Part shown: one piece after another, positions 1-64,000 of the stretch | Layout of the letters: every line of letters begins with the position of its first letter | Numbering within the stretch: the stretch's first letter is position 1 | Assembly (NCBI GenBank): GCA_964595305.1 | Contig: CAZQPW010000001.1 | Span: 9,722 to 73,721 of the forward strand | Source: an uncultured Candidatus Saccharibacteria bacterium | Lineage (GTDB): Bacteria > Patescibacteriota > Minisyncoccia > Phycocordibacterales > Phycocordibacteraceae | Length of the DNA stretch: 64,000 bases | Reading direction: 5' to 3' | Position numbers and translations under genes: made by a program | Notes under the pieces: generated by a model | What the model was told of the DNA's origin: nothing | What the model saw: the letters and a program-made list of their open reading frames with translations, nothing else | Databases searched by the model: none

Positions 1-2550
1 GGTAAGCGTGTAGACTACTCGGGACGCTCAGTAATCGTGGTTGGTCCTACACTAGCTCTCGACGAGTGTGGTTTGCCTAAGCATATGGCACTCGAACTCT
101 TCCGTCCGTTCGTGCTTTCAAAGCTAATGAAGCGCGAACTAGCGTTCAACGTTCGTGCAGCGGGTAGGCTCATCGAAGACGGTATTCCCGAAGTGTGGGC
201 AATCCTTGAAGAGGTAATTAAGGACAAGCACGTGCTTCTTAACCGTGCGCCAACTCTGCACCGACAAGGAATCCAGGCGTTTCGACCAATCTTGATTGAA
301 GGAAACGCAATCCAGCTCCACCCCCTCGTTTGTCCGGCATTTAACGCAGACTTCGACGGTGACCAAATGGCTGTTCACGTGCCGCTCTCAGACGAAGCGC
401 AGCTCGAAGCAAAACATGTGATGTCGTCTAACAAGAACATCTTAAAACCAGGGTCTGGCGCACCAGTTGTTTCAACAGAAAAGGAAATTGCACTCGGTAT
501 TTACTGGATGACGCGCATAGTTCCGGGATCGCTTGGAGAAGGCAAATACTTTAGCTCTCCGAACGCTGCCATCCTTGCATTCGATTTCAACATCGTTGAT
601 CTACATGCAAAGGTTTGGGTAAATCCGACGTCAGGAAATCCAAAATATGCAGCATTTGAGAATCGATTTGAAACGAGTGTTGGTAGGCTGTTGTTTAACT
701 CAATCTTGCCTCGTGACTACCCGTATGTAAACGATGAGATTAAGAAGGCTTCACTGTCTAAAATTGTAGAGGACATGATCGCGCGCTATGGCCTTTCAGA
801 GCTTCCTCCAATTCTCGACAAGATTAAAGAGTTCGGCTTTACGTTCGCTACAAAGTCCGGCATTTCATTTAATGCCGCAGACGTAGTCGTTCCTAAAGAG
901 AAGCGAGCAATAGTTGAGAGTGCGCAAGAGGTGGTTCGAGGAATTATGGCCGACTATGCAGGAGGTCTCCTTACAGAGGAAGAGAAACATCGCATGATCG
1001 TCGAGGTCTGGCAAAAGGCAATTGGTGACATCCAAAAACACATCATTCCTAACATGAGTACAGAGTCATCGATCTTCACCATCATTTCTTCTGGAGCCCG
1101 AGGAAATATTGGACAGCTATCACAGATGGCGGGAATGAAAGGGCTCATGTCAAACACAAAAGGTGAGGTTATTGCCTTCCCAGTTATTTCGTCGATGAAG
1201 GAAGGAATCAGTCCGATCGAATACTTCACCACTACTCACGGTGCTCGTAAGGGTCTTTCCGACACAGCTCTTAAAACTGCTGCTGCGGGGTACCTTACCC
1301 GAAGACTTTTCGATGTTGCACAAGACGTCGTTGTTATCGGTGCAGACTGTGGTACTAAGAAAAAACTAACGGTCCGCAAAATGCGATCTACAGGAATTGA
1401 AGCTGACCTCGCGAAGCTCATAGTAGGTCGTGTGCTTGCAGAAAACGTTGAAGTCGAAGGAAAAACAATTAAGAAAGGCACGCTCATTTCGAATGAGGAT
1501 GCGCGCGCGATCGCAAATACCGGCGCTGCTTCAGTAGACGTACGTTCGCCAATGAGCTGTGAAAACGAGCATGGAGTTTGTCAGGCTTGTTATGGTTCAG
1601 ATCTTGCAACAAGAGAGCTCGTTGATGTTGGTGAGGCTGTGGGTACTGTTGCTGCTCAGGCTATTGGTGAACCAGGAACACAGCTCACCATGCGTACTTT
1701 CCACACAGGAGGTTCAGCGTCAGTTGGTGGTGACATTACGAACGGCCTTCCGCGTGTTGAAGAGCTCTTTGAAAAGCGCCCTCCAAAAGGAACTGCAATT
1801 CTCTCACACGTTGACGGAGAAGTAATAGAAGTTAAAGAAGATGGAGGACGCCGCACAATCGTGTTGCTTCCTGATGTAGGCACTACCAAGAAAGGCGACC
1901 GTGTTGAGTACGAAGTACCAGCGCGTCGCGTTCCGATTGTAACGGTAGGCTCAAAAGTTAAGAAGGGCGATGCGCTTACAGATGGTTCAGCGAATCTGGA
2001 CGAGCTTTTTGAGCTCGCAGGCCCATCAGTACTCCAGGCTTACATTATTGACGAAGTCTCGAAAATTTATGACCTCCAGGGCGCGTCAGTTGCTCACAAG
2101 CACATGGAAGTTATAATCCGCCAGATGTTCTCACGCGTACGCATTGTTGATCCTGGTGATTCAGGGCTGGCTAAAAGTGATGTGAGCGAGATAACGCTTA
2201 TAAATCGTAAAAACGACGAACTCGAAGCCGCAGGAAAGAACATAATTACATATGAACCTATGGTTCTTGGTATTACCGAGGTTTCACTCCATAGATCGAG
2301 CTTTCTTTCGGCAGCATCATTCTTGCAGACTACTAAGATACTCATCAATGCGGCAACTCGCGGCTCAATAGATACGCTGCGGGGTCTAAAGGAAAACGTT
2401 ATCATTGGACGCCTCATACCTGCAGGTACCGGCTTTGCTGGAAGTGAAAAGAATAGAATAATAACTGAATTCCAAAACGAGAGGAGAGAAGAGATGGCAG
2501 CAATAGATTCAACTGAAGAAGTTCGCGAAGAGTCAACACTTTCTCGCTAA
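1..2550 (+). CDS. rpoC: DNA-directed RNA polymerase subunit beta' (C-terminal ~850 aa; 5' end lies outside the window)
   Basis: Frame 1 is open from nt 1 ([16 protein letters not shown]...). It carries the catalytic '[16 protein letters not shown]' motif and conserved beta' C-terminal regions. The stop overlaps the dnaG start (TAATG). Confidence 0.95.
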
Positions 2551-4253
2551 TGTCTGATACAGTCCAAAAAATCAAAGACCGACTCAACATTGTCGACGTT
2601 GTTGGTTCGTATGTAAAATTGACACGTGCGGGGAGGTATTATAAGGGTCTCTCGCCGTTCACCAAGGAAAAGACACCTTCGTTCTTTGTTACTCCAGACA
2701 GAGGGCTATATCACTGCTTTTCAAGTGGGAAGGGTGGAGATATGTTTACGTTTGTTGAAGAGATGGAGGGGGTTGATTTCAAGGGCGCCTTGCTCATCCT
2801 TGCAGAAAAGGCTGGTGTTCAGGTAGAGTTTGGACCAGGAGACCAAACAGAAAGAGATATTCTGTTCAGAATCAATTCTGACTCAGCTGCGTTCTTTATT
2901 GAGTGTTTAAAGGTTCGGACAGACGCAAAAGCATATCTGGAAAAGCGTGGCGTTACCCAAGCGCTCGCAGATAAATGGCAAATCGGGTACGCGCCACGTG
3001 ACTGGAGTACGCTTAAAGATCATTTAACCAAGCTCGGTCACACTGAAGCTCTCATTGAACGGGCCGGCCTTATTAAACGACCAGACTCAGCTGATATTCC
3101 ACACGAAAAGGTACAAAGAACGTATGACCGCTTTCGAGGAAGAATTATGTTTCCTCTTAAAGATAGTACCGGCAGAATAATTGCATTTTCTGGCAGAATA
3201 TTCGAAGATGACCCGCAACATCCGCAGGCAAAATATATTAACTCGCCAGAAACACCTATCTTTGATAAATCAGCTGCGTTGTATGGAATCCATGAGGCCA
3301 GAAATGGAATCCGAACGCTCGGGTTCTCAATGCTCGTCGAAGGGCAGCTTGATCTCGTGTTGGCACAAAGCATCGGGTATGCAAACGCAGTCGCTACTAG
3401 CGGTACCGCTTTTACTGACACCCACGCACAGATACTTAAGCGCTACTCTCCAAACTTGCTAATCGCGTACGACGGAGACACTGCCGGCATTAAGGCGAGT
3501 ACGCGGGCAGCTGAGCGAGCGCTCCAACTTGGCATGAATGTTAAGGTGGCGACTATGAAAGCAGGTGAGGATCCGGCAGATTGCATTCTTAGAGACCAAA
3601 ACGATTTTAAGTCAAAAATTAAATCAGCATCGCACATCGTGGATTTTCTACTTAATCACGCGATTGCAAGCACTGCTGACCCAAGAGATCGTAAGTTGGC
3701 AGTAAGTCGAGACGTAGTTCCGATTATTGCTGCAATTGCTAATAAAATTGACCAGGCGCATTTTGTAAGTACCGTTGCTGCAGCACTATCAGTTCCAGTC
3801 GACGCGGTATATGCAGAGGTTGGGAAAATTGCTGCTCCGCGCCCGGTTGTTGCAGGCATTGAAAAAGAAGGTGGGGTCACGTATAGTGCGCGTGACATGT
3901 TGCTAGGGGTTTTCCTTGCGTTTAGTGACGCAGCTGACGGCAGGGTAGGTACGCTCACCGAAATAATCAATTTGCAGTTTGGCGAAAACGTAATTAAATC
4001 ATTAGTAAATCTAGATGATAACGAAAAGGAAAAGCTGCGTATGGTAGCCGAAGAACATTTCTTTATGCCGAACAAAACTATGGAAGAACAAGACAGGGTG
4101 CTTGCTGAATTTCAGAACGCACACACGAAACAAACGGCACGTTTGGAATATAATGCAAACCTTAAAGAGCTTACAGCAGCCGAAGCGGCAGGGGATGTCG
4201 AGAGGATCCAGCAACTTCAGAGGGCTTTGACCGAGATTGCGAAACGTTTATAA
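2550..4253 (+). CDS. dnaG: DNA primase
   Basis: N-terminal zinc-binding region ('[11 protein letters not shown]'). RNA-polymerase core and TOPRIM motifs ('EGQLD', 'AYDGDTAG'). Position between rpoC and rpoD. Confidence 0.9.
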
Positions 4254-4270
4254 TAATTATATACTTTTGT

Positions 4271-5512
4271 ATGGCCAAAAAGTCCAAGAAGCAGCGCAAA
4301 GTGTCAAAAAAGAAGACTCTCTCAAAAAAAGGGAAAAAGCCGCGATCCATAAAACGCGCACATCCAAAGCGTAAGATTTCAAAAAAGGCGCCTGCAAAAA
4401 AGCAGCAAAAGAAGGCTCCGGTAAAAAAGCTTTCAGATAAGCAACGCGCACTCGACACTAAGGCAACAAATCTAATTTCTCGTGGGAAACAGCGTGGTTA
4501 TATTACCTACAACGAAATTCTTAAAGAGTTCCCGACTATCGAAGAGAACGTGATGTTCCTCGAGGAGCTGTACGAGCGCCTCTCGGTAGCAGGCGTCGAC
4601 GTTCTTGAGTCAGGCGGTATGCTAGACGAGGTTCCAGACGACGTCGTGATGCGCGGTTCTTATCGCGGAGATAGCGGAGGGCACGACTCAATCCAAATGT
4701 ACTTGCGCGAGATAGGGCAGTACCCACTACTCTCTGGTCAAGAAGAGCGCGACTTGGCAAAACGTATCCAGAATGGGGATAAAGAAGCAGAGACACTTTT
4801 AGCGCGAGCAAACCTTCGCCTCGTGGTTTCAATTGCAAAAAAATACTCAAACCGCTCTAGCGACTTAACCTTACTTGACCTTATTCAAGAGGGGAATATG
4901 GGGCTGTTCCGTGCGGTTACCAAATTCGACTTTACAAAGGGATTTAAGTTTTCCACCTATGCGACGTGGTGGATACGTCAAGCGATAACACGTGCCCTTG
5001 CAGACCAGTCTCGAACTATACGTATCCCAGTGCACATGGTTGAGACGATCGCAAAGTATAAACAAGTCATGCGCAGACTTGAGCAAGACCTCGGGCGAGA
5101 CCCAATGCCCGAAGAAGTCGCAACAGAAATGGGAGTTGAGGTAGACAAAGTGTATCAAATTGAGCAGATCAACCAGGAGACGTTGTCTCTTGAGGCGCCA
5201 ATTACAACAGGTGACGATGAAGATGCTTCCCAGCGTGCTGACTTTGTCGCAGACCACACACTCCCATCGCCAGACCAAGAAACTGCACACCGGATCCTTG
5301 TGGACCAACTCGGAGAAATTATGGATGATCTCTCACCAAAAGAGCGCAAGATCCTCGGAATGCGTCACGGGCTCGATGACGGGGTTTACCATACGCTTGA
5401 GGAGGTAGGACAAGAGTTCGGGGTAACTCGTGAGCGCATCCGACAAATCGAAGCAAAAGCTCTCGATAAAATACGCACACACCAGAAATCCCGTCGCCTA
5501 AAAAGCTACTAA
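4271..5512 (+). CDS. rpoD: RNA polymerase sigma-70 factor (primary sigma) with ~55-aa lysine-rich N-terminal tail
   Basis: Region 2 ('[40 protein letters not shown]'), region 3 and region 4 ('[24 protein letters not shown]'). The N-terminus '[26 protein letters not shown]...' is K-rich. Confidence 0.9.
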
Positions 5513-5523
5513 GTTATACTTAA

Positions 5524-6345
5524 GTGGTGGGACATTCCAAATACCCGATAAAGCATTGGAGTTATTCATCGCTGCTCTCGTTTTTGCGAAACCCTCTCGC
5601 ATGGCATAAGCGCTACGTTGATGGTGTATACGATACCCCCTCAAGCCCATCTGGGGTTATCGGTCGAGCTGCGCATGTAGCTTTGCAGCACTATTATAGC
5701 GGGTTCAAGATCGAAGAGGCTGTAGAGATGGGTTTGGCAAACTTGCGCTCAGTCCCTGATTTTGAAATTGAGTTTGGAAAGCACACATCGAAACGTGCAA
5801 AAAAAGAGAGGCGTCAAAACATGGAGAAGGAGCTGGTACAGGCGGTCAAGTTTTATCTTGAACGGCCTCCTCGTTACAAAAAAATAGTGGGGGTTGAGGT
5901 TAGTTCTATATGTAAGCTAGATAGCATCCCGCTCCCTATAAAAGCGATTTCAGACCTTGTAGTAGTCTCTTCGGCGAATCCAAACTCATTGGATATCGTA
6001 GACCATAAGTTTGTCGACTCATTTAGCGGTCTTGCTGGAGATAAACCACTCTTCGTATTGCAGGCGCTATTTAACTACTATACTGTGCGCGAACTTTATA
6101 AAAAGCCCGTGAACAGGTTCATTATTCAAGAATGCAAAAAGCGCAAAAATAATGATGGTAGTCAGCAGTTACGGCGCTATGTTCTTTCGTATAAAGATAT
6201 GGAAGATGACTTTGTAGTCTTTCACCGCTTACTTAAGGATGCAACCGAGGAGATCCGCAGGACGCGGCACTATCTGCCGAACCCTTCTGACATGTTCGAG
6301 GGGAAGAATTCATTCGAAATCTACCGTCAGGGGCTTATCGGTTAG
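5524..6345 (+). CDS. PD-(D/E)xK nuclease superfamily protein (RecB/Cas4-like fold, no Fe-S cysteines)
   Basis: N-terminal 'HWSYSSLLSFLRNPLAWHKRYV' and 'LDIVDHKF' (D..D.K) motifs typical of the PDDEXK_1 family. Directly downstream of rpoD. Confidence 0.5.
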   Translation: MVGHSKYPIKHWSYSSLLSFLRNPLAWHKRYVDGVYDTPSSPSGVIGRAAHVALQHYYSGFKIEEAVEMGLANLRSVPDFEIEFGKHTSKRAKKERRQNMEKELVQAVKFYLERPPRYKKIVGVEVSSICKLDSIPLPIKAISDLVVVSSANPNSLDIVDHKFVDSFSGLAGDKPLFVLQALFNYYTVRELYKKPVNRFIIQECKKRKNNDGSQQLRRYVLSYKDMEDDFVVFHRLLKDATEEIRRTRHYLPNPSDMFEGKNSFEIYRQGLIG

Positions 6346-6349
6346 AACT

Positions 6350-7030
6350 CTAACGTAAAAGTGTGTCGACAACAGACTTAACTGTAGCAAATGGTTGCGC
6401 ACCCGGTAACGGGGTTGTTTTTCCATCTTTAGTAACTAGGATGTTATGAGGTGTACCTTGGCCGCCTGTTGTGCGCGCAGCATTGAAGTCATCTGTAATT
6501 CTTGCCTGTGTTTCACCGCTTGCCACGCAGGCTGCGTGTGCCTTAGAGTCTACACCGACCTGTGCGGCATATTCGCTTACGCGCGCCATGTCAGTTCGCT
6601 CGTTTAGTGGGGCCTTGTCAAAAAGTATATCTAGATACTTGAAGTATGCCTCATTCCCACCAAGTTTAGCTACACACTCTGCGGCTTCAGCGAGTTTTGG
6701 TGCATTTGGGTGTAATTGTTCAAGTGGGAAGTTACGTAATACCCACGCGACTTTGCCACTTGGGCCGTACTCAGCCAATATTTGCTTCATGGTTCCATGG
6801 AATTGTTTGCAAAATGGACACTCAAGATCAGTGTATTCAATAACTATCACATCGGCATTAGGGTTTCCTAGAATATGGTCAGCTGCCGTAACTGGTGGCA
6901 CAGACGCTTCTGGTTGCGCTGGAGCTTTGGGCGAAGCTTTGCCGACAAAAAATAATGAACCTGCAATAAGAGCACCTGCAACTACAATTGCGATTGGCAC
7001 TGCGAGCTGATTTTGTTGTGATGTTTCCAT
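6350..7030 (-). CDS. Membrane-anchored DsbA-family thiol:disulfide oxidoreductase
   Basis: N-terminal TM segment. Thioredoxin fold with 'CPFC' active site and the DsbA-like layout (EYTDLECPFCKQFH). Confidence 0.8.
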   Translation of the reverse strand: METSQQNQLAVPIAIVVAGALIAGSLFFVGKASPKAPAQPEASVPPVTAADHILGNPNADVIVIEYTDLECPFCKQFHGTMKQILAEYGPSGKVAWVLRNFPLEQLHPNAPKLAEAAECVAKLGGNEAYFKYLDILFDKAPLNERTDMARVSEYAAQVGVDSKAHAACVASGETQARITDDFNAARTTGGQGTPHNILVTKDGKTTPLPGAQPFATVKSVVDTLLR

Positions 7031-7065
7031 AATGTTTCTTTCCTACATGGTACCATACATATTGT

Positions 7066-7854
7066 ATGTTTGAGTATATAGTGCTCGGGTTCGTGGAGGG
7101 GGTAACTGAATTTCTGCCCATTTCTTCATCTGCCCACCTACTTTTGGTAAGATACTTGTGGTTTCCAGCCCTACCAGCCGGGCTTGCGGTAGACGCGGTG
7201 CTTCAGCTCGGAAGTGTCTGTGCAGTTGTGCTATATTTTGCTCAAGATTTAATAAAAATAGCTTCTGCGCCTCGTACCCACGCTCGTTTATTAGCTTGGC
7301 TAGTAATTGCGACTGTTCCAGCAGTTGTGGTTGGGTACATGTTTGAGTCCGCAATCGAAAATTCGTTACGCAGCCCATATGTGGTCATATTTGCGCTCAT
7401 CACAGGATCAATAATATTTTTTGCTGCTGAGCGTGCACTGGTGCGTAATGAACGAGCACCCCTAGAGTCACTTACATTCAAAGGCGCCGCTCTGATTGGT
7501 TGCATGCAGGTGCTCGCGTTTGTGCCGGGTATGAGCCGATCTGGCATGACTGCTAGTGCAGGAATATTTGCGCGCCTGAGCAGGGAGGATGCATACAGGT
7601 TTAGCTTTTTGCTTTCAATCCCAATTCTGCTAGGTACCGGGCTAAAAAAGTTTATAGATTTGTACCAGACAGGATTCGATGGCATTCAAACTGGTTTTTT
7701 ACTTGCGGGGTTTGTCACCTCATTTTTAGTATCAATAGTGTCAATTTACATACTGATGAAGACGGTTACACGAGTGCCTCTAACGTGGTTTGCGCTGTAT
7801 AGGGTTATACTCGCGGCCGTTTTAACAGCAGCACTTATTGTGTTACCAGGGTAG
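7066..7854 (+). CDS. uppP: Undecaprenyl-diphosphate phosphatase
   Basis: Signature 'EGVTEFLPISSSAHL' and a polytopic membrane profile. Confidence 0.9.
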   Translation: MFEYIVLGFVEGVTEFLPISSSAHLLLVRYLWFPALPAGLAVDAVLQLGSVCAVVLYFAQDLIKIASAPRTHARLLAWLVIATVPAVVVGYMFESAIENSLRSPYVVIFALITGSIIFFAAERALVRNERAPLESLTFKGAALIGCMQVLAFVPGMSRSGMTASAGIFARLSREDAYRFSFLLSIPILLGTGLKKFIDLYQTGFDGIQTGFLLAGFVTSFLVSIVSIYILMKTVTRVPLTWFALYRVILAAVLTAALIVLPG

Positions 7855-8412
7855 GGTGTGTGTCAGCGCATCGCTTGCTGCTGTTTCCCAGTTGCTGGTG
7901 TCTAGCAAGATTTCTTTCTTTTTTCCAAAGTCGTCATAGGCAAGTTTTTTGTTTAAAAGGGCATAATCATAAATTTGCTTTGTGAGCTTTACGTCATCAA
8001 TGCAGTATGCTCTTACTTTCTCCACCTTGCCTTGCTTCCACCACTCAACCGCATCAAGTCCGTGGCCACTCTTCTTTTTCCCTAATGTAGCTTTCGCAAT
8101 AGAGTCCAACTTAATTCTTCTTCCCAATACGTTTTTAACCTCCTTTAGGATGTCCAGCGAACGTATCTTAGTTAGGTCGCCCGCGTAATACTTATTGAGG
8201 ATCGGGATATCAAAGTGATCACTATTAAATCCAATAAGCATGTCTGCCCGCTCAAATATGGGCCACATTTGGGGTAGCTCTTCGACTGTGTAGCTAGTGT
8301 AAAGATCAGTCTCACTATCGTGAACACCAACTATAGTGAGCTGCATGGAACTCAAATCCCATCCACCGGGCACAGACGAGCTCGTCTCGATGTCGAAAGT
8401 AACTTTTCTCAT
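7843..8412 (-). CDS. DEDDy-type 3'-5' exonuclease, RNase H-like fold (YprB/PolB-exo-like)
   Basis: Exo I 'FDIETS', Exo II 'FNSDHFDIPIL' and Exo III 'YCIDDV' motifs. Confidence 0.7.
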   Translation of the reverse strand: MRKVTFDIETSSSVPGGWDLSSMQLTIVGVHDSETDLYTSYTVEELPQMWPIFERADMLIGFNSDHFDIPILNKYYAGDLTKIRSLDILKEVKNVLGRRIKLDSIAKATLGKKKSGHGLDAVEWWKQGKVEKVRAYCIDDVKLTKQIYDYALLNKKLAYDDFGKKKEILLDTSNWETAASDALTHTLPW

Positions 8413-8420
8413 GGGTAGAA

Positions 8421-9008
8421 TTAAATTGGGTGAGGTATAGGATTGATCTCAAGATTCTCTGCTTGAGCTGCACGAATAGTGCGCTCTACAAAGCGAGGGT
8501 GCGCAGCTTCCTCGAATAAAAACTCTCTTTTTTGGCCTGCTGTTTGGATAGTAACGTTTCCGAATCGTAATATGTTTTGAATAACCCCAACCGTGTGTGT
8601 CTCAACGTCTTGGATGTGCGATAGGTCTAGTATTGTAGCTACGTTCACGTTGAACATTCCGCGCAGCTCAAAGTCTATAACACGCCAATTTGTAATTATC
8701 CAAACGTCAAAATAATAGTCAGTCCATCTTACAAATATAAGTTGCCAGCAAATTAGCGCCCAAAGTGAACCAACGAGGCCTGCCAGCGCGCCAATTTTTG
8801 CTGCGGGCACACCTATTGAGGTGACTACGGTTGCTAAGATAGGGAGGATTATAAACGGTAAAATAAAGAGCAGAAGGACCGCAAAGACGTTTCTTAGTAG
8901 TACAAACCAGTGACTATGAACAACCGCACGTACCTCCTCGTTTGGTCGTGGATTATCAAGGGCTACCCCACTTGTATTGCTTTGTGAAAAAATATCTGAG
9001 AGATGCAT
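8421..9008 (-). CDS. Membrane protein with bacterial PH domain (bPH_2/YdbS-like)
   Basis: Two N-terminal TM helices followed by 'DYYFDVWIITNWRVIDFELRG...' typical of DUF304/bPH_2. Confidence 0.6.
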   Translation of the reverse strand: MHLSDIFSQSNTSGVALDNPRPNEEVRAVVHSHWFVLLRNVFAVLLLFILPFIILPILATVVTSIGVPAAKIGALAGLVGSLWALICWQLIFVRWTDYYFDVWIITNWRVIDFELRGMFNVNVATILDLSHIQDVETHTVGVIQNILRFGNVTIQTAGQKREFLFEEAAHPRFVERTIRAAQAENLEINPIPHPI

Positions 9009-9015
9009 ATTAAAA

Positions 9016-9204
9016 TTAAATTAGTGCTCTTAGGGCCATTAGAGATGTGTACAAAAAGAATACAGAACCAATTATATAGATCGGCAGCATTACCGAGACT
9101 ACCGGAAAAATTTTGCGATACGTTAACCAGTGATAAAAAAGAGCGAGCGCATAGTAGACGGTTACCAATATACCTATGGCAAATAACGCAAGGCCAATTA
9201 TCAT
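9016..9204 (-). CDS. Small hydrophobic protein (2 TM), hypothetical
   Basis: 62-aa ORF, almost entirely two hydrophobic helices. Tightly packed between neighbouring genes. Confidence 0.35.
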   Translation of the reverse strand: MIIGLALFAIGILVTVYYALALFYHWLTYRKIFPVVSVMLPIYIIGSVFFLYTSLMALRALI

Positions 9205-9872
9205 GATTTTAGTATAACAGTATATCGGATTATGCCATATTGGTCTTTGTGGGCAGCTGCAGTAAGTCCTAAACTTTCCGATACTGCATGTATCTGTACT
9301 TCATGCTCTGGCTCATGCTCAATCCACAACTCGCCACCAATATTTAGATGCGAGATGGCCCCACGTATCACTTTCCTGATAATTGCGAAACCTTGTTCAT
9401 CTGCAAATAACGCCAAGCGTGGTTCGTGTTCGAGAACATTTGGATCCACTCGTTCTATGCGCTCCTCAGCTAAATACGGTGGGTTAGAAAGGATAAAGTC
9501 AAACGTATCATTTACTGAATCGTACACATCGCTTTGGATAAACTGTGCTCGTGATGGGTCTATGTTGTTAAGTGCGAGCGACGACTGAACGGCACGGAAA
9601 TGGGTTGCATCAATATCTGCAAATGTTGCTTGAGTATTGGGGCAGTGAAATAGAGTGGCAATTCCAATGCAACCTGAGCCAGAGCACAGGTCTAAAATTT
9701 TGCAGGGGCCGCTTCTTTTTTGTATAGACTTTATTGCGAGCTCGGTCCAATACTCTGTTTCGGGACGAGGTATAAGTGGTCGAGTGGTAAGTGATATACG
9801 CGTCCCTAAAAAAGGTTTCCATTCGTATGCATAGTCCTCAGGTAATGGGGTGATCACAGTATTATGATACAC
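9201..9872 (-). CDS. prmC: Release factor glutamine N5-methyltransferase (HemK/PrmC family)
   Basis: SAM-binding 'ILDLCSGSGCIG' and substrate-binding 'NPPY' motif ('FILSNPPYL'). Confidence 0.8.
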   Translation of the reverse strand: MYHNTVITPLPEDYAYEWKPFLGTRISLTTRPLIPRPETEYWTELAIKSIQKRSGPCKILDLCSGSGCIGIATLFHCPNTQATFADIDATHFRAVQSSLALNNIDPSRAQFIQSDVYDSVNDTFDFILSNPPYLAEERIERVDPNVLEHEPRLALFADEQGFAIIRKVIRGAISHLNIGGELWIEHEPEHEVQIHAVSESLGLTAAAHKDQYGIIRYTVILKS

Positions 9873-9874
9873 TA

Positions 9875-10321
9875 TTGCGTATGAAGCATTTTGACTGGTG
9901 GAATATAGTATTTATACTTTTTTTTATTTTGCTTTCGATATTGGCAACGCAATACATTTTCACAAACACTGGTTTCTATGAGCTCAGTATTTGGGAATAT
10001 TTTATACTCGTAACTGCAATTTTTAGACTCACACGACTTACCACGTACGACCAAATCACTACATGGGTGCGGGACATGTTCGAAGACGCGAGGCCAAAAA
10101 CTTTTGCCGGAACAGTCAAAACGCTCATAAATTGTCCGTGGTGTACCGGACTTTGGTTCGCTTTAGTCGTACTGTTCTCTTACCTTGTGTTTCCGTTCGC
10201 TATATTCCCAATTTACATACTTTCGCTTGCGGGGGTAGCAAGTGTCGTTCAGCTTGCTGCAAACCTACTTGGCTGGTCTGCTGAGTTGAAGAAAACAGTA
10301 ACTCTCGAGCAGAAGCGTTGA
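9875..10321 (+). CDS. Integral membrane protein with CPWC motif (DUF1360-like)
   Basis: Three to four TM helices; 'CPWCTGLW' motif. Confidence 0.4.
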   Translation: MRMKHFDWWNIVFILFFILLSILATQYIFTNTGFYELSIWEYFILVTAIFRLTRLTTYDQITTWVRDMFEDARPKTFAGTVKTLINCPWCTGLWFALVVLFSYLVFPFAIFPIYILSLAGVASVVQLAANLLGWSAELKKTVTLEQKR

Positions 10322-10392
10322 AGCCATATTTTGCCTATGGTACGAGTTGTTAAATATCGACAATTGTGATATAGTGATTTTAGCGGTACGCC

Positions 10393-12741
10393 GTGCACCT
10401 ACCTATGCGATGGTTTCGAGTATATTTTGTACGTGGCCTAGCGGTCGCGGCTCTCATTTTTGTCACTACCCTAACTGGGTATTTTTACTCGTTTTTCTTT
10501 TTTTCTGATCAACACCGAAAGCCAATATCTGAAGTCGCGCTCGAAAAAGTGTACGTGTACTACAGTAGTCCACTTACGAAAGGCAAAGTTGCGCTTACAT
10601 ATGATGATGGCCCTACATCAGAGACACTTCAAATTGCTTCCGAACTTAAGAAGGCAAATGCTCCCGGGACTTTTTTCTTCGTTGGCTCGGCAGCATTGAT
10701 GAATCCAGACGTTGTAAAGAAAATTCATGACCAAGGATTTGAAATCGGCAACCACACGTTTACACACCAAACGAGCGTGCATGCGTCGAAGCGGCGCCTT
10801 GCACAAGAGCTTGCTACAACTGAGTACATACTTTCGACTATTACCGGAGAGCATACCCGCTTTTACCGACCGCCTTTCCTAATGGAGCTTGGTAAAGATA
10901 TCACCTTAAACCCGTACGTAGTTATGCCTGAAGGTGCAGCGTGGATCGCACAACTTGGGTATATTCCAGCAGGCGCAGATGTAGACTCTCGCGACTGGGC
11001 TACTGCGAGTACCGATGATGTCATCCGGAATGTACTTGCAAATATGGGTAAACAGGGAGGCGTGATTCTCCTCCACGATAGAAAACCAACATCACTCGAA
11101 ACCACACGAATTGTTAATGAGGTGCGAGCTCGCGGATACGAAATTGTACCACTTGCAGACCTACTAACACCACCAACGACGCATGTATTTAGTCGCGACA
11201 TCGCGCGTGGGGCTTCAGGTAATGAAGTCAATTACTTGCAGTGGTTCTTGTTTGATAAGGGGTACCTGGACCCATGGTCATTAACTGGTGTGTATGACAG
11301 CGACACGGAAAACGCAGTAGCGCGCTTTGAGGCGGTATCAAACCCTAATGGGCCGATAACCGGAATTTTTGCTGGCGCAGTGCGTGAGTCATTTAATAAA
11401 CAGATTGCGATTCCAACTACGTATTATCCTGAAGTAAAAAAGTATACACCGACTGCTGTGCGTAGTTTTGAGCGTGGCTTCTTTGACAGTTTTGGGATGC
11501 TCACACTTTTTATTAGTGCAGCCACTTATTTTTCTGCAATACTTGTTTTTATTAAACTTGCATTCATGATCATTCTGCACCTTGTCAGAATGGTTTCTCG
11601 AAAACATGCAACCACAAACGCAATAACTGCGGCGTCTGTGATCGTTCCTGCATACAATGAGGAGCTCGGGATTGAGTCAACTATTCGTTCTCTTGATAAT
11701 CAGAAAAATATACATCTTGAAATAATTGTAGTAGACGACGGTTCTAAAGATAAAACTGCTGCCGTAGTAAAGGATCTCTTGAAAGAGCAATTTAAATCGA
11801 AAATTATTTTCATTCAAAGCGAAAACCGTGGTAAGCCGCACGCACTTAATTTGGGTCTCGCACGAGCTTCACAAGAAATAGTAGTCACGGTAGACGCCGA
11901 TACTATACTTTCTGACAACGCAGTTGCAGCACTGGTAGGTGCATTTTCAGACAAAAATGTTGGGGCTGCAGCAGGCAAGGTGTACACGACCCACACAAAG
12001 AGCTTCCTTGAGTACATGCAAAACATAGAGTACCTGGTCGGTCAAAACGTCGACAAGCGCGCTTTCGAGCTCGTTAATGCCATACATGTGGTACCCGGTC
12101 CTATAGGCGCATGGCGTAAGTCGGCCCTCATTGAAGTCGGTGGCTTTAAGGAAGGTACGCTAGTGGAAGACCAAGACACCACACTCGCGCTTTTAGAGGA
12201 GGGGTATAGCATACGGTACGTTCCCACAGCTCTTGCATATGCCGAAACCCCAGGTACGTGGAGAGACTTTATACGCCAACGTTATCGCTGGACGTATGGC
12301 ACACTACAGTGCTTTGCGAAATATGCGCACACCATAATTACAAGACCGTTTAGTGGACTAGGTTTTGTTGTGATCCCCATGATGTTGCTCTATGGTCTAA
12401 TTACTCCTCTTACATACGTAATCGTTGACGGTGCTCTCCTAATTGGTATCGCAAGTGGGTCTTGGAATACTATAGTGTTGCCAGTATTGCTTTTCATGGT
12501 TTTTGATACAGTGTACGCTGGTATTGGAATGATTGGTGAAAAGAAGTGGCTGCAGCACACGCTTATGGTGCCTGTGGTGCGGTTTGTCTCAAGATACATT
12601 GCCTTTAGTGTTGTTATACAAAGCTGTGCTGCGGCACTTGAAGGGGCAGTCGTAGGTTGGAATAAGGTTGACAGGACTGGTGGTGTGCACAACTTGTTTG
12701 TTGCCATGACGTCTAAATCATCTCCAGCTACAACTAAATAG
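10393..12741 (+). CDS. Fusion protein: polysaccharide deacetylase (NodB) + peptidoglycan-binding domain + family-2 glycosyltransferase (PgaC/IcaA-like synthase)
   Basis: NodB motifs 'TYDDGP' and 'EIGNHTFTH'. PG_binding_1-like 'YLQWFLFDKGYLD...ENAVARFE'. GT2 'IVPAYNEE', 'VVDDGSKD', 'DADT' and processive 'QRYRW' motifs. TM helices separate the domains. Confidence 0.8.
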   Translation: MHLPMRWFRVYFVRGLAVAALIFVTTLTGYFYSFFFFSDQHRKPISEVALEKVYVYYSSPLTKGKVALTYDDGPTSETLQIASELKKANAPGTFFFVGSAALMNPDVVKKIHDQGFEIGNHTFTHQTSVHASKRRLAQELATTEYILSTITGEHTRFYRPPFLMELGKDITLNPYVVMPEGAAWIAQLGYIPAGADVDSRDWATASTDDVIRNVLANMGKQGGVILLHDRKPTSLETTRIVNEVRARGYEIVPLADLLTPPTTHVFSRDIARGASGNEVNYLQWFLFDKGYLDPWSLTGVYDSDTENAVARFEAVSNPNGPITGIFAGAVRESFNKQIAIPTTYYPEVKKYTPTAVRSFERGFFDSFGMLTLFISAATYFSAILVFIKLAFMIILHLVRMVSRKHATTNAITAASVIVPAYNEELGIESTIRSLDNQKNIHLEIIVVDDGSKDKTAAVVKDLLKEQFKSKIIFIQSENRGKPHALNLGLARASQEIVVTVDADTILSDNAVAALVGAFSDKNVGAAAGKVYTTHTKSFLEYMQNIEYLVGQNVDKRAFELVNAIHVVPGPIGAWRKSALIEVGGFKEGTLVEDQDTTLALLEEGYSIRYVPTALAYAETPGTWRDFIRQRYRWTYGTLQCFAKYAHTIITRPFSGLGFVVIPMMLLYGLITPLTYVIVDGALLIGIASGSWNTIVLPVLLFMVFDTVYAGIGMIGEKKWLQHTLMVPVVRFVSRYIAFSVVIQSCAAALEGAVVGWNKVDRTGGVHNLFVAMTSKSSPATTK

Positions 12742-12742
12742 T

Positions 12743-13975
12743 ATGAAGAAAAAAAACCAGCTTACCTTTTGGAACATTTATGGCATCGCATGTATAGTAG
12801 TTTTTGTTTGCCTATTTGGTGTTGTTGCTTTTATAACATTTACTAACGGCCCGGCGGTTGTGCTACCAGATTCCATCGTTACGCCATCGAAAGCTCCTAG
12901 ATTTGCGTTAGGCGCGTTTAATCAAAAAAACACACAGCCGCAAATATTTTCTGACTCCGTAAAGTTTGGTTGGAATGAGGCGTCGTGGGGCGGCTCCGCA
13001 GTTCCCACAACAGAATTGCGCAGTACCGGAGAAAAATCTCTCAAAGTTTCGGTAGCTGAGGAGTGGGGAGGGGTAATTTTTGAGCCCAAAGCTGCCGTCG
13101 CTAGTGGGAGCTCTGTTTCATTTGACGTATCTTCAAAGGCCGCACTAGAATCTCTATATGTAGAAATCTCTTCCGGCACACGCAACTCATACCGTGCCCC
13201 ACTTTCTTGGTACAAGTCAGCACAAAATTCAGGCGATTGGATACATGTTGTGGTGCCGTTGTCACATGCGTCAACTACGCCGCACGCGCTAAAGAGTATA
13301 AGCTTCATTAGTAAGACCCCAACCGCACTTTACTTAGACTCGATCGGTCTTACAAATGAAGTAAGCGCTCAGAGCGTAGTATATGTAGCCCCACCAGACG
13401 GATCTCCAATTGTTATTACAGGAAAAAGTGTGCTTCCATACTCGGCACAATTCAATACGCTCTGGACTAGTGCGTATGGACGCTTTTCTCCACGCGGAGA
13501 GACCGCACTTATTGGACCAAAGGCGTCCGAAAAAGGTTCGCAGGGCTCGCTCGCAATATTTACTGACGGTGGCGCATGGACCGACTACCGCGTTACAACA
13601 CATATGAAGTGGGGGACCACTGAGACATATGGTTTGGTCGCAAGGTATACTGACGACCGCAACTACGTATCATGTGACTTTTCAGACAACTACTCAATGG
13701 TCAGTCTTTTTCAAGTAAAAAACGGATTTTCTACTCAACTAGGTGATACTCCAGAGCTGCCGCGCAAATCGTTTTACGAACGAGACATCGAACACGTTAA
13801 CGAAATCGAAGTCGTAGGTAATAGAGTATCGTGTTACTTAGACGGCGATAGGGTTATTTCAATGAACGTACCGGGCATATCTGCCACAGGTACTGTAGCG
13901 GTCGCCTCATGGACCCGTTACCCAGATGCATTTCCTCACCACATACTAAAATTTGAAGTTTCGCAGGTAAAATAA
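12743..13975 (+). CDS. Membrane-anchored extracellular protein with CBM-like and LamG/DUF1080-like (ConA-like lectin/glucanase) domains
   Basis: N-terminal TM anchor. C-terminal pattern 'TDYRVTTHMKW...GLVARYTDDRNYVSCDF...VGNRVSCYLDGDRVISMN' resembles the DUF1080/LamG jelly-roll. Directly follows the deacetylase-GT2 fusion. Confidence 0.4.
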   Translation: MKKKNQLTFWNIYGIACIVVFVCLFGVVAFITFTNGPAVVLPDSIVTPSKAPRFALGAFNQKNTQPQIFSDSVKFGWNEASWGGSAVPTTELRSTGEKSLKVSVAEEWGGVIFEPKAAVASGSSVSFDVSSKAALESLYVEISSGTRNSYRAPLSWYKSAQNSGDWIHVVVPLSHASTTPHALKSISFISKTPTALYLDSIGLTNEVSAQSVVYVAPPDGSPIVITGKSVLPYSAQFNTLWTSAYGRFSPRGETALIGPKASEKGSQGSLAIFTDGGAWTDYRVTTHMKWGTTETYGLVARYTDDRNYVSCDFSDNYSMVSLFQVKNGFSTQLGDTPELPRKSFYERDIEHVNEIEVVGNRVSCYLDGDRVISMNVPGISATGTVAVASWTRYPDAFPHHILKFEVSQVK

Positions 13976-14008
13976 AAACCCCCTCGGAATGGGGGTTTTA
14001 TTTATTTC
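13976..14008. terminator. Bidirectional rho-independent terminator
   Basis: A-tract + CCCCC-tcggaat-GGGGG + T-tract between convergent genes (ends at 13975 and 14016). Confidence 0.8.
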
Positions 14009-14015
14009 TTGATTA

Positions 14016-14345
14016 TTACCAAGACTGGCGTCGCTCGCCGCCGCCGAAGCCGCCGCGATTACCTCCACCAAATCCTCCACGTCCGCCACCATTGTTTTCT
14101 GGTGGGCGTGCTACAGAGACTCGAACAGTGCGTCCGTCAATCTCTTTGCCGTCAAGTGCAGCGAGTACTGCATCTGCTTCTTCGTCCGTCGACATTTCGA
14201 CGAAACCGAAGCCGCGTGATCGGCCAGTCTCACGGTCAGTGATTACTTTTGCTGATACAACGTTTCCAAAACCTTGCACAGCTGCTTTTAATGAGTCATC
14301 AGTGGTGTTGTAAGACAGACCACCGAAATAGAGTTTCTTTGCCAC
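14016..14345 (-). CDS. RRM-type RNA-binding protein with Gly/Arg-rich C-terminal tail
   Basis: RNP-2 'LYFGGL', RNP-1 'RGFGFVEM', C-terminal 'GGGRGGFGGGNRGGFGGG'. Confidence 0.85.
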   Translation of the reverse strand: MAKKLYFGGLSYNTTDDSLKAAVQGFGNVVSAKVITDRETGRSRGFGFVEMSTDEEADAVLAALDGKEIDGRTVRVSVARPPENNGGGRGGFGGGNRGGFGGGERRQSW

Positions 14346-14526
14346 AATACTAGTTTATGTTCAATAAAGCGAGGCTTAGTAATCCTGACTGTACGTGCCT
14401 TCCGTTGGCGCGCCTTGGTGTAAGACTGTTTGACACTCGTAATCATGATTATAGCACACCAAAGTGCAATGTCCAAATTATGCACAGCCCTTTACATATC
14501 GCATAAAAAGAGTATTATTCGGGCAT

Positions 14527-15591
14527 ATGACACGCACTACCCAGCTGTCCGTTTTTATTATTTTACTGGCTCTTTTTGTCGCTCCTCAAGTTGCACTAGC
14601 AGTCGATGAGGCTCCTGTCCCACCTGCGACGGGGACGATTCAAGTTTGCTCAATTATCATCGACGCCGTCGGCGATATGCGCACAAACTCGCCGCTGCCA
14701 GCTATTACGATTACACAAGAAGGCAGAACCGAGGGTACATTGACACTACCAAACACCACCTTTATGACACCGCTGGTTGCAAACCTCGACGCGGTTGCAG
14801 CTTTCGCAAACGAAGATGCATCATGCGTTGATTACCCAGAGTTTGCGTTTGGTACATATGCATATGGTGAAGCATCGTACTCAAATGATGCAGACTATGA
14901 TGAACCGCTTTATTTTGACGCACAAAATACGGACCAGGTTTCGATTCCTGATTTTAAAAAATTTAAGGAGCCAGGGGTTGAAAGTGCCGATGGTTTTATT
15001 ACAATCGATGCCGATCACCCAGTAGCGCGAATCTTCTCGCTCAGCACGTACTTACCGTGTGGACCAGTTGCGGAAGGAGAGACGTGTGGCTCTAATACAG
15101 GAGATGAAAGTGAGACTAGCGATACGACCCAGACAGAAACTCCTCCACCTCCAGCTCAGGGTGGCGGCGGGATCTATGTACCCACGGGCCCAGTCGTAGA
15201 AATTTTCCATCCAGAACCAGCCCCAAGTGTAGTATCTGAAAACACCACCACAGCTGTCGGCGGAGAGGGAAATGCAGGAACTTCGTGTGAGTTGCCGCTT
15301 ACATCTCATATGCGTCGCGGAAGAACGAACGACACGAATGCGGTGCTTATCCTGCAAAAATTTCTAAACGAACATATGGGTGCTGGTCTAAATGCAAACG
15401 GAGAGTTTGATGAGGCTACTGAGACTGCTGTCAAAAGTTTTCAAGACAAGTATGCAGTCGATGTACTCAAGCCTTGGGGTAATATAAACGCAACAGGAAT
15501 CGTATACCTCACTACGCTAAAGAAGATCAATCAGCTTCGTTGTGGTTCATATGCTGCAATTGACCCTATCCTTGTGCCTTGGATAGACTGA
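14527..15591 (+). CDS. Secreted protein with Pro/Gly-rich linker and C-terminal peptidoglycan-binding domain
   Basis: Signal peptide from the Met at 14527 (ORF is open from 14464). 'TETPPPPAQGGGG' linker. C-terminal PG_binding_1-like 'LILQKFLNEH...GEFDEATETAVKSFQ'. Confidence 0.55.
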   Translation: MTRTTQLSVFIILLALFVAPQVALAVDEAPVPPATGTIQVCSIIIDAVGDMRTNSPLPAITITQEGRTEGTLTLPNTTFMTPLVANLDAVAAFANEDASCVDYPEFAFGTYAYGEASYSNDADYDEPLYFDAQNTDQVSIPDFKKFKEPGVESADGFITIDADHPVARIFSLSTYLPCGPVAEGETCGSNTGDESETSDTTQTETPPPPAQGGGGIYVPTGPVVEIFHPEPAPSVVSENTTTAVGGEGNAGTSCELPLTSHMRRGRTNDTNAVLILQKFLNEHMGAGLNANGEFDEATETAVKSFQDKYAVDVLKPWGNINATGIVYLTTLKKINQLRCGSYAAIDPILVPWID

Positions 15592-15595
15592 GTTA

Positions 15596-16063
15596 ATGAA
15601 CGAAAAAGTTAGAGAGTGTGGAGAGTGCAATGCGTGCTGTAAGACGCACGCAGTAGTTGAGTTGAATAAACCGGACGGCAAGTGGTGCACGCATGCTGCT
15701 CCTGGGAAAGGGTGTGCGATTTACGGCTCACACCCGAAGTCATGCAAAGAGTTTAGCTGTGCGTGGCTTATGGGGCTAGGCGATGAAAGTGAGCGGCCAG
15801 ACAAAACTAAATTCGTAATTGATCCAGTAAACTACCCAGGCTGCCCGCCTGGCGGGGTAGTGCAGCTGTGGGAAGTAACCGAAGGTGCGCTTACAAAAGG
15901 CAACGCTATGGATGTGACATTCAGTCTTCACTCAGCTGGGCAGACGGTACTTCATATCCCGCTGCGGGGCAAGAAGCGAATGTATATTTCAAACCAACTT
16001 GATGATAATGAGCGAAAAAAAATTACCTCTGCAGCTATCCGTGATGGGATTGAAATTAGTTAA
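15596..16063 (+). CDS. YkgJ-family putative zinc/iron-chelating protein (CxxCxxCC)
   Basis: 'CGECNACCK' motif plus further conserved Cys/His. Confidence 0.5.
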   Translation: MNEKVRECGECNACCKTHAVVELNKPDGKWCTHAAPGKGCAIYGSHPKSCKEFSCAWLMGLGDESERPDKTKFVIDPVNYPGCPPGGVVQLWEVTEGALTKGNAMDVTFSLHSAGQTVLHIPLRGKKRMYISNQLDDNERKKITSAAIRDGIEIS

Positions 16064-16068
16064 TTGCC

Positions 16069-16845
16069 TCACTGTTTAAGCCCCAATCCATTGTGCAGTA
16101 GGTAGAGGGCAATGGCAACGAATATGCCGACGAGGAGCAACAGAACCGCAGACGCAACGATGAGTGAGGTATCGGCGATGCCTAAGAAGCCGTATCGGAA
16201 GCCGTTGATGATGTAGAAAACGGGGTTGAGGTGCGTGAGGGCTTGCATCAGTGGCGGTAGTGACTGCACAGAGTAAAATACTCCACCCAGGTATACAAGT
16301 GGGGTAAGTACGAATGTGGGCACTATGGTAATTCCGTCAAAGCCCTTTGCATAAATTCCATTAATGAGCCCAGCCAAAGCAAAAATCACCGAAGATAAAA
16401 GGAAGAAAAGTAATATGATGAATGGGTGAGCGATGTGAGGAAGGGCGAAGAACATCGACGCCGCGATGACTACTAGTGCTACTATGCCTGAGCGAAAAAC
16501 ACCACTCGTCACGTAGCCCGCGACGATGACCCACGGCGGGGTAGGGCTCACTAAAATTTCATCAATGTTTCGACCGAAAAACTTTGACTGAAAGAACGTA
16601 CTCGCGACGTCGGTATACGCGTTAGTTATAACTGCAAGCATCACGAGTCCCGGGACCACAAACTGCATATAGCTGAAACCTTGAATCTCGCCAATTTGAG
16701 AACCAAGGATGGTACCGAAGACTGTAAAGTAGAGGACTGAAGTCACGAGTGATGGTAGAACAGTTTGAGACCAAATTCGGAGCACACGGATCACGCCTTT
16801 ACGGACTATCGTGTAGTAAGAAATTAAAAGTTTGTCTGTCGGCAT
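16069..16845 (-). CDS. ABC-2 type transporter permease
   Basis: Six predicted TM helices, ABC-2 family profile. Follows an ABC ATPase. Confidence 0.75.
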   Translation of the reverse strand: MPTDKLLISYYTIVRKGVIRVLRIWSQTVLPSLVTSVLYFTVFGTILGSQIGEIQGFSYMQFVVPGLVMLAVITNAYTDVASTFFQSKFFGRNIDEILVSPTPPWVIVAGYVTSGVFRSGIVALVVIAASMFFALPHIAHPFIILLFFLLSSVIFALAGLINGIYAKGFDGITIVPTFVLTPLVYLGGVFYSVQSLPPLMQALTHLNPVFYIINGFRYGFLGIADTSLIVASAVLLLLVGIFVAIALYLLHNGLGLKQ

Positions 16846-16847
16846 AG

Positions 16848-17591
16848 CTATTTGGAAGTAAGTTGTAAGAAGACCTGTTCTAACTTTGACCCCATGCCTG
16901 AGTTGTTACCGTCGTGGAGAGCAAGCACTTCCTCCATAGTTCCGTTTGCAATAATTGAGCCTTTGTTAATTATCGCCACGTGTTTTGCAAGGGCCTCTGC
17001 TTCTTCAAGGTAGTGTGTAGTAAGTAATATGGTTAGTCCACTTGCGGTGAGTCCCTGCAAGTATTCCCACATTGATCGTCGCAGCTCGACGTCGACACCG
17101 GCCGTTGGTTCATCGAGTATTAAGAACTTAGGTTGGTGTATGAGCGCTCGAGCAATCATCAGGCGGCGCTTCATTCCGCCAGAAAGGGCCATCGCTTGGC
17201 CACGCATCTTGTCCTTGAGGCCTAAGTCGGCTAAGATTTTTTCTGCACGTGGGATAGCTATTTTTCTGCTAACGCCGTAGTAGCCTGCCTGGTTTACCAC
17301 AATGTCTATAGGCTTTTCAAATGGGTTGAAATTGACCTCTTGGCCGACAAGGCCAATCATTGCACGAGCTTCTTCAGGGCGCTCATCTATGTTTATATCA
17401 AAAACAGTAACAGACCCTTTAGACTTTGTTACTAGTCCAGCAGTAATTCCAATCAGAGTGGTTTTACCTGCGCCGTTTGGGCCTAAGAGCGCAAAGAAGT
17501 CGCCCGCTGGCACCTCAAGGTCTATTCCTTTTAGTGCCTCGGTACCAGACGCGTACTTTTTAGTAACTCCTGAAACAGCGAGTGCGTTCAT
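16848..17591 (-). CDS. ABC transporter ATP-binding protein
   Basis: Walker A 'GPNGAGKTT', signature 'LSGGMKRRL', Walker B 'LILDEPTAGVD'. Confidence 0.9.
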   Translation of the reverse strand: MNALAVSGVTKKYASGTEALKGIDLEVPAGDFFALLGPNGAGKTTLIGITAGLVTKSKGSVTVFDINIDERPEEARAMIGLVGQEVNFNPFEKPIDIVVNQAGYYGVSRKIAIPRAEKILADLGLKDKMRGQAMALSGGMKRRLMIARALIHQPKFLILDEPTAGVDVELRRSMWEYLQGLTASGLTILLTTHYLEEAEALAKHVAIINKGSIIANGTMEEVLALHDGNNSGMGSKLEQVFLQLTSK

Positions 17592-17594
17592 GAA

Positions 17595-18125
17595 CTAGTC
17601 GTGTAACGGTACTCCGCCAAGATAATCTGTCTTGCCAAGCTTTACACCATTTTTACGGAGAATGTTATATGCAGTAGAGAGATGGAAGTAAAAGTTAGGA
17701 ATACCGTAAAGGTGTACGTAGTCATGGCCGAGCATGTGCTTACCTTCAAAATAAGGAAGTACGATCTTTAGTTCAGATTTGTTTTCAAACTGCTCAGGTT
17801 TAAGTGTCTCGATAAACGCAAGCGTTTTTTCTATTCGCATCTTGAGTTCAGCAAAGGTAGTTTCAGTGTCTTCGTGTTTCGGTATTTCAACTTCAGCTAT
17901 TCTGCCCGCAATGCCTTTAGCGTTGTCGCACACAATTTGCACTTGGCGCTTAAAATCAAACTGGTCAAAAATAATTTTTTCCGAGGTAAGCGCGAGTTCA
18001 AATGAGGCCCACGAGAGCTTGTGTGCTTCTGCGTGCGCAGCCGCTTTATCGAGTACGCTACTGAGAGCTTTTAAAGATCGGATAAATGGCGGGACGATGG
18101 CATTGTAGTATGATGATGAGTTCAT
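17595..18125 (-). CDS. DUF1993-family protein (DinB_2-like helical bundle)
   Basis: C-terminal 'HLSTAYNILRKNGVKLGKTDYLG' resembles the DUF1993 signature. Confidence 0.4.
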   Translation of the reverse strand: MNSSSYYNAIVPPFIRSLKALSSVLDKAAAHAEAHKLSWASFELALTSEKIIFDQFDFKRQVQIVCDNAKGIAGRIAEVEIPKHEDTETTFAELKMRIEKTLAFIETLKPEQFENKSELKIVLPYFEGKHMLGHDYVHLYGIPNFYFHLSTAYNILRKNGVKLGKTDYLGGVPLHD

Positions 18126-18152
18126 ATATCAATACTACCACAATCGATTTTT

Positions 18153-19127
18153 TTGCGGTACTCTTTAAACATGAGCGGCGACAGCATTACCACCGAGTCA
18201 GATTCGTACGCGCTTTTAGACAGCGGTGAAGAAATGAAGCTAGAGCGGTTTGGTGAGTATGTGCTCGCGCGTCCAGATCCACAAGCAATTTGGCGACGCA
18301 GGCTTACCGTAAAAGAGTGGGCACAGGCGCATGCAACCTACGAGCGAAAGGGTACGTCTGGTGTGTGGCATGTTTCATCTAGCATACCTAAGGAGTGGGA
18401 CGTGCTTTTTGGCGGGTATTCTTTTAGGATTAAACCGACCTCATTTAAGCATGTAGGGCTTTTCCCCGAACATGAGTCTAATTGGGTGTGGCTTCATGAA
18501 AAAATAAAGGCTCGAGGAGACGGTCTTGCGAATAAGCGCGAAGCAGTGCATCAGCCTTTTGCGCACCATTTGCCAATTAAAGTATTAAACCTCTTTGGGT
18601 ACACTGGAGGTGCTACACTCGCAGCTGCACACACAGGTGCTGAGGTGGTCCATGTCGACGCCTCTAAGGCTGCAGTAGAGTGGGGGAAAGTAAATGCAGA
18701 GCTCTCTGGACTATCGGGCGCCCATATTCGGTGGATCGTAGACGACGCGATGCAGTTTGTAAAAAAAGAGATCAAGCGTGGTAACACTTATGACGCTATT
18801 ATTCTAGACCCGCCAGCATTCGGGCACGGTCCAAAACGTGAGCTTTGGAAAATCGAACGCGACCTTCCTATGTTAATATCGCTCCTACCAAAGATATTGA
18901 CTGACAAGCCACTATTCGTGCTTTTGAATGGTTATGCTGCTGGGTACTCGCACCACTCGCTTGGTAATGTGCTCGAACCGTTAATTACAAAAAATGCAGA
19001 TGTAGAAACAGGTGAGCTTTTAATCAAGGAATCTCCAGCATCACCACCATCTTTCCTCGTAGTGCACTCGCGAAATGATCCGGTGCGCTTACTCCAGGCC
19101 GGAATATTCGCCCGAGTAACATACTAA
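18153..19127 (+). CDS. Class I SAM-dependent rRNA methyltransferase (RlmI/RlmK-like)
   Basis: 'LNLFGYTGGATLAAA' SAM motif I and 'ILDPPAFG' motif IV. Confidence 0.6.
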   Translation: MRYSLNMSGDSITTESDSYALLDSGEEMKLERFGEYVLARPDPQAIWRRRLTVKEWAQAHATYERKGTSGVWHVSSSIPKEWDVLFGGYSFRIKPTSFKHVGLFPEHESNWVWLHEKIKARGDGLANKREAVHQPFAHHLPIKVLNLFGYTGGATLAAAHTGAEVVHVDASKAAVEWGKVNAELSGLSGAHIRWIVDDAMQFVKKEIKRGNTYDAIILDPPAFGHGPKRELWKIERDLPMLISLLPKILTDKPLFVLLNGYAAGYSHHSLGNVLEPLITKNADVETGELLIKESPASPPSFLVVHSRNDPVRLLQAGIFARVTY

Positions 19128-19132
19128 CTAAG

Positions 19133-19795
19133 ATGAATAGGCACGAACTACCAACTACAAGTAAGACAGAACTAACTCGTGATTTTATCCTCTCGGAGTT
19201 AAAGAAACTTCAGTACCTATACGGCCTGAACCGTGTCATCAGGTTTAATATGAGGCGAAACGAGAAGCATCAAACCCAATCAGTAGCTGAGCATATCGCA
19301 AACCTTATTGGCCTCGCACACTACTTCAGGAAATATGAAGACCCTGACAACAAACTTGACTTTGAAAAAGTCATCAAAATGATCTATGTACACGACATGC
19401 CAGAAATAGAGACCGGAGATATCGTCGACATATCAAAAAATCATAATTACCATGTAGAAGAGCGGTCTGCCATACTAAAAGTCAAAGCACAGGCGCCTCA
19501 ATTTGTAGCCGACGACATAGAGCGGCTACACGCTGAGTATGAAAATAAGTCAACTCCTGAGGCAAGATATGTATATGCGTTGGATAAGTTTGAGGGACAG
19601 CTATCTTGGATGAGCGTTTCCGGCATTGCGATGGCAAGGCTTGCAGTAAAGCGAGCAAATCAGGATATTAAAGTTGCTCACAAATCTCTGATTCAAAGAA
19701 TTGGAAAATACTATGCGGATAACAACTTCGACACTCTAGGTCAGTACTTTACAGTGATTAATGAAGTTAAAGAAGAGCTAGGGATATTTCGTTGA
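19133..19795 (+). CDS. HD-domain phosphohydrolase (YfbR-like 5'-deoxynucleotidase family)
   Basis: 'SVAEHIANL...H' and 'VHDMPEIETGD' HD motifs. Confidence 0.65.
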   Translation: MNRHELPTTSKTELTRDFILSELKKLQYLYGLNRVIRFNMRRNEKHQTQSVAEHIANLIGLAHYFRKYEDPDNKLDFEKVIKMIYVHDMPEIETGDIVDISKNHNYHVEERSAILKVKAQAPQFVADDIERLHAEYENKSTPEARYVYALDKFEGQLSWMSVSGIAMARLAVKRANQDIKVAHKSLIQRIGKYYADNNFDTLGQYFTVINEVKEELGIFR

Positions 19796-19797
19796 CT

Positions 19798-20343
19798 TTA
19801 CCGGCTCGAAGGATTTTTGCTAGAGTTGTGTACTAAAAGTAGTACAATTAAAAACACAAATAATGAGAGGGCCATGAACGGGTAGGTAATGTAGCCGAGC
19901 TCGAACATGATTCGCGTTGAGCAGCTCTCCGATGGGCCAGTAATTGGGCACGGCAGCATTTCGCTGCCTCCAAGTTGAAGATAGTGATGGTATACCGCTA
20001 TTACGGCTCCAATCACCGAAAGTGCAGTGACGTAGAGGTGCGCGCGGGCATCTTTAGTTAATGCTGCAATTGCAAAGATAACTACCTGTGGGTACAAAAA
20101 CACCCGCTCAAGCCAACAAAGGCCGCAAGGCCGCTCTCCCAGAATTTCAGAATAGTAAAGCGTGACGAGTGAGGCGCCTAGTGTAAGTATGAAGCCGAAC
20201 AGGAAAGTATATTTGGATGCTATTACACGAAACGAAGTGAGGCTCTTTGGATAAAATGCAAGATAGAGCAAGAAAAGTGTCGCAGCGTTTAAGAGCAATG
20301 TTAGATAACCAAGAAGCGTGTTAGATAGCTCTAGCGTTGGCAT
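19798..20343 (-). CDS. Disulfide bond formation protein B (DsbB/BdbC family)
   Basis: Four TM helices. 'PCGLCWLERV' matches BdbC 'PCVLCWYQRI'. A second Cys pair 'CPITGPSESC'. Start ATG overlaps the stop of the upstream thioredoxin gene (TAATG); ORF is open to 20433. Confidence 0.7.
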   Translation of the reverse strand: MPTLELSNTLLGYLTLLLNAATLFLLYLAFYPKSLTSFRVIASKYTFLFGFILTLGASLVTLYYSEILGERPCGLCWLERVFLYPQVVIFAIAALTKDARAHLYVTALSVIGAVIAVYHHYLQLGGSEMLPCPITGPSESCSTRIMFELGYITYPFMALSLFVFLIVLLLVHNSSKNPSSR

Positions 20344-20765
20344 TAGGGTGTAGGAAGTGTACAGGACGTCGACGATGCGAGCGAGGCAAGTGGCACTTCG
20401 CCAGTTGCGCGTGTGCCGTTTGCAAAGACCCACGTTGGGTAACCTTCTACGCCGGCATCTTTACAAATCTGGTTTACTTCTTTGCCATCCGGAGTCGAAC
20501 ACTCTACGTAGGGCAGTTTTTCTGCAGCGTCACCAAATAGCTCCTTTTGGGCCTTGCAGTGTGGGCACCAGAACGCGCCATAAAACTTCGCACCGCTCTT
20601 TGCAATGCACTCCGCAAGGTCTGTATACTTTCCTGCCGGGATTTCAGTAGTTGGGGCAGCTGCTTTTTGTGGCATGAAAACGAACAAGCCAATTGCGCCT
20701 GCTATAAGGATAACCACTGCACCGAGGATAAATTTTTGTTCCATATATGCTATTGTACCAAGCAT
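20343..20765 (-). CDS. Membrane-anchored thioredoxin-fold protein (DsbA/BdbD-like partner of DsbB)
   Basis: TM anchor. 'WCPHC' active site. Translationally coupled to the DsbB gene. Start uncertain (ORF open to 20798). Confidence 0.7.
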   Translation of the reverse strand: MLGTIAYMEQKFILGAVVILIAGAIGLFVFMPQKAAAPTTEIPAGKYTDLAECIAKSGAKFYGAFWCPHCKAQKELFGDAAEKLPYVECSTPDGKEVNQICKDAGVEGYPTWVFANGTRATGEVPLASLASSTSCTLPTP

Positions 20766-20766
20766 A

Positions 20767-21714
20767 ATGAGCTTTTGGAAGTCTCTAGATACACCCATAT
20801 TGGCGTTGGCTCCAATGGCCGATGTAACCGATCCTGCATACCGCAGGCTTATTGCAGAGTTTGCACGAACACCATATGTAACGTGGACTGAATTTGTCTC
20901 GGCAGACGGGCTAGCCCGTGCACCAGAAGTAGGGAGGAAAAAACTTTTAGCAGACCTTCAGTTTTCTGAAAAGGAACACCCAATCGTAGCTCAATTTTTC
21001 ACTTCGATACCAGAACACATGGAGGCAGCAGCAGCGCTCGCTCGAGAGCTTGGTTTCGACGGGGTTGACATCAACATGGGGTGTCCCGACAAAAGTATCG
21101 AGAAACAGGGTGCTGGTGCTGCGCTAATTCGCACCCCAGAGAGGGCGCAAGAACTCGTTGCTGCCGCAAAGGCAGGTGCGAAGGGGTTGCCCGTTTCAGT
21201 AAAAACTCGTTTAGGGTATAACACCGACGAGCTTGAGCGCTGGCTTCCTCAACTACTTGCAGCAGGACCTGCCGTAGTTACTATCCATGCGCGCACACGG
21301 AAAGAAATGTCACTCGTACCTGCACGTTGGGAGCGGGTGCAAAGGGCAGTTATGATTCGAGATGAAATGAACAGTGATACTCTCATTTTCGGTAATGGAG
21401 ATTTAAGAGACCTTGATGATGCAAAAAATAAGTGCGCCGAAACCGGTGCAGACGGAGCAATGCTTGGCAGAGCAATTTTTGGTAACCCATGGTTATTTGG
21501 CGAAGCCCCAAGTGTCGCTGAGCGCTTGACGGTGCTTGCACGCCATTGCGCGCTTTTTGAAGAACTGCTACCACACAAAAGTTTCTCTATAATGAAAAAG
21601 CATTTTAAGTCGTATACTTCGGGGCTCGACGGTGCAGCCGAATTGCGAAGCAAGTTAATGCATGCTGAAAATGCTGCAGCCGTTGCTGCTATACTAAAAA
21701 CATATGTCGCATAG
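20767..21714 (+). CDS. dus: tRNA-dihydrouridine synthase
   Basis: 'LAPMADVTD', 'NMGCP' and 'K..LG' Dus motifs. The longer ORF from 20605 overlaps the divergent gene and is unlikely. Confidence 0.85.
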   Translation: MSFWKSLDTPILALAPMADVTDPAYRRLIAEFARTPYVTWTEFVSADGLARAPEVGRKKLLADLQFSEKEHPIVAQFFTSIPEHMEAAAALARELGFDGVDINMGCPDKSIEKQGAGAALIRTPERAQELVAAAKAGAKGLPVSVKTRLGYNTDELERWLPQLLAAGPAVVTIHARTRKEMSLVPARWERVQRAVMIRDEMNSDTLIFGNGDLRDLDDAKNKCAETGADGAMLGRAIFGNPWLFGEAPSVAERLTVLARHCALFEELLPHKSFSIMKKHFKSYTSGLDGAAELRSKLMHAENAAAVAAILKTYVA

Positions 21715-22732
21715 CGCTTTGTATAGAACATATAGACCGCAAAAGTTTTCTGAAGTGGTTGGCCAGGATGACGTTGTTGCTGCATTGAGTGGTGCACTAA
21801 AAGACGAAGAGCCAAGCCACGCGTATCTTTTTTACGGCACACGCGGAACTGGGAAAACGAGCGTGGCACGCATTTTCGCTAGCGAACTTGGTGCAAAGGA
21901 GGAGGATATCCACGAGATAGATGCAGCTTCCTATACAGGTGTAGATAATATTCGCGCGCTTCGTGAAGAGGCGGCAGTAATGCCGTTCGCAAGCGAGCGT
22001 AAGGTGTACATTGTTGATGAAGTGCACATGCTCTCACGCTCGGCATTCAATGCATTTTTAAAACTTCTCGAAGAGCCACCAGCACACGTTGTGTTCATCC
22101 TTGCTACTACCGAACTTGAGAAGGTTCCGGACACAATTCTATCTCGCTGCCAAGTTTTTACTTTCCGTCAGCCTACGGTGTCTGCCTTAGTTACTGTAAT
22201 TTCTCGTGTGGCGAAAGCCGAAAAGTATGAGCTCCAAAAGGGAGCTGCTGAGCTCGTAGCATTGGTTGCGCGCGGATCGTTTCGTGATGCACTTTCACAT
22301 TTGCAAAAAGTATTTTCAACCAGCGATAAAAAAGTAACCGAAGATGATGTGGCACGTATACTCGGTGCTCCTCGTTTTACTACTGTTGCTGCAATCCTTA
22401 ATTCATTTCATACGGGCGAGCCTAAGGAGGGGCTCGCTGCTCTACAGACAGCAGCAAAAGAATCAATCTCAATGGATGTATTATGCGAGCTTATTTTGGA
22501 CCGAATGCGTACGGTGCTTTTGCTCCGTTATGCTCCAGAGGTTGGCAAAGAGGCAATGAAAGACTACTCCGACGTTGAGCAAGAGTTTGTTACCACTCAT
22601 GCAAAAGATCCGCAAAGCCACATCAATTCTGAGACCCTGCGCGCATGTATAGAGGCAAGTGTTGATTCAAAACGTTCACCTATAGCTGAGCTGCCATTAG
22701 AGTTGGCGTTGATCGAGGCGACAAAGAAATAA
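21704..22732 (+). CDS. dnaX: DNA polymerase III subunit gamma/tau (short form, domains I-III only)
   Basis: Walker A 'GTRGTGKTS', 'YIVDEVHML', SRC motif 'LSRCQVFTF'. Confidence 0.85.
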   Translation: MSHSALYRTYRPQKFSEVVGQDDVVAALSGALKDEEPSHAYLFYGTRGTGKTSVARIFASELGAKEEDIHEIDAASYTGVDNIRALREEAAVMPFASERKVYIVDEVHMLSRSAFNAFLKLLEEPPAHVVFILATTELEKVPDTILSRCQVFTFRQPTVSALVTVISRVAKAEKYELQKGAAELVALVARGSFRDALSHLQKVFSTSDKKVTEDDVARILGAPRFTTVAAILNSFHTGEPKEGLAALQTAAKESISMDVLCELILDRMRTVLLLRYAPEVGKEAMKDYSDVEQEFVTTHAKDPQSHINSETLRACIEASVDSKRSPIAELPLELALIEATKK

Positions 22733-22737
22733 TAAGG

Positions 22738-22772
22738 TAACAAAACAGCCCCGTTCGGGGCTGTTTTGTTTG
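22738..22772. terminator. Bidirectional rho-independent terminator
   Basis: 'AAAACAGCCCCG-TT-CGGGGCTGTTTT' perfect hairpin with flanking A and T tracts between convergent dnaX and doxX. Confidence 0.85.
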
Positions 22773-22783
22773 CGTGGCGAGGA

Positions 22784-23230
22784 TTACATCATCCCACCTT
22801 TCTTCATTTTTTTGTCGAGGGAAAGCTCGCCCCCGCCAGTCATGATGAGGGAAAGTCCAACGAGCGCCCACAATATATTGTATTCGTAACCATACGTAGC
22901 TCCTGAGATATAAAACCCACTCGCCATATGAACGGTGACAAATGCAACTATGCCGACGATAACGACAAACTTTGATGCCCAGTGCACACAAAGTCCAATG
23001 ATAAGCAGGATACCTGCAAGTAGTTCGCCGTACGAAAGTATATATGCCATAACTTCGGGAGCAGGGATGTGTAGTGACCCCAAGAACCCTGTGACCCCCT
23101 GGATGCCGAGCACGGTTATCTTCTGCCAACCATGCATAAGGAATATAACACCAAGCCATACTCGCAAAATTGTTGGAGCGTAGCTCGCATATTTATCAAG
23201 GCACATACATTTATTAAGTTTGTCCATCAT
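22784..23230 (-). CDS. DoxX-family membrane protein
   Basis: 'YAPTILRVWLGVIFLMHGWQK' and four TM helices. Confidence 0.75.
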   Translation of the reverse strand: MMDKLNKCMCLDKYASYAPTILRVWLGVIFLMHGWQKITVLGIQGVTGFLGSLHIPAPEVMAYILSYGELLAGILLIIGLCVHWASKFVVIVGIVAFVTVHMASGFYISGATYGYEYNILWALVGLSLIMTGGGELSLDKKMKKGGMM

Positions 23231-23306
23231 AGATATTAAAATACTAATTAGTAATACTACACAGTATATACCTTTTTATTCGTTTTGTGGTAAAGTTAGC
23301 ATAAAT

Positions 23307-23377
23307 TCCGGGTTCGTTTAACGGTAGGAAAGCGGCGTTTGTAGCCTTTAATTGGGGTTCGAGTCCCTGGCCCGGAA
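23307..23377 (+). tRNA. tRNA-like gene (good acceptor stem and T-arm; D and anticodon arms non-canonical, anticodon not assignable by eye)
   Basis: 5' 'TCCGGGT' pairs with 3' 'GCCCGGA'. T-loop 'TTCGAGT' with stem TGGGG/CCCTG. D-loop carries 'AACGGTA'. The reverse complement is not tRNA-like. Confidence 0.4.
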
Positions 23378-23513
23378 CTAGAAACTGCTAGCGCGTGCTG
23401 CGAAGCAGTATGCGCGCCCAGTTTCTTTTCGGACAGGGACGAGAAAGCCGGAGCGCAATGAGCGTAGCGAAGCGCGAGGCGGGGTCGCGACCGAACGCAG
23501 TGAGAGTTGTGAC

Positions 23514-23530
23514 CGAGTCCCTGGCCCGGA
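23514..23530 (+). repeat. 17-nt direct repeat of the tRNA-like 3' end ('CGAGTCCCTGGCCCGGA')
   Basis: Exact copy of 23360-23376, 137 nt downstream of the tRNA-like 3' end. The spacer carries two 'GCGAAGC' mini-hairpin motifs (23400-23406, 23467-23473) and a GCGCG...CGCGC hairpin. Confidence 0.8.
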
Positions 23531-23551
23531 GCAGACAAATCTGGTGGAAAT

Positions 23552-23601
23552 GACCCATTCCCGTCCAAAATTGATACTAAAACGAACTCAAAAACCTCTG
23601 G
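23552..23601 (+). repeat. Imperfect direct repeat A (~50 bp, ~80% identical to 24020-24070)
   Basis: 'GACCCATTCCCGTCCAAAATTGATACTAAAACGAACTCAAAAACCTCTGG' versus 'GACCCATCTCCGTCCAAAATTTCTACTCAAAGTCGCTCAAAACCCTTATGG'. Confidence 0.7.
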
Positions 23602-23644
23602 AATGCGAGGTGTAAAAAAATCAATCTAGTCGTATACTTGCAGA

Positions 23645-23983
23645 ATGTGGATTAGCAGCCCTTATCTGTTTTATGGCGTAGTGCTCTCGCTCCCATTTGC
23701 GATCGCGAACGCGCTTGTCGTGCTGAAATCGGAACTTTTCCTTTCTCTCTTACGCCCCTTCGGGACAACGACGGGATACGAGCAGGTACTCGTCCTCACC
23801 CTTATCACACTTGTCGGTGTCGGCGGCTTGGTAACATTAGTGCCGCTTTTGAGAGAAAAAAAGTTATATGTGGTAAATGCGATTATAGGAGTCGGATTTA
23901 TCATCTTCGCCCTCTTTGCCGGATATGGGCTCGGCGTCGACGTGTACCACTGCGACATCCTCAAAATTCCGAATTGCGATTAA
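23645..23983 (+). CDS. Small membrane protein (3 TM), hypothetical
   Basis: 112-aa hydrophobic ORF bracketed by the 50-bp imperfect direct repeats. Confidence 0.4.
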   Translation: MWISSPYLFYGVVLSLPFAIANALVVLKSELFLSLLRPFGTTTGYEQVLVLTLITLVGVGGLVTLVPLLREKKLYVVNAIIGVGFIIFALFAGYGLGVDVYHCDILKIPNCD

Positions 23984-24019
23984 TCAGTGGGTAGAGCAGA
24001 AACTTGATCGGAATCAATC

Positions 24020-24070
24020 GACCCATCTCCGTCCAAAATTTCTACTCAAAGTCGCTCAAAACCCTTATGG
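24020..24070 (+). repeat. Imperfect direct repeat B (partner of 23552-23601)
   Basis: See repeat A. Confidence 0.7.
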
Positions 24071-24145
24071 GGCTTGGTGGCCCGGGGTTCACGACCTCTA
24101 TGGGGAACTCGTTGACAGTCTGTTTATAGATAGTAATATTCATAC

Positions 24146-24385
24146 ATGACACGAGAAAATATTCGTTTTGAGCAAGCGGTTTCATTAATTGTTCAGGCAT
24201 GCGACAAAAGTCTACCTGATCGATTCCGGCAGCGTGGGCAGAAGTGGGGTGAGGCTGTGTTTAAAGCCCTAAATCCCGGAGTACGCATAGAAGCGATGAG
24301 GGAGGCTAACAACCGCCTTGAATTGAAAGAGAAAAAACGTAGAGAAAATTTTGAAGAGTTTTATCAAGTGGACATCGGCATATGA
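24146..24385 (+). CDS. Hypothetical protein
   Basis: 79-aa ORF. Its end overlaps the start of the next gene (24382). Confidence 0.35.
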   Translation: MTRENIRFEQAVSLIVQACDKSLPDRFRQRGQKWGEAVFKALNPGVRIEAMREANNRLELKEKKRRENFEEFYQVDIGI

Positions 24386-24705
24386 GCCTCGATCAGTTGA
24401 TTGAGTTCATAGTTAAGAACTATCAGTTTAACCCAACGAGATATCCTGACCTCGCAAATGGCACCGAGGCAATGAAAAAGCTTTTTCCAATAAATCACCT
24501 CGGTTTACACTTTACCGAGCAGGCAGGAAAAATTGCTGGACTACTTGAGGATGCTGGTCACGAAGGGAAGTCGCTGAACATGGACGGTCTTAAGGAGCAA
24601 GTTTATAAATCACTCATCAACACGCTCCGCCTCGCCGAACTTGTTGGCATGACTGGCATTGAGCTAGAAGAAATGGTAAAGAAAAAGTATTCAGAGCCAA
24701 GCTAG
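24382..24705 (+). CDS. MazG-like nucleotide pyrophosphohydrolase domain protein
   Basis: Small all-alpha protein. 'HFTEQAGKIAGLLEDAGHEGK' resembles the MazG EExxE/ExxD metal-binding helix. Confidence 0.4.
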   Translation: MSLDQLIEFIVKNYQFNPTRYPDLANGTEAMKKLFPINHLGLHFTEQAGKIAGLLEDAGHEGKSLNMDGLKEQVYKSLINTLRLAELVGMTGIELEEMVKKKYSEPS

Positions 24706-24709
24706 AGTT

Positions 24710-25135
24710 ATGGAGAGACCAAAGGTGGGGATAGGTGTGCAAGTTTACAAAGACGGAAAGCTCCTTCTTGGCAAACGAAAGGGCACTGGGTTTGGAGACG
24801 GCTTTTACTCCACACCAGGTGGGCATTTAGAAAATGGCGAAACATTTGAGCAGTGTGCTCGCCGCGAAGTGCGCGAAGAGGCGGGGATAGAAATTAAAAA
24901 TATCAAAATTATTTCGCTTGCGAACCTGTTCTCATCAAAAGCTCACTACGTAGATATCGGTATACACGCAGACTGGAAGTCTGGAACACCTACCGTGCTC
25001 GAGCCGGAAAAGTGTGAAGGGTGGGATTGGTACGACTTAAGAAAGTTGCCCAGACCGCTTATCGAGGGCGACAAGATGTACCTAAATGCAATTAGGACAG
25101 GCAAATGGTATGCAGGCACTAAGAGTGTAAAATAG
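24710..25135 (+). CDS. NUDIX hydrolase
   Basis: Nudix box 'GGHLENGETFEQCARREVREEAGIEI'. Confidence 0.85.
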   Translation: MERPKVGIGVQVYKDGKLLLGKRKGTGFGDGFYSTPGGHLENGETFEQCARREVREEAGIEIKNIKIISLANLFSSKAHYVDIGIHADWKSGTPTVLEPEKCEGWDWYDLRKLPRPLIEGDKMYLNAIRTGKWYAGTKSVK

Positions 25136-25137
25136 GT

Positions 25138-25605
25138 ATGAAGAAAGAGGTTGTGTCAGCTGAACATTTTGCAATATACTTTTCACCTCATTCTGCTCAC
25201 GCGATTGTGTTTGAGGGTAAAACCTACCCTACCGTAGAGCATCTCTACCAGTGCATGAAGTTCAAAGACAGCGATGAGGTTCAACTAGAAATTCGCAGAC
25301 AGCTCAGTCCGATATTGGCTTGGGAAGTTTCGCAAAGAAATAAGAAAAAACAGCATACGTGGTTTAGACATGAGGGATACAAGCTGCGCGTGATGAAAAG
25401 TTTGTTGAGAATGAAGGTGGCACAACATGCAGATGTTAAAAAGGCCCTCCTCGCCTCAAAAGAGAAAGAGATAGTGAAGCATATAACCACATACCCACCT
25501 GGAGACGGCTTTTGGGACGACGGTGAGTCGGGGGAAGGGTTTAATAATATGGGAAAGTTGTGGATGGAAGTACGAGAAGAGATTCTTACGATGGGAATTA
25601 AATAG
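25138..25605 (+). CDS. NADAR/YbiA-family (DUF1768) protein
   Basis: 'FSPHSAHAIVFEGKTYPTVEHLYQCMKF' matches the YbiA/NADAR N-terminal signature. C-terminal 'GDGFWDDG...NNMGKLWMEVR'. Confidence 0.7.
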   Translation: MKKEVVSAEHFAIYFSPHSAHAIVFEGKTYPTVEHLYQCMKFKDSDEVQLEIRRQLSPILAWEVSQRNKKKQHTWFRHEGYKLRVMKSLLRMKVAQHADVKKALLASKEKEIVKHITTYPPGDGFWDDGESGEGFNNMGKLWMEVREEILTMGIK

Positions 25606-25607
25606 GT

Positions 25608-26021
25608 ATGAATGAAGGCAAGAGCAAACATTTTGTAGGAGAGGTCGCGCAGAAAGCAATAGTAGAAAGCCGCGGTAAAATTTTAGTCAATAAAGGAAAG
25701 AATGATGTAATATGGGAGTTCCCAGGTGGGCGTTTGCATGATGGAGAGACTCCGGAAGAGGGGATGCGTAGAGAGTTGAGAGAAGAGTTTGGGCTCGACG
25801 TGTTTAACTTAAGACCATTTAAAGCGGTGCGATCCCTACACACTAAGTCGGGCACGTATCGAGTGCTCATCGTATATACTGCAAATTCAGCTGAGCCAAG
25901 CGCAACTCACAACGAAAATGAACTCGACGACTCAAAGTGGATTACTGCTAGCGAACTTAAGCCTCTCCCCATGTACGAAGATTGCGAAGAGGTGAAGCGA
26001 GATTATTTAAAATCGAAATAA
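25608..26021 (+). CDS. NUDIX hydrolase
   Basis: Nudix box 'GGRLHDGETPEEGMRRELREEFGLDV'. Confidence 0.85.
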   Translation: MNEGKSKHFVGEVAQKAIVESRGKILVNKGKNDVIWEFPGGRLHDGETPEEGMRRELREEFGLDVFNLRPFKAVRSLHTKSGTYRVLIVYTANSAEPSATHNENELDDSKWITASELKPLPMYEDCEEVKRDYLKSK

Positions 26022-26029
26022 ATTAGGCT

Positions 26030-26809
26030 TTGTGCTATAGTCAATTTATGGCTGCAGAGCAGGCTGGCATTCATATTTCTTTAGCACCGTACCACTTGGG
26101 AGAGGTTTGGGGGTTACCTATCACCGCGTCGCTCACCACTGCGTGGCTAGCCGCGGGCCTCATTATTATTTTCGCGCTTTTGTTTCGAAGGGGAATTAAA
26201 GAAGTTCCGGGCAGGCTCCAAAGTGTGGTTGAAGTGGCAGTCCTCGGTGTCTATGACTACGTTAAGGGTGTACTCGAGGATGAAGTTTTGGCGCGCAGGT
26301 ATTTCCCACTCATAATGTCTATTTTCCTATTCATAGCAGTTGGTAATTTGTTGGGGCTATTGCCGTTTGTGGGTGGCTCTATAGGTTTTGAGGACCCAAC
26401 TGGTGAGCATCATGGCTTAATCCCATTGTTTTATCCTATAAACACTGACCTAAACTTAACGCTCGCGATGGCCATAGTCGCTTTTATCGCGATTGAGTTT
26501 GCAGGCATTGCCGCACTTGGTGTGTTGAAGTATGCCTCAAAATTTGTTAATCTACACTCAGCTCTCGGCTTTATCGTCGGGATCATAGAGTTGGTTAGCG
26601 AGGTTGCACGACTCATCACATTTTCGTTTCGCCTTTTCGGCAATATCTTCGCGGGCAAAGTACTAATCTTGGTAGCAATGTTCTTCCTACCATATATCTT
26701 GCCTGTGCCGCTGTTGCTGTATGAGGTGCTCGTAGGTGTGATTCAGGGCGCTGTCTTTGCTCTCCTCACGCTCTTCTTTATTAAAATCGCGGTTACAGAA
26801 CCGCACTAA
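26030..26809 (+). CDS. atpB: F0F1 ATP synthase subunit a
   Basis: Polytopic. Conserved 'SFRLFGNIFAG' (essential Arg) region. First gene of the atp operon. The start may instead be the Met at 26048. Confidence 0.85.
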   Translation: MCYSQFMAAEQAGIHISLAPYHLGEVWGLPITASLTTAWLAAGLIIIFALLFRRGIKEVPGRLQSVVEVAVLGVYDYVKGVLEDEVLARRYFPLIMSIFLFIAVGNLLGLLPFVGGSIGFEDPTGEHHGLIPLFYPINTDLNLTLAMAIVAFIAIEFAGIAALGVLKYASKFVNLHSALGFIVGIIELVSEVARLITFSFRLFGNIFAGKVLILVAMFFLPYILPVPLLLYEVLVGVIQGAVFALLTLFFIKIAVTEPH

Positions 26810-27049
<240 letters not shown>

Positions 27050-27060
27050 TACTCAGGTTC

Positions 27061-27507
27061 ATGGAAGCATTAATCGGCACATTCGGAATAGATTGGCATT
27101 TGATCGTTGTTCAGATGGTCAACTTTGTGTTGGTTGTTGTTGTCCTTACTTATTTCCTTTATCGGCCACTTATACGTGCAGTTGATGCACGTACTAAAAA
27201 AATCGCTGCGGGTATCCGCGATGCTGAAGCGGCCCTTAAAACTAAGGAAGAAATCGAATCTACTCGTACAGGCATACTTGCAGAGGCGCATCATGCAGGG
27301 ACTCTTATTACTGCTCGAGCCGAAGAGCAGGCTCAAAAAGAGCGCTCGGAGCTTGTACATGCAGCTGAGGTACAGGCGCGGCACATACGTGATGATGCAG
27401 CGCGAGCAGCGGAAGAGGATGTTCGAAAATTGAAAGCTGCTGCAGAAACTGAGCTCGCAAAGTCTGCAGTACTTGCAGCTGAAAAAATATTAAGGACACG
27501 AGGATAA
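27061..27507 (+). CDS. atpF: F0F1 ATP synthase subunit b
   Basis: Single N-terminal TM then a long charged helix. Operon position. Confidence 0.8.
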   Translation: MEALIGTFGIDWHLIVVQMVNFVLVVVVLTYFLYRPLIRAVDARTKKIAAGIRDAEAALKTKEEIESTRTGILAEAHHAGTLITARAEEQAQKERSELVHAAEVQARHIRDDAARAAEEDVRKLKAAAETELAKSAVLAAEKILRTRG

Positions 27508-27508
27508 T

Positions 27509-27871
27509 ATGCGTACACTCGTTTCAGACTACAGCGCTCTTTTGAAAGGCACGTCAATACAAGCTGATGCGCTACTCGCGTACATGAAGAAACGAGGGCA
27601 CCTCTCGCTCCTCACACAAATCATAAAAGAGCTCGAGCGTGCCCCTGTAAAGAAAGATGCGGTGGTGAAAGTCGCAGCGGCGCACGATGCAGAAAGATAC
27701 GCTAAGCAAATCGCATCTCATTTGAGCGCCCACAATACAAACGACTATGCTGTTGAGGTTGATGAAAAAATAGTTGGCGGGTACGAAGTTTCTGTTGGCG
27801 AGACACTGTATGACAATACGTTTAGAAGCGCGCTCGTTTCAATTTATAAAAATGCAGTTTTACAAAAATAA
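27509..27871 (+). CDS. atpH: F0F1 ATP synthase subunit delta (short, ~120 aa)
   Basis: Operon position between b and alpha with an OSCP-like helical N-terminus. About 60 aa shorter than typical delta. Confidence 0.6.
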   Translation: MRTLVSDYSALLKGTSIQADALLAYMKKRGHLSLLTQIIKELERAPVKKDAVVKVAAAHDAERYAKQIASHLSAHNTNDYAVEVDEKIVGGYEVSVGETLYDNTFRSALVSIYKNAVLQK

Positions 27872-27874
27872 ATT

Positions 27875-29425
27875 ATGAACTCTGACATCATCCAAAGGCT
27901 GAAGAAAGAAATTGAGTCGCTCGGAACTGAGAGTGTACATTCGGGTACAGGCATCGTGCGCACGGTAGGCGACGGAATTGTCGAAATCGAAGGACTTTCG
28001 GGTGCCTCAATGTCAGAGATGATAGTTTTTGATGAATCGAGTGCACTTTCTCTTAAAGATGCACTCGAGAGGCCTGATGCGCTGTACGGGCTTATCCTAA
28101 ACCTTGAAGAGGCTGGTGTTAAGGCTATCGTGCTAGGCAATACTGCGCGGTTGGTTGAAGGTATGCGTGTATATGGTACAGGTAAGCTTCTCACTGTGCC
28201 TGTCGGAGAGGCGTTTGTTGGTCGTGTGGTTGATACACTTGGTAACCCCGTTGATGGCAAAGGAGCTATCAAATCGTCAGCCTCATATCCAGTTGAACGA
28301 GAAGCATATGGCGTTATTGATCGCTCTAGTGTTAATACTCCTCTCCACACAGGTATAAAGGCTATTGACTCGCTTATTCCCATTGGTCGTGGTCAACGAG
28401 AGCTTATCATTGGTGACCGCGGTACAGGTAAAACGGCTGTTGCCGTAGACGCAATTCTAAACCAATTAAACGAGCCTGAAGGTACACGTCCAATTTGCAT
28501 TTATGTTGCAATTGGTCAAAAAGAAAGTAAGACGGCTCGTATTGTTGGCTTGCTTACAGAGCGCGGTGCAATGGCGTACTCGATTGTGGTAACGGCTTCT
28601 GCGTCGGCACCCGCAGCCCTCCAGTTTCTTGCTCCTTATGCAGGAGTGGCAATGGCAGAATATTTTATGGAGAAAGGGAAGGACGTGCTCATAGTGTACG
28701 ATGATCTTTCAAAGCAAGCTGTTGCATACCGTCAACTTTCGCTTCTCTTGCGACGACCGCCGGGCCGCGAGGCATATCCAGGAGACATTTTCTACCTCCA
28801 CTCACGCCTCCTTGAGCGCGCAGCAAAACTAAGTAAGGAAAAGGGTGGAGGTTCTATCACCGCGCTACCAATCATCGAAACACAAGAGAACGATGTTTCG
28901 GCTTACATTCCAACAAACGTAATTTCGATTACTGATGGCCAAATGTTCCTTGAGTCAGATCTGTTTAACAAGGGAACTAGACCTGCAATCAACGTGGGTA
29001 TTTCTGTTTCTCGTGTTGGAGGTGCCGCACAAACAAAAGCTATGAAAAAAGTTGCTGGCCGCATTAAGTTGGACCTTGCACAGTTTCGTGAGCTCGAGGC
29101 GTTCATGCAGTTTTCGCAGGACCTTGACCCTGAAACTAAAAAGCGAATCGATTCCGGCAGAAGGCTCACCGCTATTCTCAATCAAGACAAGTACTCGCCA
29201 ATTCCGTTTGAGCGCCAGGTCGTTGCCATCTTTGCAGCAACCAATGGTTACTTTGATGCGTTTGATGCAGCAAGAATGCTAGAGCTGGAAAGGGGGCTTG
29301 TCTCCTACCTCGATCGCGAGGCGCCTAAAGTGCTCTCTATGATACGCGACGAGCGAGCAATCAGTGACGAGTGCGAAAAGGAACTTCGAGCCGCTATCCA
29401 AAGCTTTGTGGCGACAGTTAAATAA
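27875..29425 (+). CDS. atpA: F0F1 ATP synthase subunit alpha
   Basis: Walker A 'GDRGTGKTA' and conserved alpha motifs. Confidence 0.95.
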
Positions 29426-29426
29426 C

Positions 29427-30338
29427 ATGTCGTTAAGAGATGTAAAAGCAAAGATTCGTTCCGTTGATCGTACGCGAAAGGTGACGAAGGCAATGGAAGC
29501 TGTTTCTGCAGTTAAAATGCGAAAGTCTCAGCAGCGTGCTATTGGTGCAAGGCCGTACGCGCGCTCTGCACTCAACATACTTTCGCGCCTTTCACCCTCG
29601 CTTGCTACAACCAGCCATCCGCTGACAAAAATACGAGATTTACGACGAGTTGCTCTCGTAGTGGTTACGAGTGATAAAGGCTTATGTGGGGCGCTTAACT
29701 CCTCAGTTATTAAAGCTGCTGATCGTACGATATCTGAGCTCGGTCTTACAACAGAAAACATCGACATCGTTGCGTATGGAAAAAAGTCTGCAGAATATTT
29801 TGAACGTCGTGGGTACAACCTCGTGCAGCGGCATGAAAACATTTCAGATGATGTCGAAATAGAAAGCTTACACGTAACCACCAATCTTTTAACAAACTCG
29901 TTTGTGGCTGAAAATATTGATCGAGCGATCGTAGTGTATACCAACTTTCGTTCAACATTTGAGCAAGAAGCTGCAGTACACACCCTGTTACCACTTTCAC
30001 TCGAAAGTTTTTCTAAGATTGTGCGAGGCATTACGCCAGAGAAAGGAGCGCTTAGTGGCGCTCCAGAGCAGGACGCACCCGCAGCTTACACGAGCGAAGG
30101 CGAAAATGTGGCCGCAGAGTTATTATCAATGCTATCAAGCGTGTTTCTATTCCACCTTCTATTGGAAAGTAAGGCGTCTGAGCACTCGGCGCGAATGGTA
30201 GCAATGAAAAACGCTTCTGACAAAAGTCGAGATGTGAGCAAGGCGCTTACGCGCACATTTAACAAGGCACGACAAGCTGCAATTACACGAGAAGTTTCTG
30301 AAATTGTTGGCGGGATCGAGGCTATGGCAGCTAATTAA
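29427..30338 (+). CDS. atpG: F0F1 ATP synthase subunit gamma
   Basis: 'MSLRDVKAKIRSVDRTRKVTKAMEAVSAVKMRK' canonical gamma N-terminus. ATG at 29427 lies 1 nt after the atpA stop; the ORF opens at 29364. Confidence 0.9.
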   Translation: MSLRDVKAKIRSVDRTRKVTKAMEAVSAVKMRKSQQRAIGARPYARSALNILSRLSPSLATTSHPLTKIRDLRRVALVVVTSDKGLCGALNSSVIKAADRTISELGLTTENIDIVAYGKKSAEYFERRGYNLVQRHENISDDVEIESLHVTTNLLTNSFVAENIDRAIVVYTNFRSTFEQEAAVHTLLPLSLESFSKIVRGITPEKGALSGAPEQDAPAAYTSEGENVAAELLSMLSSVFLFHLLLESKASEHSARMVAMKNASDKSRDVSKALTRTFNKARQAAITREVSEIVGGIEAMAAN

Positions 30339-30357
30339 AAAAATGGATTTATTTTAG

Positions 30358-31755
<1,398 letters not shown>

Positions 31756-31757
31756 TT

Positions 31758-32756
31758 TTACTTACGGCCAATTTTAAGTGATTGCATTATTTGACTTAAA
31801 TCTGCAAGTCTTCTCTTAACTTCTTCGGCCTGATTCGAGTTAAGGTGCAAGACAGACGTTTTGTTTTTTAAGTGTGCCTGTTCGCTGCGGTGATACATGC
31901 GAAGGAAAAATTGATAGTGATCTTGAGCTTGTCTCATTGTTTCCTGAGATAGTGACAGCATGTTCTCTGCTGAAAGCTGCTCCAGTCGTCGAGGTATATT
32001 GGACCTAAGTTTTGCAAAAAAGTCTGCCTGCTTAGAATTTCTTATGTGTTTGATTGATTCTATTAGCAGTGTATTTTGAACTAACCTAAGCGGACCGATT
32101 TTAAATGATAGCTGTCGAGCCTTTGGGTTGTAAAATACATTAGCGGCTCCATCTTCATTAAACTCGAAATGCACGGCATCGGAACCATTGATTCTATTTT
32201 TCCCGGTCAGTGCTTTTCGTGAGTCACGTTCTAAATCTTCCACGCGGCGTTTTATATGCGCTCCTTCGGCGCCTATTACTTCCTTACCAATTTCTTCACG
32301 TGCGCGCACTATTGCTTTATCATCTCCCCAAACTGGGCGAGCATCGGTTGCTATACGAGCAGGCTGAACCCTATCATACATATTGTTGAAAAAACTAAAC
32401 GGTTTTCCAAACTGTTTCCATTCAATTATTGCAACTCTGTGAGGAGCAGCGCTTCTAAGAGTTGATTCGACTCTGGATCTCATAGAGTCTATGTTTACAT
32501 TTTCATCAACTAGTGCAATGATTTCGATCTCAGACTGGTGAGAACCTTTTTCAAACCTACCATCCGATCCAGGTATTGCAAGTGCCTGCACTCCCCTTAG
32601 TTCACTAGAGATCTTGCGTAGCGCATCCTGCATTTCTGCATGGATCAGCTGGTTAAAGCCATAGATTATCTCTCCGTACCTCCCGGGGCTTTGCGGCTTG
32701 TCGGACATTCCATTAAAGATGTCTTTTGCTTTCTCTACACTAAGATCGAACGACAT
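31758..32756 (-). CDS. Nucleotidyltransferase-fold protein (GlnD/DUF294-like) encoded antisense within the atp operon
   Basis: 'IPGSDGRFEKGSHQSEIEIIALVDE' fits the pol-beta-type NTase signature hG[GS]x(9-13)[DE]h[DE]h and the GlnD-like 'GxxGRxE...S[DE]I[DE]' pattern. Long helical C-terminal region. Convergent with atpD, divergent from atpC. Confidence 0.45.
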   Translation of the reverse strand: MSFDLSVEKAKDIFNGMSDKPQSPGRYGEIIYGFNQLIHAEMQDALRKISSELRGVQALAIPGSDGRFEKGSHQSEIEIIALVDENVNIDSMRSRVESTLRSAAPHRVAIIEWKQFGKPFSFFNNMYDRVQPARIATDARPVWGDDKAIVRAREEIGKEVIGAEGAHIKRRVEDLERDSRKALTGKNRINGSDAVHFEFNEDGAANVFYNPKARQLSFKIGPLRLVQNTLLIESIKHIRNSKQADFFAKLRSNIPRRLEQLSAENMLSLSQETMRQAQDHYQFFLRMYHRSEQAHLKNKTSVLHLNSNQAEEVKRRLADLSQIMQSLKIGRK

Positions 32757-32828
32757 TTAGGTATAATAACACATCTTTGTATATAGCGCAAGTTAGCGCT
32801 TTGTGTTTCGAAAGTATATACTAGATTT
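32757..32828. promoter_or_regulatory. Divergent intergenic region (putative promoters for atpC and the antisense NTase gene)
   Basis: 72-bp AT-rich spacer with 'TATAAT' (32762-32767) and 'TATATACT' (32815-32822) elements. Confidence 0.3.
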
Positions 32829-33059
32829 ATGCATGTAGTTATAAGTCATATAAGCGAAAAGGTGTTTGAGGGAGAGGCTCTTTCCGTTATGGTGCCGACG
32901 TCGGAGGGCTTAGTTGAAATTTTGCCTAAACACGAACCATTAGTAGCTACGCTCAAGGAGGGCGAACTAATAGTCCGAGTTGCTGGAGAAGTAAAAACAT
33001 TTCATGTAGAAAAGGGGGTGCTCGAAGTTACTAACGAAAGTGTTACCATACTACTATAA
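32829..33059 (+). CDS. atpC: F0F1 ATP synthase subunit epsilon, beta-sandwich domain only (76 aa)
   Basis: 'SEGLVEILPKHEPLVATLKEGEL..V' matches the epsilon N-terminal domain. Lacks the C-terminal helical hairpin. Confidence 0.7.
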   Translation: MHVVISHISEKVFEGEALSVMVPTSEGLVEILPKHEPLVATLKEGELIVRVAGEVKTFHVEKGVLEVTNESVTILL

Positions 33060-33061
33060 TT

Positions 33062-33289
33062 ATGTTTGGAAATTTTTTCATGAAAATGATGCTGCAGCAG
33101 CAGCTCAAGAGCTTGCCCAAAGATGCGCAAGAAAAAATAATGAAAGCCTTTACTGAAAACCCAGATTTTTTCAAAAAAATCGCTGAGGAAATCCAGGCTA
33201 AGGTAAAGAGCGGCCAGTCGCAGATGGCGGCCGCTCAACAGGTGATGATGCTCCATAAGCAAGAGCTCCAAAAAATCATGGCACCATAG
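33062..33289 (+). CDS. Small helical hypothetical protein
   Basis: 75-aa ORF starting 3 nt after the atpC stop. Predicted all-alpha, Met/Gln/Lys-rich. Confidence 0.35.
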   Translation: MFGNFFMKMMLQQQLKSLPKDAQEKIMKAFTENPDFFKKIAEEIQAKVKSGQSQMAAAQQVMMLHKQELQKIMAP

Positions 33290-33293
33290 AAGG

Positions 33294-33875
33294 ATGCGGC
33301 AACGTAAAATATTTATACTCATGGCGCACCCGTCTACGGGCTCGCTCACCAACTCAATAGCAGATGCGTACGAAGTGGGTGCGCTTGAGGGCGGGCATCA
33401 GGTGCGGAGGCAAAATATTGGAGAGCTGCAGTTTGACCCCATCCTCCATGAAGGGTATCGAGTAATCCAGCAACTAGAGCCGGACTTAAAGACGTTTCAG
33501 GAAAATATGCGTTGGGCAGACCATTTTGTTATCGTGTACCCAAATTGGTGGTGTACGATGCCCGCACTCCTCAAAGGCCTCTTTGATCGCGCATGGCTCC
33601 CTGGGTTTGCATTCAAAATGCGCAAGGATGGTTGGGGCTGGCAGCAGCTTCTAAAAGGAAAGTCAGCAAGAATTATAATGTTGACCCAAAGTAATCCGTG
33701 GCTCATTTGGTTCTTCTTCGGTGACTACCGCAACGAGCTTCGCCGCGCAACACTTGGCATGGCAGGTATTGCACCGATACGCACCACTATTTTTAGCAAT
33801 GCAGAAAAATCTTCACAAGCTACATATCTGAAATGGTTTATGAAAGTTAAGAAGTTAGGCAAGGCAGCAAAGTAA
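33294..33875 (+). CDS. Flavodoxin-like NAD(P)H-dependent oxidoreductase (Flavodoxin_2/YwrO/KefG family)
   Basis: 'ILMAHPSTGSLTNSIADAY' and 'DHFVIVYPNWWCTMPALLKGLFDRAW'. Confidence 0.65.
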   Translation: MRQRKIFILMAHPSTGSLTNSIADAYEVGALEGGHQVRRQNIGELQFDPILHEGYRVIQQLEPDLKTFQENMRWADHFVIVYPNWWCTMPALLKGLFDRAWLPGFAFKMRKDGWGWQQLLKGKSARIIMLTQSNPWLIWFFFGDYRNELRRATLGMAGIAPIRTTIFSNAEKSSQATYLKWFMKVKKLGKAAK

Positions 33876-33878
33876 TTT

Positions 33879-34235
33879 ATGGAAACTTCGATCTCGTTAC
33901 GAATTGCTAAGCAGCTAATCGGAAAAGAAGTAGAAGTTACGTTTGATAGGCCACTCGGAACAAGACACCCAAAACACGGATTTGTATATGAAGTTAATTA
34001 TGGCTATATTGAGGGCATTACAGCTCCAGACGGAGAAGATCTGGATGCATACTACCTTGGAGTGTCTCACCCGCTCGCAAAAGAAAAAGGTATATGCATA
34101 GCTGTAGCGCACAGAAATAACAACGACGATGACAAATTGGTTGTGGTGCCACAAGGAACAACAATGACTGACGAAGAAATTATTAAAGCGATTCATTTCC
34201 AAGAACAGTACTTTGACACTCAGATAGTTAGGTAG
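33879..34235 (+). CDS. Minimal family-I inorganic pyrophosphatase-like protein
   Basis: 'NYGYIEGITAPDGEDLD' matches Ppa 'NYGYINHTLSLDGDPVD'. 'DDDKLVVVP' matches 'DAKLVAVP'. N-terminally truncated relative to Ppa. Confidence 0.5.
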   Translation: METSISLRIAKQLIGKEVEVTFDRPLGTRHPKHGFVYEVNYGYIEGITAPDGEDLDAYYLGVSHPLAKEKGICIAVAHRNNNDDDKLVVVPQGTTMTDEEIIKAIHFQEQYFDTQIVR

Positions 34236-34324
34236 CTTTAAAATAACTTCAATCACTACGAGAGCGCCAGCAACTCGGTCGGAGCGCACTAGATTTTAGG
34301 CCATATTTTTGCTAGAATTGGCAA

Positions 34325-35422
34325 ATGGAATTAGCAATCGGGATAGTTGGGCTTCCTAACGTAGGGAAGTCAACATTGTTTAAAGCACTTACAGAAAAGG
34401 AGGTGCTCATTGCAAATTATCCCTTTGCAACTATCGATCCGTCTGTTGGGGTTGTTGCCGTGCCGGACCCGCGCCTTAAAGTGCTCACTGAGCTATCACA
34501 CTCGGCTAAGACAGTGCCAGCAATAGTTGAGTTTGTTGATATTGCCGGTCTCGTACAGGGCGCGAGTGAGGGCGAAGGCTTAGGCAACCAGTTCCTCCAG
34601 CACATTCGTGAGACGAACGCGATTGCGGAGGTAGTACGTATTTTTGATGACTCAGACATTACTCACGTTGGCGGTACTGTTGACCCTGTTAAAGATATCG
34701 AGGTTATAAATCTTGAGCTCGTGCTCGCAGACATGCAAAGTGTCTCAAAGCGCCTGCAGAGCGTTGAGCGAGACAGTAAGCGTGGTGTAAAAGAGGCAGT
34801 GTTAGAAGAGCAGGCGTTAAAAAAAGTATTTGCAACCCTCGAGGCGGGAATGCTCGCTCAGAAGACGAGTCTCACAGACGAGGAGCTGCTCGCAATCAAA
34901 GGCATGCAGCTGATCACCATGAAGCCGATCATGTACGTACTCAACAAGAAAGCTGGCGGGCACAATCTCGATGAACACAACGGCGAGCGCTACACGCGAC
35001 TCATCGATTTTCTTAAAAACCAGAAAGCCCAGTGGGTGCTCGTAGATGCTGCGATTGAAAATGAACTTAAGTCAGTTTCAGATGAAGATAGGAGTACGTT
35101 CCGCCAAGAATACGGCGTGCTCGAAGATGGAGTCGACGATCTGATCAAAACCGCGTATAAGATGCTAAATTTGCAGTCATACTTTACTACTGGTGAAGAT
35201 GAGACTCGCGCGTGGACTATTAGGGTAGGGAGCTCCGCACCAGAAGCAGGCCAGGCCATACATACCGATTTTAAGGAAAAGTTCATTAGAGCCGAAGTGG
35301 TCGCATACGACGACTTGATACAAGCTGGCTCGTTCCAAGCTGCGCGAGCCGCAGGCAAGTTGCGCACCGAAGGTAAGGAGTATATAGTCAAAGACGGAGA
35401 TGTTATTGAGTTTAAAGTGTAA
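34325..35422 (+). CDS. ychF: Ribosome-binding ATPase YchF
   Basis: 'GIVGLPNVGKSTLF', 'NYPFATIDP' and a C-terminal TGS domain. Confidence 0.9.
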   Translation: MELAIGIVGLPNVGKSTLFKALTEKEVLIANYPFATIDPSVGVVAVPDPRLKVLTELSHSAKTVPAIVEFVDIAGLVQGASEGEGLGNQFLQHIRETNAIAEVVRIFDDSDITHVGGTVDPVKDIEVINLELVLADMQSVSKRLQSVERDSKRGVKEAVLEEQALKKVFATLEAGMLAQKTSLTDEELLAIKGMQLITMKPIMYVLNKKAGGHNLDEHNGERYTRLIDFLKNQKAQWVLVDAAIENELKSVSDEDRSTFRQEYGVLEDGVDDLIKTAYKMLNLQSYFTTGEDETRAWTIRVGSSAPEAGQAIHTDFKEKFIRAEVVAYDDLIQAGSFQAARAAGKLRTEGKEYIVKDGDVIEFKV

Positions 35423-35425
35423 ATT

Positions 35426-35755
35426 ATGCACTCAGAAAAATTAAATCAGCCACGCACATTCACACAGCTGCAAGAATACGTTGAACGTAATTTAAGTTCA
35501 AGCGAGCGTTTGCGAAAGAGCGCAATAATACTTGGACAAAGTTTTAATGCCGGAGAAGCGGTTGAATTTACAGATAGCTCAGGATCTGTAACTGGCAAAA
35601 TTGTTTACTTCAAACAAGAGGCATCGGGTGGTGCTGATGGGTGGGTCTCAACTGACATGATCGTAACTGGCATGCCAGGGCATACATGGAACTGTGCCTA
35701 CGAGCTGGTGCACTGCCCACGCCACATGATCACCTCAATCCGTAAAATTGCATAA
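35426..35755 (+). CDS. Hypothetical protein
   Basis: 109-aa ORF tightly packed after ychF. No recognisable motif. Confidence 0.35.
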   Translation: MHSEKLNQPRTFTQLQEYVERNLSSSERLRKSAIILGQSFNAGEAVEFTDSSGSVTGKIVYFKQEASGGADGWVSTDMIVTGMPGHTWNCAYELVHCPRHMITSIRKIA

Positions 35756-35758
35756 CCT

Positions 35759-36010
35759 TTGGCTCAGGCGTATAGTACTGATATCAACTACCAATCTACC
35801 CATACAATGAGTGCAGAAGCAATCAAAATAAACCTTGAGTGTTCGAACGCGAGGTGCAGGCACACTGATATGCCATATAGAAGAATTATAGAAAAGCTCG
35901 GCTCAAAGCCTTTGTGCGAGTTTTGCGATAGCCTTGATAAGGGTAACCCGGGTTTTAAAAAAGGCGAGACCCAGTTTATCCTGCCTACAGACGGCGCACG
36001 TAGTATATAA
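35759..36010 (+). CDS. Small putative zinc-ribbon protein
   Basis: C-x4-C ... C-x2-C spacing ('ECSNARC...CEFCDS'). Confidence 0.35.
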   Translation: MAQAYSTDINYQSTHTMSAEAIKINLECSNARCRHTDMPYRRIIEKLGSKPLCEFCDSLDKGNPGFKKGETQFILPTDGARSI

Positions 36011-36017
36011 TATACAA

Positions 36018-36956
36018 ATGAACACTAAAGTAACTCCTAAGGATTTTTTTCTCTGGCTCGGCGCTGTGGTATCACTGTACACTAGTGTCGGAGCGTTTAT
36101 CACACTTTATTTCCAATATATCAATGCAGCGTTTCCTGATGCATTGAACGACTACGGCGTCGACCCGTATTCAAGCTCAATTCGATTTGCTATCGCGTCG
36201 CTAATAGTTTTCTTCCCACTCTTTTTGATCCTTATGCGGATTATTCGCAAGGACATCCAGGCTGTCCCCGAGCGGGCAGATTTATGGGTGCGCAGATGGG
36301 CACTATATCTCACACTGTTTTTCGCTGGCCTTGCAATGGCAGTTGACTTCGTCACACTAATTTACACCTTCTTAGATGGAGAAATTGGCACCAGGTTTAT
36401 ATTTAAAGTTGTAGTCGTGTTCCTAGTCGCGGCTGCGCTCTTCATGCATTTTCTTGCAGATGCGTGGGGATACTGGCGCGAGCATCCAAAAAAGGCAACA
36501 ATAATGTCGATCGCGGCAGCAGTGGTGGTTCTCGCATCGATACTTGCTGGGTTTTTCATCATCGGGTCTCCGCAAGACGCTCGAATGTATAAGTTTGACG
36601 ACCAAAAGATTGCAGACCTTCAAAATATTCAGTGGCAAGTGCTTAACTACTACCAGACGACCGGCAAGATGCCTCTCGCGCTGGAAGAACTGCAAGATTC
36701 CCTTAACGGGTTCGTGATCCCTCGTGACCCTCAGACAGGCGCGGCGTATGAATATTCTGCTAATAAGCTAGCGTTCAGACTTTGTGCATCGTTTAACAAA
36801 GACTCGCGCCAAGATCAGCTGAGTCAGCCTCGAGCTCTTTACCCGGAGAAGGGAACTGACGGAGACCTTACGACGAGTCAGTGGACTCACGGTGCAGGTA
36901 CCATGTGCTTTGATAGAGAGATAGATCCAGCACGCTACCCTGTGTTCAAAAAGTAA
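36018..36956 (+). CDS. Integral membrane protein (4-5 TM) with C-terminal extracytoplasmic domain, hypothetical
   Basis: Start at the Met following an in-frame upstream stretch (ORF open from 35934). Hydrophobic N-terminal half. Confidence 0.45.
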   Translation: MNTKVTPKDFFLWLGAVVSLYTSVGAFITLYFQYINAAFPDALNDYGVDPYSSSIRFAIASLIVFFPLFLILMRIIRKDIQAVPERADLWVRRWALYLTLFFAGLAMAVDFVTLIYTFLDGEIGTRFIFKVVVVFLVAAALFMHFLADAWGYWREHPKKATIMSIAAAVVVLASILAGFFIIGSPQDARMYKFDDQKIADLQNIQWQVLNYYQTTGKMPLALEELQDSLNGFVIPRDPQTGAAYEYSANKLAFRLCASFNKDSRQDQLSQPRALYPEKGTDGDLTTSQWTHGAGTMCFDREIDPARYPVFKK

Positions 36957-36977
36957 ATTTTGGTGTAGAGTAAAAAG

Positions 36978-39227
36978 ATGGCAGAGTACGACCACAAAGA
37001 AATTGAAAAAAGGTGGCAGGAGGAGTGGCTCGCATCAGGTATTTACAACGCATCTGACGATGCGAGTAAAAAAAAGTTTTACGCGCTAGTAGAATTCCCA
37101 TATCCATCGGGTACTGGGTTACACCAGGGTCACCCGCGCCCATATACCTGTATGGACATTGTTGCAAGGAAGCGCAGGAAGGAGGGCTTCAATGTTCTAT
37201 ACCCCATTGGCTGGGATGCATTTGGACTGCCGACTGAAAACTACGCTATTAAAACCGGCAAGGATCCAAGAGTCGTAACTAAAGAAAACACAGACTACTT
37301 TAGAAAGCAAGCGCAGGCTTTTGGCTTTTCGTTCGACTGGTCACGCGAAGTGAACACCACAGACCCGAAGTATTATAAGTGGACGCAATGGATTTTCATT
37401 CAACTTTTTAAAAAAGGGTTGGCGTACAAAGCTACTGTTCCGATAAACTGGTGTCCAAAAGATAAAATTGGCCTAGCCAATGAAGAGGTGGTTGATGGCT
37501 GCTGCGAGCGCTGCGGGACTAAAGTTGAAAAACGCGATAAAGAGCAGTGGATGCTCGCTATCACTAAATATGCAGACAGGTTATACGAGGATATCGACAC
37601 CGTCGACTATCCTGACCGCGTCCGCGCGCAACAGAAGAACTGGATAGGGAAAAGTGAGGGAGCTGAAATTGATTTCGGACCAATCACTGTATTTACCACT
37701 CGGCCAGACACACTGTATGGTGCAACGTACGTGGTAGTTGCACCTGAGCATCCTATCGTAGCTGCTCACCCTGAGGCAGAAGCGTACGTAAAAGAGGCGA
37801 AAAGAAAAACGGAAATCGAGCGAACTGCAGAAGGTAAAGAGAAGACCGGTGTTCCACTCAATCTAAAAGTTAAAAACCCTGCAACAAACGAAGAGGTCCC
37901 TGTTTGGGTTGCAGACTATGTACTCGGCCACTACGGAACCGGTGCGGTAATGGGTGTACCGGCACACGACGAGAGAGACAAAGAGTTTGCAACTAAATAT
38001 GACATCGAAATCCGTGAGATTGAGTTGCAAGATCCGAAAGTCATGACAGAAAAGTTTGGTAAGGCAGTCACTAAGTTCAAGCTCAAGGACTGGGTATTTA
38101 GTCGCCAGAGGTATTGGGGCGAACCGATACCGATGGTTCATTGCGAGAAGTGTGGCTGGCTGCCTGTCCCAGAAAGTCAGCTCCCCATTGAGTTGCCCTA
38201 CATTGAAAAATACGAACCAACTGACACCGGCGAGTCGCCATTGTCAAAGCTAGGCGACTGGATTACCACGAAGTGTCCGCAATGTGGTGGGGAAGCAAAA
38301 CGCGAAACAGATGTGATGCCAAATTGGGCAGGTTCAAGTTGGTACTACATCAGATACATGGACCCTCACAATGATGCGGCCATTGCAGGCCCTGACAAGA
38401 TAAAATACTGGTCTCCGGTTGATTGGTACAACGGTGGCATGGAACATACCGTTCTCCATTTGCTGTACTCTCGTTTTTGGCATAAGTTTCTATACGACAT
38501 CGGTGTTGTTCCAACTGCCGAACCATATGCAAAGCGCACCTCCCATGGCCTTTTCCTGGCGGCAGATGGTGAAAAAATTTCAAAGTCCAAAGGGAACGGT
38601 ACTGACCCGATAGAAATTATTAACACATTTGGAGCTGACGCTACCAGGCTCTATGTAGCGTTTATAGGTCCCTTTGAGCAAGCGGTCCCGTGGCAAAATG
38701 AAGGACTAGTTGGCACACTCCGTTTTATTGAACGAATAGTAACGTTATCTCAGAAGGTTGCCGACGGGGAAGATGTACCACCCGTCGTTCATCAAACAAT
38801 TAAAAAAGTTGGTGAAGATATTGAATCTGTAAAGTTCAATACTGCAGTATCGCAGCTTATGATCTGTACGAACGAGCTTGTTGCAGCAGAAACAGTTTCT
38901 CGCGCATCATATGAAATTCTTCTCAACCTCCTCGCGCCATTTGCACCACATGTTACAGAAGAGCTTTGGCGCAAGTTGGGGCACACCAACTCTATCCACC
39001 TCGAGCCATGGCCTAGTTTTGACCCCAGTAAGCTTGAAAGCGAGACGGTAACTGTTGCGGTACAGGTGGGAGGAAAGCTGAAGGGTACTATTACAACACT
39101 TCGAGGTACGAACGAAAAACAAATCCTAGAGCTTGTAAAACAAGATCCGCAATTGTCAAAAAAGGTTCCTGTTGAGCCACGGAAAGTCATTTTTGTGCTT
39201 GACAAGGTCATAAATTTCATTGCCTAA
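36978..39227 (+). CDS. leuS: Leucine--tRNA ligase (compact, 749 aa)
   Basis: HIGH-type 'HQGHPRPY', CP1 editing hallmarks 'TTRPDTLYGATYVVVAPEHP' and 'GTGAVMGVPAHDERD', KMSKS-type 'KISKSKGNG'. Confidence 0.95.
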   Translation: MAEYDHKEIEKRWQEEWLASGIYNASDDASKKKFYALVEFPYPSGTGLHQGHPRPYTCMDIVARKRRKEGFNVLYPIGWDAFGLPTENYAIKTGKDPRVVTKENTDYFRKQAQAFGFSFDWSREVNTTDPKYYKWTQWIFIQLFKKGLAYKATVPINWCPKDKIGLANEEVVDGCCERCGTKVEKRDKEQWMLAITKYADRLYEDIDTVDYPDRVRAQQKNWIGKSEGAEIDFGPITVFTTRPDTLYGATYVVVAPEHPIVAAHPEAEAYVKEAKRKTEIERTAEGKEKTGVPLNLKVKNPATNEEVPVWVADYVLGHYGTGAVMGVPAHDERDKEFATKYDIEIREIELQDPKVMTEKFGKAVTKFKLKDWVFSRQRYWGEPIPMVHCEKCGWLPVPESQLPIELPYIEKYEPTDTGESPLSKLGDWITTKCPQCGGEAKRETDVMPNWAGSSWYYIRYMDPHNDAAIAGPDKIKYWSPVDWYNGGMEHTVLHLLYSRFWHKFLYDIGVVPTAEPYAKRTSHGLFLAADGEKISKSKGNGTDPIEIINTFGADATRLYVAFIGPFEQAVPWQNEGLVGTLRFIERIVTLSQKVADGEDVPPVVHQTIKKVGEDIESVKFNTAVSQLMICTNELVAAETVSRASYEILLNLLAPFAPHVTEELWRKLGHTNSIHLEPWPSFDPSKLESETVTVAVQVGGKLKGTITTLRGTNEKQILELVKQDPQLSKKVPVEPRKVIFVLDKVINFIA

Positions 39228-39292
39228 CTGTGGATAACTATGACTCTGTTTGACCATTTTTAGAAAATGTGCTATAAAGGATATACAAATAT

Positions 39293-40321
39293 ATGGCAAA
39301 ACTCTCATTCAAGCCCAAGGACACCAGCAAGAGATTAGTTGCATCGTTACCAGATAGAAGCAAGGATGTGCTCGTAAGCAGATACGGACTCCATGATTCG
39401 AATGAGGCTGAGACGTTAGATGCCATCGGAAAGCGTTACGGAATTACTCGTGAACGCGTGCGCCAAATTGAGAGTGGCGCAATCAAGTCAATTCAGGACT
39501 CACCAGCTATCGCAAAGGAAAGTCATGCAATTTCTAACCTCGAAGCAGCAATCCGCGACCTCGGTGCTATTTTGCCAGAGCACACCATCTTGAGCGAGTA
39601 TGCTTCTGACTCTAAATCGAAGAACCACCTCTACTTCATGCTCGTCGTGGGCAAGCCATTTGTACATAAAAAAGAGGACGACAACTTTAAGTCGCGTTGG
39701 CATGTAGATGAAGGAGTGGCAAAAGCAGTTGAAGATGCAATTAAGTCCGTACACAGTAAGATGGGTGCTAATGATGTGATGCAAGAAGGAGAGCTCGTTG
39801 ACCATGTGCTTACGTGTCTTTCGCGCGTAAACGTAAAGTACAAAAATAAAGAGACTGTAAAACGTTGGCTTGAACTCTCAAACTGTTTAATGCGTAACCC
39901 TCTTGGTGAGTGGGGACGCACCTCGGCTCCTGGAATCCGCCTCAAAAACATCCGTGACCATGCATACCTCGCACTCAAGCGCCACGGCTCACCAATGCAT
40001 TTCCGAGAGGTATCAAAGGCTATTGAAAAGGTATTTGGCAAGCAGGCTCATCAGGCGACAACGCACAATGAGCTCATTAAGGACAAGCGTTTTGTGCTCG
40101 TTGGTAGAGGTATATACGCGCTTTCTGAATGGGGTTACCGACCGGGACCTGTTATCGAGATCATCAAAAATATTTTGAAAGAAAAGGGACCGATGAGTAA
40201 AGGCGACCTTATGACGGCAGTAGCAAAGGAGCGCCACGTAAAAGAAAACACGATCATCGTCAATCTTCAAAACCCGGCATTGACGAAAACAAAAGACGGA
40301 AAGATAGCACTAGCTAAATAA
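39293..40321 (+). CDS. Putative DNA-binding protein: sigma-70 region-4-like HTH + HARE-HTH domain(s)
   Basis: 'TLDAIGKRYGITRERVRQIESGAIKSI' is a textbook sigma region-4 HTH. 'DKRFVLVGRGIYALSEWGY' is the HARE-HTH C-terminal signature. Confidence 0.5.
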   Translation: MAKLSFKPKDTSKRLVASLPDRSKDVLVSRYGLHDSNEAETLDAIGKRYGITRERVRQIESGAIKSIQDSPAIAKESHAISNLEAAIRDLGAILPEHTILSEYASDSKSKNHLYFMLVVGKPFVHKKEDDNFKSRWHVDEGVAKAVEDAIKSVHSKMGANDVMQEGELVDHVLTCLSRVNVKYKNKETVKRWLELSNCLMRNPLGEWGRTSAPGIRLKNIRDHAYLALKRHGSPMHFREVSKAIEKVFGKQAHQATTHNELIKDKRFVLVGRGIYALSEWGYRPGPVIEIIKNILKEKGPMSKGDLMTAVAKERHVKENTIIVNLQNPALTKTKDGKIALAK

Positions 40322-40357
40322 GCAGCTGCGCAGTATTTATTTGCTATCATAAGAAGT

Positions 40358-41563
40358 ATGAAACGCGTTTGGTATCGCGTGTTGTCTATCGCACTGCCTG
40401 CCGCAGTGATTTTTACAATCTACTACGCGCCCTATTTCGCAGCCGCGGTGTACTGGCTCATCGCTGCACTTTCGCCACTCTGGCTTGCACCACTTCTGTT
40501 GTGGGCCGCTTGGCCGCTGTGGGTACACCAGCGTGAGGCGCAATTCTTAGCTCGAGTGTGGTATCGCACGTATGAAATAATTCCAGGCGCCTCAAACACG
40601 ACTCCGAAAGAAATGGAGCGCGTCTTGACCCAACTATACTCTCGAGTCGACATTACAAAGGAAGAGAGGTTTTTCATGGGTGTTGTTCGAGCGCCTTGGT
40701 CATTAGAATTGACCGCGTCGGGCGGGCTGCTCCGCATGTTTGTAACGGTTCCAACTGACTATGCGCCACAAGTGCTTCATGCTCTTAGAGAGAGCTATCC
40801 TGATATCGACTATAACGAAACTGACGACTTTGCTTCATCGCCACCAAGCACATTTTCTGTCGTGGTACGTGAATACACTCTCAAAAATCCGGACCCGTAT
40901 CCGCTAGTTAACGGTAGTAGTCAAACCTTCGACAAAAAAGATGCTTTCTTAAATACAATGGAAAAGTTACGCTCTCTGGACGAGAGTCAAACTGTCTGGA
41001 TCCAATTCTTGATTCGGCCGCACCAACGTGACTGGCCGATAAACGTCTGGGCGTGGCGAGGTGAAGCAGTGGACACGCTGCACCAGGACGCAGTAAAGGA
41101 AATTCAAAAAATAGTAGGAAAGTCAGGCGACCTGCGTGCGCTGTCAAATGAAAAGCGTGTGCTTGTCGAGTCGATAGAAGCCGCGCTCAAACGGCCTTCG
41201 TACGACGCTGGTATACGCGCAATACACTTCTTTAAACACTCTTCGCCGAGCCCTTCATTCCTAGACACGTTGTTTGAAGAGCATGATGGCGAGCATAACA
41301 GCTTAGTTGCGTATAATCCGCAGACTGTAGTTTCGTGGCCAACATCTGACCTACTCGCCGCTATCCCGCTGCTAAAGAATCGTTATTTCATCGGCCTGTT
41401 TGCTGGGCGATCGTACTTTACCTTGGCACACCCTGGAAAGGGAGCAGTTCTCAATGTTGATGAAATCGCATCGCTATTTCGTATTCCCAAGCCGCAAGTG
41501 CTGTCCGGAGTACATACGTCTAGTGGAACAAAGCTTGAGCCTCCGACTAATTTGCCAATATGA
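40358..41563 (+). CDS. Membrane-anchored hypothetical protein (401 aa)
   Basis: Two N-terminal TM helices (W/L-rich), then a large soluble domain. 4-nt overlap with mltG. Confidence 0.45.
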   Translation: MKRVWYRVLSIALPAAVIFTIYYAPYFAAAVYWLIAALSPLWLAPLLLWAAWPLWVHQREAQFLARVWYRTYEIIPGASNTTPKEMERVLTQLYSRVDITKEERFFMGVVRAPWSLELTASGGLLRMFVTVPTDYAPQVLHALRESYPDIDYNETDDFASSPPSTFSVVVREYTLKNPDPYPLVNGSSQTFDKKDAFLNTMEKLRSLDESQTVWIQFLIRPHQRDWPINVWAWRGEAVDTLHQDAVKEIQKIVGKSGDLRALSNEKRVLVESIEAALKRPSYDAGIRAIHFFKHSSPSPSFLDTLFEEHDGEHNSLVAYNPQTVVSWPTSDLLAAIPLLKNRYFIGLFAGRSYFTLAHPGKGAVLNVDEIASLFRIPKPQVLSGVHTSSGTKLEPPTNLPI

Positions 41564-42540
41564 GCTACAAAAAATATTTACAAATACCTGCTTGGATTTT
41601 TGCAGCGCCCTTTTTTGCAGAGCTACTGCTACTCGCTGTCGCAATTATTACGATACCGTACTCACTTACCATTGCTCCGCCGCCGTTTTTTCCAGTCGGG
41701 AGCGTAATTCATGTAAAAGATGGAATGTCTATAAGAGATGTGGCGTACGAGCTTGAAAATGTAGATGCCATACATTCTGCGTTAGCATTCGAGGTGATTT
41801 CTAGAATGTATGGGTCGAGTTCGATTCAAGCCGGTACCTATGCGCTCCAGTACAGACAAAATATTTTCAAGTTAGTGTACCGCTTTGAACATGGCGACAC
41901 GGGGATACCTGCGAAGTATGTGCTTATACACGAGGGTATGACCAGTTGGGAAATTGGAGAAAGATTAAAAAAAGTTCTTGATGAGGATTTTGATTCAGAA
42001 TTGTTTGCCACAAACAGTGCGCAATATGAAGGCTATCTATTTCCAGATACATACCAGTTTACTCCGGGGGTCAGTCCATATGTGGCACTTGCCACCTTAA
42101 GAAAGACATTTGATGAAAAGGCGCTGACTGTCATTAAAGAAGCATCCACAACTAAGAGTGTCGCTGAGATAATCACCATGGCGTCTCTGATTGAGCGAGA
42201 GGCAAGAGACCCGGAGGCAATGAAAATTATTTCTGGTATCTTGTGGAAACGAATTGAGCGAGGCATGCCACTTCAGGTCGATGCTGTGTTCGGCTACATC
42301 AACAAGAAGCCCACGTATAGTCCCACCTTCGATGAACTTAAAATAGATTCACCTTATAACACATATACGAGAAAGGGTTTGCCGGTCGGGCCAATTTCAA
42401 ACCCAGGACTCGACGCGATCAGGGCTGCATTGCATCCAACCAAAACCCCATACTATTTTTATCTAACTGGGAGCGACGGAACTATGCACTACGCGCGAAC
42501 CTTTGAAGAGCACGTTGCAAATCGAGTCTATCTGCGATAA
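41560..42540 (+). CDS. mltG: Endolytic murein transglycosylase MltG (YceG-like)
   Basis: N-terminal TM. 'YEGYLFPDTYQF' and 'ASLIEREA' catalytic motifs. Confidence 0.85.
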   Translation: MSYKKYLQIPAWIFAAPFFAELLLLAVAIITIPYSLTIAPPPFFPVGSVIHVKDGMSIRDVAYELENVDAIHSALAFEVISRMYGSSSIQAGTYALQYRQNIFKLVYRFEHGDTGIPAKYVLIHEGMTSWEIGERLKKVLDEDFDSELFATNSAQYEGYLFPDTYQFTPGVSPYVALATLRKTFDEKALTVIKEASTTKSVAEIITMASLIEREARDPEAMKIISGILWKRIERGMPLQVDAVFGYINKKPTYSPTFDELKIDSPYNTYTRKGLPVGPISNPGLDAIRAALHPTKTPYYFYLTGSDGTMHYARTFEEHVANRVYLR

Positions 42541-42542
42541 CC

Positions 42543-43568
42543 ATGAACGACAAAAAGAAAAAGGTTGCGGTTTTGCTCTCAGGTGGCGTGGACAGCGCTG
42601 TTGCTGCTCATATTGTAAAAGAAACCGGTGCACAGGTTACCGGGGTTTTTATTCGAGGTTGGGAGCCTGATTTCTTGCCTTGCACAGGGGCCGAAGATCG
42701 TATAAGCGCAATGCAAGTCGCTGCACATTTGGAAATACCGTTTATAACTTTAGACTTAGGGAGCGAGTACCTCAGAGATGTTGTTAAGCCGTTTATAGCA
42801 AGCTATGCAAGCGGAGAGACGCCGAATCCAGACGTTTTGTGCAATCGAAGTATCAAGTTTGGCGCGGCATGGAACAAACTTAAATCTCTCGGGTTTACCG
42901 CAATCGCAACTGGTCACTATGCGCGGACAGACGGGAGTAGGTTGATGGCGGCAAAAGATCCTACGAAAGACCAAGTATATTTTTTATGGACACTCACAAA
43001 GGATGATCTCTCCCACACGCTTTTCCCGCTCGGTTCAATGCTGAAGAGTGAGGTGAGGGCACACGCAAAGAGACTTAAGCTTCCTAACGCTGAACGGCCA
43101 GATTCACAAGGGCTGTGCTTTCTTGGCCACGTTGATATGTACACCTTTTTGCATAGATACATCGATGAGGCTCCTGGTGATATCGTTGATGAGTCTAATA
43201 GAAAGGTCGGAAAACATAGAGGTGTTCATTATTACACGATAGGACAAGGCATCGTTGGGGATCATAGCGAGCGTTATTACATTGCAAGCAAAGACTCAAA
43301 GTCTCGTAAGCTCACTGTTTCCAGCTCACCCAAAGTAGATGATAGTTGTATGACGTACGCAATAAGAGATGCAAATATATTAGGTGATATTACACAGGAT
43401 CTACATGTGCAAACGCGCTACCATGGTCCGCTGCTTAGCGCAAGGATACGAGATAATGAAATTTTATTCGATGAGCCGGTGGCTGTCGCTGAAGGGCAGT
43501 CTGTGGTCTGGTTTAGCTCTTCCGGAGAATGCGTCGGGGGTGCTACTATTGGAACATGCCTGAAATAG
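42543..43568 (+). CDS. mnmA: tRNA-specific 2-thiouridylase
   Basis: PP-loop 'LSGGVDSAV', conserved Cys residues, C-terminal barrel domain. Confidence 0.9.
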   Translation: MNDKKKKVAVLLSGGVDSAVAAHIVKETGAQVTGVFIRGWEPDFLPCTGAEDRISAMQVAAHLEIPFITLDLGSEYLRDVVKPFIASYASGETPNPDVLCNRSIKFGAAWNKLKSLGFTAIATGHYARTDGSRLMAAKDPTKDQVYFLWTLTKDDLSHTLFPLGSMLKSEVRAHAKRLKLPNAERPDSQGLCFLGHVDMYTFLHRYIDEAPGDIVDESNRKVGKHRGVHYYTIGQGIVGDHSERYYIASKDSKSRKLTVSSSPKVDDSCMTYAIRDANILGDITQDLHVQTRYHGPLLSARIRDNEILFDEPVAVAEGQSVVWFSSSGECVGGATIGTCLK

Positions 43569-44380
43569 TCAAAGGAGATGGTACCAGAGAGCTTTTTAAC
43601 CTACTGAAGCTCACTGACTCGCTTGTACGTGCGGGAATTGATAAAGAGTTGTCGCAACGTGTTTCCGAGTCGATAGCCGGGACAGTGCATGACGGAATGT
43701 CGACAACGGAGATCTTTCGTACTGCACACAAAATGCTGCGCAAAGAAGAGCGCGTGCTTGCTGCACGATACTCTATGCGCAGGGCAATACTAGACCTTGG
43801 TCCAACTGGCTTCCCATTTGAAGACTACGTTAGCGAACTTATGCGTGCGCAAGGGTATGCAGTAAAAACAAGACAAGTTTTAGAAGGAAAATGTGTGCCC
43901 CACGAAGTAGACGTAGTGCTCGAAAAAGACGGTAACAGGTTTGGCGCAGAGCTAAAGTTCCATAACCAGCCGGGCTACAAGACCGATGTTAAAATAGCAC
44001 TTTACGTAAAAGCCCGCTTTGACGACATCGCTGCAAACACAAAAGGTAAGCAGCTAAACGGAGGATGGCTCGTAACCAACACTAAATTCACCGAGCACGC
44101 TATCACGTACTCATCCTGTGCAGGGCTCACGTTGCTTGGCTGGGACTATCCAGAAAAGGGTAACCTTGCAGACATGATTCGATCAACAGGAGTGTACCCA
44201 ATAACTGTGCTCACCACGCTGACCGCAGCTGAAAAAAATAGACTCCTAGCGGAACAAAAGCCACTTTGCTCAACAGTGCTTACAAACCCTCACTCACTTG
44301 AGCGTGCGGGTGTTCCGCCACGCAGAATCGCGAACGTCGTTGCTGAAAGCACTGCGCTCTGCACGCCACATACCTCATGA
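43556..44380 (+). CDS. ATP-cone domain fused to Mrr-type restriction endonuclease (PD-(D/E)xK) domain
   Basis: ATP-cone 'IVKGDGTRELFNLLKL...AARYSMRRA'. Mrr_cat 'FEDYVSELMRAQGYAV...HEVDVVL...AELKFHNQ' (D-x-D ... E-x-K). ORF opens at 43529, overlapping the mnmA end. Confidence 0.6.
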   Translation: MPEIVKGDGTRELFNLLKLTDSLVRAGIDKELSQRVSESIAGTVHDGMSTTEIFRTAHKMLRKEERVLAARYSMRRAILDLGPTGFPFEDYVSELMRAQGYAVKTRQVLEGKCVPHEVDVVLEKDGNRFGAELKFHNQPGYKTDVKIALYVKARFDDIAANTKGKQLNGGWLVTNTKFTEHAITYSSCAGLTLLGWDYPEKGNLADMIRSTGVYPITVLTTLTAAEKNRLLAEQKPLCSTVLTNPHSLERAGVPPRRIANVVAESTALCTPHTS

Positions 44381-45192
44381 GTAGTTTTTATAAACCACAT
44401 CGTAAGCCAGAATGGAATTATGGTGGACCCAAGTGGCGTCTTTCGCGATCGAAGATCGACCTATTTGTTTCTTGCCCACGCTGTTTTTATATTGACAACA
44501 AGCTTGGTGTGGCGCGGCCGCCGGGGTTCCCATTTAACTTAAACTCTGCTGTCGACAAGCTTTTAAAAAAAGAATTTGATATTCACCGTGTAGCGCAGTC
44601 TGCGCACCCACTAATCTCTGCATACAAGCTAAACCTTGTGCCATTTAAAGATCCGCGTATGGATATTTGGCGCGAGAATTTTAAGGGCGTTGAGACAAAG
44701 CACGCAGAAACAGGTTTTACTGTTGCAGGCGCTGTTGATGACGTGTGGGTAGATGAGAATGGTGTGGTGAGTGTAGTCGACTATAAAGCAACGTCAAAAG
44801 ACGAAGAGGTAACCCTCGATGCAGCATGGCAAGACGGGTATAAGCGCCAAATGGAAACGTACCAGTGGTTGCTTAGGCGTAATGGGTTAAGCGTTTCAGA
44901 CACAGGATATTTTGTGTACGTAAACGGCCGCACTGACAGAGAGGCATTCGACGGCAAACTAGAGTTTGATGTAAAAATTATTCCATATACTGGAAATGAC
45001 GGTTGGGTGGAGAAGACGCTCTTTGACATCAAAAAATGCCTTGATTCAACCGAAGTGCCAGAAGCTGGAAAGGATTGCGACTACTGTACCTACCGCGAGG
45101 CGGCAAAGAGCGTGCTTGAGCAGCCAGTTTCGCAAAAGCCTAAAGGGTTGAAACCTTCCGCAAGTGCTGAAGTAACAGACAGCCTATTTTAA
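44377..45192 (+). CDS. Cas4/RecB-family PD-(D/E)xK nuclease with Fe-S cysteine cluster
   Basis: N-terminal 'CPRC', 'GAVDDVWVD', 'VVDYKAT', 'QMETYQWLL' (QhxxY) and C-terminal 'C-x12-C-x2-C'. ATGA overlap with the upstream nuclease gene. Confidence 0.6.
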   Translation: MSSFYKPHRKPEWNYGGPKWRLSRSKIDLFVSCPRCFYIDNKLGVARPPGFPFNLNSAVDKLLKKEFDIHRVAQSAHPLISAYKLNLVPFKDPRMDIWRENFKGVETKHAETGFTVAGAVDDVWVDENGVVSVVDYKATSKDEEVTLDAAWQDGYKRQMETYQWLLRRNGLSVSDTGYFVYVNGRTDREAFDGKLEFDVKIIPYTGNDGWVEKTLFDIKKCLDSTEVPEAGKDCDYCTYREAAKSVLEQPVSQKPKGLKPSASAEVTDSLF

Positions 45193-47193
45193 CTACCAAA
45201 TCTTTGCGCGTGCTTTTGGTGCGCGGTACAGCTTGTCACTTTTTACAACTTTGTATGCGTCGTAAAATGAGTCGAGGTTTGAAACTGGACCATTGATGCG
45301 GTATAGGGCTGGCGAATGTGGATCAGTAGCTATCTGTGTTTTCAATCGTTCCTCACGAAGATGCTCGCGTTCGCCTTGTGCGAGTGAGAGAAAGAATCGC
45401 TGCTCTGGTGTTTTATCATCGATGTTCTTGCGACCGTGTCTATTCAGATGAACTTGGAATGCGTCGTATGCAATTGCAACGCCGCCCAAGTCTGCAATAT
45501 TTTCACCAAGTGTGAGCGAGCCGTTTACTTTGTGGCCGGGTATAGGCTCATATTCGTTAAACTGCTTGCGTAGTACGTCTGCTAACTTGTCGAAGTGAGC
45601 GCGGTCAGCCTTGCTCCACCAACCTTTAAGGTCACCCCGAGCATCGAACTTAGAACCCTCGTCATCAAAGCCGTGCGTCATTTCATGACCGATGGTCCAA
45701 CCGATGGCCCCATAATTAAGCGCGGCGTCTGCGCGCGCGTCAAAAAATGGCCACTGAAGAATCGCAGCAGGGAAAACGATCTCGTTAGCTTGAGGGTTAT
45801 AGTACGCATTTACTGTTTGTGGAGTCATAAACCATTCACGCCGGTCTACTTTCTTTCCAATTTTTCGAAATGCTTTGCGCGTTTCAAAAAGATTTGTGTT
45901 AATTGCGTTCCCGCAGTAGTCGTTTGCTTTAAGCTCGAGCCCGGCGTATGTCTTCCATTTCTTGGGGTAGCCAATCTTTCTGTCCATTGTTCTGAGCTTG
46001 AGTAGCGCCTTGCGCTTAGTTTGTGCGCTCATCCAATGTAGGTTTTTGATCCGAGCTTCAAATGCAACAAAAAGGTTGCTGACGAGCGCGTCAATAGCTC
46101 GTTTTGACTCATGCGTGAAGTGTCGCTCAACGTACATCTTGCCAAGCTCTTCACCAATATGAGCCTCAACGACACCTTGGACACGGCGCCACAATGGGCG
46201 CATCTGCTTTGTGCCCGAGAGCTCAGTTCCATAGAACGCAAACTTTGCTTTGATGAGCGGCTCATGGAGGTACGGTGCAAATGTGTTGATGAGGTGCCAG
46301 GTTAAGTACGCTTTATGTTCTTCTATAGAGCGCGAGGCAATAGTTGCAGCAGCGCCACGCATAAATAGCGGCTGACACACTACAAACATGCGCGGGCATT
46401 GTATACCCAATCCTTTAAAATAAGCATCCCAGGGAAGAGGCGCCTTTGCGCGGAGCTTACTAAGTGTGTAGGGAAAATAATTTTTGTTAGGGTCACGAAG
46501 GAGCACCTTGTCATGAGATGCGTGTGCAAGGGCTTTTTCAATCTCAAACGGGTTCAAGCGAATTTCAGTAACTTTCGAAACCGCGAGCGTATACTTTTGG
46601 AAAGCTTTCCTGACACGCTTAGACTCGTCATCTTGCTTAAGGTAGTAGTCGCGATCGGGAAGGGAAATCCCATCCTGAGAAAAATAGAGGACGTTCTTCG
46701 TGCTGTCTTTACCGTCTGGGCCAACGGAAATATCCCAAAATGCGGAAGATCCAATACGGTGCAGCTCACCAACAACACGCAACAAAGACTCAGTAGAGTC
46801 GATAGAGTCTATTTTACGAATATATGGCATGAGTGGCGCAAGCTTCTTTTTATTACGCGACTTGATGTCCATTCCAGACTTGTAAAACCGCGCAACTCTC
46901 ATAGCAGCATCGCCTCGCACCTTACCCGCGGTTACGTCACGGATAATTGCACGAACCTGTTCATCACTTTTTTTACGCAGCTGCATAAAAGCTCCCCACC
47001 ATGACTCCTCTTTAGGAATCGGGTTTTCTCTAAGCCATGTGTTGTTTACATGATGAAAAAAGTCGTCTTGCGGACGAACTTTTTTGTCGAGCTTGCTGGT
47101 GTCTACCCCCCAGTGCTTCATAGGCACTATTTTAGCATAAAACTCATATTTGCTTAAATACGTATAGTGTGCTATAATATCTATACATGGCAA
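45193..47193 (-). CDS. pepO: M13-family zinc metalloendopeptidase (PepO/neprilysin-like)
   Basis: 'HEMTHGFD' (HExxH), 'GENIADLGG' (ExxADxGG) and 'NAYY' motifs. Start possibly the Met at 47121. Confidence 0.85.
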   Translation of the reverse strand: MPCIDIIAHYTYLSKYEFYAKIVPMKHWGVDTSKLDKKVRPQDDFFHHVNNTWLRENPIPKEESWWGAFMQLRKKSDEQVRAIIRDVTAGKVRGDAAMRVARFYKSGMDIKSRNKKKLAPLMPYIRKIDSIDSTESLLRVVGELHRIGSSAFWDISVGPDGKDSTKNVLYFSQDGISLPDRDYYLKQDDESKRVRKAFQKYTLAVSKVTEIRLNPFEIEKALAHASHDKVLLRDPNKNYFPYTLSKLRAKAPLPWDAYFKGLGIQCPRMFVVCQPLFMRGAAATIASRSIEEHKAYLTWHLINTFAPYLHEPLIKAKFAFYGTELSGTKQMRPLWRRVQGVVEAHIGEELGKMYVERHFTHESKRAIDALVSNLFVAFEARIKNLHWMSAQTKRKALLKLRTMDRKIGYPKKWKTYAGLELKANDYCGNAINTNLFETRKAFRKIGKKVDRREWFMTPQTVNAYYNPQANEIVFPAAILQWPFFDARADAALNYGAIGWTIGHEMTHGFDDEGSKFDARGDLKGWWSKADRAHFDKLADVLRKQFNEYEPIPGHKVNGSLTLGENIADLGGVAIAYDAFQVHLNRHGRKNIDDKTPEQRFFLSLAQGEREHLREERLKTQIATDPHSPALYRINGPVSNLDSFYDAYKVVKSDKLYRAPKARAKIW

Positions 47194-47966
47194 TAGAAGC
47201 AGTAAACAAAGTGCAGCACTTTTTTGAAAGCCTACATGCGGGTATTACGTTTGAAAATTTTACGGACAACGAAATTGCCCGAATAATTCAAATACTCACA
47301 TCACTAAAGTTACCGCTTGTTAACGTCAAGGTGATTCGCAAGGCACGATTTGGTGACCTCGTAAGAGTTCCAGGTACTAAAAGTGCATATTTTGATGAGT
47401 ATGAAAACGCGATGTTCCTCGGCGAGCCTGTGCCTGGAACCGACTGGAAGGCCGGTACAATTTCGCTTAGTGAAATGTATTTTCGGGATGTGCCAACAGA
47501 CTTTACTCTGAAAGAGACGCTCGCACATGAAATCGCTCACTCCATATCTCCACTAGCATATATAAATACGGACCCTAAAGTGAGAAAAAGAAAAAGTAAT
47601 TTGTACTCAAAAAAGCAGGCGGAAGAAATATTTAATTTCGTGCAGCAAATAGGCCATCGGCTTCATGCCCGGGGTAATGGTTTCCCGTCATACAACATGC
47701 AAAACTACTATTACAACCTTCGTGTTGGGAGACATGCGCCCGGCTCAAAAATGCACTTCATGTTTGCAGATGAGATGTTTGCCTGCATCATACAAAACTA
47801 CGTAGAGCGCCCTGAAGCGCTTCGCGCTGTACTAACTGGGGCTGAGTTTAAGCAAGTTGAGCAGATAGTTAAAAAATTGCGAAAGTCTGGCCCAAAAATA
47901 TATTCTCGAAAAAAAGGTTCCGAAATTCCTGGCGTGACGCCACTCGCAAAGGTGCAAGTAAATTGA
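47187..47966 (+). CDS. Hypothetical protein with HExxH motif (possible metallopeptidase-like)
   Basis: 'LAHEIAHS' is the only recognisable motif. Divergent from pepO. Confidence 0.35.
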   Translation: MAIEAVNKVQHFFESLHAGITFENFTDNEIARIIQILTSLKLPLVNVKVIRKARFGDLVRVPGTKSAYFDEYENAMFLGEPVPGTDWKAGTISLSEMYFRDVPTDFTLKETLAHEIAHSISPLAYINTDPKVRKRKSNLYSKKQAEEIFNFVQQIGHRLHARGNGFPSYNMQNYYYNLRVGRHAPGSKMHFMFADEMFACIIQNYVERPEALRAVLTGAEFKQVEQIVKKLRKSGPKIYSRKKGSEIPGVTPLAKVQVN

Positions 47967-47976
47967 TATACTAGTA

Positions 47977-49767
47977 GTGATGACCGTAGCAGAAATCAGG
48001 CAAAAGTATTTTGACTATTTTAAGGCGCGAGGGCACGTACTCATTTCAAGCGTTCCGCTCGTGCCAGAAAACGACCCAACCACGCTTTTTGTAGGCTCAG
48101 GAATGCAGCCGCTATTACCTTACTTTCTTGGTGCGCCACACCCAATGGGTACGAGGGTGGTTAACGCACAACTCGCGTTCCGCGCTGAAGATATAGAAGA
48201 AATAGGCGACAACCGGCATACATCTTCTTTTGAAATGCTTGGCAACTGGTCATTTGGTGACTATTTTAAGAAAGAGCAAATCCCGTGGATGTTTGAGTTT
48301 CTTACGAAAGAGCTTGGTATCGACAAAAGCAAACTGCATTTTACCTGTTTTGAAGGCGACGATGGTTTAGGTATCCCAAAAGACACCGAGTCGTACGAGC
48401 TCTGGAAATCCTGCGGTGTTGAGGAAAGTCACTTGTACTATTACCCAGCTAAAAAGAATTGGTGGAGTCGCGCAGGGGTACCGGCAAACATGCCACCAGG
48501 CGAGCCGGGAGGCCCGGACACTGAAATGTTTTTTGATTTCGGTACACCGCACGACGCGCGTTTTGGAGAGTCGTGTCATCCAAACTGCGACTGCGGTCGC
48601 TTTGTGGAGATTGGTAACAACGTGTTCATGGAATATATCAAGAACGCAGATGGGTCGTTTTCAAAATTGCCTAAGGCAAATGTAGATTTCGGCGGAGGGC
48701 TTGAGCGCATTGCAGCTGCAGTAAACGGAAAGCCCGACATTTTTCTTATTGACACTCTACTTGGAACTATCCGCGAGTTGGCAGCAGCGTCGGGTAAGGC
48801 ATACGACGACCCCAAGTTTCAAAAGTCGTATCGAGTAATTGCGGACCATATCAAAGGCGCGGTGTTTATGATTGCAGATGGCGTACTTCCGTCAAATACC
48901 GAGCAAGGGTACGTTTTACGCAGATTAATACGCAGGTTTGTGCGTCACATGGATATTTTGGAAGTAAAAACCGAAACGCTTGGCCGCGTCGTTGACCAGA
49001 TCGCTCAATCATATAAAGCACAGTACCCACGTGTTACTGATAACTCGAAAATCCTGCTCACCATTATTGAGGAAGAGGCACGCTTTCGAAAAACGCTCGC
49101 ACAAGGAATGAAAGAGTTTGAAAGAGGAACCGATCCGTTTATTTTATTTACGACATACGGTTTTCCTATCGAATTAACTCAAGAGCTAGCAGCGGAACGT
49201 GGGCAGACAGTTGACATAGAGGCATTTAAACAGGCTATGACAAAACATGCCGACGACTCACGTGCTGGCTCAGAGCAAAAATTCAAAGGAGGACTTGCAG
49301 ATACAAGCGCAACCACCACTGCGCTACATACCTCGACACATTTGATGCTTGCCGCGTTGCGAAAATTTTTAGGTCCACATGTGCATCAGGCAGGATCAAA
49401 CATTACCGCAGAGAGAACCCGATTCGATTTTACGCATGGAGAAAAGGTGTCGCACGATGTGCTCGCTAAGGTGGAGGCATATGTAAACGAAGCGATCGAG
49501 AAACGCGCTGTAGTAACTATTGAGCAAATGCCTAAGCAGGCTGCTCGCGACGAAGGGGTTGAGGGAAGTTTCTGGGAAAAATATCCTGATGTGGTGCAGG
49601 TATATACTGTGCGCGCACCAGACGGGACCGTATATTCACGAGAGCTCTGTGGTGGACCGCATGTTGAGGAAACCGGAGCTATAGCAGCAGTAGGTACGTT
49701 TAAAATTATAAAAGAGGAAGCGTCATCAGCAGGTGTTCGCAGAATCAAAGCCGTGCTTCAAAAATAG
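47977..49767 (+). CDS. alaS: Alanine--tRNA ligase lacking C-terminal C-Ala domain (596 aa)
   Basis: Class II catalytic core ('FEMLGNWSFGDYFK'). Editing-domain 'HTSTHLMLAALRKFLG' (HxxxH) and 'CGGPHV'. Confidence 0.9.
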   Translation: MMTVAEIRQKYFDYFKARGHVLISSVPLVPENDPTTLFVGSGMQPLLPYFLGAPHPMGTRVVNAQLAFRAEDIEEIGDNRHTSSFEMLGNWSFGDYFKKEQIPWMFEFLTKELGIDKSKLHFTCFEGDDGLGIPKDTESYELWKSCGVEESHLYYYPAKKNWWSRAGVPANMPPGEPGGPDTEMFFDFGTPHDARFGESCHPNCDCGRFVEIGNNVFMEYIKNADGSFSKLPKANVDFGGGLERIAAAVNGKPDIFLIDTLLGTIRELAAASGKAYDDPKFQKSYRVIADHIKGAVFMIADGVLPSNTEQGYVLRRLIRRFVRHMDILEVKTETLGRVVDQIAQSYKAQYPRVTDNSKILLTIIEEEARFRKTLAQGMKEFERGTDPFILFTTYGFPIELTQELAAERGQTVDIEAFKQAMTKHADDSRAGSEQKFKGGLADTSATTTALHTSTHLMLAALRKFLGPHVHQAGSNITAERTRFDFTHGEKVSHDVLAKVEAYVNEAIEKRAVVTIEQMPKQAARDEGVEGSFWEKYPDVVQVYTVRAPDGTVYSRELCGGPHVEETGAIAAVGTFKIIKEEASSAGVRRIKAVLQK

Positions 49768-49781
49768 GTTAGACTTAAAGT

Positions 49782-50882
49782 GTGGCACGAAAGGATTTTC
49801 TAATTGTTGAGATAGACTCATCAAGCGTTGGCGTTGTCCGATATGCGCACACCGCTGAACAGCAGATTGTAAGTGCGTCACGTACGCACTTTAGTACTCT
49901 TGGTGCAAAGAACAGTGCCGCTGCTGTAAGTCTTTTAACTGATGCAATAAAGAAAGAGCTCGCAAGTATACCGCCGCACTCATCTTCGGCGTGTGCAGTG
50001 TTTGTTGGGTCACCGTGGTATTTCCTTGAACTGCAAACACTACAAGCTGAGGTAAAGTCTCCAAGCACTTTTTCAGAACGTTCTGTAGAGGATCTACTTT
50101 CACGTGCGCGTAAAGAGCACGCAGACAAATCAGTAATCCCACTTAACGTTCGCGTGAATGGTTACTCTACCAAAATGAAAAAGCCTCTCATTGGAACAAC
50201 TCTTGAGTGCGACTCGGCAATTATTCAGATAGAACCGGAATTGGTGCAAGCGATTACTCCACTTCTTGCTCCGTATGCAGAGCGGGGCGCTGTTCAAATG
50301 TTTCCTTCGCCAATTGCAGCAGCAGATACATTATTGCAAATTGACGACACCCAGTATGGAACGGTAATTTCAATACACAAAGAGTCAACTGACATGGTGA
50401 TTGTCTCGGGGCACACCATAGGTTTTGTCGCCAGTGTTCCAATCGGCTCAAACACCATCCTTACTTCAATGAGCACCTCAGGTGTAGATATATTATCTAG
50501 ACTGGAGCTACTTGCTCGAGGCAAACTTGCACAATCAGAGGCTAGCGCACTTACGGGACAACTTATGGATGCATCTAGTGCGTGGATAGCAGCAGTGCGC
50601 GGTCTACTAGAGTCAGCACAAAATACTATTCCTGTTTCCCACCACTTTACAGTACTGACTAGTGACTCTGACTGGGGCTGGCTAGAAAGTGTTTGTAATC
50701 AAATTTCTCCAGAGCACCCAACTAGGTCTCGTAATATACTCTCAACGCTTCGTGATCAGTCACCATTACCTAAATCAATTTCTGACGGTTCGCTCGCTGC
50801 AGCACTTTCCACAGTTAAAGCTCGTTTGCAATCAAATGGAACACTTAACCCTAAAGCAGGCATGCTATACTCACTACTATGA
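49782..50882 (+). CDS. Actin-like ATPase-fold protein (PilM/FtsA-like), hypothetical
   Basis: 'LIVEIDSSSVGVV' (phosphate-1-like) and 'LQIDDTQYGTVISI' (phosphate-2-like). Size as for PilM. Confidence 0.3.
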   Translation: MARKDFLIVEIDSSSVGVVRYAHTAEQQIVSASRTHFSTLGAKNSAAAVSLLTDAIKKELASIPPHSSSACAVFVGSPWYFLELQTLQAEVKSPSTFSERSVEDLLSRARKEHADKSVIPLNVRVNGYSTKMKKPLIGTTLECDSAIIQIEPELVQAITPLLAPYAERGAVQMFPSPIAAADTLLQIDDTQYGTVISIHKESTDMVIVSGHTIGFVASVPIGSNTILTSMSTSGVDILSRLELLARGKLAQSEASALTGQLMDASSAWIAAVRGLLESAQNTIPVSHHFTVLTSDSDWGWLESVCNQISPEHPTRSRNILSTLRDQSPLPKSISDGSLAAALSTVKARLQSNGTLNPKAGMLYSLL

Positions 50883-52129
50883 ATGGCCACAGTATCCAAG
50901 ACATAGTTCCACCAGCTCGCTCAAGACCAGTTAGACAAGCGCCTGTGGTCCCACCAAAACCTCCGATGATGCTTGGTGACACGAGCGAACCCGGCGATGC
51001 CAAGTGGAAATATTTTCTTGTTGCGGGCCTCGTGGCGATTATACTTGTAGGAACTGCAATTGCCATAATGAGTACAATATTTCACACCGCGACTGTGAAA
51101 GTTAACCTCCACGCATGGAAATTCGATGCAACTAACACATACGAAGCCAGCGATACGTTACCGCTCAGCTTTCAAATAGTTTCTGAAGACCAAACCGCGT
51201 CAAAGCAGGTTGCAGCCTCGGGCACGACCAAGGCCGAGGACAGAGCATTTGGCACTATAACAATCTCGAACACATACAGCACGAAGCCACAACGCTACAT
51301 CACTTCAACCAGATTCGAGTCACCAGACGGTAAAGTTTTCAGAATTCATGAGCCAGTTGTTGTTCCTGGCTACACAATGCGCGGCAGCACAAAAGTGGCG
51401 GGCACAGTTTCTGTAACTGTGTACGCAGACCAGCCCGGAGATACATATAATATCCAACCCACGACCTTTACGTTGCCAGGACTCAAAAAATCTCCACAAT
51501 ATTCAACTATCACCGCTCGCTCGACGCAGGCATTTGTGGGTGGGTACATAGGAACACGGGCAGTCGTAGATCCAGCAACTCGTGCGCAGGTAGTTTCTGA
51601 GTTGCGTGCAGATTTGGCGCGTCAAACTACTGATGCACTATCTAAAGCGGTCCCCGCAGGCTCAATTTTATTCCCAAACTCAATTACGTATACGTACACC
51701 GACCTGCCTGATGTATCCAACAACGAGTCTTCGGCAACTATTTCGGTCAAGGCAACTGCATCAGCTCCAGCGTATCCGGAGGAGCAGCTCTCCAGGGCGG
51801 TTGCAAATGTTGGCAGCGTACAATATGACGACCCGCTTACACTAGTAAACTGGAATGAGCTTGTGTATACAATGGCGACAGGATCTTCTTCACACGCATC
51901 ATCAACTAAGTTTAGCCTCTCAGGTGTAGCACAGGTTGTAGCAGATTTTGACCCAAACCAGTTCGCAAAAGCAGTCGCAAACAAGGGTAAGGCAGCGGTT
52001 GACCAGGAACGTTCAAAATTCCCAGCGATCACAGGCCCCATGAGCGTGCTTATTTATCCCTTTTGGATGTCCAGCCTGCCTAAGGAGAGGTCAATTAAGG
52101 TAGAGGCAACAGCAGTACTTGACCAGTAA
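50879..52129 (+). CDS. Single-pass membrane protein with large extracytoplasmic domain, hypothetical
   Basis: Pro-rich cytoplasmic N-terminus, one TM ('[20 protein letters not shown]'), Thr/Ser-rich beta-type ectodomain. 4-nt overlap with the preceding gene. Confidence 0.4.
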
Positions 52130-52157
52130 AGCACTGTCTGTTATTATAGAAAAACGC

Positions 52158-52367
52158 ATGAAAGAACCATTAGTTGAAGAACTTGGGGTAGTTACCGAGT
52201 CTTTACCTAATGCGCTTTTTCGTGTACAGTTAGAAGACGGCACCGAGGTACTTGCGTACCTTGCTGGCAAAATGAGGCTCCACAGGATTCGCGTCTTAGT
52301 TGGAGACAAAGTCTCGTTAGTCAAAGACCCGTACGGCGGCCGCGCCAGAATAGTGAGACGAATGTAG
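52158..52367 (+). CDS. infA: Translation initiation factor IF-1
   Basis: '[34 protein letters not shown]' S1-like fold. ORF opens at 52119; the Met at 52158 gives the canonical length. Confidence 0.85.
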
Positions 52368-52372
52368 TTTAA

Positions 52373-52489
52373 ATGAAAATTCTTGCATCTATAAAAGCAA
52401 CACAGCCAGGAGATATTCTCGTACGACGACGAGGCAAGATTTACCGTATTAATAAACTCAAACCGCGCCGTAAGGCTCGCCAAGGTTAA
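52373..52489 (+). CDS. rpmJ: 50S ribosomal protein L36, zinc-independent (C-) type
   Basis: 38 aa 'MKILASIKATQPGDILVRRRGKIYRINKLKPRRKARQG' matches the YkgO/RpmJ2-type L36 pattern. Position between infA and rpsM. Confidence 0.75.
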   Translation: MKILASIKATQPGDILVRRRGKIYRINKLKPRRKARQG

Positions 52490-52490
52490 T

Positions 52491-52871
52491 ATGCGTGTAG
52501 CCGGAATCATTCTTCCAGATCATAAGCAAATTGCGTTCGCGATGACCGCGGTTCATGGTATTGGTCGTGCTCGCGCACTACAAATCGCAGAAGAGGCTAA
52601 AGTCGACCCAGTTAAGAAGGCTAAAGATATTACCCAAGACGAAGAGGCGCGACTCAGAACTCTAATCGAAAAATTTACCATTGAAGGCGAACTTCGACGT
52701 GAAGTGGCTCGTAACATCAAAAGACTCAAAGATATCAAATCGTATCGCGGCTCACGCCACGCTAAAGGTCTTCCAACTCGAGGACAGCGCACAAAAACAA
52801 ACTCACGCACACTTCGTGGCAATAAACGTAACACGATGACGAGCGGTCGTCGTAAGCTAGAAAAGACCTAA
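52491..52871 (+). CDS. rpsM: 30S ribosomal protein S13
   Basis: 'RVAGIILPDHKQIAFAMTAVHGIGRARA'. Confidence 0.95.
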   Translation: MRVAGIILPDHKQIAFAMTAVHGIGRARALQIAEEAKVDPVKKAKDITQDEEARLRTLIEKFTIEGELRREVARNIKRLKDIKSYRGSRHAKGLPTRGQRTKTNSRTLRGNKRNTMTSGRRKLEKT

Positions 52872-52875
52872 ACCT

Positions 52876-53310
52876 ATGGGAAAAAAACGAGTTAACAAAA
52901 TGCAGGGAAGTGGAGTCGACTCAGGAAAACGTGAGCGCGCTCTTTCAAAGATCGCAAAGCGCAAGATTGACGCAGCGATACTCCATATTGAATCAACTTT
53001 CAACAATACAAAGCTCACACTTGCTGACACATCAGGTTCAGTAATTATGTGGAGCTCGGCAGGAGCGCTTGGCTTTACCGGTAACAGGAAGGCAACACCA
53101 TTTGCCGCTGCTAAGGTAGGCGAGGTGATAGGCGAAAAGGCAGTTACGGTAGGTGTTAAGGAAGCGAAAGTCTTTATTAAGGGTGTAGGTAGCGGTCGCG
53201 AGTCAGCTCTTAGATCATTTGCAGGTAAGGGCATACAGATTACTGGTATTCATGACGTAACCCCTGTTCCGCACAACGGCCCTAGACCACCTAAGCCACG
53301 AAGAGTCTAA
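52876..53310 (+). CDS. rpsK: 30S ribosomal protein S11
   Basis: 'NTKLTLADTSGSVIMWSSAGALGFTG'. Confidence 0.95.
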   Translation: MGKKRVNKMQGSGVDSGKRERALSKIAKRKIDAAILHIESTFNNTKLTLADTSGSVIMWSSAGALGFTGNRKATPFAAAKVGEVIGEKAVTVGVKEAKVFIKGVGSGRESALRSFAGKGIQITGIHDVTPVPHNGPRPPKPRRV

Positions 53311-53323
53311 TTTTTAAATTTAT

Positions 53324-53923
53324 ATGCTCATTGGTCCAAAATACAAAATTTGCAAACGTCTTGGCTCATCAGTTTTTGAGAAGTGCCAAACAAAGTCTTT
53401 TGCAATGAAGCAAGACTCAGCAAAAACGACTAAAAAACGTCCTGGCTCGGACTTTTCTCGTCAGCTCATCGAAAAGCAAAAAATGCGTATGATCTACTCG
53501 CTCACTGAAAAGCAGTTTGCGTCGTACGTACACGCGGCACTTAACTCAGGTGAAAATCCATCGCAGCACCTTTTTGCATCGCTTGAGTCTCGCCTCGATT
53601 CGGTCTGCTATCGCATGGGACTCGCGCCGTCAAGACGTGCAGCACGTCAACTTGCTACACACGGACACCTTACTGTTAATGGACGAAGAACAGATGTTCC
53701 TTCAACTCGTGTTGCAGTAGGAAGTGTAGTTGCAGTCCGCCCAGCGTCAAAACAGTCTACATATTTTGAGTCAGGAATGGAACGAATTAAAGAGCACAAT
53801 ACACCTGCGTGGATAACATTTGACCCGGAGAAACTCGAAGGAACACTCAGCCAGACTCCAGTGTGGGGCAAGGATGAGTCAACTGTCGACTACGGGGCAG
53901 TGTTCGAGTTCTATACCAGATAG
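53324..53923 (+). CDS. rpsD: 30S ribosomal protein S4
   Basis: 'KICKRLGSSVFEKCQ', S4 RNA-binding domain. Confidence 0.9.
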   Translation: MLIGPKYKICKRLGSSVFEKCQTKSFAMKQDSAKTTKKRPGSDFSRQLIEKQKMRMIYSLTEKQFASYVHAALNSGENPSQHLFASLESRLDSVCYRMGLAPSRRAARQLATHGHLTVNGRRTDVPSTRVAVGSVVAVRPASKQSTYFESGMERIKEHNTPAWITFDPEKLEGTLSQTPVWGKDESTVDYGAVFEFYTR

Positions 53924-53957
53924 TAATTATTAATTATTAAGAGTAAACGATTAAGTT

Positions 53958-54905
53958 ATGGACTACTCAATTATTCTCCCCTCAAAGCCTCGCATTGTTT
54001 CTGAAGACGGAAATTCAGGTACATACGAAATAGACGGTTTTTATCCTGGCTATGGCCACACTATTGGCAACAGCCTCCGCCGAATTATTCTATCGTCAAT
54101 CCCTGGTGCTGCGATCACTGCAGTCAAAATTGACGGCGTTCAACATGAATTTTCAACTATCGACGGAGTTAAGGAAGACGTCGTAGGCATAATTTTAAAC
54201 CTTAAGCGTGTGCGCATCCGCATCACCGACAACCAACCGCACACCCTAACGCTAACCGCAAAAGGAGTAAAAAACATTACAGCGGGAGACATAGTTGCTC
54301 CTGGTCAGGTTGAAATCCTAAACCCGCAGCAGCACATTATGACCCTTACCGACAAGTCGGCATCGATTGATCTTGAGCTGACTGTTGACACCGGTCTTGG
54401 ATATGTACCTAAGGAGGTGCTCCAGAAGGAACGTGCAGAGATCGGTGCTATTGTGCTTGACGCAATATTCACCCCTATTCGCCGTGCGATGTACGAAGTA
54501 GAAAACATGCGCGTCGGAGACAAGACCAACTTCAACCGTCTTCGCATTTCGATCGAAACCGACGGTACCCTTACTCCAAAAGAAGTGCTTGAGCGTTCGG
54601 TTATGATCATGCTCCAGCAGCTTAAGGCTATTGTTGGCTTCAAAGAAGAAACTCTTATTTCGGAAACTGATGTACCAGAATCGGCAAGTGTTTCTGACGA
54701 CACACTTAAGATGCGCGTGGAGGAACTTGAGCTCTCAACAAGAACAGCAAATGCGCTTTCAGCTGCTTCGATTCGAACACTAGGTGGACTAGTTCGCAAG
54801 TCGCCTGAAGATCTACTTTCAGTTGAAGGTATCGGTGAAAAGGCAGTCGATGAGATTAAGGATGCAATCCGACGCTTTGGGTTGACGTTAAAAAAGTCTG
54901 AATAA
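53958..54905 (+). CDS. rpoA: DNA-directed RNA polymerase subunit alpha
   Basis: N-terminal dimerisation/assembly domain. C-terminal domain 'ELSTRTANALSAASIRTLGGL'. Confidence 0.95.
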   Translation: MDYSIILPSKPRIVSEDGNSGTYEIDGFYPGYGHTIGNSLRRIILSSIPGAAITAVKIDGVQHEFSTIDGVKEDVVGIILNLKRVRIRITDNQPHTLTLTAKGVKNITAGDIVAPGQVEILNPQQHIMTLTDKSASIDLELTVDTGLGYVPKEVLQKERAEIGAIVLDAIFTPIRRAMYEVENMRVGDKTNFNRLRISIETDGTLTPKEVLERSVMIMLQQLKAIVGFKEETLISETDVPESASVSDDTLKMRVEELELSTRTANALSAASIRTLGGLVRKSPEDLLSVEGIGEKAVDEIKDAIRRFGLTLKKSE

Positions 54906-54913
54906 GTACCTGT

Positions 54914-55267
54914 ATGCGACATCACAATACAAACAGAAAATTCCGACGAGAGGCAACACAGCGTAAAGCGTTTTTGACGTCGCTTGCAGAAGCTATCATC
55001 CTAAAGGAAAAAATTCTCACTACGGAAGCGCGTGCTAAAGAAACTAAAAAAGTAGTTGAGCCTCTTGTAACTGCAGCTAAGAACCCATCCCTCGCAACTC
55101 GCCGTAAACTGATCGCAAAGCTTGGTAACCGTGACCGTGTGGCCAAGAAGCTAATCGACATCCTTGGTCCAAGATACAAGTCTCGTGCAGGCGGCTACCT
55201 TCGCGTCACAAAAGTATTTAAGAAGTCGTCCGACGCGCGAAAGCACGCACTACTAGAATTCGTCTAA
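54914..55267 (+). CDS. rplQ: 50S ribosomal protein L17
   Basis: 'MRHHNTNRKFRREATQRKA', operon position. Confidence 0.9.
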   Translation: MRHHNTNRKFRREATQRKAFLTSLAEAIILKEKILTTEARAKETKKVVEPLVTAAKNPSLATRRKLIAKLGNRDRVAKKLIDILGPRYKSRAGGYLRVTKVFKKSSDARKHALLEFV

Positions 55268-55268
55268 T

Positions 55269-55637
55269 ATGAAAACCACAAAACCAAAGCCTACAGAGTT
55301 CCATATCGACGCGGCAGGTAAAACGCTCGGAAGGGTCGCGTCTCAAGCTGCTACCTACCTTATGGGCAAAAACCGCGCAGACTTTGCTCGACACATAGTA
55401 CCAAATGTACGCGTCACCATTTCAAACGCAAATAAAATCTCGATCACAAGCAAAAAGCTTGCGTCGACCGTGTACAAAAGTTATTCTGGTTACCAGGGCG
55501 GACTTACAATAGAGTCGCTCGAGATGCTTAGAAAGCGACGTGGTATGAAGGAAGGAGTTAAGCGCGCGGTTCTCGGTATGATCCCTCGGACAAAAATTCG
55601 ACCAGAAATGATGAAGCACTTAACGGTAACAGACTAA
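55269..55637 (+). CDS. rplM: 50S ribosomal protein L13
   Basis: 'FHIDAAGKTLGRVASQAATYLMGK'. Confidence 0.9.
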   Translation: MKTTKPKPTEFHIDAAGKTLGRVASQAATYLMGKNRADFARHIVPNVRVTISNANKISITSKKLASTVYKSYSGYQGGLTIESLEMLRKRRGMKEGVKRAVLGMIPRTKIRPEMMKHLTVTD

Positions 55638-55639
55638 CT

Positions 55640-56032
55640 ATGGCAACCTCTAAATTTATTGAAGCAGTAGGACGCAGAAAAACATCATCAGCGCGTGTCC
55701 GTATCGTAAAAAATGCTAAGCCATCACTCATGGTTAATGGCAAAAGTGTTGAAGAATATTTCAGCACACCTGCACTTCAGATGCTTGCTCGAGCTCCACT
55801 TTCAGCTGTTGACGAAACGTTTGCTGTTACCGCTATCGTGCGAGGCGGTGGGATTGCAGGTCAAGCCGCAGCAGTACGCCATGGTATTGCACGCGCACTC
55901 GTGGTACACGATGGTGAGCGCCGCACCGAGCTCAAGAAGGCCGGACATCTTAAACGTGACCCACGTGCAAAGGAGCGCCGCAAGCCAGGACTCAAGAAGG
56001 CGCGCAAGTCTCCACAGTGGAGCAAACGTTAG
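55640..56032 (+). CDS. rpsI: 30S ribosomal protein S9
   Basis: 'GRRKTSSARVRI' and C-terminal 'PRAKERRKPGLKKARKSPQWSKR'. Confidence 0.95.
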   Translation: MATSKFIEAVGRRKTSSARVRIVKNAKPSLMVNGKSVEEYFSTPALQMLARAPLSAVDETFAVTAIVRGGGIAGQAAAVRHGIARALVVHDGERRTELKKAGHLKRDPRAKERRKPGLKKARKSPQWSKR

Positions 56033-56052
56033 CGTGTTGCTATACTTAATTT

Positions 56053-56580
56053 ATGAGCGATGACATAATCATTGATGATGAAGGTGATTTAGGTGAGGGC
56101 GAAAAGACTGCCGAAGCTAAGTTAAAAACTCTACGAGATAAGTTAAAGGCAGAGCAAGCAGAGTCTGCCGCCAACTTGGATGGGTGGCAACGCGCCAAAG
56201 CCGACTACGTAAACCTAAGCAAGCGTCTACGGGAACTTGAAAGTGATGTCAAAGTATCAGTGACTAGAAATGTCGTAGACTCTCTCTCACAGCTTGGCGA
56301 CTCACTCGAAGCGGCACTCTCGCATGCAGACCAGGCCCACAAAGTAGGCATCGATGCACTTATTAAGCAATTTGACACATCTCTTACAGCAATAGGCGCC
56401 TCACGTTTTGCGCCTACTGTTGGTGGAACCTTTGACCCGCTTACTCATGAGCCAGTCCAAACACTTGCAACAAGTGACCAGACATTAGATAATACTATTG
56501 CGCAAGTGGTACAAAGTGGCTATAAAGTTGGTGAGGACATAGTTCGCCCAGCAAGAGTCATGGTGTACCACCACCAATAA
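56053..56580 (+). CDS. grpE: Nucleotide exchange factor GrpE
   Basis: Coiled-coil N-terminus then the GrpE beta-domain ('[12 protein letters not shown]'). Immediately upstream of dnaK. Confidence 0.85.
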
Positions 56581-56603
56581 TTACAAAGCAAACAACCAAT
56601 ACT

Positions 56604-58469
56604 ATGGCAAAAATTTTGGGAATTGACCTTGGAACTACAAACTCCGCAGTCGCCGTCGTTGAAGGTGGCGAGCCTCGTATTATTGAAAATGCGGAAGGTA
56701 ATCGCACGACCCCATCAGTAGTAGCTCTTGCGAAAACTGGAGAGCGTCTTGTTGGACAAATTGCACGCAGGCAAGCAGTAACTAATCCTAAGAACACGAT
56801 ATACCAGATTAAGCGCTTTATCGGACACACTTTCGACGAGGAGGCGGTTCAAAAAGATAAGGCCGCGATCCCATTTGATATTCAGAAGTCTGCTAACGGT
56901 GGCATCGAAGTAAAAATGGGCGAACAGTGGTACCGCCCAGAAGAGATTTCTGCAATGATCCTGTCTAAACTAAAAGTTGACGCAGAAAAAAAGTTGGGCG
57001 AACAGATCACGCAGGCTGTTATCACTGTCCCTGCGTACTTTAATGACACTCAGCGCCAAGCGACAAAAGATGCCGGCAAGATAGCAGGACTCGAGGTGCT
57101 ACGTATCATCCCTGAGCCAACAGCTGCAGCGCTCGCTTACGGCTTTGATAAGAAAAAAGATCAAAAAATAGCAGTGTTCGACTTTGGTGGGGGTACGTTT
57201 GACATCTCCGTGCTCGAGGTGGGAGCAGACGTTATTGAAGTTAAGTCAGTAGACGGCGACTCTCACTTGGGAGGTAAAGACCTCGACCAAAAAATAATGC
57301 AGTGGATCGGGGATGAATATAAAAAGGAGTCTGGAATCGACGTGCTTACCGACCCCTTGGCAAAGCAACGTCTCGACGAAGCTGCTGAAAAGGCAAAGAT
57401 CGAGCTCTCAACTGCACAGGAAACTGAAGTTAACGTGCCCTTTATAACGTCAGACGCATCAGGGCCTAAACACTTGCTTCTAAAACTTACGCGAGCGAAA
57501 CTTGAAGAAATTGCACGAGACTTCATCGATCGCTCAATCTTGATTACACGCCGCGCAATGGAAGCTTCTCCATTTAAGGTTGGTGATATTGACGAGGTGG
57601 TACTTGTGGGAGGACAAACTCGAATGCCCGCAATCCAAAAAGCTGTTGAGGATTACTTTGGCAAGAAAGCTCATCTTGGAGTAAACCCTGACGAAGTTGT
57701 TGCTATGGGCGCAGCCATCCAGGGAGGAATTCTTGCTGGTGACGTTAAAGATATCTTGCTTCTAGATGTAATCCCCCTTTCACTTGGTATCGAAACTATG
57801 GGTGGCGTTAACACCAAGCTTATCGAGCGCAACACCACGATTCCAACTTCAAAGTCGCAAACATTTTCAACCGCTGCAGACAACCAAACCAGCGTTGAGG
57901 TGCACGTGGTGCAGGGTGAGCGAGCTATGGCAAACGACAATAAGTCGCTCGGGAGGTTCCATCTAGACGGAATTCCGCCGGCTCCACGAGGCATGCCACA
58001 GGTTGAGGTCACCTTTGATGTCGATACTAACGGTATTCTTAAGGTCACCGCTAAAGACAAAACGACCGGTAAGGAGCAGACCATCCGCATTGAAGCGCGC
58101 TCAGGTTTAAGCGAAGCTGAGATCGAAAAGATGAAGCAAGATGCGGCTGCCCACGAAGCAAGCGACAAAACTGCGCGCGAGCTGGCAGAAGCGCGCAACC
58201 TGAGCGACTCTATGATTTATACCGCTGAAAAATCACTCAAAGACGCCGAAGGTAAGATCGGTGACGATATAAAAACGCAGGTTACCACAGCTATCGATGC
58301 CTTAAAGAAAGTAAAAGACGGCGGCGACCTCACTGCGATAAAGTCTGCGAACGAGTCGCTGTCAGCAGCGATGCAAAAGATCGGTACCGCGATGCAGGGC
58401 CAGAACCAAGCACAACAGGGCACTCAGGAAAAAGGTCCGGACGAGCCAAGAGATGTAAACGCTTCATAA
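56604..58469 (+). CDS. dnaK: Molecular chaperone DnaK (Hsp70)
   Basis: '[12 protein letters not shown]', 'DLGGGTFD' and '[10 protein letters not shown]' Hsp70 signatures. Confidence 0.97.
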
Positions 58470-58470
58470 C

Positions 58471-59538
58471 ATGGACTACTACGCTGTACTTGGTGTAGAC
58501 AAAAGCGCATCGCAAGATGATATCAAGAAGGCGTTTCGAACGCTTGCACACAAATATCACCCAGACAAAAAAGGTGGTGACGAAAAAAAGTTTAAAGAGG
58601 CAAGTGAGGCGTACGCGGTTTTAGGTGATGCAAAAAAACGGGCAGAATATGACCAGTATGGTCGTGTCTTTTCTGGTGCTGGCAGCAATGGAGGCGCGCA
58701 AGGGTTTGAGGGGTTTGATTTTTCTCAGTTCGGTGGATTTGGTGGCCAGGGCGGATTCGAGGTAAACATTGAAGACCTATTCGGAGGAATGTTTGGAGGT
58801 GGTAGGCAAAGTAGGCGCCGTGGACGCGACGTATCTATCGATATTGAACTTTCGTTCAAGGAATCAGTCTTTGGTGCTACACGCACTGTTGTGTTAACTA
58901 AAGACACCGCGTGCAACACCTGTGATGGTTCTGGAGCAGAGCCTGGGTCAAAGCTCGTTGAGTGCAAAACCTGCAATGGTAAAGGCCAAGTAGTCGAATC
59001 ACAGCGCTCACCATTTGGGACGTTCTCTGTTGCACGTACATGCGACACGTGTAAAGGTAAGAAAAAAATCCCAGAAAAGAAGTGTCATTCATGCAAAGGC
59101 GCGGGTGTAGAGCGGCGCGAAGTTGAGGTAACCATTGAAGTGCCCGCAGGAATTGAAGATGGCCAAGCAATTAGACTTTCCGGAGATGGGGAAGCTATGC
59201 AAGGTGCCGAAGCCGGAGATCTCTACGTAAAAGTACATGTCATACATGATAAGAAATTCCGCCGGGAAGGCTCCACCATTGTAAGCGACCTCTCTATTAA
59301 AGTTACTGACGCACTTCTTGGAGCAACATACACCATTGAGTCTGTCGATGGTCCGCTTAAAATAGACATCCCACCACTTAAAAAGGGCTCTGAACTCTTA
59401 CGTGTAAAAGGCAAGGGTGTGCCTACTTCGCCAGGAAAGCGCGGCGACTTTATCATCCATGTCTCTGTAGAGTTTCCAAATAAGCTATCGAAAGAATCGA
59501 CCGAGCTAATCAAAAAGCTGCAAAGCGAAGGACTCTAG
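58471..59538 (+). CDS. dnaJ: Molecular chaperone DnaJ
   Basis: J-domain 'HPD' ('KYHPDKK'). G/F region. Four CxxCxGxG zinc-finger repeats. Confidence 0.95.
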
Positions 59539-60042
59539 CTACTTGCTGAAAAAGAAGGTCGCAACTAATGGAGCGACAAGCCACGCAAAGTAATATGCAG
59601 GCGGCTGAAATATTTGAAGTGCTTCAGGACTAAAGGGATATATCGCTGCTATTGCAGGCGTATGTACCGCAAGCGCCATTGCAAGCCCAGCGACCGTAAC
59701 CGCATATATGCTCGTTTTGACCGTGCCCAGAACAGCAACAGGGCTGTAAAGACCAAGCTGTATGAACGCCATATATGAGCACAACACTACTATTCCGTAC
59801 AAGACAGGTGCGGCAAATGAACCCACGAGCACCTCTTGGAAAGGGAAGTTAACGTAAAGCACAGTGCCCGCATAAAGTGCTGCGGTGAGCGCAAGCAACT
59901 TATCTCTACCAAACATAAACGCTATAAATACAGTAAGGATCAAGAGGAGCAGGAACGCGGACATATCTGCAGCTGCACCGAGTGCGACGTCGCTCGCATA
60001 TGAAAACCATTCAACAGCCCCAGCTGGCATATACAACTGCAT
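59539..60042 (-). CDS. Integral membrane protein (4-5 TM), hypothetical
   Basis: 167-aa hydrophobic ORF convergent with dnaJ. Confidence 0.45.
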   Translation of the reverse strand: MQLYMPAGAVEWFSYASDVALGAAADMSAFLLLLILTVFIAFMFGRDKLLALTAALYAGTVLYVNFPFQEVLVGSFAAPVLYGIVVLCSYMAFIQLGLYSPVAVLGTVKTSIYAVTVAGLAMALAVHTPAIAAIYPFSPEALQIFQPPAYYFAWLVAPLVATFFFSK

Positions 60043-60093
60043 ATATATACTGTAACGTGCGGCTGCACTGTGTGGTCTCCTTTTCCACCTACT

Positions 60094-61321
60094 TTATTTT
60101 ATATATAATATTTCATCATCAGGTGCTTTCGCGCTTTGCCAGAAGAATGGGTATGGATTTGTGGGAACAAAATAGGTGCCGAGAGTATCAAATGAGTATT
60201 TACGTTGGCGAACGACAAGCAACTTTTTATCTTGAGAAAATATGCCAATATCGATGTTTGCACGGTGCGGGTGAGACAAAAAGTTTATGTAGTCACCATT
60301 GTAAAGCGTGGTAGTGCTTGTGCCGTCGAGGCGGACCACACGATTGTATGTATAGCCTTGTTCTTCACAACCGCCGACAGGAATAACCGGGATGCAAAAA
60401 CCGAACTTGAATTCGCGCACACTTTCGACATGTGGCTGCGTAACACCCTTTGGTCTCGTTTCTGGAAGCGGGTCAGACTTAAAGATCGGGGGGGGTGTAT
60501 TGTTTATTTGGTATTTGCCACACCCTTCAGATATTGCCCATATATCGGTGTCTTTGAGATGATATCTATTAAAATATTGACATGTTCTCTCGCGACTTAG
60601 ATCAAACAGTATATAATCTACAATCTCTCTCTCTCCCTCTCTCAACTAAGTTTCCGCTTAAATCGTACACTCTGCGTATTAGTGCTAACTTTGTGATTTT
60701 GTTGCCATTCCCTTCAATAGGGAGCACTTCAAGGAACCCGAATGTGGTTGTAGAGAAAGTGATGAATGATCCCTCATATGCATACCCGGTCATATGCTGG
60801 ATCGCTGAAAGTGTGTCGGCGGTCCCCCTTTCATACTTAATTGCATAGTCTGCAAGATTGAGAAGCGGGATGGACACCATTTTAGTTGTTGTCCCTCCCC
60901 CATACTTCCAGATTTCATATGTACCTGTAGTGGTCGAGACACGGTTCCAAATTACTGATCCATCAGCTAGTATGCCAGTCGATGCTTTTGTCCACCGCAA
61001 TACTTGCTCGCCAGAATAAACGCCCTCTCTAATTTTTTTATTTTCAGGCATTTCTATACCATGCTCCTTTGAGTTTGGTATGACGGTTTCCTTCATTGAG
61101 TTTCCTGCGCCATATTCAATGAGTACCAAGTCGCCTCTATCTACTATCACTTTCCTGCCATCTAGTGAAAGGGTATCAAAAAGTGGTTGGTGAAAAAACG
61201 TGAAATTAATTGCTGCCTGCATTAACCCGAAGAGTATTAATACCCACACAGGACTCGTGAGGCCGATGGCCCACCACTGCCAGGGTTTGAGTTTTTTCAG
61301 GATAGTATGCCACCTACTCAT
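60094..61321 (-). pseudogene. Surface/membrane-anchored protein gene interrupted by a frameshift inside a (TC)6CC(TC)3 tract (candidate phase-variable gene)
   Basis: Upstream ORF 60602-61321 (TM anchor + ectodomain) and downstream ORF 60094-60645 (no ATG; begins inside the repeat) overlap exactly at the pyrimidine tract 60624-60643. A +2 or -1 nt change would fuse them into a protein of about 400 aa. Confidence 0.5.
60624..60643. repeat. Dinucleotide tract 'TCTCTCTCTCTCCCTCTCTC' ((GA)n on the coding strand)
   Basis: Seen directly. Lies at the junction of the two overlapping minus-strand ORFs. Confidence 0.9.
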
Positions 61322-61454
61322 GCCTCCAGCATAGCACTTGCATGGAAATGGGCAACGTGGTAGCGTGAGTGTGTGAACCAGCTGCTACCCGCACATGGCT
61401 TCGCCACAAACTATCCTCCAAACTCGGAGGACATTGTGAAAGTTTTCATTATTC

Positions 61455-61490
61455 CCGCACAGTAGTGCGGGTTCTATTTATTTTAAATTT
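61455..61490 (+). terminator. Terminator-like hairpin + T-tract abutting the protease start codon (possible attenuator)
   Basis: 'CCCGCAC-AGTA-GTGCGGG' followed by 'TTCTATTTATTTTAAATTTTT', 2 nt before the ATG at 61493. 'CCCGCACA' also occurs at 61389. Confidence 0.35.
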
Positions 61491-61492
61491 TT

Positions 61493-64000
61493 ATGCACTT
61501 ACGAATCACTGCACTTTTTCTTATCATCATCCTTTCAATCCCCCAGCATGCCGTTGCAAGCGATTCGTTACCAGAGCACATTCTTAAGCAGCAAAACGCT
61601 AAGATTCTAGAAGTCCGATCGAGCGTATTCCTTGATGAGTCGGCACCAACATCGCTTGATGTGAAAATAAAAGCAGCAAGAAGTAAGGCTGAGTCAGGAG
61701 CAAGCGCTGAACGTGCAGCACTAAAAGCTGCTCGCAAGGCGGAAGGGGCAGGTTTTGCAACATCTACAAAATCAAAATCGCTCCAAAAGCTCCGCGCTTA
61801 TAACGACACTCTTAAGCGCAACCTGGACAGTGAGCTTACAAAACTCACATCAGAGGAGCGCTCACATATTCAGCAAGTAGAACCAAACTATTTGTACACC
61901 GAAGACGCGTATCTCCCTAACGATGTAGACGTAACGACGCAGTGGGCACTTAGAGCAGTAAATGCGCAGCAACAAACTATTTTTGATACTACGCCAACGC
62001 TTACACGCAAGGTGATTGTAGCAGTAATAGATAGTGGCATTGACTATATGCATGAAGATTTGAACGGCAGTATGTGGTCGAGTGCAACGTGTGTAGACTC
62101 AGTCGGCGCACCGATCGTAGCGGGCTGCACCAATGGGTATGACTTTTTAAGTAACGATGCCGACCCGTACCCGACAGAGGGGAATGGGCACGGGACCGCA
62201 GTCGCCTCACTAATTGCTGCCCAGACTGACAACGGCAAAGGCATCGCAAGTCTTTCCCAAAACCGCGCGCGCATCATGTCGCTCAGGGTCTCTGACGGTA
62301 ACGGAGCGTCGCTTGACGCCATCGTGCCCGCAATTTACTTTGCAGTTAACAACGGCGCCGACATCATCAACATGTCGCTCTCGGGGCCGACGTACTCGCA
62401 AACGATGGCGAATGCAATTACATTTGCAGAGAGTCGCGGCGTTACGATAGTTGCTGCAGCAGGTAACTATGGGTCGAGTAATGATGTTACACCAATGTAT
62501 CCCGCGAGTTATACAAACACAAATGTCATAGCAGTTGCTGCTACCGATAAGGATGCAAAGCTGGCGGCATTTTCAAACTACGGCAGCTCGGTCGATGTGA
62601 GTGCACCTGGAGTGGGTATCCGAGCTGCTCAGCCAGGCAACGCGTATGCAAGCCTGAACGGAACTTCATTTGCAGCGCCAATCATCAGTTCGTACATTGC
62701 GCGCGGAATAAGCGAAGGCAAAACGCCAATACAAATTATTTCTTCAATACCAAACAAAGTGCTTGGTTCCTATGTTGGTGCTGCAGGGGCCGCACTTCCT
62801 GCTTCGGCATTCGTCCGCATGCCTGATGGTCGCCTTTTTAATACAACAGCAAAAGGTGGAGAATATGTTGACGGGTACACGCTGGACTGCACAGTTAACT
62901 GCATTGGCGACAGCACGCTCGGCTTGGCTTCACAAATTTCTCCTGGAACAACGGATTTTAATAACCCGACAGCTGTAACCACTCTTACTCCGGTATTGAC
63001 ATGGAGCAGCGTAGCAGGAGCAGGAAGTTATGGTGTGTATCTCACCGATGTAACAACAGGCGCGACGGTGCTAGGCTTGACGCAAGATGTTCGCGCCGTG
63101 TCTTTAGGCACGGCATTTACTACGCCTACACTTATTGCAGGGCACGTGTATCGATGGAACACAGCGGTGCGCAAAACGACAACTGCAAGCACGAAAGAAA
63201 ATCTGACCCCAGTGTGGTATTTCCGTCCGCAGTCTGGCAGCACTCCTCCACCAACTACGCCACTTACTGCCCCAACATCAATGTCCCCCGGCAGTAGTGC
63301 AGCGCCAGGTCCAGTGCTTTCAAATACAGTTACTGCATCCTGGAGCAGCGTCGCACCCACAGCTACAGCACCTGTGACGCAATACAACATCGCGTGGCGC
63401 GACTTGTCTCAAGCAACGCCGCAAGAAGCGTACACAAACACAACAAGCTATTCTATAACAGGACTCATTCCTGGCAGATCATATCGCATGGACGTTGCGG
63501 CATGCAACGCCCTCGGATGCGGTCCGCGATCATCAAACTTTTACTTTACAGTCTCAAGTGGAACCAATGTGCCACCAACAGTTCCTGTTATCACAGGCTC
63601 AAGTAACAGCGAGGTAAATAAACTTTTTGTCCTCTCGTTTCAAACTAACGACGACACAGACCCGCTCCGCTTAGACGTGCGCTGGTTCACCACTGCTGAT
63701 CCTAACTACTACGAACCGTGGGGCGGCATGCATCCAAATTTCCCCGCAACGCTTGCGCATACGTACTCGACGCCCGGCTCATATTGCGTAACCGCGCGCG
63801 CATACGACGGCCAATACACTACAGCATGGAGCCCATGTTACAACGTTACGATAGGTGCGGGGAGCCCAGACTTAATTTTAAATTCCATCAACCCAGGCGT
63901 GAGTATTACTACGCCTGGTAGTTCAAACACCGCGACAGTGGTGGTGAAGAATAACGGTGTAGTAGCTGCCGGCGCGTCAACCGTTGCCCTTTACATTTCT
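61493..64000 (+). CDS. Secreted subtilisin-like serine protease (S8) with FN3-like, PKD-like and CARDB-like domains (3' end outside window)
   Basis: Signal peptide 'MHLRITALFLIIILSIPQHAVA'. Catalytic triad contexts 'VAVIDSGID', 'GNGHGTAVAS', 'GTSFAAPII'. FN3-like 'TWSSVAGAGSYGVYL' and 'YSITGLIPGRSYRMDV'. PKD-like 'HTYSTPGSYCVTARAYDG'. CARDB-like 'DLILNSINP...TATVVVKNNG'. Translated by hand; absent from the ORF table because it has no in-window stop. Confidence 0.85.
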   Translation, partial: MHLRITALFLIIILSIPQHAVASDSLPEHILKQQNAKILEVRSSVFLDESAPTSLDVKIKAARSKAESGASAERAALKAARKAEGAGFATSTKSKSLQKLRAYNDTLKRNLDSELTKLTSEERSHIQQVEPNYLYTEDAYLPNDVDVTTQWALRAVNAQQQTIFDTTPTLTRKVIVAVIDSGIDYMHEDLNGSMWSSATCVDSVGAPIVAGCTNGYDFLSNDADPYPTEGNGHGTAVASLIAAQTDNGKGIASLSQNRARIMSLRVSDGNGASLDAIVPAIYFAVNNGADIINMSLSGPTYSQTMANAITFAESRGVTIVAAAGNYGSSNDVTPMYPASYTNTNVIAVAATDKDAKLAAFSNYGSSVDVSAPGVGIRAAQPGNAYASLNGTSFAAPIISSYIARGISEGKTPIQIISSIPNKVLGSYVGAAGAALPASAFVRMPDGRLFNTTAKGGEYVDGYTLDCTVNCIGDSTLGLASQISPGTTDFNNPTAVTTLTPVLTWSSVAGAGSYGVYLTDVTTGATVLGLTQDVRAVSLGTAFTTPTLIAGHVYRWNTAVRKTTTASTKENLTPVWYFRPQSGSTPPPTTPLTAPTSMSPGSSAAPGPVLSNTVTASWSSVAPTATAPVTQYNIAWRDLSQATPQEAYTNTTSYSITGLIPGRSYRMDVAACNALGCGPRSSNFYFTVSSGTNVPPTVPVITGSSNSEVNKLFVLSFQTNDDTDPLRLDVRWFTTADPNYYEPWGGMHPNFPATLAHTYSTPGSYCVTARAYDGQYTTAWSPCYNVTIGAGSPDLILNSINPGVSITTPGSSNTATVVVKNNGVVAAGASTVALYIS

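Follow-up and report, generated by a model that had tools for sequence, protein, structure and literature searches.

The window analysed, a stretch of 64,000 nucleotides, contains a single tRNA gene, which ARAGORN identified as tRNA-Gln(UUG) on the + strand (23307-23378). The gene is located downstream of dnaX, as is tRNA-Gln in the related loci L004 and L006; at locus L009, tRNA-Gln lies beside dnaX but on the opposite strand. The genes upstream of the module described below are dnaX and DoxX. The DnaX homologues place the window in Patescibacteria/Parcubacteria, on a Parcubacteria-like CPR chromosome, the nearest relative showing only ~63% DnaX identity. A DnaX scan of assembled genome contigs confirmed no relative, and look-ups for proteins identical to the DoxX and DnaX of the window returned no record. 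A cyanobacterial origin was rejected, as the HIP1 motif (GCGATCGC) is not enriched and the DnaX homologues point to Patescibacteria/Parcubacteria. A phage origin was also rejected, megablast of 3 kb against phage records giving no match and the PHROG matches being housekeeping homologues.

The tRNA-Gln folds into a cloverleaf with a 7-nt anticodon loop and contains the U1-A72 pair. It is degenerate, with G10-A25 and C28-U42 mismatches, G32, and U37, and it carries four changes at sites that are otherwise invariant (22 distinct clade sequences). The Rfam tRNA model (RF00005) gave 23307-23377 a score of 26.0 bits (E 0.003), which falls short of the gathering score of 29; the tRNA-Gln genes of relatives reach 52-61 bits overall and the canonical genes of L004 and L006 56-61 bits. 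The NC marks of the Rfam alignment are located in the D and anticodon stems, indicating that the irregularity of this region, proposed in a previous sequence-only reading of the locus, is real. The gene and the module that follows it comprise these parts:

23307-23377, + strand: tRNA-Gln(UUG), including the discriminator A73 at 23377 (ARAGORN and Rfam tRNA alignment)
23360-23376, + strand: copy 1, tRNA positions 56-72 (T-loop C56 to A72), CGAGTCCCTGGCCCGGA (exact 17-mer repeat)
23380-23430, + strand: X, a long terminator-like hairpin with arms at 23380-23401 and 23405-23426, then TTTCTTTT (inverted repeat, fold)
23428-23445, + strand: anticopy, a degenerate reverse complement of tRNA positions 54-73 (MFE pairing with copy 2)
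23447-23480, + strand: P3 hairpin, with base G-C-C / G-G-C, internal loop GGAG / CGA, and tip GCGTAGC (fold)
23483-23514, + strand: P4 hairpin, closed by GGTC / GACC and containing two G-T/U pairs (fold)
23514-23531, + strand: copy 2, identical to copy 1 (23514-23530), plus G at the discriminator position (23531) (exact repeat)

The 17-mer CGAGTCCCTGGCCCGGA occurs exactly at 23360-23376 and 23514-23530, and no third site was found in the window even at 3 mismatches. The expected count was 0.04 and none of 100 shuffles contained two matches. The direct copies are 154 nt apart from start to start with 137 nt between them, as had been reported from the sequence. The GCGCG...CGCGC hairpin noted at that stage turned out to be part of the inverted repeat with 22-nt arms that forms X, which is closed by a GAA triloop within GCGAAGC at 23400; a second GCGAAGC is present in P3 at 23467, so that both previously noted copies of this motif were recovered. 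X was not listed by a simple terminator scan because its stem is longer than, and interrupted relative to, the scan rule. The anticopy (23428-23445), which repeats the tRNA 3' end a third time, in inverted and degenerate form, had been overlooked. Its sequence, TTCGGACAGGGACGAGAA, matches the perfect reverse complement, TTCCGGGCCAGGGACTCGAA, at about 15 of 20 positions. The anticopy provides the 5' strand of stems P1 and P2 and copy 2, at a distance of 68 nt, the 3' strand of P2 and P1; P4 adjoins P2 without a linker. The presumed native flank begins after copy 2 with GCAGACAAATC. The 203 nt located 3' of the tRNA have a fold z-score of -4.07 as RNA, in agreement with the strong structure attributed to the spacer. 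Windows of 100 nt with at least 64% G+C were found only at the module stretch and at two other places in the window.

The same arrangement was detected at 12 of 37 dereplicated tRNA-Gln loci from related metagenomic contigs, in the order tRNA, X, anticopy of tRNA positions 54-73, interior Y, direct copy of the tRNA 3' end, and native flank. The interior Y spans about 55-115 nt and usually contains two hairpins, and the content between the direct repeats amounts to 137-190 nt across the family. The related loci L024, L026, L032, L038, L055, and L057 stem from the Hainich groundwater wells. The 12 occupied loci carry six different acceptor sequences. Among 11 intact cases, 9 have a copy 2 whose acceptor strand agrees with the local tRNA at every position (7/7), and the anticopy, of consensus CAGGGACTCGAA preceded by the acceptor 5' strand, tracks the local tRNA less exactly. 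The X-equivalent hairpin, starting at the discriminator, precedes the module at all ten proximal loci. In the 395 kb of DNA examined, the family was restricted to positions downstream of tRNA-Gln, and none of eight other tRNA genes in the related loci was associated with such repeats. A strict element pattern searched against assembled genome contigs gave only a chance match in an Acidobacteria coding region, and two element patterns gave no match in viral contigs. The 17-mer itself had three matches in viral contigs, two of them in coding-like high-GC DNA and the third extending over 22 nt to the tRNA end, flanked by short repeats, without a nearby integrase. A literature search retrieved no description of such an element. 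These results indicate that the module is a previously undescribed, non-coding, hairpin-forming element of about 150 bases that recurs at the end of tRNA-Gln in CPR bacteria. The recurrence bears on two statements of the sequence-only reading. The description of the locus as a scar with almost nothing left between the copies does not hold, since the content is a discrete conserved module with the same parts, shared motifs, and compensatory changes. The result that would count against that reading, namely relatives displaying the arrangement as a conserved non-coding RNA, was obtained for one half, the arrangement being conserved; the RNA half is weighed below.

Alignment by MAFFT and RNAalifold recovered P2 alone, as the sequences of the hairpins do not permit alignment, and the evidence for structure consists of per-sequence folds, z-scores, and covariation read at anchored positions. 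The outer architecture is common to the MFE folds of all 12 elements, with two interior hairpins in most. The terminal inverted ends formed by the anticopy and copy 2 comprise 13-20 bp. P2, which is built from the clade-invariant T-arm, is nearly always intact, and roughly every second element has imperfections in the acceptor half of its anticopy. This pattern fits an element-borne arm facing a host-borne arm. The middle base pair of P3 covaries in relatives (C-G, G-C, or A-T), and most relatives possess a P4, the stem sequences of which are unrelated. Purine-rich nucleotides of the junction and internal loops (AAR, GGAG/CGA, RG-GGUCG, and UGACC) are conserved in the interior, whose mean z-score is about -3.5 and lowest -5.7. 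Most hairpin tips are C-GNA-G triloops or AGCA loops, and GNRA accounts for only 2 of about 37. The + strand RNA is more stable than the - strand RNA in all 12 elements, by a mean of 9 kcal/mol. Family z-scores are alike with RNA (-3.5) and DNA (-3.4) parameters on the + strand and are -2.9 on the - strand. Folded with DNA energy parameters, the window element has a z-score of -0.5 and is no more stable than shuffles.

Occupied and empty sites, which the sequence-only reading proposed to look for among related genomes, were both found. At L006, the tRNA is directly followed by GCCAGTTTGAGATAGG; at L004, the same flank, 88.7% identical, begins only after copy 2. L004 and L006 are a precise pair of occupied and empty sites. 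The presence of the native flank after copy 2 in relatives indicates that copy 2 behaves as the displaced, attR-like original 3' end and that the intervening DNA is an insertion. The flank of L046a resembles the native flank of L058 by eye, and BLAST gave no downstream match there. Modules are also replaced: L026 and L046 share a flank at 89.6% identity and harbor different modules, that of L026 resembling the module of L004, whose acceptor differs. L029 and L034 share 98% identity until +38 after the tRNA and show no relationship further on; the breakpoint is located within the hairpin. Modules are stacked at L046, L035, and L040, and versions with cargo or stacking occur at L019, L051, L046b, and L035b. 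The cargo of the window is the terminator alone, and some relatives' modules carry 1.2-1.6 kb of genes; accessory genes encoding NUDIX, Fic, hydrolase, and peptidase proteins come and go at the tRNA-Gln site. Recombinase or integrase Pfam domains were not detected in the window ORFs located between 12.7 and 35.4 kb, i.e. about 10 kb on either side of the module, and at ten related loci no mobility gene was recognized in the first long ORF sampled after the tRNA.

The window locus can tentatively be regarded as a tRNA-Gln gene with one integrated small non-coding module. The best explanation in our analysis, although it falls short of an even chance, is that this module is a non-autonomous insertion cassette, a single strand of which would fold into a mimic of its tRNA-gene target. 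The module would consist of X and an element E (154 nt including one repeat), and in Parcubacteria-like CPR bacteria the family would occupy tRNA-Gln genes at the site extending from the T-loop to the 3' end. In this scheme, the 17-nt direct repeat would be the junction repeat: copy 1 would complete the tRNA ahead of the module-borne terminator hairpin, and copy 2 would be the displaced original 3' end with its native flank. The single-stranded module may fold by pairing of the anticopy with a copy of the tRNA end, forming a stem that would reproduce the double-stranded tRNA-gene segment, capped by Y (P3 and P4 in the window). A recombinase acting in trans would exchange strands between the folded site and the tRNA gene, and the predicted order of the product, namely functional target copy, cargo, inverted copy, loop, and direct copy, is the one observed at the locus. 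Homologous recombination anchored on the conserved tRNA body may also aid spread between genomes. The predicted empty site is GGTTCGAGTCCCTGGCCCGGAGCAGACAAATC, and the predicted circle or tandem junction is ...GAGAGTTGTGAC-CGAGTCCCTGGCCCGGA-ACTAGAAACTG.

Several observations argue for a cassette: the repeat lies far beyond chance, the parts are ordered in the same way in 12/37 loci, a pair of empty and occupied sites exists, modules turn over, and versions with cargo or stacking occur. The shared outer fold, the uniform + strand stability (12/12), and the absence of repeats at the other tRNAs (0/8) point in the same direction, as does the distribution of CCA, which is encoded after copy 2 in 4 of 11 elements, after the tRNA in 11 of the 27 loci that lack a proximal module (25 of the 27 are free of modules and 2 have a distal one), and after copy 1 in only 1 of 10 occupied tRNAs. 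Other results count against it. Within the scopes searched, no mobility gene, no excised form of the module, and no viral-contig copy were found, and the empty site is known from relatives (nearest ~63% DnaX identity) rather than from the species of the window. The DNA z-score of the window element (-0.5) gives no support, and the family z-scores do not discriminate between RNA and DNA. In CUG-type elements, the match of the anticopy to the tRNA is longer than its match to copy 2, which the model does not require. Finally, the conserved interior nucleotides look more like an RNA or protein-binding motif than a mere spacer.

This last feature would be accounted for if E encoded a structured RNA derived from tRNA-Gln and expressed either by read-through from the tRNA or by separate transcription, a possibility that we consider somewhat less probable than a cassette. 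The transcript would be trimmed by RNase P and the 3' tRNA-processing nuclease, and the three-way junction would carry the function. Trimming is conceivable because the terminal helix copies the acceptor stem, with its U1-A72 start, G73, and sometimes an encoded CCA; the acceptor stem of tRNA-Gln would be needed because the same enzymes, e.g. the CCA-adding enzyme or GatCAB/GluRS/GlnRS, recognize both. L004, L035, L040, L043, and L057 have an acceptor 5' strand that agrees exactly with the local tRNA. In L019, copy 2 is identical to the tRNA (17/17) and the adjacent remnant of the old tRNA 3' end has decayed, which indicates purifying selection or conversion acting on E. The compensatory changes in P3 (C-G, G-C, A-T), the conserved position of P4 despite its unrelated sequences, the conserved unpaired junction purines, and the GGAG/CGA loop with its tandem G-A also favor an RNA, as do the greater + strand stability (12/12), the need of the window P4 for G-U pairs, and the contrast between z-scores of -4.07 (RNA fold of the region) and -0.5 (DNA parameters). 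The Y motif GGGGT...CGAGTCCCTG can moreover be read as a T-arm whose loop contains an inserted hairpin. However, a strong terminator-like hairpin and T-run directly precede E in all proximal copies, with no consistent promoter between the hairpin and E. The terminal helix (17-20 bp) is often bulged and its discriminator often paired, whereas tRNA enzymes measure a 12-bp acceptor/T minihelix. The tips, mostly C-GNA-G triloops and AGCA loops with GNRA in 2 of about 37, the absence of an Rfam family match, the absence of the element from two thirds of related genomes, and its swapping between lineages also argue against an RNA.

The direct-inverted-direct triplet might, less plausibly still, be a neutral by-product of replication. 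Template switching at the tRNA terminator hairpin would duplicate the tRNA 3' end first inverted and then direct, as a small DUP-INV-DUP whose three copies would afterwards be kept similar by quasi-palindrome correction, and the block would spread passively because the adjoining conserved tRNA would anchor homology-facilitated illegitimate recombination with incoming DNA. Copy 1, X, and the anticopy indeed form a long near-perfect palindrome that includes the discriminator and its facing C, with arms of 27 nt in L040, and the anticopy matches the tRNA over 19-20 nt, beyond the need for pairing with copy 2. L046, L019, and L051 look like inserts of foreign tRNA-proximal DNA displacing an older tRNA 3' end, the L029/L034 breakpoint lies inside the hairpin, and no mobility gene was found in the regions sampled. 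Such a process leaves unexplained the conserved Y, with its motifs and compensatory pairs across hosts at ~63% DnaX identity and z-scores down to -5.7, the recurrence of identical boundaries, and the restriction to tRNA-Gln, other tRNAs with terminators lacking the triplet (0/8). Least probable in our estimation, and held to be very unlikely, is the interpretation of the sequence-only reading, namely a double-strand attL/attR scar of a tyrosine-integrase island in tRNA-Gln, the content of which was nearly all deleted. The att-like character of the repeats stands: the identity block extends from the T-loop to the tRNA 3' end (position 72), the native flank follows copy 2 in relatives, the direct repeat (17/17) and the flanks of L006 and L004 are as in an attL/attR island, and one viral contig contains the 22-nt tRNA-end match flanked by short repeats. 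The island itself does not: no integrase was found in the regions sampled, even in cargo-bearing versions, a lambda-type att scar does not explain the inverted copy, and independent deletions would not leave the same 137-190 nt of content in a dozen lineages.

The cassette reading invites comparison with two systems, integron attC x attI and CTX attP(+) x dif recombination, in which strand exchange proceeds via a folded single-strand site. The CTX phage contains two inverted dif-like sites about 90 bp apart that form a 150-nt hairpin in the (+) ssDNA, and its integration leaves one functional and two non-functional sites (PMC3089051). Similarly, the module has inverted target-like copies (separated by 68 nt in the window and by about 55-115 nt in relatives) and a forked hairpin of ~150 nt that would mimic the target; as in the CTX IMEX, the element encodes no recombinase and the integrated state comprises one functional and two non-functional copies. 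Unlike CTX, the target is tRNA-Gln (positions 54/56-73) rather than dif, no XerCD-type 11-6-11 site is recognizable, phage genes are not adjacent, the commonest form carries the terminator hairpin alone, and the ssDNA stage and the recombinase are inferred. The module resembles integron cassettes in having a fixed site, a content, and an imperfect hairpin ending in a junction copy, in being ORF-less or carrying small accessory genes, and in being stackable (L046, L035, L040). As in attC sites, structure is kept more than sequence and bulged bases are present on one arm, and, as in CALIN arrays, there is no adjacent integrase (no tyrosine recombinase within about 10 kb of the module). In contrast to attC, the R''/R' cores (RYYYAAC / GTTRRRY) and AAC...GTT are lacking, the acceptor 5' strand and CAGGGACTCG occupying one end of the module, and CGAGTCCCTG and the acceptor 3' strand the other. 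The 17-nt tRNA-derived repeat, the conserved interior motifs, and the failure to find IntI or an attI-Pc platform also distinguish the module from integrons.

Islands reportedly occupy the T-loop sublocation of tRNA genes, for which T-loop to position 72 is the expected block. The module shares with tRNA islands and CIME-type (cis-mobilizable) remnants, including streptococcal CIMEs, a T-loop-to-3'-end repeat, a tRNA regenerated by incoming sequence, a native flank after the distal repeat, and the lack of a recombination gene between the repeats. It differs from them by its far smaller size (137-190 nt between the repeats), the content conserved across lineages, and the third, inverted att copy; no autonomous element related to the module was found. 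Like the tRNA-like RNAs (tmRNA domain, YrlA, viral TLS), it has a terminal helix that copies an acceptor stem, onto which the 3' strand of the T-stem is stacked, followed by a discriminator and in some cases CCA; unlike them, it has no intact T hairpin, no anticodon-arm analogue, and a helix of 17-20 bp rather than 12 bp. ARAGORN detected no tmRNA, and Rfam gave no match to YrlA, tmRNA, or TLS. Rfam 15 assigned no family at gathering score to the window or to 14 loci, and at E up to 10 or 1 the long palindrome attracted only chance-level AfaR, Vault, and miRNA-precursor models. A known RNA or ribozyme was rejected on the lack of a tmRNA, SRP, YrlA, hammerhead, or other ribozyme match. A MITE was also rejected: terminal inverted repeats of 13-20 bp are present, but the 64-kb window contains one copy and no dispersed copies. 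An intron-containing tRNA (group I or archaeal-type T-loop), raised as an alternative in the sequence-only reading, was discarded, the tRNA being complete without splicing and neither ARAGORN nor Rfam reporting an intron. Group I introns are longer than the 154 nt available here.

CPR bacteria account for a large share of bacterial diversity, have tiny genomes, and acquire genes in ways that are little known. The module marks a strain-variable site beside a conserved tRNA gene. It is conceivable, if rather doubtful, that these bacteria own a tRNA-anchored cassette system without associated integrase, with the T-loop-to-3'-end of tRNA-Gln as fixed acceptor, or else a new class of tRNA-Gln acceptor-mimic RNAs. 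In the former case, cassettes ranging from a bare terminator up to 1-2 kb of accessory genes would be inserted via a folded single-stranded hairpin site. Recombination at single-strand hairpins, so far described for integrons (attC) and Xer-exploiting phages (CTX attP(+)), would then have a third independent instance, located in a new phylum and directed for the first time at a tRNA gene; the recognition principle would be compact and programmable-looking because the site copies its target. In the latter case, the family would define a new class of tRNA-derived structured RNAs with a defined junction motif. Under either reading, the arrangement provides a clean, searchable signature for surveys of CPR genomes. 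A spurious 90-aa ORF on the - strand (23296-23568) overlies the hairpin module, and gene callers may therefore mis-annotate this stretch.

The 17-nt 3' end of the tRNA-Gln gene of the window (copy 1, CGAGTCCCTGGCCCGGA, tRNA positions 56-72) recurs exactly at 23514-23530 (copy 2), as the sequence-only reading had noticed. No further occurrence was found in the window, even allowing three mismatches, and two matches were obtained in 0 of 100 shuffles. The repeat is firmly established as real. The strong structure attributed to the spacer was also borne out, as the stretch contains a hairpin with 22-nt arms, GCGAAGC at both 23400 and 23467, and, after the tRNA, an RNA fold with a z-score of -4.07. 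The fold revealed a component overlooked in the sequence-only reading, a degenerate inverted copy of the tRNA 3' end (anticopy), which pairs with copy 2, so that 23427-23531 forms a single long branched hairpin. In G+C content the stretch ranks with the highest in the window; at least 64% G+C over 100 nt is reached here and in only two other places.

Features of the tRNA-Gln locus.
23307-23378, + strand: tRNA-Gln(UUG), the sole tRNA called in the window (ARAGORN)
23360-23376: copy 1, 3' end of the tRNA
23380-23426: hairpin X, 22-nt arms followed by a T-run, directly 3' of the tRNA
23428-23445: anticopy, degenerate inverted tRNA 3' end, TTCGGACAGGGACGAGAA
23514-23530: copy 2, direct repeat

The T-arm and acceptor stem of the tRNA are intact and its D and anticodon regions irregular, in agreement with the earlier description. 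Positions 23307-23377 reached only 26 bits with the Rfam tRNA model, under its gathering score of 29 bits and under the 56-61 bits of the intact tRNA-Gln genes of relatives; both the D and the anticodon stem have non-canonical pairs. Four changes (C12T, C25A, C32G, and purine-37 to U) affect positions invariant in 22 distinct clade sequences. The gene may be in decay, or it may be a peculiarity of the lineage.

The neighbors are housekeeping genes encoding Dus, a DNA polymerase III clamp-loader subunit (DnaX family), DoxX, NUDIX/NADAR proteins, and the ATP synthase operon. The nearest non-identical relatives of the DnaX protein (about 63% identity) are labelled Patescibacteria, Parcubacteria, or Paceibacteria. 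Three relatives have in common with the window the upstream order ABC transporter, DUF1993, methyltransferase, DsbB, Dus, and dnaX, followed by tRNA-Gln(UUG), beyond which synteny is lost. The gene between dnaX and the tRNA encodes DoxX in the window (22784-23230, - strand) and a histidine phosphatase in L004, and is missing in L006 (L numbers designate metagenomic or viral contig loci compared with the window; a suffix, as in L046a, distinguishes modules on one locus). In L009, AhpC is encoded at this position and the tRNA is inverted. Thus, both sides of tRNA-Gln are variable.

A metagenome scan with the clade tRNA-Gln T-arm provided 47 loci, of which 37 had enough downstream sequence after dereplication. 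Twelve of the 37 contained the same module, directly after the tRNA in ten cases and 1.2-1.3 kb downstream in L019 and L051; the hosts included both isoacceptors, UUG and CUG. No copy or anticopy of the gene's own 3' end lay within 400 nt of any of eight other tRNA genes on the examined loci, and no module-like sequence was detected elsewhere in the window or on viral contigs. The module of the window and related loci matched no Rfam family, sub-threshold matches on the palindrome of L040 being limited to miRNA-precursor models, and no description of such an element was found in the literature searched. The repeat is firmly placed within a conserved, structured, non-coding module that is, so far, specific to the tRNA-Gln genes of this CPR clade.

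The order of the parts is tRNA, X, anticopy, interior Y, copy 2, and native flank. The terminator-like hairpin X extends from the discriminator to a T-run. The anticopy corresponds to tRNA positions 54-73 in reverse complement and comprises a C opposite G73, then the acceptor 5' strand of the tRNA and CAGGGACTCGAA; five elements harbor an extra hairpin between the acceptor part and CAGGG. Since the anticopy is also complementary to copy 1, copy 1, X, and the anticopy constitute a long palindrome, with arms of 27 nt in L040. Y (about 55-115 nt) mostly contains two hairpins, P3 and P4, which form a three-way junction with P2, one of the outer stems (P1/P2) made by the anticopy and copy 2; the linkers are AAR, RG, and none. 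The base of P3 comprises 3 bp, the middle pair being C-G, G-C, or A-T depending on the lineage, and P3 also has a GGAG/CGA internal loop. P4 is closed by GGTC/GACC, or elsewhere by GTCC/GGAC or GGCC/GGCC, the remaining stem being unrelated between lineages. Copy 2 consists of CGAGTCCCTG, the local acceptor 3' strand (GCCCGGA, TTCCCCA, TCGGGCA, ACCGGCA, TCCCCAA, or CCCGGCA by lineage), and N73, and agrees with the local tRNA in nearly all cases. About half of the elements have bulges or mismatches in the acceptor half of the anticopy, which in some lineages is exact. L004 has an acceptor stem different from that of the window and the same layout: tRNA (...TTCCCCA-G), hairpin, TGGGGAA-AGGGACTCG, about 110 nt, CGAG-CCCTGTTCCCCA-G, and CCAGTTTGAGATAGG.

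Comparison of related loci firmly identified the module as an insertion relative to empty sites, exchanged between lineages. In L006, a relative of L004, the tRNA is directly followed by G-CCAGTTTGAGATAGG, without module; L004 and L006 are a precise occupied/empty pair, the comparison that the sequence-only reading had called for. L026 and L046 harbor different modules between flanks that are 89.6% identical, and the L026 and L004 modules, which serve different acceptors, are about 71% identical. L029 and L034 are 98% identical to 38 nt beyond the tRNA, inside X, and unrelated thereafter, L034 retaining an orphan half of the X outer stem. By eye, the flank of L046a is similar to the native one of L058, but BLAST gave no downstream match between these loci. 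Three loci (L019, L051, and L046) have 1.2-1.6 kb of genes (hydrolase, PspC-like, DHFR-like, unknown) downstream of an intact tRNA; behind these genes come a decayed remnant of a tRNA 3' end, X, and then anticopy, Y, and copy 2. Copy 2 of L019 is identical to the tRNA at 17 of 17 positions while the remnant has decayed. Of the 27 loci lacking a proximal module (25 have no module and 2 a distal one), 11 encode CCA after the tRNA. CCA is encoded after copy 2 in 4 of 11 elements, but among ten occupied tRNAs only one has it after copy 1; this trend fits copy 2 as the original gene end. In L043 (+1 to +210 after the tRNA), the direct repeat spans about 80 nt rather than 17 and takes in the 17 nt, X, the acceptor 5' strand, and one half of the extra hairpin, as expected from recombination anywhere in a longer shared segment or from tandem duplication.

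Independent folds revealed the same outer architecture in 12 of 12 elements and two interior hairpins in most. Y alone, as + strand RNA, had z-scores of -1.0 to -5.8 (mean -3.5). The + strand, which is purine-rich, was the more stable as RNA in all 12 elements (mean difference of 9 kcal/mol) and had 44 G-U pairs versus 24 for the - strand. Relative to shuffles, z-scores were much alike for the two strands and for RNA and DNA parameters, and the window element was not significant with DNA parameters. Hairpin tips are chiefly C-GNA-G triloops and AGCA loops, GNRA being rare. Stability and G-U pairing suggest that the functional strand is probably the tRNA-sense strand, as RNA or single-stranded DNA.

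The module may be a new variety of tRNA-targeted insertion or hairpin recombination site or, alternatively, a new tRNA-derived RNA. We tentatively rank first a cassette mobilized in trans through a hairpin site, because the order of parts is that left by recombination between a folded hairpin and double-stranded DNA. A folded single-stranded site would recombine with the double-stranded tRNA gene, generating the functional target copy, cargo, inverted copy, loop, direct copy, and native flank. Integron attC x attI recombination leaves such an order. CTX phage does likewise: its two inverted dif-like sites, separated by about 90 bp, form a 150-nt hairpin, and one functional site and two non-functional sites remain after integration (PMC3089051).

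A structured RNA derived from tRNA-Gln comes close behind, as a possible but less probable reading, owing to the conserved purine-rich junction and to the absence of any recombinase, transposase, or reverse transcriptase gene near the copies (12.7-35.4 kb of the window; first long ORF sampled downstream of the tRNA at ten related loci). A neutral origin by template switching, with spread through tRNA-anchored recombination, appears unlikely. The simple integrase scar proposed in the sequence-only reading is the least probable: its att-like part holds, in view of the tRNA-end repeat and the L006/L004 pair, but a scar does not account for a conserved structured module in 12 of 37 loci.

The module copy of the window looks old. 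Its tRNA has the four changes at clade-invariant positions noted above, among them U at position 37. Its anticopy matches at only about 15 of 20 positions, P2 is shortened to 7 bp by GACGAG in place of GACTCG, as in L029, and P1 needs two G-U pairs. Copies 1 and 2 are still identical at 17 of 17 positions despite this decay. Copy 1 is followed by A and copy 2 by G as the discriminator, and the T preceding the anticopy fits A73 of copy 1. A 90-aa TTG-start ORF (23296-23568, - strand) overlapping the tRNA and the whole module is almost certainly spurious, though it could be called in automatic annotation. A 112-aa ORF (23645-23983) lies between the two units of an imperfect direct repeat of about 75 nt (23531-23600 and 23993-24066; about 78% identity over 46 nt), the first of which starts right after copy 2 of the tRNA end. 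This arrangement looks like an additional small insertion or duplication within the variable islet (23.5-26.0 kb) that separates tRNA-Gln from the atp operon.

L001, a high-GC viral contig (IMGVR_UViG_3300044673_000097), has 22 nt in common with the window (4469-4490, - strand; CGAGTCCCTGGCCCGGAACTAG), namely the 17-mer, A73, and the CTAG opening hairpin X. The match is bounded on either side by short repeats of the CCCTCGCGAGAC type, with no tRNA at the match and no integrase domain in the adjoining ORFs. In L024 (70-165), L031, and L055, tRNA-Gln is immediately followed by an insert of another kind, about 95 nt long and rich in G+C and purines (GAGCGAAGG..., GTACTGAG, hairpins tipped with CAGCAG). 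This insert lacks the tRNA-end repeat and precedes the native flank (GCCAGTTTGAAATAG in L024); it may represent a second small-element family at the same site. Rfam also identified a LOOT RNA (RF03000, 62 bits) in L029 (2403-2521), about 660 nt downstream of tRNA-Gln, and a SAM riboswitch in L035 (3070-3173). In L027 (867-961), ARAGORN called a 95-nt 'tRNA-Asn(att)' with an ACCA end, which may be an intron-containing or tRNA-like gene.

Follow-up and report, generated by a model that had tools for sequence, protein, structure and literature searches.

A 724-bp strain-variable cassette at a tRNA-Gln 3' end beside a predicted nucleotide-hydrolase and ATP synthase operon in a CPR bacterium

Additive tRNA-proximal islands built by integrase-carrying elements, such as tycheposons, classical tRNA-site islands and integrase-less CIME-type derivatives, insert at the 3' end of tRNA genes and carry partial tRNA copies between their modules. 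In the tycheposons of Prochlorococcus, partial tRNAs are found between successive elements, and strain heterogeneity is highest next to the tRNA (bioRxiv 10.1101/2020.12.28.424599). A comparable arrangement is present beside a tRNA-Gln gene in the 64-kb stretch of contig analysed here (hereafter the window). However, no recombinase was found here, the distal copy of the tRNA is degenerate, and the variable DNA, which holds a single cargo gene in 724 bp, is orders of magnitude smaller than known elements.

The cassette contains a structured "tRNA-tail" element, which likewise invites comparison with the structured RNAs catalogued in Rfam (tRNA-like, YrlA/Y RNA and bridge/TIGR guides). Like them it has a covarying fold, occurs in tandem in some genomes and has segments that correspond to the two strands of one particular DNA target, here the tRNA 3' end. 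In IS110 bridge RNAs and TIGR guides the target-matching segments lie in open loops (PMC12045711), whereas the two segments of the tRNA-tail element pair together.

The original prediction regarded a MazG/Nudix/NADAR/Nudix gene cluster next to the duplicated tRNA 3' end as a small integrated island. The overall best explanation, held with moderate confidence, is that a tRNA-end cassette and an unrelated, apparently native operon lie side by side (Table 1).

Table 1. Features of the locus, in window coordinates
Feature	Position	Strand	Basis
tRNA-Gln(UUG), degenerate copy	23307-23378	+	ARAGORN; Rfam tRNA model; comparison with L001
Left junction GGAACT (final tRNA bases plus one more)	23374-23379	+	BLAST overlap, sequence
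724-bp strain-variable cassette, missing from L001 and L002	23380-24103	+	Strain comparison
Terminator-like long imperfect hairpin, then T-run	23380-23426	+	Inverted repeat I2, fold
tRNA-tail structured element	23430-23530	+	Covariance model, family alignment
Exact 17-nt tRNA-Gln 3'-end copy	23514-23530	+	Sequence identity
Direct repeat R1, 69 nt	23529-23597	+	Gapped repeat alignment
ORF112, membrane-protein gene	23645-23983	+	Homologues, hydrophobic segments
Direct repeat R2, 72 nt	23994-24065	+	Gapped repeat alignment
Degenerate tRNA-Gln 3'-end-like pieces	24067-24109	+	Local alignment, suggestive only
Right junction GGAACT	24104-24109	+	BLAST overlap, sequence
Promoter-like TTGACA-16-TAATAT	24112-24139	+	Consensus scan, 10/12 matches
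ORF79, operon gene 1, no family match	24146-24385	+	ORF list, profile search
ORF107, uncharacterised helical family	24382-24705	+	Family alignment, structure model
NUDIX hydrolase 1	24710-25135	+	Pfam, Nudix box
NADAR protein, stand-alone domain, YbiA-like fold	25138-25605	+	Pfam, YbiA alignment
NUDIX hydrolase 2	25608-26021	+	Pfam, Nudix box
atpB, gene 1 of F-type ATP synthase operon	26030-26809	+	Profile match, L001 comparison

Strain-variable DNA at the tRNA-Gln end

Three contigs of the species were compared: the window contig, Logan contig L001 from a ~99%-identical strain, and a second contig, L002. Both L001 and L002 lack the same 724 bp, and the cassette is a presence/absence polymorphism between ~99%-identical strains. 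Its two flanks are collinear with L001 across 21 kb, and its left edge matches the end of the tRNA gene to the base. In L001 and L002, CTCGTTGACA stands directly 3' of tRNA-Gln, a precise empty site. GGAACT occurs once in these two contigs and twice in the window, one copy at each edge of the indel, and the L001-to-window BLAST alignments share these 6 nt at the junction. The prediction of an island at the tRNA was therefore half right, as inserted or variable DNA does adjoin the tRNA, but the hydrolase cluster lies outside it.

The predicted tRNA 3'-end duplication was confirmed: the 17-mer CGAGTCCCTGGCCCGGA is found at 23360-23376 and again inside the cassette, where the copy spans T-loop C56 to the acceptor-stem end of tRNA-Gln; this duplication is a sign of insertion or variability beside the tRNA. 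At the right end, TGGCCCGG (24078-24085) is identical to tRNA-Gln sequence, and GGGGTTCACGACCTCTATGGGGAACT (24084-24109), which ends in GGAACT, matches the last 26 nt of tRNA-Gln at 16 of 26 positions. The similarity there is weak, its local alignment score being equalled in 36 of 1000 shuffles, and the resemblance is suggestive only. The window tRNA-Gln itself scores 26 bits with the Rfam tRNA model, under the gathering score of 29, while the L001 copy reaches 57.1 bits. Six substitutions separate the two; two stem pairs are broken in the window copy (G10-A25 and C28-U42), which also carries G32 and U37. Beside the indel, at 23297-23347, eight substitutions are clustered, against ~1% divergence elsewhere, and this cluster argues for an imported divergent haplotype.

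The anatomy of the cassette reads as accretion at a tRNA attachment site in two modules, nested in the order tRNA 3' end, R1, ORF112, R2 and tRNA-3'-like sequence. The tRNA-proximal module comprises the hairpin and the GC-rich tRNA-tail element of ~100 nt, which ends in the 17-nt tRNA copy; the distal module comprises ORF112 between the two repeats and ends in the degenerate tRNA-3'-like pieces and GGAACT. The GC content is 0.63 in 23380-23535 and 0.51 in the whole cassette, compared with 0.47 in the window. The direct repeats bracketing the small gene were confirmed (23552-23597 and 24020-24065, 78% identical, ungapped), and the gapped alignment that extends them to the lengths in Table 1 scored 47, against 15.8 +/- 2.2 (maximum 26) in 500 shuffles. 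Their 21-nt core GACCCATNNCCGTCCAAAATT, with 0 expected occurrences in 64 kb, is found only at these two sites, and no internal inverted repeat in R1 or R2 was reported by the repeat scan.

ORF112 is the sole coding gene of the cassette, and its prediction as a membrane protein gene was borne out by three hydrophobic segments and by 67 homologues of 57-73% identity, nearly all of 112 aa. The family is conserved in Parcubacteria/Paceibacteria, with an invariant C-terminal motif D-x-Y-x-C-(D/N)-x-L-x-I-P-N-C-D, and its members occur in unrelated contexts, once 38 nt downstream of a tRNA-Asn gene. The gene is a compositional outlier (GC3 0.593, z +2.84), and a -10-like box, TATACT, stands 6 nt ahead of its ATG. 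An integron gene cassette was considered and rejected: R1 and R2 are direct repeats and not attC-type palindromes, ORF112 is preceded by a -10-like box of its own, and the integrase search described below was negative.

As in tRNA-site integrative elements, tRNA 3'-end direct repeats flank the insert and a close relative has an empty site, but a recombinase gene in or near the element was not detected. The cassette and the L001-annotated counterpart of window 14.4-35.6 kb contained no integrase, and none of 20 integrase-sized window ORFs matched the Phage_integrase profile. As the most probable mechanism, successive site-specific insertions of integrase type at the tRNA 3' end would have built the cassette, each leaving one partial tRNA copy, with the recombinase supplied in trans. 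The cassette haplotype would then have spread between strains by homologous recombination, and the site in L001 would be either empty or the product of precise excision. Against this mechanism stand the negative integrase search, the weak tRNA similarity at the right end and the size, as 724 bp is very small for a circular integrative element and ~150 bp still more so.

The tRNA-tail element family

The tRNA-tail element folds into a covarying three-way junction with a purine-rich GGA/GAG internal loop. Its 3' strand is the exact tRNA-Gln 3'-end copy, its 5' strand CGGACAGGGACGAG has partial complementarity to the tRNA 3' end, and its conserved core is GAAAGCCGGAGCG...GCGAGGCGGGGTCGCGACC...GTTGTGACC. 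The covariance model of the family (model R1) matches 23439-23519 with 55.1 bits (E 5e-12). In an alignment fitted to the model, 93.8% of cells are paired and 13 of 16 pairs are changed on both sides; the covariation score was reached in 0 of 500 shuffles, and slid controls gave 15-44%. A G-U pair is conserved (17 of 22) and the elements always lie on the tRNA strand, thus the structure is strand-specific.

The "tRNA scar" of the original prediction belongs to this family, whose members adjoin tRNA-Ala, tRNA-Val and tRNA-Gln genes in other Paceibacteria. Among 15 elements located <=100 nt downstream of such a tRNA (Ala, Val or Gln), 10 have as tail an exact 12-19-nt copy of the 3' end of the neighbouring tRNA, and in an eleventh the copy is 8 nt long. 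Tandem copies occur in some genomes; other copies are truncated or decayed, and there are arrays with no tRNA close by (L067). The hairpin between tRNA and element looks like a tRNA terminator; together with the tRNA 3' end and a downstream reverse-complement segment it forms a larger palindrome, an arrangement that recurs in relatives. A terminator-like hairpin of their own is often found 3' of the elements.

No Rfam 15 family matched the tRNA-tail element at gathering thresholds within the window, and at E<=10 only chance-level matches were obtained over the window copy and the L071 copy. The family is probably new. The 20 scanned ORFs of the window and the L001-annotated 14.4-35.6 kb included neither a Nop-domain gene nor an IS110 gene.

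The hydrolase-atp operon and its proteins

The hydrolase genes are co-directional and partly overlapping as predicted, with a 4-nt overlap or gaps of 2-4 nt. The first gene of the cluster is ORF79, which was missed in the original prediction. It has no profile match; compared with L001, the gene differs at one synonymous site and the product is unchanged (100% identity). The TTGACA-16-TAATAT site, the best promoter-like site of the region in a consensus scan, stands 6 nt ahead of the ATG of ORF79. Its start in L001 is 5 nt past the tRNA, which there abuts this putative promoter of the hydrolase-atp operon. The same kind of scan found no terminator-like site between NUDIX2 and atpB. ORF79, ORF107 and the NUDIX-NADAR-NUDIX genes would thus constitute a native operon read from TTGACA/TAATAT together with the ATP synthase genes. 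Its predicted products are "housecleaning" enzymes, small hydrolases of nucleotides and N-glycosides. Window and L001 both carry the cluster in nearly identical form, NUDIX1 having 18 nucleotide differences and only 2 amino acid differences, and the cluster is under purifying selection.

Foreign composition, expected of an island, was not seen, as codon usage and GC3 of the cluster fall within ~1 SD of the genes of the window. Synteny was equivocal: the cluster lies upstream of atpB in 0 of 80 related species, but the other upstream genes are shared by none of them either, hence the lineage comparison is uninformative. The idea of a mobile module acting on defence or immune nucleotides found no backing in PADLOC-DB 2.0, where no system was matched. 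Both NUDIX proteins matched only PDC-S07, a generic single-gene Nudix candidate (E 1e-11 and 3.5e-17), while the NADAR protein, ORF79, ORF107 and ORF112 matched nothing; NCBIfam model DS32_2 gave 64 bits against a cut-off of 240. The hydrolase operon is neither an island nor a recognisable defence or anti-defence module.

Both NUDIX assignments were upheld, the criterion being GX5EX7REUXEEXGU together with a score above the Pfam gathering threshold (PF00293, cut-off 21.1): NUDIX1 scores 71.7 bits and NUDIX2 62.1 bits, with intact boxes at residues 38-60 and 41-63, respectively. At 137-141 aa with an intact box, the two proteins resemble MutT-type small Nudix hydrolases. Their best NCBIfam similarities are to NudC, MutT and RppH types, with all equivalog scores far under the cut-offs; the best, NudC, reached 51 bits against 158, and the ADP-ribose Nudix models 16-24 bits against 79-248. 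A Pro about 16 residues past the Nudix box is the signature of ADP-ribose pyrophosphatases, and SQPWPFPxS is the NudC motif. Downstream of the box, NUDIX1 and NUDIX2 have neither, and they were not placed in the ADP-ribose pyrophosphatase or NAD diphosphatase subfamilies.

The NADAR protein also proved genuine (Pfam PF08719, 69.1 bits against a cut-off of 35.1), and it aligns with E. coli YbiA (PDB 2B3W) with E 3.8e-21. The Glu and Lys that are conserved in the ADP-ribose site (roles: PMC11543638) have their equivalents in E34, which never varies among the homologues, and in K41, where the homologues have K or R. The YbiA family is marked by a Glu in the last strand (E125 of the P. nicotianae enzyme; VEH in E. 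coli YbiA) (PMC11543638, PMC11125620). The aligned residue here is K114 (IVKHI), invariant in 13 Paceibacteria homologues. This subfamily residue is Glu in YbiA, Asp in BC4488 and His in phage gp30.3, but Lys here, beside a TYPP insertion. These proteins form a NADAR subfamily in which Lys replaces the defining acidic or His residue. The protein falls below both NCBIfam cut-offs. Unlike other systems of the superfamily, it has no DarT, YarT or riboflavin-gene neighbour; a DarT-NADAR (DarTG1) or YarT-YbiA pair is not found, with no ART domain in the six proteins, two Nudix genes as neighbours, and Lys rather than Asp. Homologues at 52-61% identity are common in Paceibacterota, in housekeeping neighbourhoods. 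The supposed recurrent pairing of NADAR with Nudix was not seen around the closest of them and appeared at one of five more distant loci.

The MazG label of ORF107 did not hold, since no Pfam or NCBIfam model matched even at E<=10. A canonical MazG was rejected as well: the acidic motif EExxE...ExxD is missing, with K-T-A-G-K and K-S-L-I-N-T at the corresponding helices, a correspondence that rests on a weak alignment with 1vmg. Of the MazG profiles tested, PF03819 (MazG) and PF12643 (MazG-like), the latter gave faint matches in 4 of 83 family members (best E 0.014). For comparison with the all-alpha four-helix fold of the MazG/HisE NTP pyrophosphohydrolases, the ORF107 model (pLDDT 81) contains four helices, and its top Foldseek neighbours are HisE, MazG, YpjD and DR2231, with probability 0.85-0.99 for 11 of the best 13. 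The family members are all-helical and ~105-115 aa long, with H39 and H60 invariant and H43, K46, G49, E56, Y21 and P22 nearly so; homologues sit in other neighbourhoods. With about 500 clusters, this is a family of small His-rich helical proteins that can be wrongly recognised as "MazG".

Competing explanations and biological meaning

On a bolder account of the element, to which we give less than even odds, the scar would be one copy of an undescribed Paceibacteria (CPR) family of ~100-170 nt, inserting or maintained beside tRNA genes, whose closing stem consists of the neighbouring tRNA 3' end and its reverse complement; the 724-bp cassette would be a minimal, integrase-less mobile cassette using the same tRNA-end site. 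It is possible, if rather doubtful, that the element is instead a functional small RNA, its closing stem kept tRNA-identical by selection or gene conversion, and that this RNA sequesters the 3' end of the tRNA or acts as its mimic. The strong covariation, the strand-specific structure, the constant orientation and the frequent hairpin 3' of the elements all suit such an RNA. However, the element is missing from a 99%-identical strain, decayed copies and tRNA-less arrays exist, the terminator-like hairpin usually stands between tRNA and element with no evident promoter, and the pairs were counted in an alignment fitted to the model. A small RNA would be compatible with mobility of the element. 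Deletion offers an unlikely route to the same two alleles: with no mobile element involved, the 724 bp would be ancestral native DNA, lost in L001/L002 between GGAACT microhomologies, and the repeats old local duplications. In its favour are the 6-nt direct repeat at the deletion ends, typical where slippage or microhomology removes DNA, the wide conservation of ORF112 in Paceibacteria and the negative integrase search. Yet the GC3 of ORF112 and the 63% GC of the left part are atypical for the genome, the left boundary is base-exact at the tRNA end, the interior copy belongs to a family repeatedly carrying neighbouring tRNA tails in other species, and the substitutions in the tRNA point to an imported haplotype.

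Duplicated regulatory sites (operator/UP-like) for ORF112 and the hydrolase-atp promoters are an improbable role for R1 and R2. R1 ends 35 nt ahead of TATACT and R2 46 nt ahead of TTGACA, but these spacings are unequal, neither the rest of the window nor the corresponding position in other loci holds a significant R-like sequence, and both repeats lie within the indel, so the L001 operon works without R2. Very improbable is the reading of the hydrolase cluster itself as an integrated island for ADP-ribose/NAD processing or immune-nucleotide degradation. The cluster does adjoin a tRNA with a duplicated 3' end and is not upstream of atpB in the 80 related species, both Nudix proteins match PDC-S07, and NADARs reverse guanine ADP-ribosylation in vitro (PMC11125620). 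Nevertheless, it is kept in the cassette-free strain, lies outside both tRNA-copy boundaries with native composition, and seems to share its promoter with the atp genes with no terminator in between; moreover, its members are unlinked elsewhere, no ART or DarT gene is a neighbour, and ORF107 lacks the MazG catalytic residues. An assembly artefact, a chimeric contig produced by misjoining at the repeated tRNA 3' end, is hardly credible. L002 starts inside the tRNA, so assemblies do break here, and the window comes from a metagenome-assembled contig; however, the flanks are collinear with L001, ORF112 is intact and homologous to real genes, and the shared 6- and 17-nt repeats are below assembly k-mer length.

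Had the Nudix/NADAR genes formed an island, they would have hinted at a CPR bacterium with a nucleotide-based anti-defence module, a reading that was not upheld. The cassette shows cleanly, to the exact base, a gene gained or lost at the end of a tRNA gene, in an ultra-reduced genome with no recombinase nearby. If mobile, the element family illustrates the shuffling of single genes in CPR genomes, where classical mobile elements are scarce; if it acts as RNA, it is a new class of tRNA-linked non-coding RNA with strong covariation. Should the bolder account be true, the tRNA-tail family would represent miniature elements of a new kind in ultra-small genomes, targeting tRNAs and acting as mobile DNA or as regulatory RNA.

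A strain-variable block next to tRNA-Gln

Relatives retrieved through AtpB, together with the names carried by homologues of ORF112 and NADAR, place the organism in the Paceibacteria/Parcubacteria (CPR). When the NADAR protein encoded upstream of atpB was looked up by exact match, two Logan contigs from two other runs came up, L001 (129.8 kb), of a strain about 99% identical to that of the window, and L002 (3.3 kb); the collection contains just three contigs of this species. Identity between L001 and the window is 99.25% on the left side of the junction and 98.8% on the right side. Window positions 23380-24103 are missing in L001, and the two flanking alignments share a 6-nt overlap, GGAACT. 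In both L001 and L002, CTCGTTGACAGTCTG... directly follows the tRNA and forms the promoter-like TTGACA-16-TAATAT ahead of ORF79. Because 23380-24103 is missing from both contigs, a single strain-variable block of 724 bp, the cassette, comprises the "tRNA scar", both repeats and ORF112. The island placed at this tRNA by the original prediction thus stands as a variable block with ORF112 and the repeats, while the hydrolase genes, assigned to it as well, lie outside the block and occur in both strains. Position 1 of L002 (a contig of SRR34704501) falls inside the tRNA-Gln gene, and an assembly break there is expected if the sample is heterogeneous at the site.

Features of the tRNA-Gln-atpB region and copies of the tRNA-tail element (L-numbers denote other contigs)
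Feature	Contig	Position	Strand	Remark
DoxX	window	22784-23230	minus	
tRNA-Gln(UUG)	window	23307-23378		
Long hairpin and T-run	window	23380-23426		
GC-rich segment	window	23430-23443 (5' part)		GC 0.63; 5' part partly complementary to tRNA 3' end
Exact tRNA 3'-end copy	window	23514-23530		3' end of GC-rich segment
Repeat R1	window	23552-23597		gapped 23529-23597
ORF112	window	23645-23983		
Repeat R2	window	24020-24065		gapped 23994-24065
TGGCCCGG	window	24078-24085		same as tRNA
ORF79	window	24146-24385		
ORF107	window	24382-24705		
NUDIX1	window	24710-25135		NUDIX, Pfam
NADAR	window	25138-25605		Pfam
NUDIX2	window	25608-26021		NUDIX, Pfam
atpB and remaining F-type ATP synthase operon	window			3' of NUDIX2
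tRNA-tail element	window	23430-23530		
tRNA-tail element	L079	~6900-7045		
tRNA-tail element	L058	7494-7590		
tRNA-tail element	L046	7042-7167	minus	
tRNA-tail element	L050	7422-7546	minus	
tRNA-tail element	L044	6421-6528		
tRNA-tail element	L071	1615-1739		
tRNA-tail element	L086	8853-8976	minus	
tRNA-tail element	L059	5521-5628		
tRNA-tail element	L061	4613-4870		
tRNA-tail element	L011	5655-5753		
tRNA-tail element	L015	2480-2739	minus	
tRNA-tail element	L108	2852-3182	minus	

The two predicted direct repeats were confirmed (78% ungapped identity); their gapped alignment scored 47 against 15.8 ± 2.2 for shuffles, and a 21-nt repeat core occurs in the window at just these two sites, with 0 expected by chance. 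The duplicated tRNA 3' end was recovered as well, as an exact 17-nt copy. A distal 26-mer ending in GGAACT matches the last 26 nt of the tRNA at 16 positions. The resulting order, tRNA 3' end, R1, gene, R2, tRNA-3'-like end, cannot arise from a single tandem duplication, and nested tRNA-end insertions could yield it. The predicted circle junction of the cassette would read ...CCTCTATGG-GGAACT-AGAAACTGCTAGC... An integron cassette was rejected, as the repeats are direct and IntI is absent. R1/R2-like sequence in L079 appeared similar by eye, and local alignments against four loci did not rise above shuffles.

ORF112, proposed as a small membrane-protein gene, is real: 67 homologues, almost every one of them 112 aa in length, share 57-73% identity with it, and it has three hydrophobic segments and an invariant C-terminal motif that includes two cysteines. 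Its GC3 of 0.593 (z +2.84) makes it a compositional outlier. The homologues sit in unrelated neighbourhoods, one of them 38 nt 3' of tRNA-Asn (L005), where a downstream tRNA-Asn 3' copy was sought and not found. Similarly, neither flanking repeats nor the CCGTCCAAAAT motif surround the homologues in L003-L007. Extra C-terminal-only copies (last helix plus GYGLGVDVYHCDILKIPNCD) in L003 (8332-8469 and 9923-10003) and L004 (3366-3503), no more than 4 kb away from a homologue of full length, point to either decayed paralogues or a C-terminal module in common. A -10-like hexamer ends 6 nt before the ATG of both ORF79 (24112-24148) and ORF112 (23633-23647; TATACT, between R1 and the gene). Because this leaves no room for a Shine-Dalgarno sequence, leaderless or near-leaderless mRNAs may follow.

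A probable new family of tRNA-tail elements

Short-word BLAST of the insert against AtpB-anchored loci matched its GC-rich core in several species, always just 3' of a tRNA. The shared architecture runs from the tRNA through a terminator-like hairpin, a 5' strand and two core blocks to a 3' strand; the elements, which occur in Paceibacteria, measure about 100-170 nt. The 5' strand is reverse-complementary to the tRNA 3' end, at times split by a small conserved hairpin. Core block 1 reads GAAAG-GNC-GGA-G, variable hairpin, C-GAG-GNC, and core block 2 GGGGTCG(C/A)GA, variable hairpin, (T/C)GTGACC. In "long" forms, next to tRNA-Ala-UGC, Ala-GGC, Val-CAC (L011) and Gln-UUG (window), the 3' strand exactly repeats 12-19 nt of the neighbouring tRNA 3' end, beginning at T-loop C56, while "short" forms keep just GTGG/CCAC. 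In the closing stem, the neighbouring tRNA 3' end pairs with a segment reverse-complementary to it. Some copies stand in tandem, some are truncated, and some have no tRNA beside them.

RNAalifold predicted a three-way junction in which compensatory changes occur, and covariation is strong. With a covariance model, 22 matches emerged in 1.24 Mb, of which the window has one (55 bits) and L001 none. Across the 22-match alignment, pairing holds for 93.8% of cells, and 13 of the 16 pairs have changed on both sides, with pairing inflated by the fitting of this alignment to the model; 0 of 500 shuffles reached the observed score, and slid controls paired 15-44%. The structure is strand-specific, since one G-U pair is conserved and the element always points the same way as the tRNA.

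Rfam 15 contains no family matching the element. Several known identities were rejected: a group I intron (element too small, position wrong; PMC13011429), a hammerhead (core absent), a T-box (poor fit), TIGR or bridge-RNA guides (which use open guide loops and require a Nop or IS110 protein) and IS200/IS605 ends (which require a TnpA or TnpB gene, none being present). A scan of viral contigs with the core returned 78 matches, roughly as many as chance would be expected to give for such a pattern; the only real element was the strong one in L108, an IMG/VR contig, among cellular genes. We found no account of such elements in Patescibacteria in literature of incomplete coverage, which is weak evidence of novelty. 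The tRNA-tail element is probably a new family.

Of the 80 loci, roughly 40% have a tRNA, in most cases tRNA-Ala, no more than 4 kb upstream of atpB. Dense clusters of tRNAs (Ala, Val, Pro, Arg) occur 1-3.5 kb upstream of atpB in L011 (5531-7172), L032 (5220-6698) and L059 (4009-5459), with a Nudix-like ORF among them in the latter two.

Hydrolase genes upstream of atpB

The hydrolase cluster (ORF79 to NUDIX2) is ordinary. Its genes are spaced by -4 to +4 nt; the top promoter-like site in the scanned 4.2-kb region lies at 24112-24139, and no terminator-like site precedes atpB there. From this promoter-like site, tight spacing and lack of a terminator-like site, the cluster is probably co-transcribed with the atp genes.

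Both NUDIX identities and that of NADAR held, passing Pfam cut-offs with intact motifs. All NCBIfam equivalogs score far under their cut-offs for the Nudix proteins, so no substrate is assignable. NADAR aligns with E. coli YbiA (E 3.8e-21) and keeps the conserved Glu and Lys. Its homologues are common in Paceibacteria, where a subfamily carries a TYPP insertion ahead of the GDGFWDDG loop and, within residues 112-128, an invariant Lys (IVKHI) at the subfamily-defining position, occupied by Glu in YbiA, Asp in BC4488 and His in phage gp30.3 (PMC11543638, PMC11125620).

Other parts of the original prediction found no support. The supposed recurrent NADAR-Nudix pairing was seen at one of five metagenome loci and in neither context of the closest homologues. 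ORF107, called MazG-like, has no Pfam or PDB sequence match and belongs to an uncharacterised family of helical proteins of about 105-115 aa (503 cluster representatives at E<=0.001), with homologues in other neighbourhoods. No variation occurs at H39 and H60, and hardly any at H43, K46, G49, E56, Y21 and P22; the resemblance to MazG/HisE is faint, and the acidic metal-binding motif is replaced by conserved His/His/Glu/His.

Elsewhere in the window, seven sizeable ORFs lack any Pfam match at E<=1e-5, among them 12743-13975, 31758-32756(-), 40358-41563, 47187-47966, 49782-52129 and 60602-61321(-).

Origin of the cassette

The window tRNA-Gln differs from its counterpart in L001 (8900-8970) at six positions and just upstream at two more, all eight within 51 nt (23297-23347) and seven of them changing G or C to A or T. 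The window copy has two disrupted stem pairs and atypical bases at positions 32 and 37 (U37). Its Rfam score is 26 bits, under the gathering score, against 57.1 bits for the normal copy in L001. Judged by these features, the window copy is probably a decaying gene. The patch is unlike those at 24730-24966, 26000-26250, 29000-29250 and 31250-31750, where L001-window substitutions are dense (17 in 237 nt in NUDIX1, 25 in 250 nt in atpA) and nearly all synonymous (18 nt but 2 aa differences in NUDIX1, 34 nt but 2 aa in AtpA). These synonymous patches look like segments brought in by homologous recombination, with more divergent relatives as donors, and kept under purifying selection. Exact look-ups of ORF112 and of the window's DoxX allele returned no record. 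We take the haplotype with the cassette to be an imported, divergent allele whose tRNA copy is decaying.

The explanation we lean towards is composite. The cassette would have accreted at the tRNA end through site-specific recombination, with a recombinase provided in trans; L001 would represent an empty or excised site, and the cassette haplotype would have spread through homologous recombination. The pattern agrees with the Prochlorococcus model of tRNA-proximal islands, but the recombinase that defines that model was found neither in the cassette nor in the annotated 21 kb of L001 nor among 20 integrase-sized ORFs. The main rival, for which the GGAACT overlap speaks, is that the L001 lineage lost native DNA through a microhomology deletion; given the substitution cluster in the tRNA and the outlying GC3 of ORF112, we regard it as unlikely. 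The tRNA-tail element may also be a functional small RNA, instead of or besides a scar. The compensatory changes and the strand-specific structure speak for this reading, which we consider possible if rather doubtful.

The island or anti-defence reading of the hydrolase genes appears very improbable. PADLOC and PHROGs gave just generic Nudix and NADAR matches, and these genes, unlike ORF112, are not compositional outliers. An AtpB-anchored synteny comparison over 80 species found no shared upstream genes and is hence uninformative on island status. PDC-S07, a single-gene defence candidate in PADLOC, is matched by both Nudix proteins (E 1e-11 and 3.5e-17), probably through similarity generic to Nudix proteins.

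As a case of already known tRNA-site plasticity, the cassette is new and very small, and the tRNA-tail element is worth a follow-up of its own.

Follow-up and report, generated by a model that had tools for sequence, protein, structure and literature searches.

The window, meaning the whole 64,000-nucleotide stretch of DNA that was analyzed, carries a run of ATP synthase genes in which a gene on the opposite strand lies between atpD and atpC. This gene, called X here, encodes a protein of 332 amino acids. The features of the locus are as follows.

about 26048-26809, plus strand: atpB, in the ATP synthase gene run
26822-27049, plus strand: atpE, in the same run
27061-27507, plus strand: atpF, in the same run
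27509-27871, plus strand: atpH, in the same run
27875-29425, plus strand: atpA, in the same run
probably 29427-30338, plus strand: atpG, in the same run
30379-31755, plus strand: atpD (F1 beta subunit), which closes the atpB-E-F-H-A-G-D run; TAG stop codon at 31753-31755
31756-31757: tail-to-tail junction between the stop codons of atpD and X; 2 nt, with no space for a terminator
31758-32756, minus strand: gene X, 332 aa, a predicted single-module GlnE/DrrA-like nucleotidyltransferase; stop codon at 31758-31760
32757-32828: divergent spacer between X and atpC; 72 nt, 30.6% GC, with the two ATGs facing each other
32829-33059, plus strand: atpC (F1 epsilon subunit), 76 aa, beta-sandwich domain only (ATP-synt_DE_N)
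33062-33875, plus strand: genes for a 75-aa helical protein and a Flavodoxin_2 protein downstream of atpC; a conserved pair that serves as a synteny marker

The identity of atpD is given by the Pfam domain ATP-synt_ab (3.3e-74) together with the N- and C-terminal domains of the subunit. Both the list of open reading frames and the sequence itself bear out the original prediction that a 332-aa minus-strand gene is wedged between atpD and atpC, convergent with the first and divergent from the second. The stop codons of atpD and X had been placed 3 nt apart; the convergence is indeed tight, and the real gap is 2 nt. Downstream of atpC, the gene for the 75-aa helical protein starts after 2 nt and is followed by the Flavodoxin_2 gene. 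The same pair is present in two other loci, L003 (51% and 69% identity) and L025. The latter comes from an independent Logan assembly (SRR12229867) and reproduces the X/atpC junction at 97% nucleotide identity, in a match that begins with the 5' part of X, crosses the spacer and atpC, and takes in the following gene. Because the junction recurs in an independent sequencing run, it is not a chimeric join or an assembly artefact. Rfam and tRNA scans gave no match in or near the X locus.

The product of atpC matches ATP-synt_DE_N (PF02823) at 1.2e-18 over positions 1-76 of the 80-position profile, so that the N-terminal beta-sandwich is present. The NCBIfam epsilon models match over their N-terminal 80 or so positions only, and by these models the C-terminal two-helix regulatory domain is absent, the protein stopping after the sandwich. 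The six nearest epsilon homologues are all 76-78 aa long (6/6) and the epsilon subunit of L003 falls in the same size range; none has the C-terminal helices. Judging from these sequences, 76 aa is the normal length of epsilon in this lineage, whether or not the genome contains X. A truncation of atpC in connection with the arrival of X is not supported.

Among 5.8 billion proteins, a word-indexed search found 18 close homologues of X, with 36-57% identity and lengths of 317-352 aa, all of them annotated as hypothetical. A profile-based repeat of this search added just 3 further proteins. The 18 homologues come from metagenome-assembled genomes of Kaiserbacteria, Paceibacterota or Parcubacteria; by its relatives, which include Nomurabacteria, the bacterium of the window is of Parcubacteria type. 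An exhaustive profile search covered 1.84 billion cluster representatives (clusters defined at 50% identity). The family comprised 524 of them at E ≤ 1e-3 and, at the stricter E ≤ 1e-10, 354; almost all were 300-385 aa long and matched the profile from end to end, which makes this a family of single-module proteins. Since the alignment of the 18 close homologues contains 44 invariant columns and the family extends to 524 representatives, X is a real gene. The family is present in the ultra-small Patescibacteria and apparently outside them as well. Literature searches turned up neither a description of it nor a case of atpD and atpC being split in Patescibacteria. The residue counts given below rest on 76 diverse members.

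Searches of Pfam, NCBIfam, PADLOC and PDB sequences yielded no significant match for X. Against the PDB, both phmmer and the 18-sequence profile returned only noise, such as the HMA domains of CopA (E 0.19). The Pfam models GlnE (PF03710), GlnD_UR_UTase (PF08335) and NTP_transf_2 did not match X at E ≤ 1. Moreover, neither PF03710 nor PF08335 was among the 20 Pfam families that the 18 close homologues hit, or among the 25 listed of the 26 families hit by the 76 members. Among the known systems compared here, DUF294/DUF294_C (PF03445/PF10335) is the only Pfam family that members of the X family touch. DUF294 was matched below threshold by 24 of the 76 members, with a best E of 7.4e-5, and DUF294_C by 2 of 76 (E about 0.08). 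The X protein of the window does not match DUF294, and no match from the family reaches the Pfam gathering score, so these sub-threshold similarities point to remote kinship and not to membership. The GS.GR.E type of motif is common to DUF294 and the X family. DUF294 proteins usually bear N-terminal cNMP-binding or CBS domains. X, unlike them, has neither.

The fold of X was modeled with AF2 from the alignment of 18 sequences, and the model is a confident one (mean pLDDT 86.1, pTM 0.86). In it, a five-stranded alpha/beta core comes after a long N-terminal helix, and the C-terminal half is all-helical, in agreement with the long helical C-terminal domain that had been foreseen. Two domains are delimited in it.

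32322-32591, minus strand: alpha/beta nucleotidyltransferase (NTase) core of X, residues 56-145, from the secondary structure of the model and from matches to MNT and minimal NTases
31779-32321, minus strand: C-terminal helical domain of X, residues 146-326, of the HEPN-like 'substrate-binding' type of GlnE, GlnD and DUF294

The predicted strands of the core are residues 56-61, 77-83, 108-115, 126-130 and 140-144. Between strand 1 and the next helix lies the G-[GS] turn, a trait of the pol-beta superfamily. In Foldseek searches with the model, DrrA came first (3.6e-5) and GlnE followed (1.8e-4); then came MntA, the ANT enzymes and, weakly, CD-NTases. The likeness to the GlnE/DrrA-type fold spans the core as well as the helical domain that follows it. 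On the basis of the model, the fold of X is near-certain.

Two other readings of X were weighed. The first is that X is a defense or signaling NTase, either CD-NTase/CBASS-like or a fused MNT-HEPN toxin-antitoxin. The original prediction had named a signaling or defense enzyme among its options, and this option is not supported: PADLOC returned 0 hits, the Foldseek matches to CdnE and CdnC have probabilities of 0.3-0.6 and TM scores of 0.22-0.25, there is no conserved effector or partner gene, and no phage or plasmid homologues were found. The MNT antitoxins of HEPN/MNT pairs (MntA; 7ae2_B, 6m6u) are proteins of 100-140 aa with a separately encoded HEPN RNase, whereas X has a helical non-RNase domain fused to its core and no partner gene. 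The Rx4-6H motif of HEPN is also absent, position 286 being W in 36, R in 14 and K in 8 of the 76 members. A role of this kind is therefore extremely improbable. The second reading is that X is a small-molecule NTase of the ANT/Lnu type that inactivates an antibiotic or xenobiotic and is linked to efflux. ANT and Lnu enzymes likewise combine an NTase domain with a helical one in this layout, and the link to efflux is suggested by L003 alone; we regard this reading as very unlikely.

The residues of interest for activity are found in three segments.

32523-32570, minus strand: motif G63-S-D-G-R-F-E-K-G-S-H-Q-S-E76-I-E78 of X, the equivalent of G-X11-D-X-D plus one residue
32421-32423, minus strand: codon of E112, a residue of predicted strand 108-115 that may be the third catalytic carboxylate, with conserved K114 beside it
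32076-32102, minus strand: family signature K219-I-G-P-L-R224-L-V-Q227 in the helical domain; K219, R224 and Q227 are invariant, and G221, P222 and L223 occur in at least 93% of the 76 members

The peptide quoted in the original prediction as the NTase signature, GSDGRFEKGSHQSEIEIIALVDE, corresponds to residues 63-85 of X. In the profile of the X family, the stretch GSDgRlEkgpaSklE aligned to GSQARAEAKTDSDID of the MNT-like NTase 9xbd_E (E 1e-3), and the longer stretch GSDgRlEkgpaSklElivl to GSQARAEAKTDSDIDFLIV of the same protein; the profile also aligned to GSLGRQTDGPYSDIEMMCV of the kanamycin NTase. These alignments, together with the weak DUF294 matches, uphold the peptide as a GlnD/DUF294-like pol-beta signature.

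Eight residues (G63, S64, R67, E69, K219, R224, Q227 and Y281) are invariant across the 76 members. At least 90% of them share D65, S75, E78, P132, R134, D138, G221-P222-L223 and Y288; specifically, D65 is D in 71/76, S75 is found in 75/76, and position 78 is E in 72 and D in 4. Strong conservation is also seen at E112 (E in 60, D in 14), K114 (K in 64, R in 8) and H196 (66/76). The catalytic motif of the GlnE/DrrA-type ATases is G-X11-D-X-D (PMC12409994). In its strict form this motif occurs neither in the X protein of the window nor in most of the family. Most members read G-X11-[P/K/L..]-X-E, and the first carboxylate of D-x-D is replaced in about 90% of the family (by P, K, L, A or R). Position 76 is P in 24 of the 76 members, K in 13, L in 11, E in 6, A in 4 and R in 4. 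In the window, E76 and a one-residue insertion give G63-X12-E76-X-E78; the closest homologues have Q or A at this place. The pol-beta superfamily has a [DE]-h-[DE] pair on strand 2; at this place the window protein reads E76-I-E78, and across the family it is only the second position that is conserved. E112, on the neighboring predicted strand 108-115, is the candidate for the third carboxylate of the superfamily. Judging from the alignments, the X family retains E78 and E112, the putative second and third of the carboxylates, and not the first. The family-specific D65, beside the G-S turn, is a candidate stand-in for the missing metal ligand. Catalytic competence of the family is plausible but uncertain.

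A different reading of the same motif is that X is a nucleotide-binding pseudo-enzyme or has an altered chemistry, serving as a sensor, a scaffold or a phosphorolytic de-nucleotidylylase like the N-domain of GlnE. One of the three canonical carboxylates is missing in most members, and the fold and the NTP-binding residues are kept. However, E78, E112, E69 and D65 (71/76) are constrained beyond what a pure binding protein would need. In addition, D65 could replace the missing ligand, and the X protein of the window has E76-x-E78. A protein without transferase activity is a possible but rather unlikely interpretation.

Comparison with known systems places X closest to a single module of GlnE or to the ATase domain of DrrA. 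Against GlnE, the first Asp of D-x-D is missing in most members of the X family; the N-module of GlnE retains D-x-D. The sequence identity between X and GlnE is 10-11%, and the Pfam models of GlnE and GlnD_UR_UTase do not recognize X. GlnE (GS-ATase; PDB 1v4a, 3k7d) has two modules, whereas X is a single module of 332 aa; specifically, GlnE consists of two ATase modules and a PII-binding linker, with a size of about 115 kDa (PMC12409994). The AMPylation domain of DrrA/SidM from Legionella (PDB 6yx5_B) belongs to a secreted effector with fused GEF and PI4P-binding domains and possesses both Asp residues. In contrast, X stands alone without a secretion context, and its family reads x-X-E where DrrA reads D-X-D. 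Overall, X fits best as a new branch of the GlnE/GlnD/DUF294/DrrA clade, one that has no annotation, stands alone in its architecture and carries a variant of the catalytic motif.

With regard to transcription, Shine-Dalgarno sequences are generally missing before the genes of the window. Instead, 23 sites in the window combine the extended -10 pattern TGnTAnnnT with an ATG 5-8 nt further on, where 6.8 would be expected, and about half of the 23 sites are predicted gene starts, including those of atpB and ychF. X shares this geometry with atpB, ychF and about 12 more gene starts. A putative -10 box at 5-8 nt from the ATG, the geometry of a leaderless mRNA, is thus recurrent in the window. The spacer between X and atpC holds three elements.

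32763-32771, minus strand: probable promoter of X, extended -10 element TGTTATTAT, 6 nt before the X ATG
32817-32822, plus strand: probable promoter of atpC, -10 box TATACT with no TG extension, 6 nt before the atpC ATG
32785-32800, plus strand: palindrome AGCGC-AAGTTA-GCGCT, operator- or terminator-like, from the scan for terminator-like sites; identical in L025

The AT-rich, promoter-like character attributed to this spacer is supported, with putative -10 boxes for X as well as for atpC. A -10 box close to the ATG is likewise present in the X homologues of L004, L001 and L009. In L026, a relative that lacks X, the sequence TGATAAAAT lies 7 nt before the atpC ATG, inside the 77-nt spacer between atpD and atpC. 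It appears from these sites that atpC is an autonomous transcription unit already in relatives, and the boundary between atpD and atpC would for this reason be permissive for rearrangement.

The scan found no terminator-like site at the convergent atpD/X junction. Overlap of the 3' ends of the atpD and X transcripts is therefore likely, as far as the sequence allows it to be predicted. This overlap could act as an antisense or transcriptional-interference switch of the excludon type, in which expression of X and read-through from the atp genes would be antagonistic and atpC would escape through its own promoter. The 2-nt tail-to-tail junction fits such a switch, as do the -10 boxes of X and atpC at leaderless distance and the equally tight convergent atpC/X junction of 3 nt in L003. 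Against it, small genomes with dense gene packing commonly have tight convergent junctions, 3' overlap comes with compaction and does not require selection, and in most contexts of the family there is no convergence of X with atp genes at all. A switch of this type is distinctly unlikely; it would be compatible with the main explanation developed below.

About 14 distinct contexts of the X family were gathered and screened with the atp proteins of the window. They, and one relative without X, are arranged as follows.

Window: atpD, X on the opposite strand, atpC
L003: atpD, 2 nt, atpC, then convergent X 3 nt on, an RND efflux cluster, and the pair of 75-aa protein and flavodoxin genes
L005/L013 (Kaiserbacteria): X separated from atpB, which lies downstream, by 2.5 kb with two unrelated genes
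Eleven other contexts: available flanks free of atp genes
L026: atpD, 77 nt, atpC, then a convergent RND pump; X absent

Atp genes lie near X in only 3 of the roughly 14 contexts, at a different position each time: between atpD and atpC, after atpC, and 2.5 kb before atpB. A further search for loci with narrower alignments (5 loci on genome contigs and 7 on metagenome contigs) gave no additional atp-linked X, and all-against-all clustering of the flanking ORFs revealed no conserved partner gene of X. In a neighbor-joining tree, the X protein of the window groups with P0002-P0005, and the contexts of P0002, P0004 and P0005 are without atp genes; the other two atp-linked copies form a separate clade. 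The comparison of atpD-atpC junctions that had been proposed as a check shows atpD and atpC contiguous in two relatives, L003 and L026. The atpD of L003 is 79% identical to that of the window and its atpC 47%, while the atpC of L026 is nearer, at 59%. The position of X between atpD and atpC is, from these comparisons, likely a lineage-specific local rearrangement.

These contexts bear directly on the proposal, raised when the gene was noticed, that X acts on ATP synthase. It would nucleotidylylate a subunit of F1Fo and could in this way replace the regulation by the absent C-terminal domain of epsilon, a link that the place of X inside the operon would mirror. In keeping with this, three genomes (the window, L003 and L005/L013) have X among atp genes or beside them, and these copies represent two clades of the X tree; the epsilon subunit of the window lacks the inhibitory helices; and the nearest structural relatives of X all modify proteins (PMC12409994). 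However, eleven contexts have no atp gene in the available flanks, and the three linked positions differ. X consistently occupies the opposite strand and has a putative promoter to itself, and the short epsilon occurs in genomes irrespective of X. Furthermore, L026 has the same neighborhood without X, although its atpC is nearer to that of the window than is the atpC of L003. Placement of X alone is no evidence for action on ATP synthase, and we consider such a target highly unlikely. Three of about 14 is nevertheless above the chance expectation for a genome of roughly 1 Mb, and a weak functional or regulatory link between X and the atp genes could conceivably exist.

The explanation that we favor, with a probability of about 0.55, is that X is an independent accessory gene for an NTase of the GlnE/DrrA class that transfers nucleoside monophosphates, and that its position reflects a tolerated, lineage-specific rearrangement. 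In this enzyme, the NTase core, with the G-S turn, E78 on strand 2 and E112 on strand 3, would pack against the HEPN-like helical domain. By analogy with the three nearest structural neighbors, NTP-Mg would most likely be bound at the interdomain cleft. X would then move a nucleoside monophosphate onto a hydroxyl, most likely of a protein; its chemistry and substrate, including a transfer of AMP from ATP to a protein tyrosine, we infer from the same analogy. The gene would be transcribed from its own leaderless-type promoter. In one sub-lineage, X may formerly have been located directly behind the atp operon and convergent with it, and afterwards it may have been lost (L026), kept (L003) or, in the lineage of the window only, locally reshuffled with atpC. 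The split would have been tolerated with atpC already having its own promoter at this boundary in relatives.

Few families of protein-AMPylating enzymes are known, namely the GlnE/DrrA-type ATases, Fic and SelO (PMC12409994). The X family adds a sizeable set of compact GlnE/DrrA-like modules with no Pfam, NCBIfam or PADLOC match above threshold, and is a candidate new family of AMPylases or pseudo-NTases. If active, it would provide a new minimal scaffold for the nucleotidylylation of proteins or small molecules, in organisms about whose regulation hardly anything is known; if inactive, it would constitute a bacterial pseudo-NTase family. A more far-reaching combination would be that X represents a class of stand-alone protein nucleotidylyl-transferases in which the catalytic metal ligand has shifted to D65, and which in this Parcubacteria lineage brakes F1 at beta or at the helix-less epsilon. 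Co-regulation through convergent transcription would then account for its recurrence at the 3' end of the atp operon. This combination is most improbable; if true, X would be a post-translational substitute for the missing C-terminal inhibitor of epsilon. The split of the operon is a smaller point: in this lineage atpC would be an autonomous, probably leaderless transcription unit, and because of this autonomy a core bioenergetic operon could be broken without harm.

Other origins for the arrangement were considered and rejected. The GC content of X (42.5%) and atpC (42.4%) is only mildly lower than that of the window (46.8%), and a mobile element as the source of X was dismissed with no phage or plasmid homologues and no flanking direct repeats at hand; matches in BFVD were to generic NTases only. 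A perfect 13-nt inverted repeat (31713-25/33000-12) was examined as the scar of an inversion and rejected, since inverting the DNA between its arms would break both atpD and atpC; a neighboring repeat pair is not colinear, and this was also counted against a scar. Among the ORFs flanking X, the only recurrent one encodes an 81-aa YdeI/OmdA-like protein at 3 loci, 2 of them from near-identical genomes, and its recurrence was judged incidental.

The window's genome carries an extended -10 box, TGnTAnnnT, 5-8 nt before the ATG more often than chance predicts (23 sites in the whole window against 6.8 expected). This box often reads TGCTATACT, and examples are found before other genes as well as before X, the nucleotidyltransferase gene lying between atpD and atpC:

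26033-26041, extended -10 box of atpB
34310-34318, extended -10 box of ychF
32763-32771, minus strand, extended -10 box of X

Because of this excess near the ATG, and because most genes of the window are missing a Shine-Dalgarno sequence, the sequence points to leaderless mRNAs as the predominant way in which this genome is expressed.

X and atpC are transcribed divergently, and the middle of the spacer between them holds a palindrome:

32785-32800, AGCGC-AAGTTA-GCGCT

The same sequence is present in L025, an independent, near-identical assembly with the same X/atpC junction. This palindrome could be an operator common to the promoters of X and atpC. Additionally, X sits between the arms of a perfect 13-nt inverted repeat:

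31713-31725, TTTCTACATGAAA, 3' end of atpD
33000-33012, TTTCATGTAGAAA, 3' part of atpC

The chance expectation for such a match is about 0.03-0.1. The repeat is probably a coincidence, since inversion from arm to arm would break both atpD and atpC.

Several further features lie in or around the atp operon:

24710-26021, same strand as atpB and directly 5' of it, NUDIX - NADAR - NUDIX trio (Pfam 7.8e-20, 6.8e-19 and 7.2e-17)
27509-27871, atpH, ATP synthase delta subunit, only 120 aa
33062-33289, 75-aa helical protein
33294-33875, Flavodoxin_2/FMN reductase
33879-34235, 118-aa ORF, sub-threshold inorganic pyrophosphatase match

The trio may represent a cluster for processing ADP-ribose or nucleotides. 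The OSCP profile has 172 positions, of which the product of atpH covers just 61-169, and the delta subunit, like epsilon, seems to be shortened in this lineage. The 118-aa ORF matches positions 29-99 of the 153 in the pyrophosphatase profile with an E-value of 8.4e-5, scoring 22.9 bits where the cutoff is 23.5, and could encode a shortened or divergent pyrophosphatase. No Rfam family reached its gathering score in the 64-kb window (1-64000), where the tRNA scan found a single tRNA, tRNA-Gln (23307-23378).

The 75-aa protein, which is without any family match, and the reductase form a pair common to the window, L025 and L003, a relative's locus in which X follows atpC. In L003, X and an RND efflux cluster stand between atpC and this pair:

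L003 482-694 and 2-430, 75-aa helical protein and Flavodoxin_2/FMN reductase
L003 825-5990, RND efflux cluster beside X
L025 363-590, 75-aa helical protein, paired with the reductase

Specifically, X starts 10 nt past the pump gene (ACR_tran), and YknX_C-like and MazE-like genes lie ahead of the pump on the same strand. In L026, another relative's locus, an RND pump is convergent with atpC, yet X is absent.

In three other loci carrying family members, an ORF of 81-84 aa (...TPLARNEWICW...RPCCWAGC...), presumably of the YdeI/OmdA-like type, is found 1.3-1.6 kb from X:

L001 8618-8863, absent from the called genes
L011 3174-3419
L014 3173-3427

The DNA around this ORF is 80% identical between L001 and L011, so only two of these cases are independent.

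P0135, a distant member of the family with 26% identity, comes after a gene cluster on the same strand, across a gap of 55 nt:

L016 1963-6975, Aminotran_3 - Sacchrp_dh - Aminotran_3 cluster, then P0135

The contig of L016 also has many toxin-antitoxin genes (MazE/PemK, PIN and Fic), and with this gene content the X family may extend past the Patescibacteria.

Follow-up and report, generated by a model that had tools for sequence, protein, structure and literature searches.

The locus lies in a 64-kb stretch of DNA (the window, in what follows, meaning that whole stretch) and consists of two overlapping minus-strand open reading frames (ORFs), flanked on one side by a divergently oriented gene for a secreted subtilase and on the other by a gene for a small multi-pass membrane protein (Table 1). 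The window otherwise has the content of an ordinary bacterial chromosome, with genes for RpoC, DnaG, RpoD, ATP synthase, LeuRS, AlaRS, S4 and RpoA, and also for L13, S9, GrpE, DnaK and DnaJ. The upstream ORF is predicted to encode a short cytoplasmic tail, a membrane helix (approximately residues 13-41) and the first part of a beta-rich ectodomain, and it stops at a TGA (60604-60602) 7 codons past a GA dinucleotide tract. The downstream ORF, which lies in the +1 frame relative to the upstream one, encodes 4 Cys and a conserved family C-terminal end, ...EILYIK. The two share 44 nt (60602-60645) spanning the GA tract; this overlap, reported in the preliminary description of the locus, was confirmed from the sequence and the ORF coordinates. 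A genetic code in which TGA is a sense codon was considered and rejected, as read-through of the TGA reaches a TAA 10 codons on, in the wrong frame. The ORF-poor appearance of 61322-64000 had also allowed an rRNA or other non-coding reading, and that interval holds one long subtilase ORF instead.

Table 1 Features of the split gene and its surroundings, in window coordinates
Feature	Position	Strand	Remarks
Upstream ORF	60602..61321	-	ATG start, 239 aa; N-terminal half of gene
Downstream ORF	60094..60645	-	TTG, 183 codons, +1 frame; C-terminal half of gene
GA tract GAGAGAGGGAGAGAGAGAGA	60643-60624 (20 nt)	-	Coding strand; perfect (GA)6 at 60635-60624; proposed slippage site
GA tract on plus strand TCTCTCTCTCTCCCTCTCTC	60624-60643	+	Perfect part (TC)6 at 60624-60635
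(TA)3 run TTATATA	60616-60610	-	Inside 41-nt frame-change bracket
Frame-change bracket	60605..60645 (41 nt)	-	Limits: TAG 60648-60646 (+1 frame), TGA 60604-60602 (0 frame)
C8 homopolymer	60488..60495	-	Coding strand; codes T-P-P-P; currently in frame; predicted low-confidence linker
167-aa multi-pass membrane protein	59539..60042	-	51 nt downstream, same strand
Secreted subtilase (signal peptide, Peptidase_S8, FN3, CARDB)	61493..64000	+	Pfam; divergent neighbour, runs off window

The downstream ORF lacks a credible start codon. It contains no ATG, as had been noticed earlier, and its sole start-like codon is the TTG (60645-60643) with which it begins at the very edge of the GA tract; the first in-frame GTG appears only ~75 codons in, and no convincing ribosome-binding site precedes the TTG. 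Insertion of one GA unit produces a fused ORF of 409 aa and deletion of 1 nt one of 408 aa, so that the fusion proposed in the preliminary description, by gain of one dinucleotide unit or loss of one nucleotide to about 400 aa, holds for both routes.

Homologues of the fused protein are few and span the junction. An exhaustive phmmer search against 1.84 billion representative sequences yielded 11 matches, a small family in which the intact members are single proteins of 380-501 aa. P0003 (380 aa, 35-37% identical), the closest relative of the window gene, is a single protein whose residues 92-318 align with residues 114-346 of the fused protein, and P0004 (501 aa) likewise crosses the junction as one protein. 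Taken separately, the upstream ORF matches P0003 residues 1-218 (BLASTP, E=6e-46) and the downstream ORF matches residues 252-349 (BLASTP, E=1e-4), colinearly; in phmmer alignments the downstream ORF is colinear with the C-terminal halves of both P0003 and P0004. The family is marked by a hydrophobic helix at the N-terminus, the motif DTLSLxGR, a conserved pair of Cys within the C-terminal half and an ILY[IL][KR] C-terminus. Because these homologues are single, full-length proteins with the same helix and the same C-terminal end, the comparison indicates that the two ORFs are the halves of one gene, and the homology search suggested with the preliminary description is answered in favour of a single full-length protein. 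Further searches added little: the fused protein has no match in Pfam, and positions 55000-64000 have none in Rfam; word-index protein searches with the fused protein or with the family alignment returned almost only the query's own halves; scans of genome contigs gave no true relative (one candidate, L006 from a Muribaculaceae genome, has no matching ORF and is a false positive); a metagenome scan returned only the contig of P0003 itself; and in the protein collections searched the window's own gene is represented by neither a length variant nor a fused 409-aa form.

An AlphaFold (AF2) model of the fused protein, computed from an alignment of 10 sequences, has low overall confidence (mean pLDDT 58). 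Its helix covers residues 13-41, and this is followed by a fairly confident beta domain spanning 55-234 (strands at pLDDT 65-91), a disordered linker at 236-294 and a second beta region at 297-408; the GA tract corresponds to residues 229-236, the end of the first beta domain. The fold is probably beta-propeller-like, an assignment kept tentative by the mean pLDDT of 58. Four features, namely the predicted N-terminal membrane helix, the beta-rich ectodomain, the conserved Cys pair and the giant secreted S8 proteases encoded next to the gene, point to a membrane-anchored protein with a surface-exposed ectodomain. The last of these extends beyond the window: on contig L011 2 nt lie between the end of a 2579-aa S8/FN3/CARDB/LCAT protein and the family gene that comes after it, on L012 the LCAT-type part of such a protein adjoins it, on L008 an S8 gene lies downstream of it, and on both L002 and L005 it is preceded by a LamG-domain gene. 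Judged by gene order, the family's association with large secreted or surface proteins looks conserved. The 167-aa membrane protein encoded on the other side may be co-transcribed with the split gene; it has no real Pfam match and is absent from the neighbourhoods of the family gene on L002, L005, L008 and L011.

In the present split state the GA tract is translated as E-R-G-R-E-R-D. It is the sole dinucleotide run of at least 5 units in the 64-kb window, all others having 4 units. Every Arg codon in the tract (3/3) is AGA, a codon used for just 13.7% of the Arg residues encoded by the window's genes, and under the window's codon usage the probability that R-E-R would be coded entirely as GA is 0.009. 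The exclusive use of a rare codon, together with the uniqueness of the run, argues that the repeat is not a by-product of the peptide sequence.

Simple repeats interrupt the gene at the same site in relatives. In L002, from a JGI metagenome, the gene is split into a 213-aa ORF and a downstream ORF in the +1 frame at a (GA)7 repeat (site GAGATGAGAGAGAGAGAGAAAGAGAGAGACC), with a +1-frame stop just before the tract and a 0-frame stop 4 codons after it, which is the anatomy of the window gene. L004, from another JGI sample and with 71% protein identity to L002, has (GA)6 and its downstream half in the other frame; the two are thus both off, in different frames. The contig of P0007 has a pair of ORFs sharing 41 nt at this alignment position, again in the +1 frame, and its GA tract is deduced from this overlap and the tail ...GKEREIYSF rather than seen in DNA. 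P0008 (462 aa) is intact and reads GGAGAGGAGAGAGAGAGAC at the site. GA tracts are therefore present at the corresponding site of L002 and L004 and of the group formed by L003, L007, L008, L009 and L010, and neighbour-joining on the N-terminal domain puts the GA-bearing lineages in three separate branches, a distribution suggesting that the tract is either ancestral with several losses or the product of repeated gains. The gene is intact in every homologue that has no repeat at the site (P0004, P0005, P0006, P0009), and absence of the tract was confirmed on DNA for L011 and L012. P0003 has no GA tract and carries a G8 in a 15-residue insertion just past the site; at that poly-G, its copy on L005 with G8 is intact and L013 with G9, 98% identical to it, is split, and the poly-G belongs to the same linker as the C8 run of the window gene. 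All 6 of the 6 split cases (the window, L002, L004, the P0007 contig with its deduced repeat, the (GA)5 group described below and L013) are split at a simple repeat, and the simple repeat at the split site amounts to about 1-2% of the gene. A7 and (AT)6 in a tandem paralogue possibly occupy this linker too.

Alleles differing in repeat number were found among contigs from 0.1-um filter fractions of the Hainich groundwater wells H51 and H52. In L003 and L008 the gene has (GA)6, again GGAGAGGAGAGAGAGAGAC, and is intact at 462-466 aa; in L007, L009 and L010 it has (GA)5, one unit fewer, and is split. The (GA)6 and (GA)5 contigs are ~100% identical elsewhere, and across 4.86 kb L007 and L008 differ by no indel other than the GA unit. 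The 90%-identity cluster of P0008 accordingly holds intact and split forms, the identical (GA)5 allele occurs in three separate Hainich assemblies, and replicates R1 and R3 of well H52 are in different states. Coverage of the homologue contigs is low (2-5x), and L003 and L008 may stem from one sample; at that coverage the contigs provide direct evidence of repeat-length polymorphism in a natural population of the P0008 group. Nonsense codons in L007 were rejected as real lesions: 4 of its 6 mismatches to L008 are G>T at 3x, probable damage artefacts. The window's own tract has the same length in both existing assemblies, which possibly derive from the same reads. Patescibacteria make up 54-78% of the Hainich 0.1-um fractions (PMC8672522), which is only circumstantial as to the kind of organism.

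The split copies in L002 and L004 do not behave as decaying sequence. Compared with each half in its own frame, dN/dS was 0.17 for the upstream half and 0.11 for the part of the downstream half at hand; over this per-half range (0.11-0.17), pN/pS was <0.3 and dS was near saturation. The downstream segment takes in 18 codons before the first ATG, which are conserved as protein. Low dN/dS that includes these codons indicates that the downstream half is kept as coding sequence and entered from the tract, and by this pairwise measure the split copies are not decaying, with both halves under purifying selection. The window gene itself has a single frame change rather than the multiple lesions of a pseudogene: its downstream frame is open for 183 codons with no second lesion, and the conserved Cys and the terminal motif are retained. 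Together with dN/dS values well below 1 in the split homologues, this speaks against the pseudogene offered as one option in the preliminary description.

The reading that we consider probable is that of a slipped-strand, phase-variable surface protein gene caught in its off state. The GA repeat in the linker between the halves would act as a slipped-strand mutational switch, replication slippage of one unit moving the C-terminal 170 codons into or out of frame, and the window copy would represent the off phase, one unit short of on. In that phase translation would end 7 codons past the tract to leave a 239-aa anchored N-terminal fragment, and the C-terminal half, lacking a start codon of its own, would not be made; if the ectodomain is a single propeller, the fragment is probably non-functional. 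The contingency locus that had been listed among the initial options gains strong support from the comparative data, the tract recurring at split genes in L002, L004 and the P0007 contig and being polymorphic, (GA)6 or (GA)5, in the groundwater contigs. Repeats of (GA)5-7 are short for efficient slippage in repair-proficient bacteria, and this counts against a switch. On this reading the window's own tract would switch, presumably reversibly and frequently, for which purifying selection on both halves of split copies and off states lying in different frames give indirect support, and such switching may be adaptive, for example in avoiding phage or host contact.

The most substantial alternative concerns where in the gene the frame changes. 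The +1-frame TAG before the tract and the 0-frame TGA after it confine the change to 60645-60605, and the GA tract fills 20 of these 41 nt. The split had been placed exactly at the tract, of which the tract's position inside the bracket stands and 'exactly' is unproven, since the (TA)3 run shares the bracket and one extra TA unit restores the frame as well as one GA unit. A fixed frameshift outside the GA tract, either (TA)4 to (TA)3 at 60616-60610 or another small indel in the bracket, would make the window copy a recent ordinary pseudogene or truncated allele with the GA tract as a bystander, and a later gain of a GA unit could still compensate. Gain of a TA unit gives ...ERGRERDCRLYILFDLSRER / ...ERDCRLYILFDLSRER and joins both homologies seamlessly, the 0-frame tail D-C-R-L-Y being colinear with DFRLY of P0003; only 0.17% of out-of-frame 7-mers in the window match the P0003 linker that well, LY directly past the tract is found in L002 and L004 as well, and no on variant of the window gene is known. 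The +1-frame IVDY, on the other hand, fits the family motif [IV]xD[YF] (HIPDY in P0004, VKDF in P0003), and whole-protein Smith-Waterman scores fail to separate the two repairs, with TA favoured by 2 for P0003 and GA by 11 for P0004, 2 for P0008 and 3 for L002. A (TA)3-4 run is also expected to slip far less than (GA)6-7, in every homologue where the change can be pinned down it is in a GA or poly-G tract, and the absence of a second lesion from the 183 downstream codons sits poorly with an ordinary pseudogene. We regard a fixed frameshift outside the tract as unlikely, while giving it real weight; and as longer repeats slip more often and as, in homologues where the variable site can be located, it is a repeat tract, we take the GA tract as clearly the better candidate than the TA run for the site of the lesion. 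Under either lesion history, one GA unit gained puts the frame right.

Other explanations concern the nature of the split allele. It could be the working form, with full-length protein arising when ribosomes slip on the GA repeat (through a -2/+1 shift in which GAG or AGA codons re-pair perfectly two bases away) or when RNA polymerase slips. Such recoding would suit the +1 state shared by 4 of 5 off lineages (the window, L002, the P0007 contig and the L007/L009/L010 group), a bias equally expected from the contraction bias of repeat slippage, and it would account for purifying selection on both halves though most copies are split. As in programmed +1 frameshifting of the prfB type, the downstream frame is +1 and a Shine-Dalgarno-like purine-rich element, here GGGAG within the tract, lies upstream of the 0-frame stop. 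In contrast to that type, homologues do not keep a single frame relation: the downstream half of L004 is in the other frame, and L003 and L008 carry the same tract in frame. There is no conserved slippery codon and no defined shift codon after the tract, between lineages only the repeat itself is conserved and the sequence after it is not, and no stable RNA structure flanks the tract relative to shuffled controls (z = 0.62). For these differences we do not file the gene under programmed frameshifting, and recoding of either kind seems to us improbable. A sequencing or assembly indel in a gene that is really intact is very improbable, even though short repeats are classic sites of consensus error, several homologue contigs have 2-5x coverage and L007 carries G>T artefacts. 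The deposited contig agrees base for base with a Logan assembly over 60094-61321, and across 59709-61587 the Logan assembly of SRR8797213 has no indel relative to the window and mismatches only at 59722 and 59725; this same tract length makes an assembler-specific error unlikely. The same type of split also appears in independent projects and assemblers (JGI, ENA, Logan, NCBI), and the (GA)5 allele is the same in three separate Hainich assemblies. Least credible of all is a pair of genuine genes whose products are translated separately and then assemble. Gene callers do give the downstream half an internal ATG in L002 (position 3049) and L007 (MSIHD...), which superficially resembles the two genes with proper starts named beforehand as the outcome that would overturn the switch; the start Met of L007 is nevertheless internal in the intact allele, and the codons before the ATG are conserved as protein in L002 and L004. 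In the window the downstream ORF has no such start to offer, a separate C-terminal half would have no membrane anchor despite its conserved Cys pair, and the split form is found alongside an intact one that is ~100% identical to it in nucleotide sequence.

Repeat-driven phase variation is textbook material for host-adapted Haemophilus, Neisseria, Helicobacter, Campylobacter and Mycoplasma, and in Helicobacter pylori the outer-membrane protein genes sabA, sabB and hopZ are among those that switch through CT repeats. H. pylori oipA/hopH is reported to have a CT dinucleotide repeat whose unit number changes by slipped-strand mispairing, which puts the gene in or out of frame (PMC10564699). The window gene resembles oipA in having a CT/GA repeat of a comparable handful of units inside the coding region of an envelope protein. 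It differs in the position of the repeat, which in H. pylori is in the 5' signal-peptide region, where the off state makes essentially nothing, and here is mid-gene in a linker, where the off state would leave a 239-aa fragment; and it belongs to another protein family, in an uncultured environmental organism from another habitat, with switching that for the window is predicted from sequence. A Type III methyltransferase of Mycoplasma mycoides, MmyCI, is reported to carry (AG)12 in its coding region with premature termination, interpreted as phase variation (PMC3498834). An AG dinucleotide repeat within the ORF and premature termination are shared with the window gene; MmyCI is a cytoplasmic restriction-modification enzyme with a tract twice as long, whereas the window gene encodes a predicted envelope protein, and MmyCI is not known to share its switch site with divergent family members. 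In Helicobacter canadensis, simple repeats within genes, away from the 5' end, are reported to switch or cut short the C-terminal portion of the protein (PMC2823697). There the repeats are homopolymers and the species is a host-associated pathogen; the alternative frame of the window gene ends after 7 codons, giving no alternative C-terminus of any length.

The mechanism is a known one; novelty lies in the protein family, in its setting and in the return of the switch at one linker. The literature collection that we searched contains no paper joining Patescibacteria and phase-variable genes. A tentative extension of the phase-variation reading, which we find possible without thinking it the likelier case, is that the family linker is a selectively maintained switch module, built from GA in three branches, from poly-G and possibly from A7/(AT)6, that toggles a membrane-anchored partner of giant secreted S8 proteases. 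If so, ultra-small groundwater bacteria, which are probably Patescibacteria, would have their first described contingency-locus system. Surface-contact proteins of such ultra-small bacteria are thought to mediate host-cell attachment and phage exposure. Should the switch be real, stochastic on/off control of surface proteins would extend to nutrient-poor groundwater and to uncultured bacteria with small genomes, and there would be a tangible way into a family whose function is unknown and which is linked to giant secreted proteases. For annotation, genes of metagenome-assembled genomes (MAGs) that are split at short repeats are not automatically errors or pseudogenes. The GA tract is not the only simple repeat of the window gene, the second being the C8 run in its downstream half, which is the only G/C homopolymer of at least 8 nt in the 64-kb window.

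The closest relative of the window's split gene, in the lineage of the family protein P0003, carries a poly-G run within a 15-residue insertion, immediately past the site that the GA tract occupies in other members of this small unannotated family. The run is G8 in contig L005 (1565-1572), where the gene is intact and encodes 380 aa; it is G9 in L013 (~70-78), a contig 98% identical to L005, where the gene is split. The window's gene likewise contains a C8 homopolymer, in frame at present. Because this run lies inside the downstream ORF and is the sole G/C homopolymer of at least 8 nt across the 64-kb window, the split gene has a second potentially slippery repeat.

Judged from sequence, simple repeats seem to be abundant in the family as a whole. 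In L008, a Hainich groundwater contig, a tandem paralogue immediately after the P0008-like gene has an A7 run (GGTAAAAAAATT) at the site homologous to the GA tract, as well as an in-frame (AT)6 (5450-5461). The P0004 gene of contig L011 is intact and tract-less, yet it holds several short internal repeats. The Hainich contig L007, which carries the same paralogue as L008, has 3x coverage, and 4 of its 6 mismatches to L008 are G>T in L007 (mismatch sites at L008 positions 3605, 4779, 4799 and 5691), two of them creating stop codons; these G>T changes look like an artefact of oxidative damage or low coverage, not real nonsense mutations.

Repeats and neighbouring features of the family loci
Feature	Sequence	Coordinates	Details
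C8 homopolymer	window	60488-60495	coding strand (-); encodes T-P-P-P, within downstream ORF
Hairpin	window	61454-61471	GC-rich, CCCGCACAGTAGTGCGGG, then T-rich tail
Tandem paralogue	L008	4602-6035	477 aa; 59% identical to member protein P0007
Tandem paralogue, same gene	L007	2095-3186	
(AC)5	L011	6128-6137	inside P0004 gene
(AT)5	L011	6942-6951	inside P0004 gene
C7	L011	7021-7027	inside P0004 gene
Large secreted-protein neighbour	window	61493-64000	
Large secreted-protein neighbour	L011	1-5999	
Large secreted-protein neighbour	L012	2-2353	
Large secreted-protein neighbour	L008	6570-7369	

In at least four loci the family gene has a neighbour that encodes a very large secreted protein, and the domains of these proteins are Peptidase_S8, FN3, CARDB and LCAT-like hydrolase. 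Such an arrangement suggests a functional partnership. For the family gene of L002 and L005, the preceding gene instead encodes a LamG-domain protein. Within the window, the 171-nt divergent intergenic region separating the split gene from the subtilase gene contains a hairpin, which may be a terminator-like element, an operator or an attenuator.

Logan contig L001 ends at window position 59709 and differs from the window by two SNPs (59722 and 59725) inside the membrane-protein gene neighbouring the split gene; these hint that strains in the sample differ a short way past the split gene. Elsewhere in the window, AlaRS (596 aa, 47977-49767) and LeuRS (749 aa, 36978-39227) are both short for bacterial enzymes, which fits a reduced genome.
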